Below, piece by piece: positions 1 through 54,750 of a stretch of 54,750 bases of DNA. The translations under genes and the position numbers were made by a program. How positions within the stretch are numbered: position 1 is the stretch's first letter; every line of letters begins with the position of its first letter. Origin of the DNA: Paludibacter propionicigenes (GTDB lineage Bacteria > Bacteroidota > Bacteroidia > Bacteroidales > JAFGXI01); the NCBI GenBank assembly GCA_020721655.1, contig DYMG01000005.1, positions 1-54,750 of the forward strand. The letters are read 5' to 3'. The notes under the pieces are model-generated. The model saw only the letters and a program-made list of their open reading frames with translations. It ran no database searches and was not told the DNA's origin.

Positions 1-192
1 TTTTTGCCTACTCTAAAAGCTTTTCGGCTTTCGCTTTGTTGAATAACTTTTTTTCTTGCAAGTTTTTGTTATTTCAGTTGCAAATCAAAAAAAAAACAGA
101 TATGCAAATATTTTTGTCTAAAATTGCTATTTAAATTGATTATAAATTATGATTAATACATTGTTTCTATTGATTAGACTATTTAATACTGT

Positions 193-2289
193 TTACTCCA
201 CTCCTATTTTATATGTAAAATCGCCTGTCATTTTAAATTTAATTTCATAATTGCTATAAATTTTCACGTGTTCATTATCTGGCTTTGTGTTAAATTTTGC
301 GGTAATTACAATTTTTTTAGTGTTCAACACTCTAAAGAATTTAGTTTTGTTTAGTGGAATATTAAGTTTTGTAATTTTTTTATCAATAACTTTATTGCTT
401 AGTAAATCTATATTGCCGGCATTTATAGTGTTTGTTTCAATAAAAATTGAGTCGGCTATATTTAGGCTATCATCTAACAAATACATTTGTACTACGGCTT
501 CTAAAGGAAATCCGTTGTAAGAAAATAGGTAAAAATTTCCGCTTTCAATTTCATTAATATTTTCGGTAATATTCATATCAATTGTGTCGGAAAGTTGTAA
601 ATTTGAAGCAATTAAGGATAGTGGAATTTCAACATCTATATTTGCTTTTACTTTAGCTCCGTAGTAAATAAAATCGGTTCCGGTTCCAACTGGTGGTGGC
701 GTTTCGGTGTAATTTGTTGCAAAATTTAGGTCGTAATAAAATTTATTTGGAATAATATTTATAAGTTCATTTGCATTAGAATTAGAGTTGTCTAAATTCA
801 TAACATTGAATGTTGGTGTAACATTAGAACTGCCTGTATTTATTGGCTTTTCGACAATAAAAGGTGTGTATTCAGTAGGAATTGAAAGTATTGAAGTTAG
901 GTTTTTATTTGTATTTTTTGCTTTTATTTCGTTAAAAAATATTCCGGCTTTTACCCCAACTTGATTTTCTACAGAAACAGAAAGCTTAACCTCATCAAAA
1001 TTTATATTTGCATTGGCAAGTTCGGTTAAAATTGCGAAATCGGTTTCGCCTTGTTGTTGCACATTTTCGTTTCCAAACCAACCTTGTGCGTAGTTTGGTA
1101 TTACTTCGGAAAAACTACTTTTTAAATAAATGCTATCGTTTAACGATAAAGCTATTAGTTGTCCGGTTGAGTCTATTGAGGCTGATAATGTGTAATTTAG
1201 CGTATTTACGGTGTCGTTATTTAAGCCACGCATATTTATTTGGTAATCAGATAGGTTTATGATGTTTGTATAAACTCCGGCATTTCCGCCATTTGCTGCC
1301 GGTATAACTCCTGCAAAAGTTAGTGGAACACTATTTTTTAAAACTTTTGGCATTTTATATTCAAAATTTATTGGCTGAGGTAGTGTGTTAAATATGTTTA
1401 TATTTATGTTTCCAGTCCTTACCTCCAATTCATTAATTTGCGTGTTATCAACATTTAATATTAATTTGTCGTTAAGTTCAATTATATTTTGGTTTGGAAA
1501 TTTTGCCAAAGCTGCCGATATTTTTATATCGTGAATGTTTATTGTTGCAGTTACCGATTTTGATGTATCGGTAATAATTATGCTATTTCCACCGGGGCTG
1601 TCTAATGTAATATCGCCATTTAAAATGCCTTCTATAGTAATGTTACTAAGCACTTTAGTAGATGTTACTGTTTCACCACTATATATTACTGGAAAAGCAT
1701 CATCAATAATAGTTTGTAAATTTCCGGCATTTTTAATTACAAACTCTAAATTTGTAATTGGTATTGGCAATTGATTTTCTATTGTAATATCTATAAAACC
1801 TTCAGAAATTGTTAGTGATTCAAAATATTCGGTAGCATCTAAAGTTAAATTATTGTATGCTTGCGTTGGTATTGCCGGAATATTTGTTGGCAATCCACTG
1901 TTTAGTCCGTTTATAATTGCGGTATAAATAGAACCACTTGGTCCGTTTTCCTCCTTGTCTTTCAAGGCAATATCGCCAAGCGAAACTCCATCAGAAACAA
2001 GAATGTCGTTAATTTTTAAATTGCTAAGTTTTGCAGTGTATTCGATAGTTGTGTCGGGAATTTTAAATATTGTATCTAAACTAAAATCGTAGAACGAATT
2101 GGTATAAACTAAAGAAACCGAATTATCTGAATTTATTAATAAAACCGTGTCGTTTACAATATTTTTAATGCTCATTGTGGTTTGTAGCAATGGCAATTCA
2201 ACATCTATATCCCAACTTGGTTTTGAGTTGTCTTTTTTACAAGAGACCAAAAAAATAATTATGAAAACTGTAACTAAAAATTGCTTCAT
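193..2289 (-). CDS. Large hypothetical lipoprotein with four internal beta-rich repeats
   Basis: 698 aa ORF; SPII signal and lipobox (MKQFLVTVFIIIFLVS-C-KKD); recurring GxIxIxIxNxLP-like motif; family not recognised with certainty. Confidence 0.7.
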   Translation of the reverse strand: MKQFLVTVFIIIFLVSCKKDNSKPSWDIDVELPLLQTTMSIKNIVNDTVLLINSDNSVSLVYTNSFYDFSLDTIFKIPDTTIEYTAKLSNLKINDILVSDGVSLGDIALKDKEENGPSGSIYTAIINGLNSGLPTNIPAIPTQAYNNLTLDATEYFESLTISEGFIDITIENQLPIPITNLEFVIKNAGNLQTIIDDAFPVIYSGETVTSTKVLSNITIEGILNGDITLDSPGGNSIIITDTSKSVTATINIHDIKISAALAKFPNQNIIELNDKLILNVDNTQINELEVRTGNININIFNTLPQPINFEYKMPKVLKNSVPLTFAGVIPAANGGNAGVYTNIINLSDYQINMRGLNNDTVNTLNYTLSASIDSTGQLIALSLNDSIYLKSSFSEVIPNYAQGWFGNENVQQQGETDFAILTELANANINFDEVKLSVSVENQVGVKAGIFFNEIKAKNTNKNLTSILSIPTEYTPFIVEKPINTGSSNVTPTFNVMNLDNSNSNANELINIIPNKFYYDLNFATNYTETPPPVGTGTDFIYYGAKVKANIDVEIPLSLIASNLQLSDTIDMNITENINEIESGNFYLFSYNGFPLEAVVQMYLLDDSLNIADSIFIETNTINAGNIDLLSNKVIDKKITKLNIPLNKTKFFRVLNTKKIVITAKFNTKPDNEHVKIYSNYEIKFKMTGDFTYKIGVE

Positions 2290-2384
2290 TCTTTATATTT
2301 TGTATAAAAGTATTTAAAATATTGATAAGAGCATTAATTTTATTTTTTTGTTGCACAGTAATAATTATTAATTTTACAAAAAAA

Positions 2385-2627
2385 ATGAATACAACACAAA
2401 TACGCGAAAACATTAATAAAATTATTGAGTCTGTTTTAAAGATTGACAAAAATTTAATTAAAGAAACCGATTCTCCGGAAACAATAAGCGAATGGAATTC
2501 TTTATCGCACGTAATTTTAATTGATAAAATTGAGAAGCTCTTTTTAATTAGTTTTAATTTCGATGAACTTATTGAAATTGAAACTGTTTTAGACTTGTAC
2601 AATATTACAGAATACAAACTAAAATAA
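2385..2627 (+). CDS. Acyl carrier protein (phosphopantetheine-binding)
   Basis: 80 aa acidic protein from ATG 2385 with EWNSLSHV, matching the W(D/N)SL phosphopantetheine attachment motif; the upstream TTG start at 2322 is less likely. Confidence 0.8.
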   Translation: MNTTQIRENINKIIESVLKIDKNLIKETDSPETISEWNSLSHVILIDKIEKLFLISFNFDELIEIETVLDLYNITEYKLK

Positions 2628-2631
2628 CAGA

Positions 2632-3699
2632 TTGAAAGACATAAGGTTATATACTAAAAGCGATTTGCAAAATTTTTCTGCACAGGTTTTACAAAATTTT
2701 GATGGAGAAATTCCAATTTCTTCATTACGTGTAAATTCCTTTTTGCACAACAAAAATATTGATGATACAGATATTGTTTTAATAGCCTATTTTAAAGACC
2801 ACAAGTTTGCCGCATATTTTGGGTTTATTCCCGATTTTTTTAGTGATGGCGAAAAATTTTACTGGAATTCGGGCTGGCGTGCCAACGAAAATATTGATAA
2901 ACGTGCGGCTAACATTGTTTTCTACAAGGCATTAAGTTTGTATGGCAACAATCTTATTTTAAACCATTTAACACCTCACACAAGAAAAGTTTTAAACTCT
3001 ACCAATATTTTTGAACAAGTAAAAGAATTGAAAGGCAAAAAGTTCTTTTTAAAATCGCCAATTAATGAAATATTGCTATCAAAAAACAAAAAATTAAAAT
3101 CAATTAGCTCAATTTTTTCATTTTCCGACAGGCTTATTAATTGGGTTTTTACCAATAACAATAATGCTAAAAATTACATTAATAAAATTGAAATTTTACC
3201 TAAAATAGATGCCGATTGTGAGCGTTTTATTAATTCAACAAAAAAGGAATTTATTAAGGATAATGTTTATAATATAAACCACGCTTTAGCATACAAATGG
3301 TTAACTAACAGTAATTTATACCAAATTGAAGCTGAAAAATATTATTTCAGTTTAATTGAGAATGTTTTTGAGAATTACATTATTAAAATTACTGATAATG
3401 AGGAGATTATTGGCGTTTTTCATATTGTAAACAGAAATTACAATTTTAAGCTATATTTTTCATATTTTAATTCCAAATTGAGCAATTCTATTGCAAAAGA
3501 TTTACGTTTGTTTTTGCAAAAAAATAATGCCAAAACTTTTTTAAGTTTCGACACTATTTTAAACTCCGAGCTTTCAAAATTTCAATTCTTGTTTACTAAA
3601 AAAACGTTGCAGTATTATACTTATTCTAAGCAAATTAGCAAACACATTAATAGCGAACAAAAATTTCAAGCCGGATTTGGCGATGTTCTCTATACCTAA
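2632..3699 (+). CDS. Hypothetical protein, possibly GNAT-fold acyltransferase
   Basis: 355 aa, TTG start 4 nt after the ACP stop; LIAYFKDHKFAAYFGFIPD...FYWNSGWRAN resembles GNAT beta-strands; fold call is tentative. Confidence 0.45.
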   Translation: MKDIRLYTKSDLQNFSAQVLQNFDGEIPISSLRVNSFLHNKNIDDTDIVLIAYFKDHKFAAYFGFIPDFFSDGEKFYWNSGWRANENIDKRAANIVFYKALSLYGNNLILNHLTPHTRKVLNSTNIFEQVKELKGKKFFLKSPINEILLSKNKKLKSISSIFSFSDRLINWVFTNNNNAKNYINKIEILPKIDADCERFINSTKKEFIKDNVYNINHALAYKWLTNSNLYQIEAEKYYFSLIENVFENYIIKITDNEEIIGVFHIVNRNYNFKLYFSYFNSKLSNSIAKDLRLFLQKNNAKTFLSFDTILNSELSKFQFLFTKKTLQYYTYSKQISKHINSEQKFQAGFGDVLYT

Positions 3700-3702
3700 A
3701 AA

Positions 3703-3927
3703 TTAATTTTTATTTACGTTTCCGTCCTTAATAACAACTGCAAAAATAAACAGTGTAATTACTGCCGAAACAAATAAAATAAACATTGAGGTTAGAGCTT
3801 TGCTCATTACATCTTCAATGTCTATAATATCCCAAACGGCTAATAATGCAACTATTGTAACAAAAATAACAAAAGATATAAGAATGTACGATGAGATTTT
3901 TTTAATCATATCAGTTTTTTTATACAT
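3703..3927 (-). CDS. Small two-TM membrane protein
   Basis: 74 aa with two hydrophobic helices separated by WDIIDIEDV; last gene of the sensor operon. Confidence 0.65.
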   Translation of the reverse strand: MYKKTDMIKKISSYILISFVIFVTIVALLAVWDIIDIEDVMSKALTSMFILFVSAVITLFIFAVVIKDGNVNKN

Positions 3928-3950
3928 TTACTAAGTTTTACAAATCTTTA

Positions 3951-4193
3951 TTACTCAAAAAGTTCTTCTTGGTTATCGAGTTCGTCGTTTAAAAATTCTT
4001 CTGCATCAGCAAGCAAATCGTCTATTTCATCTTGAAAAGCAGGCTTGGTGTCTATCCACATTATTTCTTGATCTAAGTCGAAATCTTCTACATCGAAACC
4101 GACAATAAATTTAGGTGTTTCGGTGTGTACTACGTAAATTCTATCAGGGTCAACCTGAGAATTATCTGCTAATAAAAATTTAGGAATGCTCAT
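3951..4193 (-). CDS. Small acidic hypothetical protein
   Basis: 80 aa, PKFLLADNS...YVVHTETPKFIV with a very acidic C-terminus; starts 3 nt after the sensor stop. Confidence 0.7.
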   Translation of the reverse strand: MSIPKFLLADNSQVDPDRIYVVHTETPKFIVGFDVEDFDLDQEIMWIDTKPAFQDEIDDLLADAEEFLNDELDNQEELFE

Positions 4194-4196
4194 TTT

Positions 4197-6461
4197 TTAC
4201 AATTTATTAAAGTTATTAAAATCGTTAGATATTATTATTATTTTTTCAACACCATAAGAATCGTTCTTAACAGGCATATATACCTGATGAAGAACAAATT
4301 TATTGTTGTTTATTTTTATTATCGATATTGTTTTTTCACTTTCTCCGGAAATAATATTTTCCCATCTTTGTTCATATTCTTTTTCGCTTTCGTTGGTTAA
4401 ATATAGAAGCATTTTGTTATGTTTCCCTAATACTTCTTTAGAATTCACCTTCAAATATTCTAAAAAATTATTGCTTATATATGTAATTTCGCCTTGAGTA
4501 TTGCACTCAATAATAAATTGCGATGTATTTAATGCGTTTGTAAGTGATTGAGATGCTATGGTTCTTCTTTCTACATCTTCTTGTGTTGCAATAAGTTCTT
4601 CCATATTTTGTCGCATTTCTTCTTCTTGCGAACGCATTTCTTCTGATTGCTGATTTGTTTGTTCTAATAAAAATTTTGTTTTTTCGTTGTTTTTTACCGT
4701 TAATATTGTTGATGCTATTGTAGTTGCTAATTTTTCAATAAATTCTAATTTATATTTTTCGTATTCGGTAAACGATGCTATTTCTATTACTCCTATTACG
4801 TCGTCGTCGTTCTTTATTGGCACTAAAAGCAACGCTGTTGGGTTTGAGCTACCTAAACCAGATGTTATTGTTATGTATTCTTGAGGAATATCGGTTAAAT
4901 AAATGCTTTGTTTTTCAACATAGCAGGTTCCTATTAAGCCTTCTCCTTTGGTTATTGTTTTTTCTAAATATTTTTTTCTGTCATAAGCATAAACTGCTGA
5001 AAGTGTGATTTCGTTGGAGTTATGTTCATCAACAATAAAAATTGCTCCTTGATTTGAATTTGTGTATTTAACTAAATTTTTAATTATTTCGTTATTCAAA
5101 TCTTGTATATTTTCATTGTTTTTCCTCAATATTTCTGCAAAAAACGCATAACCATGATTTGCCCATGTTCGTTTTTCTTCTTCTTTTTTGTATTCTATTT
5201 CTATATTTTTTGAATTTATTAAATGGTCTCGCATACTCACTAAAGCTTTTCCTAATATATCGTTTTCGCTTAATAAGTTAACTTCGGCACTTAATTCGTC
5301 TTCCCCAATTTTTTCGGCAAATTCTGTTTTTTCTATTAAGCTTTCTTTTAATAAATTCATTGCTTTTTGCATTTCGCCTAATTCGTCGTTTTGTTTAACA
5401 TTTAAGCTTTGCAATTTTTTCAATTCGCCCAAAGACATCATTTTAAGGGAGTTGGTAATATTTTTAATTGGTTTGGTAATTGGCAAAGTTATTAATGCTA
5501 TAAAAATTGCTAATACTACAAGACCAAAAAAGCCTATTATTAAAGTCGATATTATTGTGTTAATGGCTTCCTCCTCAAGTTTGTATTTTGGTAAGTTGTA
5601 AAGCAGAATCCAAAAGTTGTTAGAATTAGCTATTTTAATTTTCGAATAGGTTTCATAAATATCTGTTCCTCCAATATTATTAATTCTCGAATAAAAATTT
5701 GACGTTTTCAAATGATTTAGCACCTCATCTTTTGCGACAAACTCTTCGCCAATCAACTCACTATTAATATTATACAAATAATTACCTTGTTGCGATATTA
5801 ACTCAACTTTTCCGCCATCGGGTAATTTAATATTGTTTAGTAAATGCTGAACGTTACTAAGTTTTATATCAATACCAACTATTCCTATTCTCTTGTTTGT
5901 TTTTTTCATTTGAACAGAAAGGCTTGTAACCAAACATTCATCTTGTTTCTGTCTTGTAAAAGAGTATAAATAAGGCTCTAAACAAGTTTCATTGCCAGAA
6001 TTAACAATTTCGGCATACTCGGGTGTAATGCCTTTAATTTCGGTGTTTTTTATTATTTTATCGCCTACCCTTTCGGCTGCAAACAAAACTCTTTTTTGTT
6101 CTTTTATGCCATTAGCATTAGTTTGTGTATATTCCCAGCTATCCCAAATTCCATCAATATTTTTGTTATATTTAAGTACATTGTTATAGTTTTCAAGAAT
6201 TAAATCTCTGTTATTCTGACTATTATAATCAGTTATTGAATTATTTACATAAGCCAATGTTCTTATAACTGTAAAATAATTTTCTATTTTATCATTAATT
6301 TGTAAGGCATATTTTTCCGCAGTTTTATTAACATCAGACATACCAATAGTATAATAATCATTTTTGCTAACAAAACCCAAATACGCAATTGTTGTCCCAA
6401 AAACCAATATTGTAGCCGCCAAAATAAGAAGTAACAACTTAGTTCTTATTGATAATTTCAT
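4197..6461 (-). CDS. Membrane sensor: TM-Cache-TM-HAMP-GAF-coiled coil-PAS, with no kinase or MCP domain
   Basis: Two TM helices; Cache-like EPYLY/VTSLSV/GIVGIDI; HAMP (ITKPIKNI...DELGEM); GAF (GEGLIGTC, LLVPIK, VIGVIEIAS); QEEEMRQNMEEL coiled coil; C-terminal PAS. Confidence 0.8.
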   Translation of the reverse strand: MKLSIRTKLLLLILAATILVFGTTIAYLGFVSKNDYYTIGMSDVNKTAEKYALQINDKIENYFTVIRTLAYVNNSITDYNSQNNRDLILENYNNVLKYNKNIDGIWDSWEYTQTNANGIKEQKRVLFAAERVGDKIIKNTEIKGITPEYAEIVNSGNETCLEPYLYSFTRQKQDECLVTSLSVQMKKTNKRIGIVGIDIKLSNVQHLLNNIKLPDGGKVELISQQGNYLYNINSELIGEEFVAKDEVLNHLKTSNFYSRINNIGGTDIYETYSKIKIANSNNFWILLYNLPKYKLEEEAINTIISTLIIGFFGLVVLAIFIALITLPITKPIKNITNSLKMMSLGELKKLQSLNVKQNDELGEMQKAMNLLKESLIEKTEFAEKIGEDELSAEVNLLSENDILGKALVSMRDHLINSKNIEIEYKKEEEKRTWANHGYAFFAEILRKNNENIQDLNNEIIKNLVKYTNSNQGAIFIVDEHNSNEITLSAVYAYDRKKYLEKTITKGEGLIGTCYVEKQSIYLTDIPQEYITITSGLGSSNPTALLLVPIKNDDDVIGVIEIASFTEYEKYKLEFIEKLATTIASTILTVKNNEKTKFLLEQTNQQSEEMRSQEEEMRQNMEELIATQEDVERRTIASQSLTNALNTSQFIIECNTQGEITYISNNFLEYLKVNSKEVLGKHNKMLLYLTNESEKEYEQRWENIISGESEKTISIIKINNNKFVLHQVYMPVKNDSYGVEKIIIISNDFNNFNKL

Positions 6462-6580
6462 TTTTTATAATATTTATTAATTTTCAAAGTACTATAATTT
6501 TTAGGTAATATACAATTATTTAAATACTTTTTTATTTATTTTGCTGTTTAATTCATAAATAAAAAATTATACATACACAT

Positions 6581-9070
6581 ATGATTAGATTTTTCCTCTT
6601 ATTTTTATCAATATATACTTTTATATTAAATGCACAAACCGGAGAAAACTGGTTTAATTATTTACAAAATAATAGAAGTACGCCTTATAAGTCTATTGAA
6701 AAAAATTTTAACATTGACAAGCACAACATATACACAAAACATTTTGAACGCTTAAAATGGAAAAATAAAAATCTACTTAACGATGATGGTAGTGTTACAA
6801 CACAAAACGAGCTTGTAATCGCTTATAAAAAGTACAAATCATCTAAAACATCAAATAATTTTGGAAATTGGTCGCCATTAGGACCTTTTTCTTGGGTAAA
6901 CGGCGACAACGGCTACAATCCGGGAAATGGAAGAATTAATGCCATTAATGTTGACCCAAACAATAGCAATATAATTTATGCTTGTGCTTCATCAGGAGGT
7001 TTGTGGAAATCTAACGATGCGGGCACAACGTGGAACACAAACACCGACAATCTCACAATTCTTGGCACTTCAGACATTGCTATAAACCCTCAAAACTCGA
7101 ACATTCTTTATCTTGCAACTGGCGACAGAGATGGCTTAGACACTTACGGCATAGGCGTTTTAAAATCTATCGACGGGGGCTCCACTTGGCAACCAACAGG
7201 TTTGCACAGCAACATTCCAACCGAAACGTTTATTGTAAATTGCTTAGCAATAAACAATAACAATCCAAACATAATTTTTGCAGGAACATCGAGTGGACTT
7301 TTTAGAACTGAAGATGCCGGCACAACTTGGCAAGAAATTATTACTTCAGGAAATTTTAAACAAATAAAAATAAATCCACTAAACCCTAACACAGTTTTTG
7401 CTGCCGATAATAAATCGTTTTTTCGTTCATATAATTCGGGCTTAACATTCGAATGTATTACCGAAGGTTTGCCTACATCTGGGAGTAGAATTGTTTTTGA
7501 TGTTACTCCGGCAGACAGTTCTTATATATATTTAATGTATGCAAATACATCTGGCAATTTTGGTGGGGTTTACCAATCTGTTGATGGTGGTAGTAGTTTT
7601 ACAATGAAGGTTGACATAAACACCATAAACCTTCTTGGATACGACATTGATGGCTTAGACGATGCAACACAAGCTTGGTACGATTTAGCTTTAGCCGTTT
7701 CTCCATCAAACAAATTAGAAATATATACTGGAGGAATAAACATATGGAAATCGACTGACGGAGGTACAAATTGGCAAAACTCAAGCAATTGGGTTTATAC
7801 AACACCTTCAACCTATTCGCATGCCGATATTCATTCACTAAATTTTTATGGCAACACTTTATACTGTGGCTCTGACGGAGGTGCATTTTCAAAAAACGGA
7901 AACGATGTTTGGTCGAACATAAGTAACGGGCTAAACATAAGCCAAATTTATAGCTTTAGCAACTCAGAATTAAATCCAAATTTAATAACAATCGGCTGTC
8001 AAGATAATGGCTCTAACCTTTTAAATTTTAACCAATGGACTCACATTATGGGTGCCGATGGTATGAAAACAATTATTGATTATTCCGACCAAACATTAAG
8101 TTTTATTACATATCAATACGGAGCAATTCTACGGTCTGACTTTTATGGAGAGTATATAACCAATATTTTCAATCCAGATGATTATTCCGAAACTAGCGAA
8201 TGGCTTACCCCTTATGTTTTATCTCATAGCACAAAATACACAATGTACGTTGGTTGCACAAACATTTACAAAACCGAAAATGGCGGAATATCTTGGGCTA
8301 AAACCACTGATTACTCTACAATAGAGTTCGATGTTATGGCGATTGCACCAACAAACGACAATATTGTTATTGCATATAACGGTAGCGTTTTTATTCGCAC
8401 AACCGATGGAGGAATTACATGGCAACCACTAAACACTCTAATTGGAGGAGCAATAACCGACATTGAATTTTCTAATACCGACGAAAATATAGTTTACGCA
8501 TGCTTAACAAGCGGACACTCCTCACGTGTTTACAAATCTGTTGATTGCGGAACAAACTTTACACAGATAACAAAAACACTTCCAGCCTTAGGCTCTAACT
8601 GCTTAGCTTTAGAGAACAACGACGTTAATGGCATTTATTTAGGTATGGAATTCGGCGTTGTTTACACAAACGACAACTTAACCGAATGGATAGATTTTTC
8701 GGAAAACTTGCCAAATGTAAAAGTAACAGACATTCAATATCTTAGTTCTATAAATAAAGTTAGACTTGCAACTTTTGGCAGAGGTGTTTGGGAGTCTGAC
8801 ACGTTTAATAGCTCTGTAAATATAGAGAGTTCTCAACTTTTTTCAAATTTTAAAATATATCCAAATCCTGCAAAAGAAAATATTAATATTGAAGCTAATA
8901 ATTTTTCTAAAATTGTTATTTACAACTCATCTGGGGTACTAATTAAAAAATTCGCCAACACATCTAACACTATAAATTTTAGCACATCTAATTTAGTTGA
9001 AGGTTTGTATTTTGTAAAAGTGATCGCCAAAAATGGAGAATACTACACAAAGAGTTTCATCAAAAATTAA
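6581..9070 (+). CDS. BNR/Asp-box (VPS10/sortilin-like) beta-propeller protein with T9SS type A CTD
   Basis: Signal peptide; many (S/T)xDxGxTW boxes (KSNDAGTTW, KSIDGGSTW, KSTDGGTNW, RTTDGGITW); ATFGRGVW; IYPNPA...GLYFVKV...KSFIKN CTD. Confidence 0.85.
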   Translation: MIRFFLLFLSIYTFILNAQTGENWFNYLQNNRSTPYKSIEKNFNIDKHNIYTKHFERLKWKNKNLLNDDGSVTTQNELVIAYKKYKSSKTSNNFGNWSPLGPFSWVNGDNGYNPGNGRINAINVDPNNSNIIYACASSGGLWKSNDAGTTWNTNTDNLTILGTSDIAINPQNSNILYLATGDRDGLDTYGIGVLKSIDGGSTWQPTGLHSNIPTETFIVNCLAINNNNPNIIFAGTSSGLFRTEDAGTTWQEIITSGNFKQIKINPLNPNTVFAADNKSFFRSYNSGLTFECITEGLPTSGSRIVFDVTPADSSYIYLMYANTSGNFGGVYQSVDGGSSFTMKVDINTINLLGYDIDGLDDATQAWYDLALAVSPSNKLEIYTGGINIWKSTDGGTNWQNSSNWVYTTPSTYSHADIHSLNFYGNTLYCGSDGGAFSKNGNDVWSNISNGLNISQIYSFSNSELNPNLITIGCQDNGSNLLNFNQWTHIMGADGMKTIIDYSDQTLSFITYQYGAILRSDFYGEYITNIFNPDDYSETSEWLTPYVLSHSTKYTMYVGCTNIYKTENGGISWAKTTDYSTIEFDVMAIAPTNDNIVIAYNGSVFIRTTDGGITWQPLNTLIGGAITDIEFSNTDENIVYACLTSGHSSRVYKSVDCGTNFTQITKTLPALGSNCLALENNDVNGIYLGMEFGVVYTNDNLTEWIDFSENLPNVKVTDIQYLSSINKVRLATFGRGVWESDTFNSSVNIESSQLFSNFKIYPNPAKENINIEANNFSKIVIYNSSGVLIKKFANTSNTINFSTSNLVEGLYFVKVIAKNGEYYTKSFIKN

Positions 9071-9082
9071 ACAACAATAATT

Positions 9083-10996
9083 TTGAAAATTATTTTATCA
9101 ACAATTTTTGCTTTTATTTTTTTAACATCTAATTCGCAGCTTAACACCCAAAACATTATAAACAAAGCACGAACCGACATTTACAACAAAAACTACAGCG
9201 AAGCCTTACAAAAATTAAATTCAGTTATTGAAATTAAACCCGAATTAATTGAACCATATTTTTATAGAGGAATAATAAAATATCAACTAAACGATTTTGT
9301 TGGAGCCGATGCCGATTTAACAAAAACAATAACAATGAACCCCTACTACACTTCGGCTTACCACTATTTAGGAATTGTAAAAAGCAATATGTTCGATTTT
9401 AGTTCTGCTATATCGCACATAAACAAAGCCATAGGACTTTCGAGCTACGATGCATCAATATATTTAACCAAAGGCATTATTTATTTACAGATGAACGAAA
9501 CCGAAAAAGCTATTTCAAGTTTTAACGAATCTGTAAAATTAAACAACCAAATAGCTGAAACCTATTTAAACATTGGAATTGCACATTTAATAAGAAAAGA
9601 GTACAACGAATCGTTAAAAAATTTAAACAAAGCAATAAAATTAAATAGTTTTTTTGCCGATGCCTTTGCAAGAAAAGCAATTGTTTATTTAGAAACAAAC
9701 AAATTAGACAGTTCGCTAACAGAAATAAATGCTGCCATAAAATTAGATAAAAACAACCCACTATATTACTATTGGCGAGCAAATATAAATTACAAAATTC
9801 CAAATTTTAACGCAACAATAAGCGATTACAGTAAAACAATTGAATTATCGCCTGAAAATGCACTTGCTTATTATAACCGTGCAATAGTTGAAAACGAAAT
9901 AGGCTTATACAACGAAGCAATAACCGACTATGCAAAAGTAAACGAATTAGAACCAAATAATTTACTTGCATACTACAATAAAGGCACAATCTTTTACAAC
10001 CAAAACAACTACAAACAAACAATTATTGAAATGACAAAATCTATTGAAATACTTCCTGAATTTTACCAAGCATACAAACTACGAAGTATCTCTAAATTGA
10101 AAATAGGTGATAAAAAAGGAGCATTTACCGACAATTTAATTGCAGAAAAACTAAATAACAACATAAACAAGATAGGAATTGACACAAACAAACTTAACAA
10201 AATAATAAGCCTAAACGATAATTTTACCTCAATTACAAATAACAAAAACACAATTGACGCATTTAAAAATATTGAATTTAAAATAGTTACAAAAGAATTT
10301 AACACCGACGTTTTTCTAAAAAACTATTTCTATGAAGAAATAGAAGAACTAAATTCAATTTTACCAAAACAATACAAAGTAGTGTTAACAAATAATAATT
10401 CAGACCTAAACAATAACCAAACTAATGAAATAGAACTTTTTTTAGCAAATTTACCAAACAAAAACAGTAAAGAAATGCTATTTCTAACTTCACTTATAAA
10501 TATAGAAATAAAAAACAACAAAACCGCCGAAGATAAATTAATTACACTAATAACTACAACCAACAATTATTTTATAGCCAACTACACACTTGCAACACTA
10601 TACGAAAAAACATTTTACCTAAACAACAGCTTAACTAGTGTTGATAACACAATAAATATTAATGGATTAAACAACAACTACACTACCTCAAAAAACAAAA
10701 CCAATTACACCCAAATTATTGATTATTATAGCAAACTTTTACAAAAAAACGCATTAGTAAACTTTAATTTAGGCAATATTTACAACACTTTAGGCGAATA
10801 TTACACATCAATATATTACTACACAAAATCAATAAACGAAGACCCTTACTTTACTTTTGCCTACTTTAACCGCGGATTAACAAACATACTTATAAAAGAA
10901 AACGAAAAAGCATGCATAGATTTCAGTAAATCAGGCGAATTAGGATTTCAAAAAGCATACAATTTAATAAAACAATATTGCAACCCAATAAAATAA
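9083..10996 (+). CDS. Exported tetratricopeptide repeat protein
   Basis: Signal peptide; numerous TPR units (PYFYRGIIK, AYYNRAIV, AYFNRGL). Confidence 0.85.
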   Translation: MKIILSTIFAFIFLTSNSQLNTQNIINKARTDIYNKNYSEALQKLNSVIEIKPELIEPYFYRGIIKYQLNDFVGADADLTKTITMNPYYTSAYHYLGIVKSNMFDFSSAISHINKAIGLSSYDASIYLTKGIIYLQMNETEKAISSFNESVKLNNQIAETYLNIGIAHLIRKEYNESLKNLNKAIKLNSFFADAFARKAIVYLETNKLDSSLTEINAAIKLDKNNPLYYYWRANINYKIPNFNATISDYSKTIELSPENALAYYNRAIVENEIGLYNEAITDYAKVNELEPNNLLAYYNKGTIFYNQNNYKQTIIEMTKSIEILPEFYQAYKLRSISKLKIGDKKGAFTDNLIAEKLNNNINKIGIDTNKLNKIISLNDNFTSITNNKNTIDAFKNIEFKIVTKEFNTDVFLKNYFYEEIEELNSILPKQYKVVLTNNNSDLNNNQTNEIELFLANLPNKNSKEMLFLTSLINIEIKNNKTAEDKLITLITTTNNYFIANYTLATLYEKTFYLNNSLTSVDNTININGLNNNYTTSKNKTNYTQIIDYYSKLLQKNALVNFNLGNIYNTLGEYYTSIYYYTKSINEDPYFTFAYFNRGLTNILIKENEKACIDFSKSGELGFQKAYNLIKQYCNPIK

Positions 10997-11075
10997 TAGA
11001 AAAAAAAGCATATTCCCTTTTTAATTCTATAAATATTTTGTACTTTTCCAAAATAAAAATCTAATAACTTTATTA

Positions 11076-11414
11076 ATGGATTTTAACATAGATAAAAAGA
11101 ATAATTACACTATTGTAAGTGTTGTTTCTGAAAAGTTAGACACTAAAATTGCACCAATTTTAAAGTCAGAATTAGTCCTTATTTCGGGCAATGGTGAAAA
11201 AAACATTATTTTAGACCTATCTAAATGTCGATATTGCGACTCATCTGGCTTAAGTGCAATTCTTGTAGCCAACAGACTTTGCAAAAATGCAAACGGAAAA
11301 TTTGTTTTAACCGGTTTACAAGAAGCTGTTGAACGATTAATTAACATTTCTCAATTAGACACTGTATTAAACATAGCCGACTCGGTTAAAAAAGGCGAAG
11401 AATTAATTAGCTAA
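11076..11414 (+). CDS. STAS-domain anti-sigma factor antagonist
   Basis: 112 aa with ILDLSKCRYCDSSGLSAIL, the STAS phospho-Ser motif. Confidence 0.9.
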   Translation: MDFNIDKKNNYTIVSVVSEKLDTKIAPILKSELVLISGNGEKNIILDLSKCRYCDSSGLSAILVANRLCKNANGKFVLTGLQEAVERLINISQLDTVLNIADSVKKGEELIS

Positions 11415-11415
11415 A

Positions 11416-12327
11416 ATGAATTTTAACCTTACAATTTTAGGCAGTAATTCGGCATTACCTAAAATAAATAGATTTTCAACAGCTCAGATACTTAACATTT
11501 CTGAGCGTTTTTTTTTAATAGATTGTGGCGAAGGTACACAAATTCAGCTTAGACGATACCAAATTAAATTCTCTAAAATAAACCATATTTTCATTAGCCA
11601 TCTTCATGGCGATCACATTTACGGTTTACCCGGATTAATCTCAACCTTTAACCTATTAGGACGAAAATCAGACTTGCATATTTACAGCCATTCCGATTTA
11701 GAACCCATTCTAAGTTTTTTATTAACCAATATTGAACGAAATTTGCAATTTAAAATAGTGTACCACCAAACCAATACAAAAGAAAAAACCATAATATACG
11801 AAGACAAAAAAGTAATAGTAGAAGCATTTCCACTTAAACACAAAATACCAACAACAGGTTTTATTTTTCGTGAAAAACAACAATTACAAACACTAATAAA
11901 AGAAAAAATAGAATTTTACCAAATACCCATTTCAAAACGAAAAGAAATAAAAGACGGTGCAAATTTTACTACCTCAGAAGGAAAAACAATAAAAAACTCA
12001 GAACTAACATTAAAAACAAAAGAACCTCGCTCCTATGCATTTTGCTCCGACACGCAATTCTCCGAAAAAACCGCAAAGTATGTAGAAAACATAAACGTAT
12101 TGTACCACGAAGCAACATTTCTCGAAAACTTAAAAATTCGAGCAAAAGAAACTATGCACTCAACAGCCAAAGACGCTGCTACAGTTGCAAAAATGGCACA
12201 AGTAAAATTATTACTAATAGGACATTTCTCTTCACGCTACAACAATTTAGATGCACACTTAACCGAAGCAAAAAAAGTTTTCGAAAACACAGTTACAGCA
12301 ACCGACGGCTTTACTTTATCAATATAA
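11416..12327 (+). CDS. rnz: Ribonuclease Z
   Basis: LIDCGEGTQ, HLHGDH MBL motif, exosite arm, SDT, HEATF, HFSSRY. Confidence 0.95.
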   Translation: MNFNLTILGSNSALPKINRFSTAQILNISERFFLIDCGEGTQIQLRRYQIKFSKINHIFISHLHGDHIYGLPGLISTFNLLGRKSDLHIYSHSDLEPILSFLLTNIERNLQFKIVYHQTNTKEKTIIYEDKKVIVEAFPLKHKIPTTGFIFREKQQLQTLIKEKIEFYQIPISKRKEIKDGANFTTSEGKTIKNSELTLKTKEPRSYAFCSDTQFSEKTAKYVENINVLYHEATFLENLKIRAKETMHSTAKDAATVAKMAQVKLLLIGHFSSRYNNLDAHLTEAKKVFENTVTATDGFTLSI

Positions 12328-12431
12328 CAAAAAACAAACCTACATACCTCACTTATTATTTAGATTAATTTTAAATCTCTATTAATGTTTTAAAACACAA
12401 AAATATAATTATTCTACGCTTATTATAATAG

Positions 12432-12439
12432 TAATTTTG
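12432..12439 (+). promoter_or_regulatory. Bacteroidota sigma-A -7 element for the mbx/mbs operon
   Basis: TAATTTTG matches TAnnTTTG, 24 nt upstream of ATG 12464. Confidence 0.55.
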
Positions 12440-12463
12440 CAACCAAATTTTAATTTAATTAAA

Positions 12464-12988
12464 ATGCAAGACGGAAAATCATCAATAAGCAAATTTATTT
12501 ACACATTTATTGTAGTATTTATAATTTGGAATGCATTTACTTGGCCCGGAAAATTTACAGACATACAATTAGCAGAAGTATTAACAGGCATTTTTGTAAG
12601 TATAGTTTTAGCCCTATTAACAAATAAATTCTTTTCGAGTTTTGGATTAAAAGGAATATTACCCATTAAAATTTTATACTTTGTACAATATTTATTCGTT
12701 TTTTTAATAGCACTAATAAAAGCCAACTACGATGTTGCACGAAGAGTTATTTTACCATCATTACCTATAAACCCCGGCATAATCGAATTTAAAACAAACC
12801 TTAAAAACGACTTCGCAAAAATGGTTTTAGCGAATAGCATAACACTTACACCAGGAACACTTACATTAGATGTAATTGATGACACTTTTTACGTACATTG
12901 GATTGACGTAACTACTGAAGATGCAGAACAAGCATTTAAAGAAATAGCAGAACCATTCGAGAAAATCTTACTCAAAATATACAAATAA
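12464..12988 (+). CDS. mbxA: MnhE/MrpE-like subunit (MbsA/MbxA)
   Basis: ANYDVARRV, PGII, LANSITLTPGTLT, VHWID motifs; ATG 12464 preferred over TTG 12437. Confidence 0.88.
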   Translation: MQDGKSSISKFIYTFIVVFIIWNAFTWPGKFTDIQLAEVLTGIFVSIVLALLTNKFFSSFGLKGILPIKILYFVQYLFVFLIALIKANYDVARRVILPSLPINPGIIEFKTNLKNDFAKMVLANSITLTPGTLTLDVIDDTFYVHWIDVTTEDAEQAFKEIAEPFEKILLKIYK

Positions 12989-12999
12989 AACTTTACAGT

Positions 13000-13257
13000 A
13001 TGCAAATTGTATTAATAACAGTATTATCACTAATGACTCTCGGGTTGTTTTTTAGTTTCCTGAGATTTATAAAAGGACCTACAGCCGCCGACAGAACAGT
13101 TGCTTTAGACACAATGTCTGTTATAGCTACAGCTGGATTAGTTCTGTTGGGACTAATGTTTGACCGATACATTTACATTGATGTAGCACTAATATATGCC
13201 GTACTTGGGTTTATTGGTGTAATAGTAATTGCACGTTTTATAGAAAAAGCATTATAA
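13000..13257 (+). CDS. mbxB: MnhF/MrpF-like subunit (MbsB/MbxB)
   Basis: RFIKGPTAADRTVALD, IDVALIYAVLGF; three TM helices. Confidence 0.9.
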   Translation: MQIVLITVLSLMTLGLFFSFLRFIKGPTAADRTVALDTMSVIATAGLVLLGLMFDRYIYIDVALIYAVLGFIGVIVIARFIEKAL

Positions 13258-13610
13258 TGGAAATATTAAAATACATAGGATATGGACTTCTAATAATAGG
13301 CGGAATATTCTTATTTTTAGGAGCATTGGGTATTTACCGAATGCCTGACTTGTACAACAGACTACAAGCAGGGACAAAAGCAAGTACAATAGGTGCTATG
13401 AGCGTAATCTTAGGAGTTGGTTTTATTCAACCAGATTGGCTTATAAAAACACTTATAATTGTTGTGTTTATTGCAGTTGCAAACCCACTTAGTTCTCATG
13501 CTATTGGCAGAGCAGCATACAAAGCAGGATTAAAACCAATTATGAAAACTAAAATGGACGCTTACGAAAAAACACAAAATATTCAAGAAACAAAGGAGGT
13601 TAAACTATGA
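13257..13610 (+). CDS. mbxC: MnhG/MrpG-like subunit (MbsC/MbxC)
   Basis: GIYRMPDLYNRLQAGTKASTIG, NPLSSHAIGRAAY. Confidence 0.9.
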   Translation: MEILKYIGYGLLIIGGIFLFLGALGIYRMPDLYNRLQAGTKASTIGAMSVILGVGFIQPDWLIKTLIIVVFIAVANPLSSHAIGRAAYKAGLKPIMKTKMDAYEKTQNIQETKEVKL

Positions 13611-13885
13611 TAGTTTACGTTATTATTTTTAGTATTTTATCAATACTTCTTATAGCTTCTGCAATTTATGCAGTTGTTCAAAAAGACTTACTAATAGCTG
13701 TAATTTCAACAGGCGTAATAAGTCTTATTCTTTCTGTATTTTTTTACTTAATGCACGCTCCAGACGTTGCCCTTACCGAAGCTGCTATTGGAATTGCCCT
13801 AACAACAATAATTTTTGTTATAACAATTAGAAATACAACCAGAAACGAAGATGAATCAATCGATAATAACCTTGATAAATTTTAA
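13607..13885 (+). CDS. mbxD: DUF4040 / MrpA C-terminal-like subunit (MbsD/MbxD)
   Basis: APDVALTEAAIG motif; three TM helices. Confidence 0.88.
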   Translation: MIVYVIIFSILSILLIASAIYAVVQKDLLIAVISTGVISLILSVFFYLMHAPDVALTEAAIGIALTTIIFVITIRNTTRNEDESIDNNLDKF

Positions 13886-13888
13886 AAA

Positions 13889-14608
13889 ATGAGAAAAGTA
13901 TTCGTAATTATTTTATTAATTTTAGTTGGTTATTTCTTAACAAACACATTTAGCCTAATAACATTTGGAGAAAATAGAATAGGAAATACTTCGGAAGAAA
14001 AAAATGTTGCAGCCTATTACTTAAACAACACAAAAGAAAAAACCTCGGTAGCAAACGTTGTTACAGCAATTGTAGTAAATTACAGAGGCTTCGATACATT
14101 AGGCGAAGTAACCGTATTATTCTTAGCAACAACAGGATTAGGAAGCATTCTGTTTCGCCGAAAAGAAGACGAAGACCAAATTGAAAGAATTTCAAAACCA
14201 TCTTCATCTTTAGTTCAAACAGGCTCTAGAATTCTATTCCCACTAATTGCCCTTTTAGGAATTTATGTTTTTATTCACGGACACTTAACTCCAGGTGGAG
14301 GCTTTCAAGGAGGTGCTATTATTGCAACCGGATTCTTATTAATGCTTATATCATACAAAAATTTTAAAGCCGGACACACAATGCTAATTTGGGTTGAAAG
14401 TTTAGCTGGAATTACATTTGTAACAATAGGTCTTTGGGGATTATTAACCAGTGGTTCTTTCCTAGAAAACACATTGCCAGGAGGAGAACTAAACAATTTA
14501 ATTAGCGGAGGAATTATACCAATAATTTATATAGCAGTAGGATTTAAAGTTGCAGCCGAACTAACAGGCGTTTTAGACATATTATTAAACATTAAACCTA
14601 AAAAATAA
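13889..14608 (+). CDS. MnhB/MrpB-like subunit (MbsE, MbhE+F-type fusion)
   Basis: NVVTAIVVNYRGFDTLGEVTVLF and HGHLTPGGGFQGG in one polypeptide. Confidence 0.88.
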   Translation: MRKVFVIILLILVGYFLTNTFSLITFGENRIGNTSEEKNVAAYYLNNTKEKTSVANVVTAIVVNYRGFDTLGEVTVLFLATTGLGSILFRRKEDEDQIERISKPSSSLVQTGSRILFPLIALLGIYVFIHGHLTPGGGFQGGAIIATGFLLMLISYKNFKAGHTMLIWVESLAGITFVTIGLWGLLTSGSFLENTLPGGELNNLISGGIIPIIYIAVGFKVAAELTGVLDILLNIKPKK

Positions 14609-14988
14609 TGTACAATTTAGAACTACAAAATAATTTAATAACCACATCAGTTTATGGTTCTGCAATTGCCCTTATTTTAATAGGACTGTATGCAGTTTTA
14701 GTTAAAAAAAACCTAATAAAAATTGTAATCGGACTATCTATTATTGATGCAGGAATACACCTGCTTTTTGTTGCAATTGGCTACATAAAAGGATTTACAG
14801 CACCAATATTTTCGCCTGGCAGCGAAAATTTAGCCAACAAAATGGTCGATCCAGTACCTCAAGCATTAGTACTAACAGCAATTGTTATTGGCTTTGCAAC
14901 AACTGCCGTTGCACTATCATTAGTTATACGATTGTACAAACATCATAATACAGCAAGAATTGATCAAATAAAATCTTTAAAATGGTAA
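14608..14988 (+). CDS. mbxG: MnhC/MrpC (NuoK-like) subunit (MbsG/MbxG)
   Basis: KKNLIKIVIGL, DPVPQALVLTAIVIG. Confidence 0.92.
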   Translation: MYNLELQNNLITTSVYGSAIALILIGLYAVLVKKNLIKIVIGLSIIDAGIHLLFVAIGYIKGFTAPIFSPGSENLANKMVDPVPQALVLTAIVIGFATTAVALSLVIRLYKHHNTARIDQIKSLKW

Positions 14989-16475
14989 TTAGTCCTGTTC
15001 ATTATATTGCGGTGCCTCTATTAGCGGCTTTTTTAATACCGTTATTAAGTAAGTTCATTCATAAAGAACTTGCTCGAATTGTTCCCGGAATAGTATTCTT
15101 ATACTCTATTTTTATATCGATAACATTAATGCTTCAAATTGGCGATAAAGGTATAATATCCGAAGTTATTGCAGGTTGGCAAGCCCCTTGGGGAATAAAC
15201 TTAGTTTTCTCACCATTTAGCGGATTTTTAGCCAGCTTAATGTCTATTATTGGATTCTTAATATGGCTATACAGTTATAACTTTAAGAAAATAGACAAAG
15301 AACAATCTCAAAAATACCATATTTTACAAATGATGATGGTAACCGGAGCTATTGGTATAGTACTTACCGGCGATATTTTCAACCTATTTGTTTTTATGGA
15401 AATAACAGCTATCACAGCCTATTCTTTAACCTCATTTTATAGAGAACGAGACGGAGCAGAAGCCGGATTCAAATACCTACTAATTGGTAGTTTTGCCTCA
15501 GTTCTTATTTTATTAGCCATAATGATACTATACACACAATTAGGCACTCTAAATATGGCTGAAATTGCTCAAAAATCGCACTTAATACCAACATCTTTAA
15601 AAACAACAATTATAGTCTTATTTTTAGTAGGGTTTGGAATTGAAGCAGAAATGTTCCCTCTCAACGGCTGGGCACCAGACGCTTACTCACAATCACCCGG
15701 ACCAATTGGTGCAGCCTTCGCTGGAATTGTTGTAAAAGCCGGAGTTTACGCCCTTGTAAGAGTTATTTTTACTTTATTTGATATTCACGGAGCCTACGAT
15801 TTTTTAATTTACGGAGGTTTAATAACAATGATTATTGCAGAAACATCAGCCTTAGCTCAAACAAACCTAAAACGAATGCTCGCCTACTCAAGTATAGGAC
15901 AAATGGGGTTTGTACTTATGGCTTTTGGAATTGGAACACACCAAGCAATTGTTGGTGCTCTTTTCCTAATGTTTAACCACGCTATAATAAAAAGCCTATT
16001 ATTTATGAGCGGTAGCTACCTAACATACAACTCATTAACAAAACAAATATCTGCATTAAGCGGATTAGGAAAAAAACTACCATTAGTCTCAATATTATTC
16101 GGAATAGGAGCTTTTGCAATTGTTGGGCTACCTCCTTTCTCAGGATTTTGGAGCAAATTATATGTTCTATCTGCAGCTGCCGACAAAAATATGTTATTAC
16201 TTATAATGACTATATTAGCAGTAAGTATTGTTGAAATTATATACTATTTTAGAGTTGTAAGCACACTATATTACGGTAAACAAAACCCAGAAATTGAAAT
16301 TCAAAAACCATCAATAAATGCAATGGTTTCAATGATAGCTCTCGGAATTACAATACTTGTAGTAGGTGTTTACCCTGATGTTATAACAAATCTACTTGAA
16401 AACGCAGCAACAGCACTTACAGATAAAGCAACATATATACAAAGCGTACTAACTCAAAATTTGCCAATTAATTAA
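14982..16475 (+). CDS. mbxH: MrpD/NuoN-like proton-translocating subunit (MbsH/MbxH)
   Basis: TGDIFNLFVFMEI, AGFKYLLIG, FPLNGWAPDAY, KRMLAYSSI, GLPPFSGFWSK. Confidence 0.9.
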   Translation: MVISPVHYIAVPLLAAFLIPLLSKFIHKELARIVPGIVFLYSIFISITLMLQIGDKGIISEVIAGWQAPWGINLVFSPFSGFLASLMSIIGFLIWLYSYNFKKIDKEQSQKYHILQMMMVTGAIGIVLTGDIFNLFVFMEITAITAYSLTSFYRERDGAEAGFKYLLIGSFASVLILLAIMILYTQLGTLNMAEIAQKSHLIPTSLKTTIIVLFLVGFGIEAEMFPLNGWAPDAYSQSPGPIGAAFAGIVVKAGVYALVRVIFTLFDIHGAYDFLIYGGLITMIIAETSALAQTNLKRMLAYSSIGQMGFVLMAFGIGTHQAIVGALFLMFNHAIIKSLLFMSGSYLTYNSLTKQISALSGLGKKLPLVSILFGIGAFAIVGLPPFSGFWSKLYVLSAAADKNMLLLIMTILAVSIVEIIYYFRVVSTLYYGKQNPEIEIQKPSINAMVSMIALGITILVVGVYPDVITNLLENAATALTDKATYIQSVLTQNLPIN

Positions 16476-16492
16476 TATAAACTACCCTCAAT

Positions 16493-18364
16493 ATGAATAG
16501 TTTCTTTTTAATATTATTGATACTTTTAGCTGGAGCAGCAATTTCTTTTGCTCTCGGAAAAATATCTTCTATAATAAGTGGTACTGTAGCATTCTTATCA
16601 ATAGCTTCAGCTTCAGTATTATTTTTTACGCAACTAAAAAACAATACATATATAGAATTTCCACTAGGGGAAATTCAACTACAATGGGGTATAGATAGTT
16701 TTGGCTACATATTTGCATTAATTGTCTTAGGTTTAGGAAGTTTAGCTTCACTATACTCGATTTCATACATGCAAAATAAAGAACGAACTGGAATTTTTTA
16801 TTTCAACTTTGTTCTTGTTATCACTTCAATGGTTGGAATTATTTTCAGTCAAGACTTTATTTCATTTTTCATTTTTTGGGAAATAATGACTTGGTCATCG
16901 TACCTACTAATTATCTTCAACAAAAAAGATGTAAAAGAAATAGGCGTAAAATATATGATATTCAGTGCAATTGGGGCATATTCAATGCTTACTGCAATTG
17001 TAATGATAAAAGGAAATTACAACACATTTTTAATTTCTGATGCAATACAAGCCGGAGCTTTCAATTTTACAAATAATGAATATATACCAATTTTACTATT
17101 AATAGGATTTGCAGTAAAAGCCGCAACAATGCCATTACACGTTTGGGCTCCTAAAGCCTACTCAAACTCACCAATGTCGTTTACTGTAATTTTTTCTGGA
17201 GCAATGTCTAAAATGGGCGTACTTGGTATGGCTCTTGTGTTAGTTAGAATTTTCACATTTAACGCTAATAACGAAGCAATTTTACCCAACTTCTCCCCAA
17301 TTATTTTACAACAAACACTCGCTTGGCTTGGAGCTATAACAGCAGTTATTGCAACACTATACGCATTAATGCAAGACGACGCAAAAAAACTTTTAGCTTA
17401 CTCTTCAATAGCACAATTAGGCTATATTACAGTAGGTTTAGCAATTGGCACAAAACTTAGCGTAATGGCAGCACTTTTTTTAGCAATTGTTCACGGAATA
17501 TTTAAAGGTGCACTTTTTATGGTTGCCGGCGCTGTTGAACGACAAGCAGGAACTACAGATATGACAAAAGTATCTGGATTAATTAGAAAAATGCCTTTCA
17601 CATTTTTTACCGCATTAATTGCAATTATTGCATTAGCAGGCATTCCTCCACTCGGCGGCTTTGTTGGAAAATGGATGCTTTACGAATCTTTAATAACAGA
17701 ATCGAACAGCTATTTCTTAGTAATTTTAGTATTCTTTTCAAGCACATCGGCATTCCTTTACTGTTACCGCTTCCTTTTCGGACTTTTCCTAGGACAAGAA
17801 GAAGAAGCTACAAAAGACGTTAAAGAAGCCCCAATTACAATGATAATACCAATGCTAATACTATCGGTACTTTTGATGGTTACAGGTGCTTACCCTGGAA
17901 TTTTATTCGACCCAATTGCAAAAGGTATGGAAACTATAGGGTTCAACAACGTTACTTGGGATATGTCTGTTCTAGGAAATATTTGGGGCAACTCAGTAAA
18001 TATGATTTACGTTTGGCTAACAATAGTAATAGTGTTTATAGCAGCTTTCATTTTCCTAACACTTAAAGGATTAAAAGGAACACGTTATGTTAGCACAAAA
18101 GACATCTCTACTTCTGGAGAAATACCATTAGAACACGAAAATTTAACATTTCAAATAAACTTCTTTCAACCTTTTAGGCGTGCCGCAGCCCCTATGTACA
18201 AACGCAGTATGGATAAAATTTGGAATGAAATAGGTTCCGGATTAGAATCTTTATTCAATTTTACACGAAAAATATACACCGGAAATGGACAAACTTATGC
18301 AATATTTGTTATTGCGTTTCTTGTTCTTATGTTGTTATTAAAAGATACATTGTTTTTAAATTAA
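16493..18364 (+). CDS. Second antiporter-like subunit with long C-terminal extension (MbsH'/MbxH')
   Basis: FFIFWEIMTWSS, KAATMPLHVWAP, KKLLAYSSI, GIPPLGGFVGKW; C-terminal amphipathic helix ending YTGNGQTY plus a TM helix. Confidence 0.88.
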   Translation: MNSFFLILLILLAGAAISFALGKISSIISGTVAFLSIASASVLFFTQLKNNTYIEFPLGEIQLQWGIDSFGYIFALIVLGLGSLASLYSISYMQNKERTGIFYFNFVLVITSMVGIIFSQDFISFFIFWEIMTWSSYLLIIFNKKDVKEIGVKYMIFSAIGAYSMLTAIVMIKGNYNTFLISDAIQAGAFNFTNNEYIPILLLIGFAVKAATMPLHVWAPKAYSNSPMSFTVIFSGAMSKMGVLGMALVLVRIFTFNANNEAILPNFSPIILQQTLAWLGAITAVIATLYALMQDDAKKLLAYSSIAQLGYITVGLAIGTKLSVMAALFLAIVHGIFKGALFMVAGAVERQAGTTDMTKVSGLIRKMPFTFFTALIAIIALAGIPPLGGFVGKWMLYESLITESNSYFLVILVFFSSTSAFLYCYRFLFGLFLGQEEEATKDVKEAPITMIIPMLILSVLLMVTGAYPGILFDPIAKGMETIGFNNVTWDMSVLGNIWGNSVNMIYVWLTIVIVFIAAFIFLTLKGLKGTRYVSTKDISTSGEIPLEHENLTFQINFFQPFRRAAAPMYKRSMDKIWNEIGSGLESLFNFTRKIYTGNGQTYAIFVIAFLVLMLLLKDTLFLN

Positions 18365-18405
18365 ATTTGATTATAAAAATAATTTCATAAATCATAAATT
18401 ACAAA

Positions 18406-19350
18406 ATGGAAGATTTAGCTATTAAAATATTAGGTGCAGTACTAACAACAATAATGGCATTTACTGTTGGAATGTTTTATGGCGGTTTTGTTCGTAAACT
18501 TACCGCCCGAGTTCAAAACAGAAGAGGTCCTGTTGTTTATCAAAATTTTATCGATTTATTAAAATTACAAAGCAAAACAACAAATATCGCACACGGATTT
18601 ATGCATCACATGGCTCCTATTTGGATGATAATAGCATCTTTAACAACTTTAATGTTTTTACCAATCCTAAACGGCAACTTGTGGTTCCCAAACATATCAT
18701 TCCACGGCGACTTAATTTTTCTCTTATATATGATGGTATTTGGTTCATTGGGTATGGCATTGGGTGCCGGACAAACCGGAAATCCAAACTCTGCAATAGG
18801 AGTAACCAGAGGACTTAGCCAAATGGTTGGTTTTGAAATACCTTTCGTTATGTCATTAATTGCATTAATGATACAATACAAAACTACATCAATACAAGAC
18901 ATTATGATTGCTCAAAACGAATCTGGAATTTGGAATATGTTTTCAAATCCTTTCGCTTTTTTAGCTGCATTATTTGCAATGTTTGGTATGTTTCGTTACT
19001 CACCTTTCGATATTGTAGGTGCTCCTGCAGAACTTGCTTCAGGTCCAGTTTCAGAATTTGGCGGAAAATATTTAGGAACAATGATGACCGCAAACTCAAT
19101 ATTTAGCTTCTTTAAATTAACACTTTACGTAAATTTATTTATGGCAGGTGCCGGAAATATTAATGATGTAGGAATTGTTGCTACACTAATAGCCATAGTA
19201 ATATTATTGATTAAAACATTTGCACTATATATGGTACCAGTCTTTTATGGCTGGGTTAGCCCTCGCTACAGAACCGAACAAGCAATACGTTATTTTTGGG
19301 CTTGGCCTTCAGCTCTCGGATTAATTGGCATTGTTTGGGCACTTATTTAA
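18406..19350 (+). CDS. mbxM: NuoH-like membrane anchor subunit (MbsM/MbxM)
   Basis: RKLTARVQNRRGP, QNFIDLLKL, PFDIVGAPAELASGPVSEFGG, PRYRTEQ. Confidence 0.9.
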   Translation: MEDLAIKILGAVLTTIMAFTVGMFYGGFVRKLTARVQNRRGPVVYQNFIDLLKLQSKTTNIAHGFMHHMAPIWMIIASLTTLMFLPILNGNLWFPNISFHGDLIFLLYMMVFGSLGMALGAGQTGNPNSAIGVTRGLSQMVGFEIPFVMSLIALMIQYKTTSIQDIMIAQNESGIWNMFSNPFAFLAALFAMFGMFRYSPFDIVGAPAELASGPVSEFGGKYLGTMMTANSIFSFFKLTLYVNLFMAGAGNINDVGIVATLIAIVILLIKTFALYMVPVFYGWVSPRYRTEQAIRYFWAWPSALGLIGIVWALI

Positions 19351-19385
19351 CTTAAAGTTTTTATTTATTATCGATTTTTTGAAAT

Positions 19386-19937
19386 ATGACAATAACAGAA
19401 AATAATATTAAACAACCAATAGGAGAATACATACAAAATTGGGCAAGAAAACACTCTCTTTTTGTATTAGCTTACGGAACAGGTTGTGGTGCAATTGAAA
19501 TTCCACCAACAATGACCTCTCGTTACGATGCCGAAAGATTTGGAATTAGAGGTGCTGCTACTCCTCGCCAAGCCGATGTATTACTTATTACAGGGTACTT
19601 AGCAACTAAATCACTAAAAAGAGTAATTCGTGTTTACGAACAAATGCAAGACCCAAAATATGTTATTGCATTTGGCTCTTGTACAATAAACGGAGGCATG
19701 TATTACGATAGCTATAACACAATAAACGCTTTAGACAGATACATTCCTGTTGACGTTTACATAAATGGCTGTATGCCCCGTCCAGAAGCTGTTATATCAG
19801 GATTTGTTGAACTACAAAAACAAATAGCATCAGGAAATGCATACAACGCTACAAAATACAAAGAAAACCTTGAATGGTATAGAGAAAACCAAAAGAAAAT
19901 AATTAAAAATTGGCGTATGCCCGACTATAACTGGTAA
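19386..19937 (+). CDS. mbxJ: NuoB-like Fe-S subunit (MbsJ/MbxJ), only three Cys
   Basis: GTGCGAIEIPPTMTSRYDAERFG, PRQAD, GSCTINGG, GCMPRPE; GCG replaces the NuoB CC pair. Confidence 0.9.
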   Translation: MTITENNIKQPIGEYIQNWARKHSLFVLAYGTGCGAIEIPPTMTSRYDAERFGIRGAATPRQADVLLITGYLATKSLKRVIRVYEQMQDPKYVIAFGSCTINGGMYYDSYNTINALDRYIPVDVYINGCMPRPEAVISGFVELQKQIASGNAYNATKYKENLEWYRENQKKIIKNWRMPDYNW

Positions 19938-19983
19938 AACACAACAGTAACTTATTTAATTTTTTTCAGAAAAAAAATATAAA

Positions 19984-20559
19984 ATGGACAATTTACAAAT
20001 TGAAAACAACATACTCGAAACAATAAAAACTGCTTTTAAAGTAGAAGGTAAAGTTGTAAGAGAAAAAAGAGTTGAAATAACAGCACATAAACAACTTATT
20101 TCAAGTATTTTATTGTTTGCAAAAAATCAACATAATTATATTCATCTAAACCATATTACTTGCGTAGATTGGATTGAAGATGGAGAATTTGAAATAAACT
20201 ACATAATTTGGTCTCCAACTACCAAAAACACCCTAATAATAAAAACTAGAATTTCTCGCGAAAATGCCCAAATGGAAAACATTGATAATATTTGGGACCA
20301 AGCAAACACTTACGAAAGAGAAATGAGAGAAATGTACGGCATTGAATTTCCTGGATTAATTGGCGAACACGAATTTATTCTTGAAGATTGGGACGAAATG
20401 CCTCCTATGAGAAGAGATTTTGACACATTAGAATACGCAACAAAAACATTTTACCAACGACCAGGCAGAGAAGACGCTAAAGACGTTAGAGAAGAATTAA
20501 CTAAACAAAGCGGAGAGGAAATACCTGAATTCGCTAAGAAATATTCGAGAGAGAAATAA
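19984..20559 (+). CDS. mbxK: NuoC-like subunit (MbsK/MbxK)
   Basis: ITCVDW, YEREMREMYGIEFPG, FILEDW...PPMRRDF. Confidence 0.9.
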   Translation: MDNLQIENNILETIKTAFKVEGKVVREKRVEITAHKQLISSILLFAKNQHNYIHLNHITCVDWIEDGEFEINYIIWSPTTKNTLIIKTRISRENAQMENIDNIWDQANTYEREMREMYGIEFPGLIGEHEFILEDWDEMPPMRRDFDTLEYATKTFYQRPGREDAKDVREELTKQSGEEIPEFAKKYSREK

Positions 20560-21659
20560 TGGAAAAAGAAACCACACTATATATTGGACCTCAACACCCT
20601 GGTATAACCGGGAATATGATGGTTAAACTAAAAGTAACAGGCGATACTATTTCTAGTGCTTCTACTCACGTTGGATACCTACACCGTGCATTCGAAAAAC
20701 TTATAGAAAGAAGAAACTGGCTACAATCATTCACAATACTTTGCCGTTTTTGCGTTCCAGAACCAGACCCAATGGAACTTACTTACGCAAGAGCTGTAGA
20801 AGAAATTGAAGGACGAGAAGTTCCCGAAAGAGCGGAATATATTCGCACAATTGTAATGGAATTAGCCCGTATTCAGTCATTTATGCTTTGGTACGGCGGA
20901 CAATCAGGCTCGTCTGGATTATACCTTGTTGGACAATGGTCGGTTGGAGATAGAAACTACATTCTAGACTTATTTGAAGACCTTACAGGCGGTAGAGTTT
21001 ACCACATGTATATATGGCCCGGAGGAGTTCGTAGAGATTTACCAGAAGGCTGGAAAGATAAAGCATTAAAAACAATGGATTATCTAGAAAAACGCCTCGA
21101 TGAATACGACAAACTTATGTTCGACAGTACAATATTCCAAAAAAGAGCTCAAGGTGTTGGCATAATACCAAAAGACAAAGCAATTGAATGGGGAGTTGTA
21201 GGTGCACCACTTAGAGGAACAGGAATAAAACACGACGTTAGAATAGACGAACCATATTGTGCATACGATAAATTAAATTTTATAGTACCAACACAAGAAG
21301 GTGGAGATGTTTGGGCTCGTGCATTAGTTCGCCGACAAGAAATTCGTCAATCAATAAGTATTATACGCCAAGCATTAGATAAAATGCCCGCAGGCGAATT
21401 TTACAACAAAATACCAAACCCTATGAAATGGTCTATTCCTGCTGGCTCAGCTTGGGTAAAAACAGAAAGCGTAAGAGGTGAAGTTGGTTTCTATGTTGAA
21501 AGCGATGGCTCTAACAAACCTCGACGAGTTCATGTAAAAGGTGCTGCATACACTCACGGAGTTACCGTTTTAGAAAAAATATTAGTTGGACAAAACATTG
21601 CCGATGTTTCTTTTATTTTGAACTCATTAGGCGTTTGTCCTCCCGAAATTGAAAGATAA
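20559..21659 (+). CDS. mbxL: NuoD-like subunit without NiFe site (MbsL/MbxL)
   Basis: IGPQHPG, GYLHRAFEKL, RFCVPEPD, C-terminal CPPEIER; lacks the RxCxxC and DPCxxC hydrogenase motifs. Confidence 0.9.
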   Translation: MEKETTLYIGPQHPGITGNMMVKLKVTGDTISSASTHVGYLHRAFEKLIERRNWLQSFTILCRFCVPEPDPMELTYARAVEEIEGREVPERAEYIRTIVMELARIQSFMLWYGGQSGSSGLYLVGQWSVGDRNYILDLFEDLTGGRVYHMYIWPGGVRRDLPEGWKDKALKTMDYLEKRLDEYDKLMFDSTIFQKRAQGVGIIPKDKAIEWGVVGAPLRGTGIKHDVRIDEPYCAYDKLNFIVPTQEGGDVWARALVRRQEIRQSISIIRQALDKMPAGEFYNKIPNPMKWSIPAGSAWVKTESVRGEVGFYVESDGSNKPRRVHVKGAAYTHGVTVLEKILVGQNIADVSFILNSLGVCPPEIER

Positions 21660-21668
21660 TAGAATTAA

Positions 21669-21697
21669 TTATCGGTAAAAATTATATTTATCGATAA
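21669..21697 (+). other. Intergenic stem-loop between mbxL and the mbxN fusion gene
   Basis: TTATCGGTAAA-7 nt-TTTATCGATAA; 11 bp stem with one G-U pair and no U-tract. Confidence 0.35.
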
Positions 21698-21728
21698 ATA
21701 AAAAATATTAAATAAAAAATATTAAAGA

Positions 21729-23522
21729 ATGAACTTTTTCGATTTAAAAGGATTATTGCAACCATTAGGAGCAGTTAAGCAGTTAGGTAAAAAACCTCAC
21801 ACTATTAATTATCCTTACGAAACAAAACGAACTGCCGACCGTTATCGTGGATTACATTATAACGATTTAGAAGTTTGTATTGGTTGCGGAAATTGTTCTA
21901 CAATTTGTCAAAATGCAGCTATTGATATGATTAATATTGATGGCATTACAGCAAAAAATGGCGATAGCGGATTACGTCCACGCGTAGATAACGGAAGATG
22001 TTGTTGGTGTGCACTTTGCGTTGAAGTTTGCCCAACAGGCTCTCTTAGCCTTACAAAAGATTACATTTACGTTACTCCAGATGCAAACGCATTCTTATGG
22101 ACACCGGGAGTTAGCAACCCCGATGCAAAAAACAATATATCGTTCACAAGCGATACAAATTTATCACTTTCAATGTACCAAAGAGTTCCAATGCGTGAAC
22201 TTGATGGAATGGAAAGAGTAAAATCTTTTGCAGAAGTTGTTTTAGGATACTCGGAAGAAGAAGCTCGTGCCGAAGCTCAAAGATGTATATCTTGCGGATT
22301 ATGTTCAAATGTTTGTCCAGACCACATGCACATTCCAGAATACATAAATGCAATTGCACAAGGTAACGATAACGATGCACTAAAAATTATATACGACAAC
22401 AACCCTTTCCCAGAAATGTGCGGAAAAGTTTGTACTCGCCGTTGCGAAGATGTTTGTGCAATTCAAGTTCGCGGTGAAGCAGTTGCTATACGCTGGCTAA
22501 AACGTTATGCTACAGAAACTGCACCAACAGCTCAAAAAATTAAAGACATTGTAAACCCAATAATTGCCGAACCAAACGGAAAAACTGTTGGTATTATAGG
22601 AGCTGGTCCTGCAGGATTAACCGCTGCATACTATTTAGCTTTAAGAGGTTTCGATGTTACTATTTACGAAGCACAAAGTTATGCCGGAGGTATGACTATG
22701 TTTGGAATACCTAAATACCGCTTCCCATTAGACAGCGTAAAAAAACAAGTTGAATATATGGAAAGCATTGGGGTTAAAATAAAATATAACACCAAAGTTG
22801 GACGAGATATTTCTTTTGAAGAAATGCACACTGCTTACGATGCAATTTTTGTTGGTATAGGTTTCCAAAAAGCATGGACTTTAGGCATTGAAAATGAAGA
22901 TATTCCGGGCTGTATTGCAGCTGTTGATTATCTAAACATAATAAATCGTGGCGATAGTTTTGATGTTGGAAAAAAAGTAGCCGTAATTGGTGGTGGTAAC
23001 GTAGCTATTGATGGAGCCAGAGTTTCTGCACGTTATGGAGCCGAAGTAACAATACTTTATCGTCGTAGAATTTCTGAAATGCCTGCCGATTGGGAAGAAA
23101 TTGAAGGTGCTGAACACGAAGGCGTTCACATTGCTATTCAAACAATTCCTACAAGAATTATTAAAGGTGAAAACGGAAAAGTTAGCGGTATAGAATACTT
23201 AAAAGCCGAAATGATTGCCGACGAAAATGGCGGAAGACCACGCCCTGTGGCTATTGAAGGTAGCGAAACAATTTTAGAATGCGACACAGTAATTGGTGCA
23301 ATTGGTCAAGAAGCAGACTATTCTTGGCTTCCTGAAAGTTTTAAAGCCAAAATTGAAATAAAACGAGGAATGATGATTGTTACCAACGAATTTAATCAAA
23401 CTGGCGACCCAAAAGTTTTTGCCGGTGGAGATGCCGTAAACAAAACTGCCGATGCTATTTCTGCTATTGCTGATGGTTATATGGCTGTAAAAGGTATTTC
23501 TAAGTTTTTATTGGGAAATTAA
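21729..23522 (+). CDS. MbsN/NuoI-like 2x[4Fe-4S] domain fused to a GltD/SudA/NfnB-like FAD/NAD(P)H oxidoreductase
   Basis: TINYPYE...RYRGLH, CIGCGNCSTIC and CCWCALCVEVCP; then EAQRCISC, CGKVCTRRCEDVC, GAGPAG, GGGNVAIDGAR, YRRR, VFAGGD. Confidence 0.9.
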   Translation: MNFFDLKGLLQPLGAVKQLGKKPHTINYPYETKRTADRYRGLHYNDLEVCIGCGNCSTICQNAAIDMINIDGITAKNGDSGLRPRVDNGRCCWCALCVEVCPTGSLSLTKDYIYVTPDANAFLWTPGVSNPDAKNNISFTSDTNLSLSMYQRVPMRELDGMERVKSFAEVVLGYSEEEARAEAQRCISCGLCSNVCPDHMHIPEYINAIAQGNDNDALKIIYDNNPFPEMCGKVCTRRCEDVCAIQVRGEAVAIRWLKRYATETAPTAQKIKDIVNPIIAEPNGKTVGIIGAGPAGLTAAYYLALRGFDVTIYEAQSYAGGMTMFGIPKYRFPLDSVKKQVEYMESIGVKIKYNTKVGRDISFEEMHTAYDAIFVGIGFQKAWTLGIENEDIPGCIAAVDYLNIINRGDSFDVGKKVAVIGGGNVAIDGARVSARYGAEVTILYRRRISEMPADWEEIEGAEHEGVHIAIQTIPTRIIKGENGKVSGIEYLKAEMIADENGGRPRPVAIEGSETILECDTVIGAIGQEADYSWLPESFKAKIEIKRGMMIVTNEFNQTGDPKVFAGGDAVNKTADAISAIADGYMAVKGISKFLLGN

Positions 23523-23542
23523 AGTACATTCTACACTTTCTA

Positions 23543-23595
23543 TAAACTAAAAAATCCATAACTCAGAAAAACTGATTTATGGATTTTTTAGTTTA
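23543..23595. terminator. Bidirectional intrinsic terminator between the mbx operon and the convergent MBL gene
   Basis: 19 bp inverted repeat TAAACTAAAAAATCCATAA/TTATGGATTTTTTAGTTTA plus an inner TCAG/CTGA stem. Confidence 0.8.
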
Positions 23596-24381
23596 CCCCG
23601 ACTTAGATTTTGTGTTTACATCTACGCTTAAGCCATCATAAGCCAAAAAAACATTTTTTGGAAGTTCTTTTTCAACCTCATCTGCTAATCCTAATGAATG
23701 ACTAATATGAGTTAAATAAGCCTTTTCCGGCTTTATTTCTTCAATAAGTTTTAGTGCTTCAGATAATGTAAAATGAGATATGTGCTCCTCTTTTCTTAGG
23801 GCATTAATTATCAACACCTTAACTCCTTTAATTTTATCTTTTTCAATTTCCGAAATATAGTTGGCATCAGTTATATAAGCTATATTTCCAATTTTATATC
23901 CTAAAATTGGAAGTTTTAAATGCATAACTCTAATTGGGATAATTTCAACATCAAATATTTTAAAAGTATTTTCATCAATAATATTAATATTTATTTTTGG
24001 CAATCCCGGATATTTACTCTCTGAAAAAACATATAAATATTCATTTTTCAATGAATCTGAAACTCTTTTTTCGCAATAAACCTCCATTGGTTTTTTCTGA
24101 ATGTAATTGAAAGCTCTAACATCGTCGAGCCCACCGGTATGGTCTTTATGTTCGTGTGTAAAAATAATTGCATCGAGTTTTTGCACTTTTTCTCGCAACA
24201 TTTGTTGACGAAAATCGGGACCCGAATCAATTACAAAAGTATGGTTATTAATTTCAATTAAAACAGAAGTGCGTAATCGTTTATCTTTTGGGTTTGTTGA
24301 TTGACAAACATTGCAATTGCAACCAATTATTGGCACTCCTTGAGAAGTTCCTGTTCCTAAAAAAGTTAATTTCATTATCAT
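23593..24381 (-). CDS. MBL-fold metallo-hydrolase (PhnP/YycJ-like phosphodiesterase)
   Basis: FLGTGTSQGVP, CNCNVC Zn site, IDSGPDFRQQ, THEHKDH, THISH, AYDG. Confidence 0.9.
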   Translation of the reverse strand: MIMKLTFLGTGTSQGVPIIGCNCNVCQSTNPKDKRLRTSVLIEINNHTFVIDSGPDFRQQMLREKVQKLDAIIFTHEHKDHTGGLDDVRAFNYIQKKPMEVYCEKRVSDSLKNEYLYVFSESKYPGLPKININIIDENTFKIFDVEIIPIRVMHLKLPILGYKIGNIAYITDANYISEIEKDKIKGVKVLIINALRKEEHISHFTLSEALKLIEEIKPEKAYLTHISHSLGLADEVEKELPKNVFLAYDGLSVDVNTKSKSG

Positions 24382-25140
24382 TTAATTAATAACTAACCCC
24401 CAATTATTTTTTTTGTGAATAAGTTTTCCAATTGCAAAGCCAAAAGCAGCACCAACAACTACATCGCTTGCCCAATGTTTGTTATCGTAAATTCTTGAAA
24501 CGCTTGCTAAAGTGGCTATACTATATGCTAAAATTGGCACCCAAACTGTTTTTTTGTATTCAGAAGCAACTACTGTAGCTACTGAGAAAATAGAAGTTGT
24601 ATGCCCAGAAGGCATTCCTTTATACCAACTATTGCCACAAACTCCTGTAAATGCGTATTTATCGGAAAATTCGCCTTGATATGGTCTTTGTCGGTTTATT
24701 AAATATTTTGGAATTTGAACATATAATCCGGAAATTAAGTATGCTTTTGTTGCAAGCATTGCGGTTTTTTTTGAGCGTTGGTTTCTAAAAATCAATCCTT
24801 CGGTATATAAAAGTGCCATAGACCCCATTGAATATAAGCCACTACCCCACGGCTCTAAAAAATTTATCGATAAATTATCTAAAGTTTTTGTTCTGTTTTT
24901 TTGAAACAAGTCTTGCACTTCATAATCTTGTGTAAATGCTAAAACCGCTGTTGTTATTACAATTCCTGTTGTTATTAATTGTGGCTTTTTCCATTTTATT
25001 GGCGAAATACCAACATCTTTAGTGTCTAAAATTACTGATTTAAAAAAATGTTTATCGAACCTTGCTTTAGTAAGTTCTTGGGCATTTATTGAACAAATAG
25101 TACTAAAAAATAGAGCTAAAATTATTGTTATTTTTTTCAC
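24382..25140 (-). CDS. PAP2 family phosphatase
   Basis: KYLINRQRP, MPSGHT, SRIYDNKHWASDV: the three PAP2 motifs; signal peptide; GTG start. Confidence 0.9.
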   Translation of the reverse strand: MKKITIILALFFSTICSINAQELTKARFDKHFFKSVILDTKDVGISPIKWKKPQLITTGIVITTAVLAFTQDYEVQDLFQKNRTKTLDNLSINFLEPWGSGLYSMGSMALLYTEGLIFRNQRSKKTAMLATKAYLISGLYVQIPKYLINRQRPYQGEFSDKYAFTGVCGNSWYKGMPSGHTTSIFSVATVVASEYKKTVWVPILAYSIATLASVSRIYDNKHWASDVVVGAAFGFAIGKLIHKKNNWGLVIN

Positions 25141-25150
25141 TAAAATATGT

Positions 25151-26884
25151 TTATTTCACTACAAATTTGTTTGTTATTATTGAGTTATTGTAAGATATGC
25201 TAATTAAATAAATTCCTTTATTTAGGTTGTAATTTTGTAAAGTTATCGAATTTTCGCCTTTTTCAAAATAAATATTAGTATTTAGCACTTGCTGTCCGAG
25301 CATATTTGTAATAATAACATTTGAGTTAAAATTGGTGTTAGAAAGCACTTTTAAATAATTTTGTGTATTAAATATTTTTAAACTTATAGCATTTTCTGAG
25401 GTAATATTGGTTGTGTTTAAAACATAGAAACTCCAATAACCTTCTGGTGCAGGCATTGGGCGTACTTGAGTTTTTCCAGAATTAGCGTTTGCCTGAATAT
25501 AGTAATAAACGCGAGTTCCCGATGTTTGAACGGGAATGTATCCTGTCCATTCGTTTAGTGTTGTGTTTGTAAAGTTCATTATTACAGATTGGTATGGTTC
25601 TAACAGGTCGGTTTTATAGTATAATGTTGCCGAATTTATTCCTGAGCGGTGCATTATTTTAGATTTTACTTCATAATTTGTGTAAATATTATCGGTATTA
25701 GACAAGCGTTTGTGAGAAATTAAGAGTGGATCAGTTGTAGCAATTTCGTGAGTAATGCAATGTATAGCTCCGCTTGAAAAGATTGGTCCAGAATCGTCGT
25801 CGCAATCAACTCCAACTACGTTGTATCCTGGCATTGCTTCTCTATATATTCTTAGGGCTGTTGTATCGTATTGTTGGTAATATGTTGGAACAATTATGGT
25901 TTTGTTTATAATTAGTGAGTTTGTATAAGTGTAGTAATATCCACTGTTCCAACTACCATCGGGGTAATCTCCGTTTAAATCTGGTGGGCTGGGAATGCGA
26001 ACAACTTTATACGCATCGCCAAAAACTGAATTTTCGTTTGCTAAAACATTTTGCAAGTTTGCTTCAATTTGTGGTCCATCGGCAATTCCAGATGGGTATT
26101 CTGCGCAAAGAATTGTTTCTTCGTCTAACATTTTCATGTGCATATCTATGTGGTGAATTCCATCGTAAGGAAGAACTGGAAATTTTATAAATTTATTTAT
26201 TCCCATAAAGTGCTTCATAATTGTATCAATTTCGGCTTCTGTTTTTGGTGTTACGTCGTAATCGTTGTTTATTTGGTTTTCTTCGAGAATAAGTTCTTCG
26301 CAAAAGGCTGTTCCAAAGCCATCGGTAAAGTAGTTCCCACCGGTATTAACTAAGTCGGTAGGTGCTTGTGTTGTTTGGTAAAGCGGAATGTTAAAAGCGC
26401 CGGAAATTGGGCTTGCCGAGGTGTCGTCGCGTGGACGAGGGCGGTTATAAATCCAATCTAAAAATAAAAGCGAATCCACATTATTAGTGTAAATATTATT
26501 TACTGCATAATCTCTAATCCAAACGGAGTTTGTACCGTAATTTATAAATTTAACATTTGTAATATCAACATTTTCGGTTTGTAAATAATTTTTTGCACTT
26601 GCCGAGTCGGTTGTTAAAATATACACTTTACATTCTTCTACTGCTGCACGTACTATTTCTGTTAATTGTGGTTTGTAGCTTATCCAAGAGATTACTATTG
26701 CTTGCATTTCTTCCCATTCGGCAACACTTCTAACAGCCGATGCTGGGGGCAATGTTATTCCAACTGATGAAATATTTTTTACATAATTTGGCAAATATGC
26801 TCGTTCTTGTTTTGTCATATAGTTTGGCAAATACTGAGCATTTAATATGGTTATTGAAAAAACTAGAATTATAATTAATCTCAT
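25151..26884 (-). CDS. Secreted agmatine/peptidylarginine deiminase family protein with T9SS CTD
   Basis: AEWE, WIRD, TGGN, HHIDMH, YTNSL, GAIHCIT catalytic set; signal peptide; CTD-like ITNMLGQQV...KGIYLI...KFVVK. Confidence 0.85.
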   Translation of the reverse strand: MRLIIILVFSITILNAQYLPNYMTKQERAYLPNYVKNISSVGITLPPASAVRSVAEWEEMQAIVISWISYKPQLTEIVRAAVEECKVYILTTDSASAKNYLQTENVDITNVKFINYGTNSVWIRDYAVNNIYTNNVDSLLFLDWIYNRPRPRDDTSASPISGAFNIPLYQTTQAPTDLVNTGGNYFTDGFGTAFCEELILEENQINNDYDVTPKTEAEIDTIMKHFMGINKFIKFPVLPYDGIHHIDMHMKMLDEETILCAEYPSGIADGPQIEANLQNVLANENSVFGDAYKVVRIPSPPDLNGDYPDGSWNSGYYYTYTNSLIINKTIIVPTYYQQYDTTALRIYREAMPGYNVVGVDCDDDSGPIFSSGAIHCITHEIATTDPLLISHKRLSNTDNIYTNYEVKSKIMHRSGINSATLYYKTDLLEPYQSVIMNFTNTTLNEWTGYIPVQTSGTRVYYYIQANANSGKTQVRPMPAPEGYWSFYVLNTTNITSENAISLKIFNTQNYLKVLSNTNFNSNVIITNMLGQQVLNTNIYFEKGENSITLQNYNLNKGIYLISISYNNSIITNKFVVK

Positions 26885-26922
26885 TTTGTTTAGTTTTATA
26901 TTGTTAAAAGTATGTAAAATTT

Positions 26923-27783
26923 TTATAATTGAAAACCTTCAATTAATTTTTTAACTTCATTAATTTGACTTATTGGTGTAGATGTTGCACCGCTAATTCC
27001 GCAGGTATTTTTGTTTACAAACCACTCTTTTTTAAGCTCTTGCAAGTCTGAAATGAAATATGAATTGTTATTATTGTTTTTGCAAATTTGAAATAAAACA
27101 TTCCCATTAGAGCTTTTTTTTCCACTTACAAAAATAATTACATCGTTTTCTTTTGAGAATAACTCTAAGTCTTTGTCTCTGTTTGCTACTTGTGGGCAAA
27201 CGGTTTTATTAAACCTTAGTTCGTATTTTATTGGTAATGAGTTTATTTTAGATACAATTTCTTCGTATTTAGTTTTGCTCATTGTTGTTTGCGAGAAAAT
27301 AGTTATTGGATTGTTTGGGTTTATTTTTGTTATTTGGTCTATGTTTTCTATTATTATGGCTTTGTCGTTAATTTGTCCAGATAGTGAAATTGCTTCGGGA
27401 TGTTCAGTTTTTCCAAAAATTACAATTTGTTCGTTTTCTCTTCCTTTTTTATATGCTTCTAATACTTTTTTTTGAAGTTTTACAACAATTGGACAGGTTG
27501 CATCAATAATTTTTATGTTGTTTTGTTTTGCAATTTTATATGTTTTTGGGTGCTCTCCGTGAGCACGAAAAAGTACAGTTGTATTTTTTATTTCTGAAAA
27601 TTCTTGTTTGCTTAATACGGTTAAACCTTTAGTTTTTAGCCTACTAACCTCCAAGTCGTTATGGACAATATCGCCTAAGCAAAGAATGTTTTTTTTGTCT
27701 TCTAATTCTTTTTCAGCAGTTTTTATGGCTTCGTCAACTCCAAAACAAAATCCTGCATTTTTATCAATATTTATTGTTATCAT
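26923..27783 (-). CDS. ispH: 4-hydroxy-3-methylbut-2-enyl diphosphate reductase
   Basis: GFCFGV, IVHN, RAHG, DATCP, SQTT, TVC, SSNG, GATSTP. Confidence 0.97.
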   Translation of the reverse strand: MITINIDKNAGFCFGVDEAIKTAEKELEDKKNILCLGDIVHNDLEVSRLKTKGLTVLSKQEFSEIKNTTVLFRAHGEHPKTYKIAKQNNIKIIDATCPIVVKLQKKVLEAYKKGRENEQIVIFGKTEHPEAISLSGQINDKAIIIENIDQITKINPNNPITIFSQTTMSKTKYEEIVSKINSLPIKYELRFNKTVCPQVANRDKDLELFSKENDVIIFVSGKKSSNGNVLFQICKNNNNNSYFISDLQELKKEWFVNKNTCGISGATSTPISQINEVKKLIEGFQL

Positions 27784-28478
27784 TTTAAGAGAACTGTTTT
27801 GTTTTTAACAATATCTATAACAATATTAAATTGATCGTTTATTGTAAGTATTGAATTATCTAAAACAATTGCATCTGGAGCTTGAATTAAAGGACTTTCT
27901 TTTCTATTTTGGTCTAAATAGTCGCGTTTATTTACATTTTCTAGAATTTCTTGGTATGATGTATTTTCGCCTTTTGCTTTTATTTCCTCAAAACGTCTGG
28001 TTGCACGTATTTCTGACGATGCTGTCATAAAAAGTTTAATTTCGGCATTAGGCATTACAACTGTGCCAATATCCCGTCCGTCCATAACAACGCCTTTATT
28101 TTTAGATATTTCTTGCTGTATATTTACCATCATTTTTCTAACTTCGGCAATTTGGCTTATTTCGCTTACAAGGTTTGAAACTTCAATTGACCGAATTTTG
28201 TTTTCAACGTTTTGTCCGTTTAAGTATGTGTCTGATGTTTTAGTTTGCGGGTTATATTTAAAGTCTATTTCAATTTTCTGAAGCGAATTAATTATTTTTT
28301 CTTTGTTTAATTGTGTTTGGTTAATTAATGAATTATTCATTGCGTAAAGCGTTACAGCTCTGTACATTGCACCTGTATCAATATAAATGTATTGCAAATA
28401 ATTTGCTAATTGTTTTGCCAATGTACTTTTTCCGCAAGACGAGAATCCATCTATAGCTATGTTTATCTTATTTTTCAT
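27780..28478 (-). CDS. cmk: Cytidylate kinase
   Basis: IAIDGFSSCGKST, DTGAMYR, DGRDIGTVV, SPL. Confidence 0.97.
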   Translation of the reverse strand: MKNKINIAIDGFSSCGKSTLAKQLANYLQYIYIDTGAMYRAVTLYAMNNSLINQTQLNKEKIINSLQKIEIDFKYNPQTKTSDTYLNGQNVENKIRSIEVSNLVSEISQIAEVRKMMVNIQQEISKNKGVVMDGRDIGTVVMPNAEIKLFMTASSEIRATRRFEEIKAKGENTSYQEILENVNKRDYLDQNRKESPLIQAPDAIVLDNSILTINDQFNIVIDIVKNKTVLLK

Positions 28479-28490
28479 TATTTTAGATAC

Positions 28491-28522
28491 AAAAAAGAGT
28501 TTTAGATTTTACTAAAACTCTT
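28491..28522 (-). terminator. Intrinsic terminator after the tdh-like gene
   Basis: AAGAGTTTTAG/CTAAAACTCTT stem followed by a U-run on the minus strand. Confidence 0.6.
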
Positions 28523-28545
28523 CAAATTTTAGAATATTTTTAAAA

Positions 28546-29493
28546 TTAGCTCAATTTCTTTTTTATTTCTTTGTACATTTCTTCAGTCATTGTTGCTATG
28601 TTATATTTTTGTTTCCATCCCCAATGTTCAAAAAGTACAGAATCGTCGATGCTTTGAGGCCATGAATCGGCAATAGCTTGTCGAAAGTCTGGTTTATATG
28701 TAATTGTAAAATTGTGATTGTGTTTTTTTATTTCTTCCGATAATTGTTTGGGGTTAAAACTAATACCGCCTAAATTATAACTTGAACGTATTTTAATTTT
28801 CTCTTTTTCAGTTTCCATTAATGAGATTGTAGCATCAATTGCATCTTCCATATACATCATTGGTAATGATGTATTTTCAGACAGAAAACACTCGTATTTA
28901 TTGTTTTTTACGGCTTCATAGAAAATTTCTACGGCATAATCGGTAGTTCCACCACCGGCTTCGGCTTTGTAAGAAATTAAACCGGGGTAACGGAGGCTTC
29001 TTACATCTACTCCGTATTTATTAAAATAATATTCGCACCAACGTTCTCCGGCAAGTTTACTTATTCCATAAACTGTATTTGGATCCATAAAATCGTTTTG
29101 TGGTGTATTTTGTTTTTTGGTTCCGGGTCCAAAAACTGCTATTGAACTTGGCCAAAATATTTTGCTTAGTTGTTTTTCTTTAGCAATATCTAAAATTATA
29201 AACAAGCTATTCATATTTATTTCCCAAGCTTTTGCAGGATTTTTTTCCGCATTTCCTGATAAAATTGCGGCTAAATGATATACTTCTGTTATTTTATATT
29301 TATCTACTACAGTTTCTACATCTTTTTTATTTAGTGCGTCTAAAATAACAAATGGACCTCCTTCAAAAACCTCTTTCATTGGTTCTCTAATGTCTGAAGC
29401 TATAACATTTTCGGCTCCAAATCTCTTTCTTAACTCTAATACTAAATCAGACCCAATTTGTCCAGATGCTCCTATTACCAATATTTTTTTCAT
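28546..29493 (-). CDS. tdh: SDR-type L-threonine 3-dehydrogenase (NAD-dependent epimerase family)
   Basis: GASGQIG, WPSSIAVFG, YGISK, RYPGLIS, GGGTTDYAV; closely resembles the Flavobacterium-type ThrDH. Confidence 0.82.
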   Translation of the reverse strand: MKKILVIGASGQIGSDLVLELRKRFGAENVIASDIREPMKEVFEGGPFVILDALNKKDVETVVDKYKITEVYHLAAILSGNAEKNPAKAWEINMNSLFIILDIAKEKQLSKIFWPSSIAVFGPGTKKQNTPQNDFMDPNTVYGISKLAGERWCEYYFNKYGVDVRSLRYPGLISYKAEAGGGTTDYAVEIFYEAVKNNKYECFLSENTSLPMMYMEDAIDATISLMETEKEKIKIRSSYNLGGISFNPKQLSEEIKKHNHNFTITYKPDFRQAIADSWPQSIDDSVLFEHWGWKQKYNIATMTEEMYKEIKKKLS

Positions 29494-29617
29494 TATAAGG
29501 GGTGTATTATTTTTTTAAAGTATGATTAATCAGATATTTACGTAATTATATTTTATTTTTTAACTTATTGCTAAATTAAGCAATTTTAGTATCTATAAAA
29601 TGATATAGAACATATTT

Positions 29618-30301
29618 TTATTCATTAGGCAAAAATGCAGAAAATTCTTCAATTATTGGAAAATTACTTTCTATTCTTTGTATTTCAACAATGTTATTTG
29701 CAAACTTGTTTTTTTTGAGGTATTGTTCAAAAATAATTTCCGAATCGTTTTTAATTTTTTTGTTATAATCGCCAATTAAATTATAAACAATGCCTAATAA
29801 ATTTATGTTCCTATTTTTCAGCAAATCAATAGACATAAGTGTATGATTTATGCTTCCTAATTTTGGTGTAGAAACTAATATTACGTTGTATTGTCTTTGT
29901 TCTAAAAAATCTATTGTTGTATAATTTTTTGTAAGTGGAACAAACAAGCCTCCAACACCCTCAATTATAATATATTGAAAATTTTTTTGAAGCATTTTTG
30001 TGCTTTCGTCTATTATGGCAATGTCTATTTCTTTTTTTTCTTCAGCAGCAGCTAAATGTGGCGATGCTGGGAATTTAAACACAAAAGGGCAGGTTGTTTT
30101 ATCGAAATCTTCGGGAAATAAATTTACTTCCATTATTTTTCTATGCTGTAAAATATCTTCTGAAATACCTACACAGCCTGTTTGTGCTATTTTTTGTGTT
30201 ATTACTGTTTTGTTTTTCGATAATAAATATTTTGCAAATAAGCCTGTTACAATGGTTTTTCCAACATCAGTATCAATTCCTGCTATAAAAATTGGAGTCA
30301 T
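29618..30301 (-). CDS. bioD: Dethiobiotin synthase
   Basis: GIDTDVGKT, KIAQTG, PASPHLAA, IEGVGGLFVP, LGSINHT. Confidence 0.95.
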   Translation of the reverse strand: MTPIFIAGIDTDVGKTIVTGLFAKYLLSKNKTVITQKIAQTGCVGISEDILQHRKIMEVNLFPEDFDKTTCPFVFKFPASPHLAAAEEKKEIDIAIIDESTKMLQKNFQYIIIEGVGGLFVPLTKNYTTIDFLEQRQYNVILVSTPKLGSINHTLMSIDLLKNRNINLLGIVYNLIGDYNKKIKNDSEIIFEQYLKKNKFANNIVEIQRIESNFPIIEEFSAFLPNE

Positions 30302-30311
30302 TGGTTTATTT

Positions 30312-31172
30312 TTAATTACTACTATTAATTAAACTGCTAAATAAGCCCAAATAATCGGCTTGTATTACTTCTTTAGAGTCTATATCATAAGCAAAAACAA
30401 CTACTCCTAAATTTTTCATATTCCAATCATTACTAATTTCAAAATTTTCATATTTTACATTTATTACTTCTCCATTTTTAATATTAGAGTTTGAAATAGT
30501 TTCGCCCCAAGTTCCATTAATTGATGTTCTTAAAACGTGATTAAAAATATAATCAGTTACTTGACCGCCAACGACTTGATCTTTTTGAGCTCCAATAATA
30601 TTGTTTTCAACCAAATACACACATAAATTAAGATTTTCGGTTGTATCTTTTAAAACATTTACATTTATGTTTACATTTAATTTTCGTGTTATTGTATCGA
30701 GTGCGGTTTGAATTTTTAATGCCATAGATGGTGTTTTATTAATTAAAACTCCAACAGCCGAAGCCCAATCGCCATCACCAACTTTAATATCTCCATTAAA
30801 AACAGCTCTATTAACCATACCTTTAGGTAATCCCGAAGCACTTAATTCAAAAGTGTTATCTAATTCATCTCCAACTAAGGTTCTTAAATCTAAATTAAAA
30901 GGCACATTGCCAGGAGAAGCTAAAAGTCCAACGTGTATTGCAATAGGTATTATTTGTTTACCATAAATTTCTTTCAAATTTTCTAATTCGCGAGCTGCTC
31001 TTGGGCAATTTGTGCAATAGTGTGCTGTATAATCTTCAATTAGTATATTTTGTTTATACTCTTCAGAATTATTATTATTTGATATGTTTTTTTCGATATA
31101 TGGCGAGCCAACCTTATCGCAAGCATATACGAAAGCTAAAAAAGCTATACTTATTAACAATATTTTTTTCAT
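30312..31172 (-). CDS. Omp28-family outer-membrane lipoprotein (thioredoxin-like CxxC plus Ig-like domain)
   Basis: Lipobox FVYA-C; ILIEDYTAHYCTNCP; IAIH; PKGMVNR; NHVLR...GTWGE. Confidence 0.85.
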   Translation of the reverse strand: MKKILLISIAFLAFVYACDKVGSPYIEKNISNNNNSEEYKQNILIEDYTAHYCTNCPRAARELENLKEIYGKQIIPIAIHVGLLASPGNVPFNLDLRTLVGDELDNTFELSASGLPKGMVNRAVFNGDIKVGDGDWASAVGVLINKTPSMALKIQTALDTITRKLNVNINVNVLKDTTENLNLCVYLVENNIIGAQKDQVVGGQVTDYIFNHVLRTSINGTWGETISNSNIKNGEVINVKYENFEISNDWNMKNLGVVVFAYDIDSKEVIQADYLGLFSSLINSSN

Positions 31173-31191
31173 TTTTTTTGCTTTTATATTT

Positions 31192-32838
31192 TTAAAAACT
31201 GCTTGTTATTGATAATGCGAAACCGTTTGTAGCAGGAACAACCCTACAAACACCGCCTACACATATTACACCTTCCATTGACTTTCCGTACGAAAGTTGA
31301 ATTCTTGTTGAATTTTTCATATAGCCAACCGATGTGTTTACATAATGGATTTTTAAATCTGAATGTAAATTTCCGTAGTTATAAGCATCGTAAACAGCTA
31401 TAAACCAGTGCGGAGCCATTGTGTATTCTATTAAACCCATAGCCCAATCTTGTTTATCTTGTTTTGTAAACAACCCTTGAAATTCAAAACGCAATGTTCG
31501 TTTACTTTTTATTTTCCATGTTAAATCAACAATTCCAATATTTGAATAAACCATTTTGTTTCCGCTATGGTCAACCTCTCCACGCAATTGTTCATAATTT
31601 ATTGTTTGATTTAGATATTCAACATTTAATTTAAATTTATCACCTATTTTTTTATGTAATCCAATATTTAAATCGTTGTAAAATAATTCATCACCTATTT
31701 CAAAAAAATTACTTTTATAGCCATCATAACCTTTAATTGCTATTGCTGTTGTATCATTTGCAGAAACTCTATTAATATCATAAGCAGTGGCATAACTTAC
31801 CGAAATTTCCGTACCATTTTTACCTCCTAAGAATGATTCTTTTTTAAATTTGTACATTATCTCGGCTCTTGTTCCCATTTCTCCATTTGTTTGTGTAGCA
31901 TATTGATACATAGACGCTAAGGTATAAGTATGTATTTTAGAAATATCGGGAATATAGTTAATGTTCAAATTATTAATTTTCTGCCCTCTATCCGACCTAA
32001 AACTCATATTATCAACCCTTTTAGCCGATAAATAAACTCCAATTCCTTTTGCAGAATAGGTTGCATTTATTAACAATGCTTCTCCATTTTTGTATATATA
32101 TCCATTGTCAGATGATGGGTCTTGCGATTTATAAGCATATTCGCTAGAAAGCATAAACCCACCATTTGAAAGAGATAATCTGGCTGCTCCGGAACCAACA
32201 TTTTCAGGAAGTTTAAGTATTGGATCTTTGTCGGCTTGAAATTTACTAACAAAACTTCCTCCAATAGTAATTTGAGTATTATTTTCTAATTGAAACATTT
32301 CGTTAATTGAAAAATCACCATCAATAGCTCTAACAATTCCGTCGCCAACAGTCCAAAAAAGTCTTTGTTTTGCAATTAAGCCTTTAAAACTAACACCTCT
32401 TATTCCCGAATAATTTACTTTTACACCTTCAAAAGCATTATCGTAACCAAGCATTTTTTCTTGATACGACCTTAATATAAGTCCGCTTCCGAATTGTTCG
32501 TAAAAATTTCCGACTATTATTCCTAAATCTTTTTGATTTTTATACGATAAGTATTTATAAGCTATTCCTTGTCCATTGTACGATTTATCGAAACCTTCCA
32601 AAGAATTTAAATATGCTTCATATCTCAATCCTGCCGAAAAATTACCATAAGTGTAATTAAAATTACCATAAGCATTCATCAATATTAATTCTGATGGCTT
32701 TGAGGCTCCAATAATAGTGTCTTCGCTATATTGTTGCACATCTATATTAAAATTCCCGTGTAACTGTCCCTTTATATTTTCTTGCGAAAAAACATAAAGA
32801 CTTAATATTGTGAAAATTATTAATAAACTCTGTTTCAT
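31192..32838 (-). CDS. DUF6029-like outer-membrane beta-barrel protein
   Basis: Signal peptide; GNFYEQFGSGLILRSY; amphipathic strands; C-terminal EGVICVGGVCRVVP...SITSSF ending in Phe. Confidence 0.8.
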   Translation of the reverse strand: MKQSLLIIFTILSLYVFSQENIKGQLHGNFNIDVQQYSEDTIIGASKPSELILMNAYGNFNYTYGNFSAGLRYEAYLNSLEGFDKSYNGQGIAYKYLSYKNQKDLGIIVGNFYEQFGSGLILRSYQEKMLGYDNAFEGVKVNYSGIRGVSFKGLIAKQRLFWTVGDGIVRAIDGDFSINEMFQLENNTQITIGGSFVSKFQADKDPILKLPENVGSGAARLSLSNGGFMLSSEYAYKSQDPSSDNGYIYKNGEALLINATYSAKGIGVYLSAKRVDNMSFRSDRGQKINNLNINYIPDISKIHTYTLASMYQYATQTNGEMGTRAEIMYKFKKESFLGGKNGTEISVSYATAYDINRVSANDTTAIAIKGYDGYKSNFFEIGDELFYNDLNIGLHKKIGDKFKLNVEYLNQTINYEQLRGEVDHSGNKMVYSNIGIVDLTWKIKSKRTLRFEFQGLFTKQDKQDWAMGLIEYTMAPHWFIAVYDAYNYGNLHSDLKIHYVNTSVGYMKNSTRIQLSYGKSMEGVICVGGVCRVVPATNGFALSITSSF

Positions 32839-32859
32839 TTTTCAATTAATTTATTGATG

Positions 32860-33369
32860 TTAATCTTCAATTTTTTCGCCTTTTGCAACTTTTTTAATCA
32901 ATTCAAAAAGCTCATCTTCATCTCCATCGGCATAAGCTGTGTGCTGATGAACTATTTCGCCACTACCGTTTAACAAAAAAACGTGGGGAACATTTACAAC
33001 ATTCATTGCCTCTTTAAACACAGAATTTGGGTCTAAAAGTACTTCATATTCCCACCCCTTAGTATTTACAAATGGTGCAACTCTCGACATACTTCTTGAA
33101 TTATCAACAGAAATAGCATAAATTTTAACTCCGGTTTCTTCTTGCCACTGCTTATAAACGCTTTCAATTGCCTCCAATTCTTGAACACAAGGTTTACACC
33201 ATGTTGCCCAAAAATCTATTATAATTGGTTTACCATCATTTTTAATATCCGATGTATTAAAAACTTTTCCGTCTAATGTTTTAATTTCAACATTAGGAAT
33301 GCTTGTTTCTTGTGCTTGAATTGTAAATACAAACAAAACCACACTTAGTATAAAGACTAATTTCTTCAT
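32860..33369 (-). CDS. TlpA/ResA-family periplasmic thiol-disulfide oxidoreductase
   Basis: Signal peptide; DFWATWCKPC; cis-Pro VVNVP. Confidence 0.92.
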   Translation of the reverse strand: MKKLVFILSVVLFVFTIQAQETSIPNVEIKTLDGKVFNTSDIKNDGKPIIIDFWATWCKPCVQELEAIESVYKQWQEETGVKIYAISVDNSRSMSRVAPFVNTKGWEYEVLLDPNSVFKEAMNVVNVPHVFLLNGSGEIVHQHTAYADGDEDELFELIKKVAKGEKIED

Positions 33370-33658
33370 ATTATTTTTTTTACTAAAATAGAAAATAATA
33401 ATTCAAATAAATAACTGATTTTATACAACATATTACCACAAATACATAAAATCTTGATAATAAGCATTTTTAATATTTAAACTTTTCGAAAAATTATTTA
33501 TTGTTACTTCTACATAACAGCATTAAAAAACAACGTATTACACTATTAATAAATATTTTAGATAACTCACACACCTCTACTTACAACTTATTTTCAAAAA
33601 ATGCTTTACTTTCATTAAAAATTGTTGTATATTGTCGAATATTTTAAATACAAATTTT

Positions 33659-34402
33659 ATGATAAAAAACATACTCCCAATTATAATTTTATTCTTAGCT
33701 TTTTCTTCTAAAGCCCAAGATTTTCAAATTTCAACAGCTGGAGTTTCCAATTTAAATGGACAAAGTTTAGACTTTGCTATTCATGCAGATAGCATTAATG
33801 GTTCTGGCAATTATTTTTATAATTTAGTAGTTGAAATTCATAATACGTCTAGTGTTGAAAAGTTTATTCAAGTTAGAAGAACTAATATTGAGCAAAGCGG
33901 TTATTCTTTCCCTGCAGGACACACAATGTGTTTAGGAACAACTTGTTATTCGGGAGATATTATTCCAAGTGCTTCGAGTGGTAAAACAATAAATGCCAAC
34001 GAAACAATTGAGTTACATGTTCAAATTGAATTTGAACCAACTGGTTACGGACGAGAACATTACGATATTTTTGAGAAAGACAACACACAAAACTCTGTTT
34101 CTTTTGATGCTTACTATCACAGTATAACATCTAACATTAAAAATTTAACATCTGCAAACATTGTAAGCAAAGCTTATCCAAATCCTGCTAATAATTTAGT
34201 GAAATTAAATTACAATATTTTAGACAATGGTTTTATTACAATTCACGATATTACTGGAAAACAAATTGGAAAAGCTATTTTATCAAAAACTCAAAACAGT
34301 ATTTCGCTAAGCACAGATAAGGTTAATTCTGGTATGTATTTCTACAACATTTATGTTAATAATATAAAAATTAAGACTGATAAATTTGTTGTAAGACATT
34401 AA
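33659..34402 (+). CDS. Small T9SS type A CTD protein with a CxxxxC motif
   Basis: Signal peptide from ATG 33659 (MIKNILP...SKA-Q); MCLGTTCY; AYPNPA...DITGKQI...GMYFY...KFVVRH. Confidence 0.85.
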   Translation: MIKNILPIIILFLAFSSKAQDFQISTAGVSNLNGQSLDFAIHADSINGSGNYFYNLVVEIHNTSSVEKFIQVRRTNIEQSGYSFPAGHTMCLGTTCYSGDIIPSASSGKTINANETIELHVQIEFEPTGYGREHYDIFEKDNTQNSVSFDAYYHSITSNIKNLTSANIVSKAYPNPANNLVKLNYNILDNGFITIHDITGKQIGKAILSKTQNSISLSTDKVNSGMYFYNIYVNNIKIKTDKFVVRH

Positions 34403-34415
34403 AAAACACTAGCAT

Positions 34416-34458
34416 AAAAATAAAAAGAGGAGCAAATGCTCCTCTTTTTATTTTTTTT
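34416..34458. terminator. Bidirectional intrinsic terminator
   Basis: AAAAATAAAAAGAGGAGCA-AA-TGCTCCTCTTTTTATTTTT between convergent genes. Confidence 0.88.
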
Positions 34459-34483
34459 AACTCCTATATTTTTAACACAAAAT

Positions 34484-35515
34484 CTAAATCTGTGTTAAAA
34501 TATATTTATTTATTTTCTTTGCAAAAGAAGGTCCGTTGTAAATAAAACCTGTATAAACTTGCACTAAACTAGCTCCTGCATTTAACTTATCTAAAGCATC
34601 TTGTGGCGACATAACACCACCTGCGGCAATAATAGGAATTGAATTTCCTGATTTTTCGGATATATATTTAACAACCTCTGTACTTCTTTTTGTTAAAGGT
34701 TTTCCGCTAAGTCCTCCGTCTCCAAAATTATCAATAACATTTTTAGAATACGATAAATTATCTCTATAAATTGTGGTATTTGTGGCAACTATTCCTGCAA
34801 TTTTTGTCGTTTTAACAATATCAATAATATCATCAATTTGAGTATTTGTTAAGTCTGGAGCTATTTTTAACAGTATTGGTTTTTGAATTGGCTTAGAAAG
34901 GTTAATTTTCATAAGTTTTCCTAATAAATTTGTAAGTGGTTCTTTTTCTTGCAATTCTCTCAAATTTGGAGTATTTGGCGAACTAACATTTACAACAAAA
35001 TAATCAACATACGAATATAATGCTTCAAAACCCTTTATATAATCCAAGACCGCATCTTCGTTAGTTGTTATTTTATTTTTTCCAATGTTTCCACCAATTA
35101 TAATTTTTGTTTTTTTATTTTTAAGCTTTTCAACCATAGCTTCCAAACCTAAATTATTGAACCCCATTCTATTTATCAATGCTGAATCGTTAATTAACCT
35201 AAACATTCGTGGTTTTTCATTGCCGGGTTGTGCTTTTGGGGTAACTGTTCCTACTTCAATAAACCCAAAGCCCATATTTCCTAAAACATCGAACACTTCA
35301 GCATCTTTATCTAAACCCGCTGCCAACCCAACAGGATTAGGGAAATTAATTCCAAAAACATTGCGTTCTAATTTTTCATTTTCTATATGAAACATTAATT
35401 TAACAAAGCTTCTAAACCCTAATTTTTCGGTTGTTTTAAGTCCATTAAAAACTATTCCGTGTATTTTTTCTGGCGAAAATTTGAATAAAACTGGACGAAT
35501 AATATTTTTATACAT
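34484..35515 (-). CDS. pyrD: Quinone-dependent dihydroorotate dehydrogenase
   Basis: [41 protein letters not shown]. Confidence 0.97.
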
Positions 35516-35525
35516 CGTTTTTTCA

Positions 35526-35533
35526 CAAAAATA
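35526..35533 (-). promoter_or_regulatory. -7 promoter element of pyrD
   Basis: TATTTTTG on the minus strand (TAnnTTTG), 10 nt upstream of the start. Confidence 0.45.
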
Positions 35534-35556
35534 TATTTTTTTTTGTAATTTTTTGT

Positions 35557-35598
35557 AAAAATAAAAGCAGCGAGTAAATATTTGCTCACTGCTTTTAT
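35557..35598 (-). terminator. Intrinsic terminator of the TBDR-hmuY operon
   Basis: Minus strand ATAAAAGCAGTGAGCAAA-TA-TTTACTCGCTGCTTTTAT followed by TTTT. Confidence 0.8.
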
Positions 35599-35622
35599 GC
35601 TTACAAATAGTTATTATTATAA

Positions 35623-36267
35623 CTATTCTATTGTCCTACTACCATCTGTTTGGTATGAATATTTAAAATTTACATAACCCGAATTTCCGTTATCGTTAAA
35701 AAAACTTTTAATCCAAATTTTTGCGTATTTTCCATTTGCTGTTTTTAGCACATAAATATGGTCATTTGTTGGGTAAGTAGGACCCTGAGACCCCATAACA
35801 ACATCTACACAACCAATAAAAACAGAGCTGCCGGGAACTGCCAAATAAATTGGCGAATGGTCTGTATTAAAACCTGTTACAATTTGAATTGTATCGTCTG
35901 GGGTATATCCACCTTCGTTTGCTGTAACAACTGTAGACCACTCAACACTACCAGCATCGTAAACGCCTCCTTCGCCAATACCTGCACTTCCAGAATTTGT
36001 TCTAACATTATAGCGATTAAATGCTATATCCCAACTTGTTGATGTAGTATAATTTAAAGAATCTACACCCGAAACCTCGGCACCTGTTGCAAAAGAAAAA
36101 TAAATCCAATCATCGCCGTAATCTGTTGTACGACTAAGCGTGTATTCTGCTGTTTTTAATGTTGTTGAAGTATTTATATCATCAACAACTTCTTCATCTT
36201 TTTTACAAGATGAAATTAATGCAATTCCTGCTAAAAATAGCACTAAAAAATAATTTACTGTTTTCAT
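35623..36267 (-). CDS. hmuY: HmuY-family heme-binding lipoprotein
   Basis: Lipobox LISS-C; [41 protein letters not shown]. Confidence 0.9.
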
Positions 36268-38537
36268 TTTACTAATTTTTGTTTGTTATTAAAAAAGTTA
36301 TCAATATTAATTTGCAGACTCACAAATACCCGTCTGCCAGGGTTTATGCTTGTATTAAAATTCACTAAATCAGGTTTGTAATCAAAAATATTATTTACTC
36401 CAAAAATTAAATTTGTTGAGTTATATATTTTCTGTGAAAAACTTAAATTCCATATAGAAAATGCGTTATAATGCACATTGTATATAGCTTTTACATTCTC
36501 GCCTCTGTATAAAATATCAGCGAAATCTTGATAATTTTTTGCTCCTGTTATTTTCCCATTTATTGATATTAGTGATGTATAAAAACTTTTTGAAAAATTA
36601 TATTCAATTTTTACAGTTGCCGAATGAGGGCTAATTGTTGATATTTGGCTTTCTGCACTTCTATTATCTACAACAAAACTGTAACCTCCACCAAAATTAA
36701 AGTGTTTTAGAAATTTATACTTCAACAAAACTTCTACACCTGAAAGCTCTGCATTATAAATGTTAACATATTTATAAACTGTTTGGTTTTCTTGCCATTC
36801 TCCATCAATTTTATTTATAATCCAATTTTTATAAAATGTTGTAGCAACATTAAAATTATTTTGGGTGTATTCGTAAGATAGAGATATATAATTGTTAGTT
36901 TCTGGCTTTAAATTTACATCTCCTTTAATTGTAAACATTCCAAGCATATCCCAATTCATATAAAGTTCCTTTAAAGTTGGAGATCTAAAACCTTTTGCGT
37001 AATTAAATCTTAAAACATTAGATTTTATCCTATACATAGCCGATAATTTTGGCGATGGATACAAACCAAAAGTTGAGTGAACATCGGCTCTTACTCCAAT
37101 TACAAAATTTATTTTTTCGTTTAAAACAATATCGTCTTGAAAATAAAATACATAATTATTTATACTTTGATTTGTTAATGTATCTTTAATGTACTTGTCT
37201 GACAATAAGCCTTCTGCAAAATATTCGGAGCCTATAATTATTGAATGTCTATTAAAAATTTCTAAATCTGCAACTATCTTAGGATTTACATAAACATTTT
37301 TATAATTAATCTTTTTTTCAAATAGCTTTTCTAAATAATCGTATTTATTATACTCATCTCTATTAAAAAATGCCTTTAAATTAAATTTATCATTAAACTT
37401 ATATACTATATTTCCTCCATAAGTTATATCTTCATAATTTTGATATTTGTTGTCTATATTAAAATCGTATTGATTATGATTATAGTACGAGCCATATAAA
37501 TTAACATTAAAATTACTTTTCAGATTATATGATAGAGTTTGACTTATTGTATAATCCTGAAAACCATCAACATTTGTTTGTTCTTTTGGATAAACTATAG
37601 TTGTGTCAATATTTATTGCCTTATAAGACTGAGAATACAAATCAATTAATTTATACCCATCAAAACTTTTTCTCGAAAAATTTGTTCTACTACTTACATT
37701 GTAAAAATTTAAACCTATTGTTGCACTGTTTTCTATATTTGGCATATCTACATAAAGCTTATATTTGTAATTATCATCAGTAATTTTAACATTTTTATAA
37801 TTAACTTGATTTCGTTCCGTTAATTTACTCACTATATTGAGTTCTAAATGCTTTTTCGTTTTTTTAGTTATAATATTTATAACTCCACCCATAGCCTGCG
37901 AGCCGTACAATGCCGAAGATGCACCTTTTACAATCTCAATTCTATCAATATCGCTTGTATTAATTCTAGAATAATCGATATTATTTCCATTTTCACCAGC
38001 AAGTTTCTCACCATCAACTAGAATAAGAATATTTTTTGAACTTAAGCCGTGCATATTTATATCTGTACCGTAACCAACTTGTTGAAAATCTAACCCCGGA
38101 AGTTCGTTTTCCAAAACATTTTCCAACTTAGTGTAGCCTTTTGTTTGAATATCATTTGCATTTATAACTTGGGTAATTACTGGTGTATTTTTCAACATTT
38201 TATTGGTTCTTGTTGCTGTAACAACAACTTGTTCCAAATTAAAAACATCTGGAATTAAAAAAATAGTTTTAGACTCCGAAGGCAACAATGTATCTGTAAG
38301 TGTTTTATAACCAATAAGTGAAATTGTAACAAGCATTTTTTCGGAATAACTATTAGTAAACTCTCCGTTTATGCTCGATATTAAATACATTTTTTTATGA
38401 TTTTGCAAACTTCCTAAAATAATATTCGCATAAAAAACAGGCTCTTTAGTATTACTATCGAGTAATTTTATTTTAGTATTTTGCGAAAAAAGAATGTTGT
38501 TTAAAAATAAGATAGTTAACAAATATGTTAATTTCAT
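36264..38537 (-). CDS. TonB-dependent receptor (HmuR-like heme/iron uptake)
   Basis: Signal peptide; N-terminal carboxypeptidase-like domain; VVVTATR TonB box; plug (ILVDG, IDRIEIVKGASSALYGSQAMGGVINIIT); GFRSP..KELY, LKPE, GVNNIFD; overlaps hmuY by 4 nt. Confidence 0.92.
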   Translation of the reverse strand: MKLTYLLTILFLNNILFSQNTKIKLLDSNTKEPVFYANIILGSLQNHKKMYLISSINGEFTNSYSEKMLVTISLIGYKTLTDTLLPSESKTIFLIPDVFNLEQVVVTATRTNKMLKNTPVITQVINANDIQTKGYTKLENVLENELPGLDFQQVGYGTDINMHGLSSKNILILVDGEKLAGENGNNIDYSRINTSDIDRIEIVKGASSALYGSQAMGGVINIITKKTKKHLELNIVSKLTERNQVNYKNVKITDDNYKYKLYVDMPNIENSATIGLNFYNVSSRTNFSRKSFDGYKLIDLYSQSYKAINIDTTIVYPKEQTNVDGFQDYTISQTLSYNLKSNFNVNLYGSYYNHNQYDFNIDNKYQNYEDITYGGNIVYKFNDKFNLKAFFNRDEYNKYDYLEKLFEKKINYKNVYVNPKIVADLEIFNRHSIIIGSEYFAEGLLSDKYIKDTLTNQSINNYVFYFQDDIVLNEKINFVIGVRADVHSTFGLYPSPKLSAMYRIKSNVLRFNYAKGFRSPTLKELYMNWDMLGMFTIKGDVNLKPETNNYISLSYEYTQNNFNVATTFYKNWIINKIDGEWQENQTVYKYVNIYNAELSGVEVLLKYKFLKHFNFGGGYSFVVDNRSAESQISTISPHSATVKIEYNFSKSFYTSLISINGKITGAKNYQDFADILYRGENVKAIYNVHYNAFSIWNLSFSQKIYNSTNLIFGVNNIFDYKPDLVNFNTSINPGRRVFVSLQINIDNFFNNKQKLVK

Positions 38538-38584
38538 CAATAAAAAATTATAATAAATTAAGTTTGATTTTACGTTAACTCTAC

Positions 38585-38635
38585 AATTTTACCTAATAAT
38601 CAGTTAAAATTCAACCTGATTACCAATATAAAATT
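38585..38635 (-). promoter_or_regulatory. Long RNA stem-loop between the RGPP uORF and the TBDR
   Basis: Minus strand AATTTTATATTGGTAATCAGGTTGAATTTTAACTGATTATTAGGTAAAATT; perfect TAATCAG/CTGATTA core extended by G-U pairs and AATTTTA/TAAAATT. Confidence 0.55.
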
Positions 38636-38661
38636 TAATAAAATTGCATAATTTAAAGAAA

Positions 38662-38997
38662 CTAAACCAAAGTTGGGGGACCTCTTAATTTATAAATATT
38701 TTTATTTGCCAAAACAATTTGCTCTACACAAATCGTCTTGTAACTTACTATTAATGGGGTTAATAAATTTAATTTTAGACTGTTTGGAAAAATAAAATCA
38801 AAGTCTTGACTTAAACTTTTATTTAAAATCTTAGATTTTTTTTCTAACTTATTAGATTTAGTGTAAAAAACATTATGAGAATATAAATCTTTCTTATAAA
38901 TTACTTTTAAGTGCATATTAACCAAATCTCCAACAACTACCCAAGCAAATGAGGTAATCATTGAAATAAAAATAATTTTGTTTAATATACTTCTCAT
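38662..38997 (-). CDS. Putative membrane-anchored leader (arrest) peptide ending in LRGPP
   Basis: 111 aa from ATG 38997; N-terminal hydrophobic helix; C-terminal KLRGPPTLV-stop; directly upstream of and co-oriented with the TBDR. Confidence 0.7.
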   Translation of the reverse strand: MRSILNKIIFISMITSFAWVVVGDLVNMHLKVIYKKDLYSHNVFYTKSNKLEKKSKILNKSLSQDFDFIFPNSLKLNLLTPLIVSYKTICVEQIVLANKNIYKLRGPPTLV

Positions 38998-39005
38998 ATC
39001 CAATG

Positions 39006-39013
39006 CAAAATTA
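39006..39013 (-). promoter_or_regulatory. -7 promoter element for the uORF-TBDR-hmuY unit
   Basis: TAATTTTG on the minus strand (TAnnTTTG), ending 8 nt before ATG 38997. Confidence 0.6.
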
Positions 39014-39211
39014 CACTAAAAAATGTACTTACTAAAAAAAAATACTGTTAAATAACACAAAGCAATATAATTTAACCAAGCATCTGATTAATAAATATTT
39101 AATCGTCTTAGTTTTGTATTTTGCATTGTGAAATATTTTAATTTTAAATATTATTTTTCATAAAAATTGCAAAACGCAATGCAATTATTTGTATTTCATA
39201 TAAAAGGAAGT

Positions 39212-39219
39212 TAAATTTG
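39212..39219 (+). promoter_or_regulatory. -7 promoter element upstream of the zapB-like gene
   Basis: TAAATTTG matches TAnnTTTG. Confidence 0.45.
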
Positions 39220-39279
39220 TAAATTGAATATATTTTATTTGTTGCAAATATTTTTATTCATAAGTTGTAAAATTATAAT

Positions 39280-39576
39280 ATGAGTGAAACTTATAAAGAA
39301 ATAATTAACGAAATCAACAAAAAAGTTGATACCATTATTTCAAAATATGATAACTTAAATACAGATTTTATAACATTAAAAAAAGAAAATGAAAGTTTAC
39401 TTGAAAAAATTAATTTAGAAAAAGAAAACAACAAAATTTTGGAAAGTAAATTTGAACAATTAAAAGTTGCCAAAGTATTAGAAAAATCTGATGAAGATAT
39501 TAAAAATACTAAAAGCAAAATAAATAAACTAGTGAAAGAAATTGATAGGTGCATAGCTCTTTTAAATGTTGATTAA
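39280..39576 (+). CDS. ZapB-like coiled-coil protein
   Basis: 98 aa heptad-rich protein ending KINKLVKEIDRCIALLN; conserved position before zapA in Bacteroidota. Confidence 0.75.
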   Translation: MSETYKEIINEINKKVDTIISKYDNLNTDFITLKKENESLLEKINLEKENNKILESKFEQLKVAKVLEKSDEDIKNTKSKINKLVKEIDRCIALLNVD

Positions 39577-39583
39577 AGTTTAT

Positions 39584-39877
39584 ATGACAGACGAAAAATT
39601 AACAATAAAGATTAATATAGCGGATAGATACTATCCATTAAAAATAAACAGGCTCGACGAACACAGAGTTCGCAAAGCTGCCAGTATGGTAAATAGTGCC
39701 GTAGATAAATACCGGTTTGCTTACGACTCAAAAGATGTTCAAGATTTTTTGGCGATGGTTTCAGTACATTTTGCAACAAATTTACTGGAAACAAAAGAAA
39801 AATTAGAAATTGAAAACTTTTCTGATGATCTTAACGTAATAAATGATAAATTGTCGGCTATATTAACACAAGAGTAG
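39584..39877 (+). CDS. zapA: Cell division protein ZapA
   Basis: IKINIADRYYPLKI, EHRVRKAA, DVQDFLAM; ATG 39584. Confidence 0.9.
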   Translation: MTDEKLTIKINIADRYYPLKINRLDEHRVRKAASMVNSAVDKYRFAYDSKDVQDFLAMVSVHFATNLLETKEKLEIENFSDDLNVINDKLSAILTQE

Positions 39878-39900
39878 GTTCTTTAAAATATTTAAAATTT

Positions 39901-40097
39901 GCCCGTATTATTCTTTAAAAATTTCTAAAAAATCAACATTAGTTTATTCGGAGTTAAAGTTTGATTGATGTAAGGCAGGCCTCAAGTTCGTTTCGGCGAA
40001 CTCTCTTCGGAGTTAACAGTGGACGCAAGAATTTAATTGACCTCTCCACCCATACTTGAAAAGGGTTTTTTCAGGACTTTAAAGAATCTTTACGGGT
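39901..40097 (+). ncRNA. ssrS: 6S RNA
   Basis: 197 nt between zapA and rny, the canonical synteny; closing stem GCCCGTA..ATTCTTTAAA pairs with TTTAAAGAAT..TACGGGT; followed by a U-tract. Confidence 0.8.
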
Positions 40098-40160
40098 TTT
40101 TTTATGTCTTTAGTTAAAAAACTAAAGATTATTTAATTAAATTTTAAAAATTAAAAAGAA

Positions 40161-41699
40161 ATGGACATTTTATCAATTATTATTGCTTTCTCCGCCTTTG
40201 TAGTTGGCGGATTTTTATCTTATTTTGCATGGGACAAAGCACTTGTTAATAGGGCTAAAAAAATTATTTCTGAAGCACAAACTGAGGCTGAAGTTATAAA
40301 AAAAGACAAAATACTACAAGCAAGAGAACAATTTATTCAATTGAAAGCCGAACACGAAAAAATTGTTAACGAAAACAATTCAAAGATTCTTTCAGGCGAA
40401 AACAGACTTAAACAAAAAGAAGCCACTTTATCGCAACGCTACGAAGAATTAAAAAGAAAAAGCACAGAACTTGACAACTTAAAAGAAACTATAACACAAC
40501 AATTAGAAAGAATAGAAAAACAATCTCAAAAATTAGAAAAATCTCACAAGCAACAAGTTGAACAATTAGAGCAAATTTCTGGACTTACCCAATTAGAAGC
40601 CAAACATCAATTAATGGAATCGTTAAAAGATGAAGCTAAAACAGAAGCAATGTCGTACATTAATGATATAATGGACGAAGCGAAACTTAATGCAAATAAA
40701 GCTGCAAAAAAATTAGTTATAGAGACAGTACAACGTGTTGGTACAGAGGCTTCAATAGAAAATGCGGTAACTGTTTTCCACATCGAAAACGACGATATTA
40801 AGGGTAGAATTATTGGAAGAGAAGGTAGAAATATTAGAGCTTTAGAAGCTGCAACAGGAATAGAAATTATTGTTGACGACACCCCCGAATCTATAATACT
40901 ATCGGGCTTTGACCCAATTAGACGCGAAGTTGCCAGATTAGCTCTTCACCAATTAGTTACAGACGGCAGAATTCACCCAGCTAGAATAGAAGAAGTAGTT
41001 AACAAAGTTCAAAAACAATTAGACGAAGAACTTTTAGAAACAGGAAAAAGAGTATCTATTGATTTGGGTATTCATGGCTTACATTCCGAAATTATTAAAC
41101 TTGTTGGTAAAATGAAATATCGTTCATCTTACGGACAAAACTTATTACAACATTCTAAAGAAACAGCGAATTTATGTGCTATAATGGCAAGCGAATTAGG
41201 CTTAAATCCTAAAATTGCCAAACGTGCCGGATTACTTCACGACATTGGGAAAGTTATTGTTGACGAACCAGATTTACCTCACGCAATATCAGGAATGAAA
41301 TTTGCCGAAAAATACAAAGAAAAACCAGAAATTATTAATGCTATCGGTTCTCACCACGATGAAATTGAAATGACATCTCTTTACTCTCCTATTGTTCAAG
41401 TTTGCGATGCTATTTCTGGTGCTAGACCAGGTGCTAGACGTGAAATTGCAGAGTCGTATATTCAACGTTTAAAAGATTTAGAAAATTTAGCTCTTTCGTA
41501 CCCTGGTGTATTAAAAACTTATGCTATTCAGGCTGGACGTGAATTACGCGTTATTGTTGGAGCAGACAAGGTTGATGATAAACAAAGCGAAACACTTTCA
41601 TACGATATTGCACGTAAAATTCAGGAAGAAATGACATATCCTGGACAAGTTAAAGTTACAGTTATTAGAGAAACTAGAGCTGTAAACTACGCTAAATAA
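40161..41699 (+). CDS. rny: Ribonuclease Y
   Basis: N-terminal TM helix, coiled coil, KH domain ([13 protein letters not shown]), HD motif (LLHDIGK), [12 protein letters not shown]. Confidence 0.97.
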
Positions 41700-41700
41700 T

Positions 41701-41748
41701 ATTTTAACCCAAAATAAGCATTAAGAAATGCTTATTTTGGGTTAAAAT
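41701..41748. repeat. Perfect 22 bp inverted repeat immediately after the rny stop
   Basis: ATTTTAACCCAAAATAAGCATT-AAGA-AATGCTTATTTTGGGTTAAAAT. Confidence 0.85.
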
Positions 41749-41754
41749 TACACA

Positions 41755-41796
41755 TAAAAAAAAGAGCTGTTTTACTTAAAACAGCTCTTTTTTTTA
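41755..41796. terminator. Bidirectional intrinsic terminator (rny / rpoC-DUF3467)
   Basis: A8-GAGCTGTTTTA-CT-TAAAACAGCTC-T8. Confidence 0.88.
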
Positions 41797-42108
41797 TGCC
41801 TGACCTTTTGTCCCAAAATTTAAGGGTAAACCTCCCCCACCTTGAACGTCTTTTATTTTGCCGTGAGTAGTTTCAAACCTACCTATATTATCTTGTAAAG
41901 CAAACATTAAACGCTTTGCATGCTCTGGAGTTAATATAATTCTCGATTTAACCTTTGCTTTTGGTGTACCAGGTACAATTCTAACAAAATCGACTACAAA
42001 TTCAGTGTTTGAATGAGTAATAACAGCCAAGTTTGAATAAATACCTTGTGCAACTTCCTCATCTAACTCAATGTTAATCTGATTTTTATCTTTTAAATCT
42101 TCGTTCAT
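41794..42108 (-). CDS. DUF3467 family protein
   Basis: GIYSNLAVITHSNTEFVVDF...SRIILTPEHAKR; conserved after rpoC in Bacteroidota. Confidence 0.9.
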   Translation of the reverse strand: MNEDLKDKNQINIELDEEVAQGIYSNLAVITHSNTEFVVDFVRIVPGTPKAKVKSRIILTPEHAKRLMFALQDNIGRFETTHGKIKDVQGGGGLPLNFGTKGQA

Positions 42109-42119
42109 GGTTTTTTATT

Positions 42120-45100
42120 TTAACGAAATCCTGTATATGAATTTGATGCAATTTTATCGTATTCTTGCTGAGAACCAACAATAATATCATCGTATTCTTT
42201 TAATCCTGTACCAGCAGGTATTTTATGACCAACAAGTACATTTTCTTTTAAACCTTCTAAGTAATCTATTTTGCCACTTATTGCAGCTTCGTTTAATACT
42301 TTGGTTGTTTCTTGGAACGATGCAGATGATAAGAAACTATTTGTTTGCAACGATGCTCTTGTTATTCCTTGCAATACTTGTTTTGATGTTGCAGGCATAG
42401 CATCTCTAGCTTCTATAAGTTTTAAATCTTTTCGTTTTAACGATGAGTTTTCATCTCTTAATTTACGAGCAGAAATAATTTGTCCTTGCTTATATATTGT
42501 AGAATCTCCAGCATTTTCAATAAATTTCATTCCATAAATGCTATCATTTTCAGCCATTATATCCCATTTATCAACAATTTGTTTTTCAAGAAATTTTGTA
42601 TCTCCTGGGTCTTCAATAGAAACTTTACGCATCATTTGGCGAACAATTACTTCAAAATGTTTATCGTTTATTTTAACACCTTGCAATCTATAAACTGCTT
42701 GTACTTCATTAACGATATATTCTTGAACTTTTGTAGGTCCTTTAATTTCTAATATTTCAGCAGGTGTAACAGCTCCATCAGACAAGGCTGTTCCAGCTTT
42801 CACATAGTCGTTAGTTTGAACAAGTATTTGTTTTGAAAGTGAAACTAAATATTTTCTAACTTCTCCTGATTTTGAAGTAATTATAACTTCTCTATTTCCT
42901 CTTTTAATTTTTCCAAATGAAACTTCTCCATCTACCTCTGCAACAACAGCAGGATTTGATGGATTTCTTGCTTCAAACAACTCTGTAACTCGAGGTAATC
43001 CGCCTGTTATATCGCCGGCTTTACTTGTAGCTCTAGGTATTTTTACAATAATATCTCCAAGTTTTACCTGATTTCCGTCTTCAACAACAACGTGTGCTCC
43101 AACAGGAATATCGTATTGTTTTAACACTTCTTTTTTATCAACAACCTGAATTACCGGACTTAATTTTTTATCTTTTGTTTCAATAATAATTTTCTCTTTA
43201 AACCCAGTTTGTTCGTCAGATTCTTCCTTATATGTTACTCCTTCTACTAAACCTTCAAAAACAATTTTTCCTTTTGCTTCAGAAATAATTAACGAGTTAA
43301 AGGCATCCCACTCGCAAATTAATGTTCCTTTAGTAACTTCTGTATTATTTTTAACTAAAAGTTTTGAGCCGTAAGGTATTGTGTGTGTAGAAAGCACAAC
43401 ATCTGAATTTTTATCAATAAGTTTCATTTCAGCCATTCGACCAACAACAACATCTACAGTTTTACCTTCTTTATCTATAGTTTCTATTGTTCTAAGTTCT
43501 TCTATTTCAACAAAACCATCGCTTTTTGTAACAACTTTATTTTCGGTTCCAATGTTACCTGCTGTACCCCCTGCGTGGAATGTACGTAATGTTAACTGTG
43601 TACCCGGCTCTCCAATTGACTGGGCTGCAACAACTCCAACGGCTTCACCTTTTTGAACCATTTTACCAGTTGCAAGGTTACGTCCATAGCATTTTGCACA
43701 TATTCCGTGTTTAGATTCACAGGTAAGTGCCGAACGTATTTCTACGCTTTCTATTGGCGAGTCTTCTATTATTTGAGCAATTTCTTCGGTTATTTCTTCT
43801 CCCGACGATATTATTAGTTCTCCTGTTTTTGGGTAATAAATATCGTGAACAGTTGTTCTTCCAAGTATTTTATCGTATAGCGATTCTACAACTTCTTCAT
43901 TGTTTTTTAAAGCCGTTGCAGTTAATCCTCGAAGTGTTCCACAGTCTTCGTGAGTAATAATCATATCTTGCGAAACATCAACTAAACGACGAGTTAAATA
44001 CCCTGCATCGGCAGTTTTTAAAGCTGTATCAGCCAAACCTTTACGAGCTCCGTGAGTAGAAATAAAGTACTCAAGTACTGATAATCCTTCTTTAAAATTA
44101 GAAAGAATTGGGTTTTCGATAATTTGACCACCTGTTGCTCCAGATTTTTGAGGTTTAGCCATAAGCCCCCTCATTCCTGACAACTGACGTATTTGCTCTC
44201 TAGAACCACGAGCACCAGAATCAAGCATCATATAAACGGCATTGAAGCCTTGGTTATCGGTGCTAATTTGTTGCATTAACGTGTTTGTAAGTTTAGCATT
44301 TATATGTGTCCAAATATCAATAATTTGATTGTATCGTTCATTGTTGGTAATGAATCCCATATTGTAGTTATTCATTACTTCTTCAACTTGTAAGTAACCA
44401 TCGTTAACTAATTGGTCTTTAGAAGCTGGAATAATAACGTCATTTAAGTTAAATGATAAACCTCCTTCAAAAGCCATTTTATATCCCAAGTCTTTTATAT
44501 CGTCAAGGAATTGTGCAGTACGTGCATTTCCTGCTACTTTTAAAACTTTCCCAATAATATCGCGAAGAGATTTTTTTGTAAGAATTTCGTCAATAAAACC
44601 TACTTGGTTTGGTACAATTTTATTAAATATAACCCTACCAACGGTTGTTTCTTTCATTACTTTTACAGGTTCTGTACCTTGTGTAAAGTCTTCAATTCTA
44701 ACTTTTATTTCGGCATGAATATCAACAACTCCTTCATTTAGAGCAATTATAACTTCTTCTGGCGAATAAAATCTTAAACCTTCGCCTTTAACGCCTTTTC
44801 TTGGTTTTGTAATATAGTACAAGCCTAAAACCATATCTTGCGAAGGCACTGTAATTGGTGCTCCGTTTGCTGGATTTAAAATGTTGTGAGAGCCTAACAT
44901 TAGTAGCTGAGCTTCCAGAATAGCGGCATTGCTAAGTGGTAAGTGTACTGCCATTTGGTCACCATCAAAGTCGGCATTGAATGCTGTACAAGCCAATGGA
45001 TGTAATTGTATTGCTTTTCCTTCAATTAACTTTGGTTGAAAAGCTTGAATACCTAAACGGTGAAGTGTTGGAGCTCTGTTTAGTAGAACAGGGTGTCCTT

Positions 45101-46394
45101 TTAATATATTTTCTAGAATATCCCAAACAACTGGGTCTCTTCTATCAACAATTTTTCGTGCAGATTTTACAGTTTTTACTATTCCTCTTTCAATTAATTT
45201 GCGAATAATAAATGGTTTGTATAATTCAGCAGCCATTCCTTTTGGAATACCACATTCGTGCATTTTTAATTCTGGACCAACAACAATAACTGAACGTGCA
45301 GAATAATCGACACGTTTTCCAAGTAAATTTTGGCGAAAACGTCCTGATTTTCCTTTTAAACTGTCGCTCAATGATTTTAATGGTCGATTTGCGTCAGTTT
45401 TTACTGCGTTCGATTTTCTAGAATTGTCGAAAAGTGAATCTACAGATTCTTGAAGCATACGTTTTTCGTTACGTAAAATTACTTCTGGTGCTTTAATTTC
45501 AATTAATCTTTTTAATCGATTATTTCTAATTATTACTCTTCTGTAAAGGTCGTTTAAGTCTGATGTTGCAAATCGTCCACCATCTAATGGAACTAATGGT
45601 CTTAATTCTGGTGGAATTACCGGAATTACTTTTACTACCATCCATTCTGGTTTGTTTCTACCTTTTGATGTTCTGAATGCTTCAACAACGTTTAAGCGTT
45701 TTAATGCTTCATTTTTTCTTTGCTGAGATGTTTCTGTATTTGCTTTGTATCTTAGTGAGAATGCTAAATCGTCTAAATCTATTTTTGCTAATAATTGATA
45801 TAAAGCTTCAGCTCCCATTTTTGCAATAAACTTGTTTGAGTCATCATCATCAAGATATTGATTCTCTTTTGGTAATGTTTCTAGTACATCTAAATATTCG
45901 TCTTCAGACAAAAAATCTAGTGTTTGCAATGGTTCTCCATCGCTATTTTTTGCGTTTCCGGGTTGAATAACAACGTATTTTTCGTAATAAACTATTGCGT
46001 CTAATTTTTTGGTTGGGAGTCCTAATAAGTAACCTATTTTGTTTGGTAGTGATTTAAAATACCAAATATGAGCTACAGGAACTACCAATGAAATATGTCC
46101 AGAGCGTTCTCTACGTACTTTTTTTTCAGTAACTTCTACACCACATCTATCGCAAACAATGCCTTTGTATCTAATTCTTTTGTATTTTCCACAATGACAT
46201 TCGTAATCTTTTACTGGACCAAATATTCTTTCACAGAATAGCCCGTCTCTTTCGGGTTTGTATGTTCTGTAATTTATAGTTTCGGGTTTTAAAACTTCTC
46301 CGCTTGATTTTTCAAGTACTTCTTCTGGAGATGCCAATCCTATAGAGATTTTTGTAAATCCACTTTTTACGTTACTCTCTTTTCTAAAAGCCAT
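42120..46394 (-). CDS. rpoC: RNA polymerase beta' subunit
   Basis: NADFDGD; Zn finger CHCGKYK...CDRC; 1424 aa. Confidence 0.99.
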
Positions 46395-46459
46395 AAACTT
46401 TTTTATTATAAAATTTTTAAAAACTATTTCTTTTTTTGTTAAAGTATAAACTAAAACAA

Positions 46460-49400
46460 TTAATCCATATTAATGCTTAAACCTAATCCTCTAAGTTCGT
46501 GTAATAATACGTTAAATGATTCAGGAATACCTGGTTTAGGCATTGGTTCTCCTTTAACAATAGCTTCGTAAGCCTTAGCTCGTCCGACAACGTCGTCTGA
46601 TTTAATTGTAAGGATTTCTTGAAGAATATTTGATGCTCCAAATGCTTCTAATGCCCATACCTCCATTTCTCCAAAACGTTGTCCTCCAAATTGAGCTTTA
46701 CCTCCAAGTGGTTGTTGCGTAATAAGTGAATATGGACCTATTGATCTTGCGTGCATTTTATCGTCAACTAAGTGTCCAAGTTTTAGCATATAAATTACGC
46801 CAACTGTAGCTGGCTGATCGAAACGCACTCCTGTTCCTCCGTCGTATAGATAGGTTTTTCCGTAATCTGGAACTCCTGCTTTTCTTGTCCATTCGGTAAT
46901 TTGTTCTAAAGAGGCTCCGTCAAAAATTGGTGTTGAAAATTTAACTCCTAATTTTAATCCAGCCCAACCAAGTACTGTTTCGTAAATTTGGCCAAGGTTC
47001 ATACGAGATGGTACACCTAATGGGTTAAGAACAATATCTACTGTTGTTCCATCTTCCATAAAAGGCATATCTTCTTCGCGCACAATTCTTGCAACAATAC
47101 CTTTATTTCCGTGTCGTCCGGCCATTTTATCTCCAATTTTGACAATACGTTTTTGGGCTATATATACTTTTGCTAATTTAATTATTCCGTTTGGAAGTTC
47201 GTCGCCTATTGTAATGTTAAATATTTCTCTTTTTGCAGCTGCTTTTATTTCTTTTAGTGCAATATTGTAATTCTTAATTAAATCTCTAATAATATCATTT
47301 TTTTCAGGTTCTGTAGTCCATTTTAGTGGATTAACTGTTGTATAATCAATATCATTAAGTATTTTTTGACTAAATTTTGTACCTTTTGGAACAATTACAT
47401 TGTCATAATTATCTTTTACACCTTGAGAAGTTTTTCCGTTTACTACAATAAATAATTTATCAACTAAAATGTTTATTATTGATTGTTTTTCTTTTTCTTC
47501 TTTTTCTTCAATTTTGGTAATGAACGATTTTTCGTAGTTTTTAGATTTTTTTTCTTTTAACGTTCTTGAAAAAAGTTTTTTATCTATAACAACTCCAGAC
47601 ATTGAAGGAGAGGCTTTTAAAGATGCATCTTTTACATCTCCGGCTTTATCTCCAAAAATAGCACGAAGTAATTTTTCTTCTGGAGATGGGTCTGATTCGC
47701 CTTTTGGGGTAATTTTTCCTATTAAAATATCTCCTGGTACTATTTTAGCTCCAATTCTTATTATTCCGTTTTCATCTAAGTTTTTAGTAGCTTCTTCGCT
47801 AATATTTGGAATATCTGAGGTTAATTCCTCAAATCCTCTTTTTGTTTCGCGTACTTCTAATGTATGTTCAGAAATGTGTATTGATGTGAAAATGTCGTCT
47901 TTTACAACTCTTTCGTTGATTACTATTGCATCTTCAAAATTATAACCTTTCCAAGGCATAAAAGCCACTTTTAAGTTTTTCCCAAGAGCTAGTTCTCCGT
48001 TTTGAGTCCCGTAGCCTTCAGTTAAAACCATTCCTTGATAAACTTTATCTCCTTTTTTAACTATTGGTGTTAAGTTTATGCAAGTACCTTGATTTGTTTT
48101 TTTGAATTTTACTAATTCGTATGTTTTTGAATCGGAATCGAAACTAACAAATTTTTCTTGTTCTGTTCTTGTGTATCTAATTATAATTTTATTTGCATCA
48201 ACATAATCAACAACCCCATCTCCTTCTGCAACTAGTAAGTTTCTAGAATCTTGAGCTACTTGTTTTTCAATTCCTGTTCCTACTATTGGGGAATCTGTTT
48301 TTAGCAATGGTACTGCTTGACGCATCATATTAGAACCCATTAATGCACGGTTAGCATCGTCGTGTTCCAAGAATGGTATTAGGGAAGCTGCTATCGAAGT
48401 TATTTGATTTGGAGCAACGTCCATCAAATTAACTTGTTTTGGTTCCGAAATTGGGAAATCGCCTTCATATCTTGATTTTATTTTGTTATTAACAAAATTT
48501 CCTTTTTCGTCTATTATGGCGTTTGCTTGTGCAATTACTTTTCCTTCTTCCTCTTCTGCATTTAGGTATATTACGTTTTGGTTATTTAAATCAACGCTAC
48601 CTTCATTAACTTTTCTATATGGGGTTTCTATAAATCCTAAATTGTTAATTTTTGCAAATACACATAATGAAGAAATAAGTCCAATATTTGGACCCTCAGG
48701 AGTTTCGATAGGACAAAGCCTTCCGTAATGTGTAAAGTGAACGTCTCTAACCTCAAAACCGGCTCTTTCTCTAGATAAACCGCCTGGTCCTAATGCCGAC
48801 ATACGTCTTTTGTGTGTCATTTCTGCTAATGGATTTGTTTGGTCCATAAATTGAGAAAGTGCATTTGTTCCAAAGAATGAGTTTATTACCGATGAAAGTG
48901 TTTTAGCGTTAATTAAATCCATCGGTGTAAAAACTTCGTTGTCTCGAACATTCATTCTATCACGAATTGTTCTTGCCATACGAGCTAATCCAACCCCAAA
49001 TTGATTAAATAATTGTTCGCCTACAGTTCTTACGCGTCTGTTACTTAAGTGGTCAATATCATCAACATCAGTTTTAGAGTTTATTAATTCAATTAAGTAT
49101 TTAATAATTGCAATAATATCTTCTTTTGTTAAAACTTTTGTTTCTATTGGTGTGTTTAAGTTAAGTTTTCTGTTTAATTTATATCTTCCAACCTCTCCTA
49201 AATCGTAACGTTTTTCAGAGAAAAATAAGTTTTCTATTATTTCTCTTGCTGTGTCGTCGTCTGGTGGTTCTGAATTTCTAAGTTGTCGGTAAATATATAG
49301 AACAGCTTCTTTTTCAGAGTTACATGGGTCTTTTTGAAGTGTATTATATATAATTGCGTAATCCGATTGATTAGTACCTTCTTTGTGTAATAAAACAGTT

Positions 49401-50272
49401 TTAGCTCCTGAATCGTAAATTATATCAAGATGTTCTTTTTCAATAATTGTTTCTCTATCAACAATTACTTCATTTCTTTCAATAGAAACAACTTCTCCGG
49501 TATCTTCGTCAACAAAATCTTCAATCCAAGTTTTAAGAACTCTAGCTGCAAGCTTACGACCAATAAGTTTTTTAAGTCCTACTTTGGTTATTTTTTCTTC
49601 GTCTGCTAAATCAAATATTTCTAAAATTTCTTTATCGCTTTCGTATCCTATTGCTCTAAATAATGTAGTTACTGGTAATTTTTTCTTACGATCGATGTAT
49701 GCATACATCACGCTGTTTATGTCTGTCGCAAATTCTATCCACGAGCCTTTGAAAGGTATAATTCTTGCGGAATATAATTTTGTTCCATTAGCGTGCATAC
49801 TTTGCCCAAAGAATACTCCTGGTGAACGATGTAATTGTGAAACTATTACACGCTCGGCTCCATTAATGATAAAAGTACCACGTGGAGTCATATATGGTAT
49901 AAATCCAAGAAAAACATCTTGAATTATTGTTTCAAAGTCTTCGTGCTCTGGGTCTGTGCAGTATAGTTTTAGTTTTGCTTTAAGAGGTACACTATACGAA
50001 ACTCCTCTTTCTAAACATTCCTCCATAGAGTATCTAGGAGGGTCAATAAAATAATCTATAAATTCAAGAATAAAATTATTTCTTGTATCGGTTACAGGAA
50101 AGTTTTCTTGAAAAATTTTATATAATCCTTCGCCACCTCTTTCTTCCTTAGATGCCCCAAGATTAAAGAACTCTTTAAATGATTTTAACTGAATATCTAA
50201 AAAGTCTGGATATTCTAATTTATTTGCTAAAGTTGAAAAATCAACTCTCTCGCTTTTGTATGTAACAGACAT
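46460..50272 (-). CDS. rpoB: RNA polymerase beta subunit
   Basis: [30 protein letters not shown]. Confidence 0.99.
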
Positions 50273-50310
50273 TATTAAAAAATTAAAGAACTTAAAAGAT
50301 TTATAACAAC

Positions 50311-50343
50311 AAAAGGTTTAGAGCCGAATTAAGGCTCTAAACC
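50311..50343 (-). terminator. rplL-rpoB terminator/attenuator
   Basis: GGTTTAGAGCC-7 nt-GGCTCTAAACC, 11 bp stem followed by TTTTGTT on the minus strand. Confidence 0.75.
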
Positions 50344-50371
50344 GCTAAGAAATTATTATGTTTTGAATCTC

Positions 50372-50749
50372 TTACTTAAGTTCAACTTCAGCTCCTGCTT
50401 CTACAAGTTTCGCTTTAATAGATTCTGCTTCGTCTTTAGATGCATTTTCTTTGATAGCAGCTGGTGCTTTATCAACAAGTTCTTTTGCTTCTTTAAGACC
50501 TAGACCAGTTAATTCTTTTACTAATTTAACTATTTGCAATTTGTTACCACCTGCTGAAGTTAAAACAACATTAAATTCTGTTTTTTCTTCTACAACAACT
50601 TCGTTTCCACCTGCAGCTGGAGCTGCTACTGCTACTGCTGCTGCTGCTGGTTCAATACCATACTCGTCTTTTAGTATTTGTGCAAGTTCATTTACTTCTT
50701 TTACAGTTAAGTTAACTAACTCTTCAGCAAGTTTTTTAATATCTGCCAT
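50372..50749 (-). CDS. rplL: 50S ribosomal protein L7/L12
   Basis: Ala-rich hinge, [17 protein letters not shown]. Confidence 0.99.
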
Positions 50750-50775
50750 TTTATTTAATTTTTAAAAGTTTTTAA

Positions 50776-51300
50776 TTATTTTTCTTCTCTTTCTGATAAT
50801 GTTTTCACTAATCCAGATAGTATATGTCCGCTTGATTGTAAAGCAGATATTACGTTCTTAGCTGGCGATTGTAACAATAATACAATGTCTCCAATAAGTT
50901 CGTTTTTAGTTTTTACAGATACTAATGCATCTAATTGGTTATCTCCAACATATACTGATTCTTCAACATAAGCGGCTTTAAGTATAGGTTTGCTACTGCT
51001 TTTTCTAAATTCTTTAATTAGTTTTGCAGGAGCGTTACCTGTATTGGAAAACATAATTGTAGTATTACCTACAAGTGTGTTATACAAGTCTTTATACTCA
51101 CCTTCAGCTTGTTCTAGTGCTAACTTTAACAGAGTGTTTTTTACTACTGCTAATTTGATATCATTTTCAAAACATTTCCTTCTTAAGTTGCTAGTATCTT
51201 TAGCATTTAGTCCCTCTATATCAGTAATATAAAGATGCGACCAAGTTTTAATTTGTTCTGATAAAACTTCAACCACTTTAGCTTTTTCCTCTTTTCTCAT
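50776..51300 (-). CDS. rplJ: 50S ribosomal protein L10
   Basis: LRRKC...VVKNTL; operon position. Confidence 0.98.
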   Translation of the reverse strand: MRKEEKAKVVEVLSEQIKTWSHLYITDIEGLNAKDTSNLRRKCFENDIKLAVVKNTLLKLALEQAEGEYKDLYNTLVGNTTIMFSNTGNAPAKLIKEFRKSSSKPILKAAYVEESVYVGDNQLDALVSVKTKNELIGDIVLLLQSPAKNVISALQSSGHILSGLVKTLSEREEK

Positions 51301-51311
51301 AATAATACAAA

Positions 51312-52007
51312 TTAAATCTCGAATGATTTAGGATCTACTTTAATTCCTGGTCCCATAGTACTAGATAAGTACACGCTTAGTACGTAAGTACCTTTAGCAG
51401 CTGTTGGTTTAAGTTTGTTTATTGTATGAAATATCTCATTTGCATTTTCTTTAATTTTATCGGTATCGAAAGATACTTTAGCGATAGATGCATGAATTAT
51501 TCCGTACTTATCAACTTTAAAGTCAATTTTACCAGCTTTTACTTCTTTTACGGCTTTTCCAACTTCAGGGGTAACTGTACCACTTTTTGGATTAGGCATT
51601 AAACCTCTAGGTCCTAAAACCTTACCAAGTTTTCCTAATTTAGCCATTACTTGAGGCATTGTTATAATTACATCGATATCTGTCCAACCTTCTTGAATTT
51701 TTTCGATATAATCATCTAAGCCAACAAAATCAGCACCTGCGTCTTTTGCTTCTTGTTCTTTATCTGGAGTGCATAAAACTAGAACTCTAGTTTCTTTTCC
51801 AGTACCGTGAGGTAGAGATACAATACCACGTACCATTTGATTGGCTTTACGTGGATCTACTCCTAAACGAACAGCAAAATCTACAGAAGCATCAAACTTT
51901 GATGTTGATGTCTCTTTAACCAAACGAGAAGCATCTGATATATTATATTCGAATCCTTTTTCGAATTTTTCACTTACAGCTTTCTGTTTTTTTGTTAATT
52001 TAGCCAT
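51312..52007 (-). CDS. rplA: 50S ribosomal protein L1
   Basis: [24 protein letters not shown]. Confidence 0.99.
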
Positions 52008-52018
52008 TTTTTAATTTT

Positions 52019-52462
52019 TTAATTTTTCGTAGGATTTTCGCCTGTTACAACTATACCCATACTGCGTGCAGTTCCTGCAACCATACTAATGGCGCTTTCA
52101 ATAGTAAATGCATTTAGGTCTGGCATTTTGTTCTCAGCAATTTCTCTAACTTGTTCCCAAGTTATTTTCCCTACTTTGTTACGATTAGATTCTGGTGACC
52201 CAGATTTCAATTTTGCGGCTTCTAATAATTGTACAGCTGCGGGAGGTGTTTTTACAACGAAAGTGAAAGATTTGTCAGAAAAAACAGTTATTACAACTGG
52301 AAGCGTTTTTCCTGCTTGGTCTTGTGTTCTTGCGTTGAATTGCTTGCAAAACTCCATTATATTAACACCTTTTGAACCTAATGCTGGTCCTACTGGTGGT
52401 GATGGATTTGCTGCTCCTCCTTTAATCTGTAATTTAATAAACCCTTCTACTTGTTTTGCCAT
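52019..52462 (-). CDS. rplK: 50S ribosomal protein L11
   Basis: [19 protein letters not shown]. Confidence 0.99.
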
Positions 52463-52489
52463 AATTCAAACTCCGTCTCTGTTATTAAA

Positions 52490-53038
52490 TTATTCTTTTA
52501 CTACTTGTAAATAGCTAAGCTCTAAAGGCGATTTTCTGCCAAAAATTTTAACTATTACTTTAAGTTTCTTTTTTTCTGAATTTACTTCCTCAATTACTCC
52601 CGAAAATCCATTAAAAGGTCCATCTGTAACCTTAACAGTTTCGCCAACATAGAACGATGCACTTAATTCTTCATCGCTAGCTTCTAGCTCATCAACAGTA
52701 CCGAGTATTCTATTTACTTCACTCATTCTTAATGGAGTTGGACGTCCGCCTTTTTCGGCTCCCAAAAATCCAATTATTCCATTTATTCCTTTAATTATAT
52801 GCTCAACTTCGCCATCTAAGGCTGCTTCAATAAGTATGTACCCTGGAAAAAAACTTCTTTCTTTGCTTATTTTTTTCCCACTCCTCATCTGAAATACTTT
52901 TTCTGTTGGGATAAGCACTTGTGCAACATAATCGCTAAATTTAGCAGCACTTATTTCAAATTCGATTAATTCTTTAATCTTTTTTTCTTTCCCAGACATT
53001 GCACGTACAACGTACCACTTTTTTTCTATTTCAGCCAT
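52490..53038 (-). CDS. nusG: Transcription factor NusG
   Basis: KWYVV, FFPGY, KOW motif DGPFNGFSG, IFGR. Confidence 0.98.
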   Translation of the reverse strand: MAEIEKKWYVVRAMSGKEKKIKELIEFEISAAKFSDYVAQVLIPTEKVFQMRSGKKISKERSFFPGYILIEAALDGEVEHIIKGINGIIGFLGAEKGGRPTPLRMSEVNRILGTVDELEASDEELSASFYVGETVKVTDGPFNGFSGVIEEVNSEKKKLKVIVKIFGRKSPLELSYLQVVKE

Positions 53039-53056
53039 TACTATTTACAATACACT

Positions 53057-53248
53057 TTAGTAAAAAATATTATAAATGAACTCCATTATATTTTTGAAAG
53101 CCCCATCCATAGCAGAAATTATTAGAGCTATTATTATTGATGCTACCATTACTATAATAGAACTTCCTTGTAATTCTTTCCATGTAGGCCAAGTTACTTT
53201 TTCAACTAACTCCCTATATGCTTCACCAAAATATGATAATATTTTCAT
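53057..53248 (-). CDS. secE: Preprotein translocase SecE
   Basis: ELVEKVTWPT plus one TM helix; lies between tRNA-Trp and nusG. Confidence 0.95.
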   Translation of the reverse strand: MKILSYFGEAYRELVEKVTWPTWKELQGSSIIVMVASIIIALIISAMDGAFKNIMEFIYNIFY

Positions 53249-53262
53249 CTATAATTATTTTG

Positions 53263-53335
53263 CACGGGTGGAGAGACTCGAACTCCCAACCTACGGTTTT
53301 GGAGACCGCCACTCTACCAATTGAGCCACACCCGT
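53263..53335 (-). tRNA. tRNA-Trp (CCA)
   Basis: Cloverleaf with ACGGGTG/CACCCGT acceptor stem, anticodon loop CTCCAAA and GTTCGAG T-loop; CCA end not encoded. Confidence 0.97.
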
Positions 53336-53340
53336 AAATT

Positions 53341-53364
53341 ATAGGTGGCTTTTACACCACCTAT
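53341..53364 (-). other. Stem-loop between tuf and tRNA-Trp
   Basis: ATAGGTGG-8 nt-CCACCTAT perfect 8 bp stem; possible processing or stability hairpin, or weak terminator. Confidence 0.5.
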
Positions 53365-53371
53365 TAAATAT

Positions 53372-54559
53372 CTATTTTATAATTTCTATTACTTGACCTG
53401 CACCTACAGTACGACCACCTTCACGAATTGCGAAAGTTAATCCTTTGTCGATTGCTACTGGAGTAATTAATTCTACTGTAATAGTTACGTTATCGCCAGG
53501 CATAACCATTTCAACACCTTCTGGTAATTGAATTTCACCTGTTACATCTAATGTACGCAAGTAGAATTGTGGACGATAATTGTTATGGAATGGAGTATGA
53601 CGTCCACCTTCTTCTTTTTTCAATACATAAACTTCAGCTTTGAATTTAGTATGAGGTGTTATTGAACCTGGTTTAGCTATAACCATACCACGTTTAATTT
53701 CTTTTTTATCAACGCCACGAAGTAATAAACCTACGTTATCTCCAGCTTCTCCTCTATCAAGAATTTTACGGAACATTTCTACTCCTGTACAAACTGTTTT
53801 TTTGTTTTCTGAACCTAATCCAATAATATGAATTTCATCTCCAGTATTTACAATACCAGTTTCAATTCTACCTGTTGCTACAGTACCTCTACCTGTAATA
53901 GAGAATACATCTTCAACTGGCATAAGGAATGGTTTGTCAATTAAACGTGGAGGAATTGGAATCCACTCATCAACAGCGTTCATCAAATCCATTACTTTTT
54001 CAACCCATTCTGGTTCACCATTAAGTGCACCTAAAGCTGAACCTAAAATTACTGGAGTATTATCACCATCATATTTATAGAAAGCTAATAATTCACGAAC
54101 TTCCATTTCTACAAGTTCTAGCATTTCTTGATCGTCAACCATATCAACTTTATTCAAGAAAACAACCAAACGAGGCACGTTTACTTGGCGAGCTAATAAA
54201 ATATGTTCACGAGTTTGAGGCATAGGACCATCAGTAGCTGCAACAACTATAATAGCACCGTCCATTTGAGCAGCTCCTGTAACCATGTTTTTTACATAGT
54301 CGGCGTGACCTGGACAGTCAACGTGTGCGTAATGACGTTTTTCAGTTGTATATTCTACGTGAGCGGTATTAATTGTGATACCTCTTTCTTTTTCTTCAGG
54401 AGCGTTATCGATAGAATCGAATGAACGTACTTCTGATAACCCTTTAGAAGCTAACACTGTAGTGATAGCAGCTGTTAAAGTAGTTTTTCCGTGATCTACG
54501 TGGCCTATAGTACCAATATTTACGTGAGCTTTAGATCTATCAAATTTTTCTTTTGCCAT
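53372..54559 (-). CDS. tuf: Elongation factor Tu
   Basis: [20 protein letters not shown]. Confidence 0.99.
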
Positions 54560-54607
54560 AGCAATGCTGTTTAATTCAACTAATAATTAATAATTAAAAA
54601 ATATTTG

Positions 54608-54679
<72 letters not shown>

Positions 54680-54696
54680 ATTACAAAAATGCCTTG

Positions 54697-54750
54697 AGCG
54701 GGCAACGAGACTCGAACTCGCGACGTTCAGCTTGGAAGGCTGAAGCTCTA
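54697..54750 (-). tRNA. tRNA-Gly (TCC), 5' end truncated by the window edge
   Basis: TCAGC-CTTCCAA-GCTGA anticodon arm, GTTCGAG T-loop, 3' TGCCCGC-T. Confidence 0.92.

Follow-up and report, generated by a model that had tools for sequence, protein, structure and literature searches.

Gene organization of the locus

Within the window, by which we mean the whole stretch of 54,750 nucleotides that was analysed, 13 open reading frames lie tightly spaced in one direction between position 12437 or 12464 and position 23522. Their Pfam and NCBIfam domain names are, in order, MrpE, MrpF, MrpG, MbhD/DUF4040, MbhE plus MnhB and MrpC/NuoK-like, followed by two Proton_antipo_M proteins (497 and 623 aa), NuoH, NuoB, NuoC and NuoD. 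The operon order A-B-C-D-E-G-H-H'-M-J-K-L-N matches that of MBS/Mbx. For the first twelve genes the reading frames and domain identities agree with the 13-gene set and order of the original prediction, but the plain NuoI expected as gene 13 is a fusion protein of which only residues ~8–120 are NuoI/MbsN-like. The features are:

12432–12439, + strand: TAATTTTG, candidate Bacteroidota-type -7 promoter box, read directly, 25 nt upstream of the ATG
12464–12988, + strand: subunit A, MrpE/MbsA-like, 174 aa from the ATG (PF01899 MNHE, E 2.5e-40)
13000–13257, + strand: subunit B, MrpF-like, 85 aa (PF04066, E 2.1e-18)
13257–13610, + strand: subunit C, MrpG-like, 117 aa (PF03334, E 2.5e-25; NF009314, 120 bits, above the cut-off of 102)
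13607–13885, + strand: subunit D, MbhD/DUF4040, 92 aa (PF13244 MbhD, E 1.5e-20)
13889–14608, + strand: subunit E, MbhE and MnhB domains, 239 aa (PF20501 MbhE, PF04039 MnhB)
14608–14988, + strand: subunit G, MrpC/NuoK-like, 126 aa (PF00420, E 5.6e-28)
14982–16475, + strand: subunit H, antiporter-like, 497 aa (6u8y_H, 335.5 bits)
16493–18364, + strand: subunit H', antiporter-like with C-terminal extension, 623 aa (6u8y_X, 295.2 bits)
18406–19350, + strand: subunit M, NuoH-like membrane anchor, 314 aa (6u8y_M, 176.4 bits)
19386–19937, + strand: subunit J, NuoB-like, 183 aa, predicted holder of the proximal [4Fe-4S] cluster (6u8y_J, 221.9 bits)
19984–20559, + strand: subunit K, NuoC-like, 191 aa (PF00329, E 6.5e-23)
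20559–21659, + strand: subunit L, MbsL-type NuoD homologue, 366 aa (6u8y_L, 351.3 bits; trees; AU test)
21729–23522, + strand: subunit N fusion, 597 aa (Fer4 families, Fer4_20, Pyr_redox_2; 6u8y_N; 5jca_L)
23543–23595, unstranded: hairpin, likely bidirectional terminator (dG -25.6 kcal/mol, z -10.3)

The -7 box had been predicted; it fits TAnnTTTG, which we take to be the Bacteroidota-type -7 consensus, and is a candidate promoter. An alternative upstream TTG start of subunit A (12437) falls within this box; subunit A has 36–57% identical matches in the first place of related loci. The expected terminator was recovered 3' of the stop codon as a hairpin that none of 200 shuffled sequences equalled in folding and that separates the operon from a convergent gene (23593–24381). 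A consensus terminator scan missed it because its stem is A+T-rich.

Relationship to the MBS/Mbx family

Each of the six subunits compared (L, J, M, H, H' and the N-terminal part of N) had the Pyrococcus MBS entry 6U8Y as its top PDB match, as expected from the homology to MBS/Mbx that had been claimed. The nearest competitors scored clearly lower: Nqo4 (248.6 bits) and MbhL (149.0) for L, 144.5 bits for J, MbhM (93.6) for M, and MbhH for H (237.0) and for H' (194.3, compared with the 6u8y_X match over residues 2–613). The Thermococcus loci L071 and L078 share the 13-gene order, as do most of the best 80 related loci; the per-subunit identity to the Thermococcus loci is only about 31–56%.

The predicted RxCVPEPD and CPP(D/E)I(D/E)R signatures are present in L as RFCVPEPD (Cys65) and as the C-terminal end GVCPPEIER (Cys360). 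Both cysteines align with C85 and C385 of MbsL, so that two of the four NiFe cysteines are kept, and no CxxC pair occurs in the L sequence; NiFe motifs are thus missing as predicted. The positions of His38 and Tyr87 of Nqo4, presumably the ligands of the quinone head group, are occupied by Thr17 and Val66. In trees in which Thermococcus MAG loci, and no Pyrococcus sequence, stand in for MbsL, L groups with the Thermococci L in a 60-tip clade (SH-aLRT 89; 89–96 across trees) from which all seven NuoD rows of the same order and all seven hydrogenase-like rows are absent. A tree forcing L together with NuoD was rejected by the AU test (p-AU 5.8e-40). The L phylogeny, suggested as a check with the original prediction, therefore supports it.

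Two other assignments of the locus were rejected. A group 4 [NiFe] hydrogenase fails on the missing CxxC pairs and on HypD, of which the 92%-complete genome yielded no copy; the original prediction had already noted a lack of maturases in the window. A complex I with a NuoD-type Q module fails on Thr17/Val66 and on the absence of NuoA, NuoJ, NuoE, NuoF and NuoG, none of which was seen in the operon by Pfam and NCBIfam, again as predicted.

In MBS-type enzymes J holds a proximal [4Fe-4S] cluster with three cysteines, which leaves one iron free. The J subunit of the locus aligns to MbsJ without gaps and with equal loop length, and it holds exactly three cysteines (34, 99 and 129), the position of MbsJ Cys25 being Gly31. 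It would thus carry the three-cysteine proximal cluster of MBS, whose ligands lie on a short loop in the catalytic site as described in a passage of Yu et al. (2020, PMC7684303). In the 72 J subunits that could be read this cluster is retained, as is the entire Q-module equivalent, and 33 of them naturally miss the fourth, non-ligating cysteine.

Both antiporter-like subunits keep the Glu and Lys that match E138 and K250 of MbsH or E128 and K248 of MbsH', and the equivalents of H330 and H336 are Leu; four of the six residues of the charged axis are therefore kept and both His are replaced. A His four residues past the Leu and a Lys eight residues past it are retained in H and H'.

As in Pyrococcus MBS, the same 13 subunits occur in the same order, with two vestigial cysteines in L, a short loop and three cluster cysteines in J, and two antiporter-like subunits of which one has a long C-terminal extension. 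The locus differs from MBS in the exchanges of the non-ligating Cys25 of MbsJ to Gly and of both His to Leu, in its bacterial host with about 30% G+C, in that the complex is known from genes, and above all in N, which in the MBS type is a free-standing 2x[4Fe-4S] subunit fed by ferredoxin and is here joined to an NfnB-like NAD(P)H flavoprotein. MBH (PDB 6CFW) and the other group 4 [NiFe] hydrogenases share the Mrp-derived arm and the J/K/L/M/N module. However, L of the locus lacks two of their four NiFe cysteines and scores far lower against MBH than against MBS (149 vs. 351 bits), HypD was not found in the genome, and MBH has one antiporter-like subunit instead of two. With complex I/NDH-1 the locus shares homologues of NuoB, C, D, H, I, K and L/M/N and, as predicted here, an NAD(P)H-oxidizing flavoprotein that caps the iron–sulfur chain. 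In contrast to complex I, the dehydrogenase module is NfnB-like (FAD) and not NuoEFG (FMN), NuoA, NuoJ and the quinone ligands are absent, and the membrane arm is Mrp-like in arrangement. The sequence establishes the subunit set and order, the family, the cofactor motifs and the loss of NiFe and quinone ligands; judged by these genes, the locus encodes a single membrane enzyme of the MBS/Mbx family.

The fused N subunit

In N the NuoI/MbsN-like 2x[4Fe-4S] domain (aa ~8–120; 6u8y_N for aa 9–117) is followed by a linker and by an NfnB/GltD-like domain (aa ~150–597; NfnB 5jca_L, 298 bits, for aa 151–594). The latter matches PF14691 (Fer4_20, E 2.9e-28) and PF07992 (Pyr_redox_2, E 2.5e-30) and contains cluster cysteines at 186–196 and 231–243 as well as the motifs GAGPAG at 291 and GGGNVA at 421. 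All 16 cluster cysteines of N are invariant in 51 aligned fusions, which also have both GxGxx[GA] motifs. By its motifs this domain is thus of the NfnB/GltD type, with the two four-cysteine clusters of Fer4_20 and predicted FAD and NAD(P)H folds. The C-terminal 450 aa resemble NfnB, GltD and the N-terminal half of dihydropyrimidine dehydrogenase (DPD) in the eight cysteines of Fer4_20 and in the FAD and NAD(P)H Rossmann folds (282–310 bits to the NfnB-type PDB chains listed). Unlike NfnB, the domain is covalently linked to a NuoI-like domain, and the Pfam scan of the operon genes gave no NfnA partner.

Since this fusion, which had been overlooked, is present, NAD(P)H and not ferredoxin alone is likely to be the redox partner of the complex. 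A basic YRRR stretch follows the second Rossmann strand of N; as basic residues at this place are the rule for NADPH preference, we infer that N prefers NADPH.

The prediction that automated pipelines mislabel the locus was borne out: NCBIfam names L "NADH-quinone oxidoreductase subunit D" (415 bits, cut-off 360) and J "NuoB". N homologues appear in public records as "FAD-dependent oxidoreductase" or "glutamate synthase small chain".

Occurrence of related loci

Among the best 80 related loci N is fused in 61 and unfused in 14, and the fused loci carry about 20 phylum labels. Judged from these sequences, the fused N is the usual bacterial form and the complex type is widespread in bacteria. 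The predicted Thermotogae relatives were found as loci L050, L056 and L059, all three with a fused N. Of 201 genomes sampled from the same order, 32 have an MbsL-type gene, as against only 3 of 401 in a sample across the phylum; the distribution across Bacteroidota had been proposed as a check. Given the count for the order, the presence of the operon in a Bacteroidota genome is not exceptional.

The bacterial Mbx-like operons of Thermotoga and other Thermotogota and of proteobacteria are likewise 13-gene operons of Mrp and Q-module genes, with a gltD-related flavoprotein either attached to NuoI or in its place; a passage of Degli Esposti (2015, PMC4758237) notes such an operon for Thermotoga. 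The locus thus appears to be a further member of an Mbx-like kind already in print, whose function in bacteria is read from genes. It differs from the Thermotogota operons in that its L belongs to another clade of the L tree, and the Bacteroidales/Melioribacter clade has a single-Cys J motif; both clades are known as genes.

Among 49 related loci examined, 5 have a Rex-type, NADH-sensing regulator immediately upstream, and two Thermotogota loci have NfnA/NfnB-like genes immediately downstream. The 90 flanking proteins at these 49 loci include no rhodanese, TusA, DsrE or molybdopterin protein.

The host genome contains a second, paralogous operon. PF00346 finds in it just the two MbsL-type genes and no canonical NuoD, and TIGR01962 (E <= 1e-100) has no match in the host or its family mate and matches in 12 of 29 other sampled genomes of the order. 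PFOR, Rnf and Nqr are encoded, whereas a search with TIGR00751 gave no MenA, the genome being 92% complete.

Possible function of the complex

We tentatively suggest that electrons from NAD(P)H pass through the iron–sulfur chain to sulfane sulfur, coupled to the pumping of H+ or Na+; which way the electrons flow, the role of NAD(P)H as partner, the sulfur substrate and the pumping of ions are what we infer from the subunits. M would link a Mrp-derived ion-translocating arm (A–G, H, H') to the peripheral arm formed by J, K, L and N. Electrons would run from NAD(P)H to FAD and the two [4Fe-4S] clusters of the NfnB-like domain, then through the two of the MbsN-like domain to the three-cysteine proximal [4Fe-4S] cluster in J, and the J/L/M pocket would be the site at which a sulfane-sulfur compound (polysulfide) is reduced. 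This reduction would drive H+ or Na+ export and is possibly reversible.

This proposal is consistent with the placement with 6U8Y, the L clade and AU test, the three cysteines of J, the C85/C385 equivalents of L, the 16 cluster cysteines of N and the Rex regulators; the conserved Glu and Lys of H and H' argue for the ion pump. In addition, mbxA of T. maritima is up 4.4-fold on S0 in a section of PMC9431562. On the other hand, the flanking proteins are free of the sulfur and molybdopterin types named above, the H330/H336 equivalents are Leu, and TIGR03385, the probe for an NSR-type partner, found none in the genome, though it also stayed below its cut-off in all 14 controls. The step from NAD(P)H to polysulfide yields only about 60 mV under standard conditions, which counts against sulfane reduction because little is left for ion pumping. 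Two Melioribacter-labelled MAGs (L018, L020) have the operon, and growth of Melioribacter roseus was not stimulated by S0 or thiosulfate according to a passage of PMC3534657. The conserved cysteines tell little about the substrate, since MbsL C85/C385 and MbsJ C25 are dispensable in Pyrococcus as stated in part of Yu et al. (2020, PMC7684303).

The main rival, which we regard as rather unlikely, is an ion-translocating ferredoxin:NAD(P)+ oxidoreductase: ferredoxin reduced by PFOR would feed the iron–sulfur chain, NAD(P)+ would be reduced at the flavoprotein and ions would be exported in the manner of Rnf. This function was the first to be proposed for Mbx; work on the archaeal enzyme later revealed a sulfane reductase. 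The driving force from ferredoxin to NAD(P)+ is greater than from NAD(P)H to polysulfide, and the PFOR of the host, the Rex-like regulators, the NfnA/NfnB-like neighbours in Thermotogota and the lack of sulfur genes at the 49 loci fit as well. Bacterial Mbx-like operons with a gltD-related flavoprotein are given this role in a passage of Degli Esposti (2015, PMC4758237), as they are in part of a Mesotoga preprint (10.1101/322537). Nevertheless, a path from ferredoxin to flavin along N alone would skip the J/L/M pocket, from whose chemistry the coupling in the MBS-type family arises according to a section of PMC7684303. Moreover, Rnf is already in the genome, and the conservation of cluster and Q-module equivalent in the 72 J subunits is hard to explain without a reaction there.

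An improbable alternative starts from the flavoprotein. GltD-like subunits normally give electrons to an FMN partner, as established for GltBD and DPD/PreTA. A fused N and a separate PRK07565 "dihydroorotate dehydrogenase-like" (DHOD-like) FMN protein would together amount to the full three-module set of dihydropyrimidine dehydrogenase (8Fe ferredoxin domain, GltD-like domain and DHOD-like barrel), so that an unknown organic substrate at the FMN would be linked to NAD(P)H and the membrane arm. Ten of the best 80 related loci, each with a fused N, have such a gene immediately next to the operon and in the same orientation; in four it precedes A and in six it follows N. One (C67; NF005741, 389 bits, cut-off 303) also lies 3' of the paralogous operon of the host. 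However, there is none at the window's own operon or adjacent in loci outside the FCB group, and the other host copy (C109) adjoins an FNR-like gene instead. The co-occurrence is also not specific, as 166 of the 201 genomes of the order have the family and most of these lack an MBS-type complex.

An NAD(P)H:menaquinone oxidoreductase, that is a substitute for complex I with another dehydrogenase module, is less probable again: the PF00346 and TIGR01962 results and the NCBIfam names of L and J would suit it, but Thr17/Val66 and the AU test speak against quinone binding and NuoD kinship, MenA was not found, and Nqr is available for NADH:quinone work. That a Mrp antiporter and a partial complex I are unrelated neighbours, or that the locus is a group 4 [NiFe] hydrogenase, is suggested by the automatic names and very improbable given the operon-like gaps and overlaps, the 13-gene block kept in related loci, the two remaining NiFe cysteines and the missing HypD.

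Returning to sulfane reduction with NAD(P)H, we consider it doubtful, though conceivable, that NfnB-fused MBS-type complexes carry out a sulfane-sulfur respiration that is linked to NAD(P)H, independent of molybdopterin and widespread, and that could be reversible in sulfur oxidizers to make NAD(P)H from sulfide or polysulfide with the ion gradient. If so, this would be a second, independent way in which a complex I-like machine obtained an input module for pyridine nucleotides, and in FCB-group clades a DHOD-like FMN protein may extend that module. The carriers include mesophilic Bacteroidales in which the operon is present as two paralogues and a canonical complex I is missing. The locus suggests that the usual bacterial form brings its own predicted NAD(P)H flavoprotein, that the predicted three-cysteine catalytic cluster is conserved and that some Bacteroidales have two MBS-type complexes instead of complex I. 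This bears on energy conservation by anaerobes of sulfidic habitats, on the origin of dehydrogenase modules in complex I-like enzymes and on the annotation of such loci, now Mrp, NuoB/D and "glutamate synthase small chain".

The locus belongs to an uncultured genome. Cultured carriers of related operons are Halanaerobium saccharolyticum (L068, fused N), Thermotoga and Clostridium tepidiprofundi (L066, unfused N).

Organization of the operon

The operon comprises thirteen open reading frames on the plus strand with gaps of at most 69 nt and five small overlaps. According to Pfam and NCBIfam, genes 1–6 code for MrpE, MrpF, MrpG, MbhD/DUF4040, MbhE + MnhB, and a MrpC/NuoK-like protein, and genes 7–13 for two Proton_antipo_M proteins (497 and 623 amino acids), NuoH, NuoB, NuoC, NuoD, and a protein of 597 amino acids. 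For the first twelve genes this is the gene set of the original prediction, which had called the last gene NuoI; PDB matches reveal here a fusion protein with an NfnB-like domain. Thus the earlier observation is sound except for the last gene.

Features of the operon
12432–12439: candidate promoter box TAATTTTG, 25 nt upstream of the ATG
12464–23522, plus strand: thirteen-gene operon; first frame opens with ATG at 12464 and could also be read from a TTG at 12437
14982–18364, plus strand: subunits H and H'
21729–23522, plus strand: fused subunit N
23543–23595: strong hairpin 3' of the operon stop codon, toward the convergent gene (dG −25.6 kcal/mol, z −10.3)

A consensus scan for promoters and terminators gave fewer sigma-70-like sites than shuffled sequences and missed the A+T-rich hairpin; it was uninformative for a Bacteroidota promoter.

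Relationship to the MBS of Pyrococcus furiosus

The subunits L, J, M, H, H', and N were compared with the PDB, and for each of them (for N, its N-terminus) the best match is 6U8Y, the solved MBS of P. furiosus.

Best and next-best PDB matches of the subunits
L: 6U8Y 351 bits; next Nqo4 249, MbhL 149
J: 6U8Y 222 bits; next best 144.5
M: 6U8Y 176 bits; next MbhM 94
H: 6U8Y 335.5 bits; next MbhH 237
H': 6U8Y 295 bits, aligned end to end; next MbhH 194

The MBS features used for comparison, namely C85 and C385 of MbsL, the MbsJ cluster loop, and the charged axis of H and H', come from Yu et al. (2020, PMC7684303). Both MbsL cysteines have equivalents in the window's L, Cys65 and Cys360. J aligns to MbsJ without gaps through the cluster loop and has three cysteines in total (34, 99, and 129), whereas the non-ligating Cys25 of MbsJ is replaced by Gly31. 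At the positions of Nqo4 His38 and Tyr87, which we take to be the quinone ligands of complex I, L has Thr17 and Val66. Of the charged axis, H and H' retain Glu and Lys, but its His (H330 of MbsH, H336 of MbsH') is Leu in both subunits; a His four residues and a Lys eight residues past the lost His are kept. HypD was not found in the genome (92% complete). We regard the assignment of the locus to the MBS/Mbx family as firm.

Phylogeny of subunit L

A first, quick IQ-TREE phylogeny of 102 rows contained the window's L, the other L of the genome, the L of 74 of the 80 best related loci, and 26 representatives of 50% clusters, seven of which are hydrogenase-like by their CxxC motifs; loci with an L frame that is cut or shorter than 330 amino acids were left out. 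All MbsL-type rows, including four Thermococci, fall into one clade (SH-aLRT 96). To the second tree, also of 102 rows, seven NuoD genes of same-order genomes found by TIGR01962 were added, and an eighth NuoD locus that gave no open reading frame and seven near-duplicate rows were left out. The smallest clade that unites the Thermococci with the window's L comprises 60 tips (SH-aLRT 89), none of which is a NuoD or hydrogenase-like row, and all seven NuoD rows group together in a separate clade (100). When the window's L is constrained to group with NuoD, the log-likelihood falls by 209 units (p-AU 5.8e-40). Given the clade membership and this rejection, the expectation that L branches neither with NuoD nor with hydrogenases is borne out by two trees, which carry SH-aLRT support only, have long branches among the 50%-cluster representatives, and include Thermococci rows but no named Pyrococcus.

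The fused subunit N

Residues ~8–120 of N are of the NuoI type, with MbsN (6u8y_N, 81.8 bits) as top PDB match followed by NdhI (54.1). Residues ~150–597 match NfnB-type chains (5jca_L, 298 bits; 4ylf_B, 282 bits) and, with lower scores, GltD (219) and dihydropyrimidine dehydrogenase (151). The protein has four 4-Cys motifs (residues 50–60, 91–101, 186–196, and 231–243), an FAD fold with GAGPAG at 291, and an NAD(P)H fold with GGGNVA at 421, followed by TILYRRR. All 16 cluster cysteines are invariant across 51 aligned fusions. The architecture as a whole is described by the full-length NCBIfam model NF010590, "putative oxidoreductase", which N matches over profile positions 9–606 of 611 with 636 bits, under the cut-off of 946. 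At ≥70% identity, the fused N has homologues in at least 120 clusters, among which the named ones are labelled "FAD-dependent oxidoreductase" or "glutamate synthase small chain". Degli Esposti (2015, PMC4758237) describes mbx-like operons with a gltD-type flavoprotein in Thermotoga and proteobacteria.

Distribution of related loci

In a scan of 185,579 species, each represented by one genome, 597 of the 600 matched stretches listed encode a relative. The 80 best of these at least 597 relatives carry about 20 phylum-level labels, including Bacteroidota, Ignavibacteriota, Spirochaetota, Campylobacterota, Pseudomonadota, Thermotogota, Planctomycetota, Bacillota, Synergistota, Thermoplasmatota, and Thermococci, although some labels of metagenome-assembled genomes look unreliable. 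Gene order from A to N is nearly constant among them. The locus belongs to a known, widespread bacterial branch of the MBS/Mbx family. We found no paper describing such a complex in Bacteroidota, in searches that included Ignavibacteria, Melioribacter, Caldithrix, and NfnB; one paper on Mbx and Ignavibacteria (PMC4053972) concerns a six-gene Hyf-like cluster.

Subunit N carries the NfnB-like domain as a fusion in 61 of the 80 best loci and is unfused in 14 (four Thermococci, two DHVE2/Thermoplasmata, four Campylobacterota, one Chromatiaceae, two Clostridia, and one Synergistota); four have no N in the DNA examined and in one it is cut by the contig end. On the L tree the two states require at least four changes. 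Among cultured carriers, N is of the fused type in Halanaerobium saccharolyticum and Thermotoga maritima and unfused in Clostridium tepidiprofundi. In the 72 readable J sequences from these loci the motif reads CTGCG, the Thermococcus form, 39 times and GTGCG, as in the window, 33 times, with identical spacing. Spirochaete-type loci (L022, L025, L028, and L074) have longer fused N frames (749–776 amino acids between stops) that may include an additional domain. A lies 3' of N in four loci of Campylobacterota and Chromatiaceae with unfused N (L024, L026, L033, and L038), and in the Thermotogae locus L050 J-K-L-N precede A to M.

An MbsL-type gene occurs in 3 of 401 genomes of a phylum sample (E ≤ 1e-80, the window's genome counted) and in 32 of 201 genomes of an order sample spread over families; 13 of these 32 carriers have the window's type (≥74% identity) and six have both types. 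Sequencing runs with this sequence comprise 20 DNA runs labelled cave, biofilm, or soil metagenome, and no RNA run is listed.

A second operon in the same genome

The genome (2.49 Mb, 119 contigs, 92% complete) has a second, paralogous operon from A to N with the same gene order on contig C67 (16619–27395; L091:2096–12905). H and H' are joined there in one frame of 1041 amino acids, and N is likewise fused to an NfnB-like domain. Its subunits share 27–65% identity with those of the window (48% for L), and its L branches in another clade, together with rows from Chlorobiota and Lentimicrobiaceae. Both operon types are also present in genomes of the same genus and family. The possibility that the C67 L is a canonical NuoD was rejected, as the tree and sequence comparison identify a second MbsL-type gene. 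A PF00346 search of the genome found no NuoD-family gene beyond these two; TIGR01962 (E ≤ 1e-100) had no match in this genome or a family mate and matches in 12 of the 29 other sampled genomes of the order. The genome further encodes RnfC, NqrA, PFOR, and a [FeFe] hydrogenase adjoining NuoF-like genes.

Neighbouring genes

We surveyed the 90 nearest flanking proteins at 49 related loci.

Neighbours recurring at related loci
PRK07565-type dihydroorotate-dehydrogenase-like (DHOD-like) proteins: 9
Rex-like regulators, directly upstream: 5 (L034, L048, L055, L057, L081)
Rubrerythrins, downstream: 5 (L017, L039, L045, L085, L086)
Crp-like regulators, divergent, upstream, in the clade of the C67 type: 5 (L058, L060, L062, L063, L065)
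ArsR-like regulators: 2

None of the 90 is a rhodanese, TusA, DsrE, or molybdopterin protein. Rubrerythrin 3' of such operons is also noted by Degli Esposti (2015, PMC4758237). In two Thermotogota loci (L056:12871–15119 and L059:13802–15217) NfnA-like and/or NfnB-like genes directly follow the fused N.

By tblastn, 10 of the 80 best loci (L011, L012, L014, L018, L027, L028, L058, L061, L062, and L065) have a gene for the DHOD-like FMN-barrel protein directly 5' of A or 3' of N, and N is fused in all ten. Such a gene also lies 3' of the C67 operon (L091:12966–13970; NF005741, 389 bits), and a second copy, followed by an FNR-like gene, on contig C109 (L092:2351–3331); the window's operon has none adjacent.

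Possible function

In the MBS family, coupling arises in a pocket between J, L, and M, according to Yu et al. (2020, PMC7684303). MBS-like chemistry at this site is suggested by the conservation of the three-Cys cluster, by a pocket subunit of the MbsL type, and by the absence of both NiFe and quinone ligands; for the far end of a chain of five clusters, the fusion to a flavoprotein suggests NAD(P)H. Thus we tentatively favour an NAD(P)H:sulfane-sulfur oxidoreductase with H+/Na+ pumping. NAD(P)H would enter at the flavoprotein of N, electrons would pass through the five clusters, sulfane sulfur would be reduced in the J/L/M pocket, and pumping of H+/Na+ would be coupled to this reduction. The potentials are −320 mV for NAD(P)H and about −260 mV for polysulfide, which leaves a small energy margin unless cellular ratios help; this low driving force is the weak point. 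Nor do the neighbourhoods examined contain a sulfur gene. The probe for NSR-type sulfur reductases, TIGR03385, proved unsuitable, as its best match had 88 bits against a cut-off of 579, which no control genome reached. In Thermotoga maritima, mbxA is up 4.4-fold on S0 (PMC9431562).

An ion-pumping ferredoxin:NAD(P)+ oxidoreductase, the older proposal for Mbx, would fit the energetics as well as the Rex and Nfn neighbours, but it would leave the coupling site idle and duplicate Rnf, and we consider it rather unlikely. In a preprint on Mesotoga (10.1101/322537), Mbx is regarded as an NADP:ferredoxin oxidoreductase whose expression is low on thiosulfate. Still less probable is a three-module enzyme resembling dihydropyrimidine dehydrogenase: fused N and the DHOD-like protein would together supply its three module types. 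Since 166 of the 201 genomes sampled from the order have the DHOD-like family, its co-occurrence with the complex does not indicate a specific link, and the adjacency alone is suggestive. A quinone reductase is improbable in view of the lost quinone ligands, and MenA (TIGR00751) was not found in the genome (92% complete).

Surroundings of the window's operon

The flanking genes code for a STAS protein, two metallo-beta-lactamase-fold proteins, and PAP2, and have no evident tie to the operon; the G+C content is ~30%. C-terminal T9SS sorting domains are found in two neighbouring proteins (25151–26884 and 6581–9070), a homologue of the Porphyromonas-type peptidyl-arginine deiminase and a BNR/sortilin-repeat protein, which together with the closest relatives in Bacteroidales fits a Bacteroidota host. 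A full-length DUF6029 protein (E 5e-173) adjoins an Omp28-family protein at 31192–32838 and 30312–31172.

What the first reader, a model, noticed from the sequence alone, without database searches (positions are those of the whole stretch)
38662..39013. Candidate RGPP ribosome-arrest leader peptide controlling a HmuR/HmuY heme-uptake operon
Seen: a 111 aa ORF with an N-terminal signal-anchor helix, a His/Met segment just after it (GDLVNMHLKVIY...YSHN), a low-complexity spacer of about 60 aa and LRGPP three codons before the stop. It is the first gene after a TAnnTTTG promoter only 8 nt from its ATG (near-leaderless) and precedes a hairpin, the TBDR and hmuY. Established: RAPP/RGPP/RAGP motifs are translation-arrest motifs (ApdA, ApdP, SecM), and Bordetella CruR (DUF2946; CxxC plus RAPP) is a uORF that regulates a copper TBDR post-transcriptionally. 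Inference: an analogous, apparently undescribed Bacteroidota system in which the nascent peptide is threaded into Sec, senses periplasmic heme/metal or pulling force, and stalling at RGPP sets expression of heme import. No convincing Fur box was seen upstream, which fits post-transcriptional control.
Basis: partly seen in the sequence, partly recalled or inferred. Interest (0 to 1): 0.85.

Follow-up and report, generated by a model that had tools for sequence, protein, structure and literature searches.

The report
RGPP arrest-type leader of heme-uptake operon
A small membrane-anchored open reading frame ending in the known ribosome-stalling motif RGPP heads a heme-receptor operon, and its relatives in other Bacteroidales keep that motif, so it most likely controls heme uptake through programmed ribosome stalling.

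Summary
A 111-aa ORF lies on the minus strand (38662-38997). It has an N-terminal membrane helix and RGPP three codons before the stop. A TonB-dependent receptor and HmuY follow it.

Comparative data favour an arrest peptide:
- 64 of 65 small homologues end in R-[G/A/S/D]-P-P, 1-9 residues from the C-terminus. The exception is a truncated 63-aa entry.
- In an alignment of 74 sequences only H29, R105, P107 and P108 are invariant.
- The His-to-Arg spacing stays at 73-85 residues (median 81), although the sequence between is unconserved and predicted disordered.
- In 21 of 21 loci the ORF sits directly upstream of a TonB-dependent receptor. 18 of 21 also carry HmuY-family genes.
- No RGPP, RAPP, RSPP or RDPP occurs in the other long ORFs of this genome.

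The family matches no Pfam model, DUF2946 (CruR) included. The general class, RAPP/RGPP small ORFs upstream of TonB-dependent receptors, was published in 2025. This is therefore a new, probably heme-linked, variant of a known kind.

Stalling, the ligand and the output step are all untested. The output could be Rho-type attenuation or something else. The hairpin after the ORF is only modestly better than chance and is not conserved.

The parts
39006..39013 (-). TAATTTTG, a match to the Bacteroidota -7 promoter consensus TAnnTTTG, 8 nt upstream of the leader ATG. This implies a very short or absent 5' UTR.
   Evidence: motif at chance frequency within the window; the same motif lies 4-36 nt upstream of the leader ATG in 12 of 21 loci, with the same 8-nt gap in the congener L022. 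That TAnnTTTG is the -7 element is recalled knowledge.
38662..38997 (-). Leader ORF: 111 codons plus the TAG stop.
   Evidence: Homologues.
38911..38976 (-). Residues 8-29: hydrophobic membrane helix ending in G23-D24-L25-V-x-x-H29. H29 is invariant; F17, G23, D24 and L25 are at least 90% conserved.
   Evidence: Flanking charges favour N-in/C-out: K+R within 15 residues averages 3.4 on the N side and 1.3 on the C side, and N exceeds C in 44 of 52 sequences.
38833..38910 (-). Residues 30-55: moderately conserved, Lys-rich segment after the helix. Consensus is ..VIY..D....(H)QPF.K..K, with K50 at least 90% conserved.
38686..38832 (-). Residues 56-104: spacer that is unconserved in sequence but constrained in length.
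   Evidence: Information content is 0.4-1.3 bits per column over residues 71-100. pLDDT is below 50 at 51-70. His-to-Arg spacing is 73-85, median 81, sd 2.2 in 86 distinct leaders.
38674..38685 (-). AGA GGT CCC CCA = R105-G-P-P108, the candidate arrest motif.
   Evidence: R, P and P are invariant in 74 sequences. Position 2 is G 35, A 24, S 4, D 1 in 64 proteins. Arg and Pro codons vary synonymously among loci.
38662..38673 (-). Tail T-L-V plus stop. A ribosome held with the two Pro codons in its P and A sites would cover it.
   Evidence: The tail is 2-3 residues in 56 of 64 proteins. The ribosome footprint is established knowledge.
38538..38661 (-). 124-nt T-rich intergenic spacer holding an imperfect hairpin (about 38570-38651; core arms 38585-38597 and 38599-38611).
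   Evidence: z -2.14. No Rfam match at E up to 1. No terminator.
36264..38537 (-). TonB-dependent receptor. Its closest NCBIfam subfamilies are the heme/hemoglobin receptors, both below their cut-offs.
35623..36267 (-). HmuY-family lipoprotein.
   Evidence: PF14064, 6.6e-27.

Best explanation
The ORF is a cis-acting regulatory leader of the RAPP/RGPP arrest-peptide type. It heads the transcription unit leader - TonB-dependent receptor - HmuY.

Shown by comparison: the peptide has an N-terminal membrane helix with an invariant His at its end, a spacer of fixed length and free sequence, and an invariant R-x-P-P two or three codons before the stop.

Inferred, step by step:
1. The ribosome stalls with Pro107 and Pro108 in its P and A sites, as shown for ApdA, ApdP and CruR. 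At that moment about 80 residues separate the His from the peptidyl-transferase centre. The helix is then already in the membrane, and the conserved 30-55 segment is outside the ribosome.
2. The stalled ribosome keeps the operon on. By analogy with CruR, it would do so by shielding the pyrimidine-rich RNA after the stop from Rho or from another termination route.
3. A signal read by the His-bearing segment pulls on or folds the nascent chain and releases the stall. Heme or a porphyrin is the most likely signal, given the invariably linked HmuY/receptor genes. The ribosome then terminates and the downstream genes are attenuated. Uptake would so be shut off when heme is sufficient.
For: 1. R-x-P-P is present 1-9 residues from the C-terminus in 64 of 65 small homologues: RGPP 35, RAPP 24, RSPP 4, RDPP 1. 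The exception is a truncated 63-aa entry. These are the variants that PMC12992588 reports as robust (RAPP, RGPP) or partially permissive (RSPP, RDPP) for arrest.

2. Only H29, R105, P107 and P108 are invariant in 74 aligned sequences. Arg and Pro codons differ synonymously among loci, so selection acts on the peptide.

3. The His-to-Arg distance is 73-85 (median 81) in 64 unfiltered proteins and in 86 distinct leaders. The stretch between them is unconserved and has low pLDDT. CruR shows the same kind of fixed spacing, and there it matters for regulation.

4. Synteny: in 21 of 21 loci from different species-level genomes, the leader lies directly upstream, on the same strand, of a TonB-dependent receptor or of an HmuY-like gene followed by one. 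18 of 21 have HmuY-family genes. Two of the other three are cut by contig ends, and the third carries a radical-SAM gene (by eye, HemN-like) downstream. All 14 leader-positive genomes of the order sample are among the 88 of 301 with HmuY. Six of 16 further HmuY loci have a similar RxPP-ended small ORF.

5. In this genome RGPP, RAPP, RSPP and RDPP occur 0 times in 1711 ORFs of 150 aa or more. This is the only 50-250-aa ATG-ORF with such a motif at its C-terminus.

6. The intergenic spacers are long, from 51 to about 300 nt. The first 40 nt after the stop are pyrimidine-rich (0.61 against 0.48 in 150 control gene ends, Mann-Whitney p 3e-6). C exceeds G in 16 of 21 leaders against 60 of 150 controls.

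7. No riboswitch or other Rfam family lies in 38400-39300.

8. rho is present in 4 of 4 close relatives.
Against: No experiment or expression data bears on stalling or regulation, and no RNA run was listed.

Residues just upstream of RxPP, which contribute to arrest in ApdA and ApdP, are not conserved here.

In this window the post-stop RNA is T-rich rather than C-rich (C 0.05, G 0.07), a poor Rho site by the usual criteria. rho was not found in this 92%-complete genome.

No conserved pairing links the arrest codons to the start region of the next gene: 0 of 18 loci reach p < 0.05 and the median z is -0.1. Only 2 of 9 short spacers fold with z below -2.

The ligand is inferred from gene neighbourhood alone. 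A single invariant His is thin evidence for heme binding.

The controls are crude (all stop-to-stop ORFs of 200 aa or more), and the loci are related to each other, so that p-value overstates.
Confidence: 0.7

Rival explanations
1. The ORF encodes a stable small inner-membrane protein that works in trans in heme uptake, for example as a heme-binding or receptor-associated accessory. The C-terminal RxPP would serve a protein-level role such as recognition, processing or turnover, and would not regulate.
For: The helix with G-D-L...H is the best-conserved part, and AlphaFold2 models it with high confidence. Co-occurrence with HmuY and the receptor would equally fit a structural partner.
Against: About half of the protein is unconserved in sequence yet fixed in length, with low pLDDT. 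The allowed residues at motif position 2 are those compatible with arrest. A motif that stalls ribosomes robustly is otherwise absent from this genome's long ORFs. The ORF is always first in the cluster and is followed by a long spacer.
Confidence: 0.13
2. It is an arrest leader, but what it monitors is protein export or envelope status rather than heme. The pulling force would come from Sec/YidC insertion. Synthesis of outer-membrane heme-uptake proteins would then be tuned to export capacity, as with SecM, VemP and ApdA/ApdP.
For: An N-in/C-out signal-anchor is predicted. All characterised Sec/YidC monitors are released by translocation force (PMC12992588 discussion). The products downstream are all exported proteins.
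Against: No Sec or YidC gene lies downstream in any of the 21 loci. An invariant His and a strictly kept spacing point to a specific sensing geometry. In CruR the signal peptide was dispensable for regulation.
Confidence: 0.1
3. It is an arrest leader whose output is not Rho-type attenuation. The output could be translational, by exposing the start region of the next gene in a phylum that initiates without Shine-Dalgarno pairing. Or it could be a hairpin attenuator that the stalled ribosome masks.
For: In L032 a -19 kcal/mol hairpin followed by a T-run uses the R-A-P-P-A codons as its 5' arm, and L031 has a weaker one. In the window, the last ten leader codons can pair with the stretch roughly 20-40 nt upstream of the receptor ATG (placed by eye on the fold; duplex -9.9 kcal/mol).
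Against: The window duplex is not better than shuffles (p 0.12), and none of the 18 loci tested is significant. Of the 21 loci scanned, hairpin-plus-T-run candidates turned up in 4, and only 2 of them (L031, L032) overlap the arrest codons.
Confidence: 0.2
4. It is a chance ORF with a chance RGPP.
For: None beyond the low GC of the region.
Against: Homologues have E-values down to 2e-21 in relatives, and 33 representatives have E <= 1e-3. The motif and the synteny are conserved.
Confidence: 0.01

Closest known systems
CruR (Bp2923, DUF2946) of Bordetella pertussis: a copper-responsive upstream ORF of the TonB-dependent transporter gene bfrG (Roy et al. 2022, PMC9426467; abstract and sections 9-11 read). 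Its arrest was shown in vitro in PMC12992588 (passages read).
   Same: A small ORF with an N-terminal export signal, first in an operon with a TonB-dependent receptor. [quoted passage not shown] The spacing between a conserved sensor motif and the arrest motif is kept. A long spacer precedes the receptor gene, and the body of the protein is poorly structured. A PepSY_TM gene follows in two relatives (L022, L028), as it often does in CruR operons.
   Different: There is no sequence relationship: 0 of 74 members hit DUF2946 or any Pfam family at E <= 0.01, apart from one UPF0370 hit at 0.004. There is no CXXC; the invariant residue is a His at the end of the membrane helix. The spacing is about 81 residues instead of 45, which places the sensor beyond the ribosome surface. 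The partner genes are HmuY/heme-type rather than copper-type. The taxon is Bacteroidales, and Roy et al. list no Bacteroidota homologues.
The class of RAPP/RGPP small ORFs upstream of TonB-dependent receptor genes ('TonB-related'), catalogued in PMC12992588 (EMBO J 2025; sections 13-15 read; supplements not available).
   Same: It fits the operational definition: an ORF under 300 aa with a C-terminal RGPP and a localisation signal, encoded directly upstream of a TonB-dependent receptor gene.
   Different: That paper gives the class only in aggregate. Its main text names no Bacteroidales family, no heme or HmuY link (0 occurrences), no His motif and no spacing rule. I could not check whether members of this family are in its tables.
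ApdA, ApdP and the RQH family of Sec/YidC-associated arrest peptides (Sakiyama 2021, PMC7897499, search listing only; Fujiwara 2024, PMC10987492, passages read; Morici 2024, PMC10951233, search listing only).
   Same: A C-terminal RAPP/RGPP core, an N-terminal localisation signal and a position upstream of the regulated gene. RQH members from Bacteroidales and Flavobacteriales arrest in vitro, so the motif is competent on sequences from this phylum, at least on B. subtilis ribosomes.
   Different: The downstream genes here are not secA, secDF or yidC. The residues before the motif are unconserved.
SecM of E. coli
   Same: A secreted leader whose stalling controls a downstream gene.
   Different: The SecM motif is RAGP. 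Its output is unmasking of the secA ribosome-binding site by a defined hairpin, and no conserved equivalent was found here.

Membership tests
RAPP/RGPP-type arrest peptides (functional class) | R-[A/G]-P-P (or a permissive variant) near the C-terminus, conserved among homologues | tested here: met
   64 of 65 homologues. R, P and P are invariant in 74 sequences.
RAPP/RGPP-type arrest peptides (functional class) | N-terminal signal sequence or membrane segment | tested here: met
   Helix 2-34, with block pLDDT 95-98 for residues 1-30. Hydrophobic profile and charge bias. No dedicated topology predictor was available.
RAPP/RGPP-type arrest peptides (functional class) | Demonstrated elongation arrest with Pro-Pro in the P and A sites | not testable with these tools
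   Needs in vitro translation or toeprinting, or ribosome profiling.
RAPP/RGPP-type arrest peptides (functional class) | Encoded directly upstream of, and co-oriented with, the regulated gene | tested here: met
   21 of 21 loci.
CruR / DUF2946 | Match to the Pfam DUF2946 model | tested here: not met
   0 of 74 members. The window protein has no significant Pfam or NCBIfam hit.
CruR / DUF2946 | Invariant CXXC copper-binding motif | tested here: not met
   No conserved Cys in alignments A2 or A4.
CruR / DUF2946 | Fixed spacing (45 residues +/- 1-2) between sensor motif and RAPP | tested here: not met
   The spacing is fixed, but at about 81 residues from a His. The principle is the same; the value and the motif differ.
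CruR / DUF2946 | Rho-dependent termination between the leader and the receptor gene, prevented by stalling | tested here: inconclusive
   Post-stop RNA is pyrimidine-rich with C > G in 16 of 21 loci, but not C-rich in this window. rho is present in 4 of 4 relatives but was not found in this 92%-complete genome.
TonB-related RAPP/RGPP uORF class (PMC12992588) | ORF under 300 aa holding RAPP/RGPP, next gene annotated as a TonB-dependent receptor | tested here: met
SecM-type RBS-unmasking leaders | Conserved mRNA helix linking the arrest region to the downstream start region | tested here: not met
   0 of 18 loci significant.

The most novel reading that the evidence does not exclude
This would be a nascent-chain sensor for heme or a porphyrin. 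While the ribosome is held at RGPP, an 81-residue ruler places the invariant His and the conserved 30-55 segment at the outer face of the inner membrane, after threading through Sec. Binding of heme there, or of a heme-loaded partner, would generate the force that releases the stall and shuts off the HmuY/receptor operon. If so, it would be the first arrest peptide that reads a tetrapyrrole, and the first that reads a small ligand outside the cytoplasm co-translationally. It would be a post-transcriptional route for heme homeostasis in Bacteroidales that needs no Fur-type repressor.
Probability: 0.25. Interest if true: 0.85.

Novelty: new variant of a known kind. Interest (0 to 1): 0.62.

Why it matters
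Ligand-responsive arrest peptides outside the Sec/YidC field are known from essentially one worked example, CruR with copper. The 2025 survey asks explicitly what generates the releasing force in the many uncharacterised RAPP/RGPP leaders. This family offers a second, unrelated case that can be defined compactly: one invariant His, a fixed ruler of about 81 residues, and an invariant RxPP. It is tied to a different nutrient system, HmuY-type heme uptake, in a phylum whose translation initiation and promoters differ from the model organisms. Testing is direct, using H29, spacing and RxPP mutants with or without hemin. If it regulates as proposed, it adds a post-transcriptional layer to heme acquisition in Bacteroidales. 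That order includes important gut and oral bacteria, although the members found here come from uncultured environmental genomes.

Tried and rejected
- A single-sequence word-indexed search found only the protein itself. The exhaustive phmmer search and profile searches were needed.
- The phylum-wide sample outside the order gave 0 of 400 genomes at E <= 1e-4. Only 11 first-look candidates per genome were scored, and one search shows that the profile misses divergent leaders, so this is weak evidence of restriction to the order.
- SecM-like pairing between the arrest codons and the next gene's start region was rejected as a general feature.
- Intrinsic terminators after the leader: none in the window. 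Candidates turned up in only 4 of the 21 loci scanned, and only L031 and L032 overlap the arrest codons.
- Rfam found nothing in the leader region.
- A Fur box or other operator: inverted repeats upstream (for example 39162-39171/39180-39189) are short and AT-rich.
- RNA evidence: no RNA holder was listed.
- Complex prediction of two copies of residues 1-60 with heme riding along gave no answer (score 0.02, mark 0.42). This is not evidence either way.
- The listing of cluster members gave no names or accessions for 10 members.
- Supplements of PMC12992588 and PMC9426467 were not available. They may list members of this family.

Full report
WHAT IS THERE. The feature lies on the minus strand. 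An ATG at 38997 opens a 111-codon frame that ends at TAG 38664-38662. A TTG two codons upstream is possible. The N-termini of the nearest homologues align with the ATG.

The peptide begins MRSILNK and continues with a hydrophobic helix. AlphaFold2, run with a 74-sequence alignment, gives helix 2-34 with block pLDDT 95-98 for residues 1-30. The helix ends in G-D-L-V-N-M-H29. A Lys-rich segment follows, then a stretch with pLDDT below 50 (46-49, 51-70), then a weakly predicted helix (79-103). The peptide ends L-R-G-P-P-T-L-V.

124 nt downstream starts a TonB-dependent receptor (Plug 5.9e-25, barrel 5.4e-31). Its best NCBIfam subfamilies are the heme/hemoglobin receptors, both below their cut-offs. 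HmuY (PF14064, 6.6e-27) overlaps the end of the receptor gene. pyrD follows after a gap. zapA and a coiled-coil gene lie divergently upstream. No Rfam family matches 38400-39300 at E up to 1.

IS IT MORE THAN CHANCE. Yes. Translated searches of related genomes find homologues in 6 of 7 genomes of the same family, with E from 2e-21 to 2.8e-8. A profile finds them in 14 of 301 genomes sampled from the order. An exhaustive phmmer search of 1.84 billion representatives gives 33 hits at E <= 1e-3, of which 31 are small proteins and 2 are long, low-complexity matches that I dropped. A profile search of the 5.8-billion collection gives 41. Record titles of 13 loci name uncultured Bacteroidales MAGs, some labelled Rikenellaceae, Prolixibacteraceae or Bacteroidaceae. 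None of the proteins carries a name or a Pfam domain in the sources.

THE FAMILY SIGNATURE. Of the 65 small proteins retrieved without any motif filter, 64 carry R-x-P-P 1-9 residues from the C-terminus. In 56 of those 64 the tail is 2 or 3 residues. The exception is a 63-aa truncated entry. Position 2 is G in 35, A in 24, S in 4 and D in 1.

In a 74-sequence alignment the only invariant columns are H29, R105, P107 and P108. F17, G23, D24, L25 and K50 are at least 90% conserved. Columns 71-100 carry 0.4-1.3 bits each, against 4.3 bits for R, P and P. Arg and Pro codons differ synonymously from locus to locus, so the constraint acts on the peptide and not on the RNA.

The distance from the invariant His to the Arg is 73-85 residues, median 81, in the 64 unfiltered proteins. 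It is the same in 86 distinct leaders once loci-derived ORFs are added (sd 2.2). Those added ORFs were picked by the two motifs, so they do not test the presence of the motifs, only the spacing.

Flanking charges favour an N-in/C-out helix. K+R within 15 residues averages 3.4 on the N side and 1.3 on the C side, and N exceeds C in 44 of 52 sequences that have at least six residues before the predicted helix start.

CONTEXT. In 21 of 21 loci, each from a different species-level genome, the leader is directly upstream of and co-oriented with one of two arrangements:
- receptor then HmuY: 10 complete loci including the window. In two more, the contig ends inside the receptor gene;
- an HmuY-like protein of 410-440 aa with a type IX secretion C-terminal domain, then the receptor, then a second HmuY-family lipoprotein: 8 loci.

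The remaining locus has receptor, an MFS transporter, a radical-SAM gene (by eye, HemN-like) and a further gene that by eye looks like an FAD oxidase.

Pfam on 51 downstream proteins from 20 loci gave HmuY in 19, Plug in 19, the barrel in 18, Por_Secre_tail in 8 and PepSY_TM in 2. All 14 leader-positive genomes of the order sample are among the 88 of 301 with HmuY. I also looked upstream of 16 further HmuY-like loci, most of them in genomes where the profile had found nothing. Six had a small ORF ending in RGPP or RAPP. Four of these carry the G-S-L-[IV]-x-F-H helix end, or a close variant of it (S-S-L-I-N-F-H in L060), and two are more divergent. The family is therefore broader than the profile counts suggest.

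THE GENOME AVOIDS THE MOTIF. In the 2.49-Mb, 30%-GC genome, RGPP, RAPP, RSPP and RDPP occur 0 times in 1711 ORFs of 150 aa or more (711,254 residues). Composition predicts about 0.9 each for RGPP and RAPP, so the absence alone is not significant. This ORF is the only 50-250-aa ATG-ORF with R[AGSD]PP in its last 13 residues.

WHAT IS KNOWN. RAPP and RGPP are the core of a class of arrest peptides. RGPP gives the most robust arrest in several peptide contexts and resists EF-P. RSPP and RDPP are partially permissive. All are strongly under-represented in proteomes (PMC12992588, abstract and passages).

The same paper reports that small ORFs with C-terminal RAPP/RGPP and a localisation signal are enriched upstream of TonB-dependent receptor genes 'universally' in Gram-negative bacteria. 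It also shows arrest of CruR in vitro (sections 13-14).

CruR (Roy 2022, PMC9426467; abstract and sections 9-11) is a DUF2946 protein. [quoted passage not shown] Stalling keeps Rho from terminating before the receptor gene. Copper sensed by CXXC releases the stall. The spacing is conserved and functionally important.

Searches for papers holding both 'HmuY' and 'arrest peptide' found none. In a wider six-term search, none of the 15 papers listed out of 542 holds 'HmuY'. The EMBO J main text holds neither 'heme' nor 'HmuY'. Supplements were closed.

HOW IT MOST LIKELY WORKS. The anatomy repeats that of CruR with different parts. There is a sensor motif, here a His at the end of a membrane helix plus a semi-conserved segment. 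There is a ruler, an RxPP stall site two or three codons before the stop, and a long spacer before a receptor gene.

I therefore take it to be a cis-acting arrest leader. What is shown is conservation, spacing, synteny and motif spectrum. What is inferred is the stall itself, its release by a signal read through the His-bearing segment, and the on/off sense.

With about 78 residues between His29 and the P-site Pro, some 35-40 would fill the exit tunnel. The rest is enough to cross a translocon and leave roughly residues 30-55 exposed. That happens to be the conserved segment. This is geometry from general knowledge, not a result.

Heme or a porphyrin is the most economical ligand, given the obligatory HmuY/receptor neighbours.

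THE OUTPUT STEP IS OPEN. The evidence splits as follows.
- For a Rho-type mechanism:
  - the 40 nt after the stop are pyrimidine-rich (0.61 against 0.48 for 150 control gene ends; p 3e-6);
  - C exceeds G in 16 of 21 loci against 60 of 150 controls;
  - rho is present in 4 of 4 relatives.
- Against it in this window:
  - the tract is T-rich with few C;
  - rho was not found in the 92%-complete assembly.
- A SecM-like helix between the arrest codons and the next start region is not supported (0 of 18 loci significant).
- One locus (L032) has a strong hairpin plus T-run whose 5' arm is the R-A-P-P-A codons, a textbook attenuator that a stalled ribosome would mask. L031 has a weaker one. The other loci do not.
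- The window's own spacer hairpin has z -2.14 alone and -0.99 in context. It has no counterpart in the congener.

PROMOTER. TAATTTTG ends 8 nt before the ATG. The motif is at chance density in the window. From that density (97 matches on two strands of 54,750 nt) I estimate roughly one hit in 21 loci by chance, yet it lies 4-36 nt before the leader ATG in 12 of 21 loci. The gap is 8 nt again in the congener, and 4-19 nt in 10 loci. The leader is thus the first cistron and has a very short 5' UTR. 'Near-leaderless' is plausible, but it rests on recalled spacing between the -7 element and the transcription start.

VERDICT. The family is not a member of DUF2946/CruR but works, as far as sequence can tell, like it. 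It falls inside a class published in aggregate in December 2025. Within that class it is a new variant with its own sensor motif, ruler length, taxon and nutrient link.

Noticed in passing
L020/L042 (G269:C310), last ~270 nt of the contig: A different small ORF, partial at 88 aa, that is His-rich, carries C-x-x-C and ends in LLRAPPQE, lies directly upstream of a TonB-dependent receptor. It has no Pfam hit, DUF2946 included. It may be a second, CruR-like leader family in Bacteroidales.
   Followed up: partly
L050:994-1353 (G014) and L058:511-897 (G204): Divergent small ORFs ending in ALRGPPVQFC and TTRGPPIM lie upstream of HmuY-like genes. L058 lacks the His at the helix end (it reads N-F-Q). 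No Pfam hit.
   Followed up: partly
L032:6310-6360: A hairpin (about -19 kcal/mol) followed by TTTTTCGCT. Its 5' arm is formed by the R-A-P-P-A codons of the leader, so a ribosome stalled at RAPP would mask it. It looks like an attenuator.
   Followed up: partly
L041:7089-14006 (G273:C32): Here the leader precedes a receptor, an MFS transporter, a radical-SAM gene (by eye, HemN-like) and a further gene that by eye looks like an FAD oxidase. This would link the leader to tetrapyrrole metabolism rather than to HmuY. The same genome has a second leader before an HmuY-like gene (L060).
   Followed up: partly
L022 and L028, third gene after the leader: PepSY_TM genes follow HmuY, echoing the receptor plus PepSY_TM pairing of CruR operons.
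   Followed up: no
L038, L045, L046, L052 (upstream of the HmuY-like clusters): ORFs of about 170-190 aa whose N-termini look like flavodoxin (judged by eye, not Pfam-tested) sit next to several HmuY clusters. That would fit an iron-limitation neighbourhood.
   Followed up: no
window 5-37 (-): Rfam match to DUF805b RNA (RF02914, 44.3 bits, gathering score 35.6).
   Followed up: no
window 53263-53335, 54608-54679, 54697-54750 (-): Three tRNA genes; the last is cut by the window end.
   Followed up: no
G000 whole genome: rho (TIGR00767, PF07497) was not found in this 92%-complete assembly, though it is present over the cut-off in 4 of 4 close relatives.
   Followed up: partly
window 33632-34402 (+): A 256-aa ORF with a type IX secretion C-terminal sorting domain (Por_Secre_tail, 6.6e-10), convergent with pyrD.
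   Followed up: no
window 39100-39200: Several TTGCA/TGCAA half-sites and a 10-nt inverted repeat (39162-39171/39180-39189) lie in the divergent promoter region between the leader and the zapA-side genes. This could be an operator but was not analysed.
   Followed up: no
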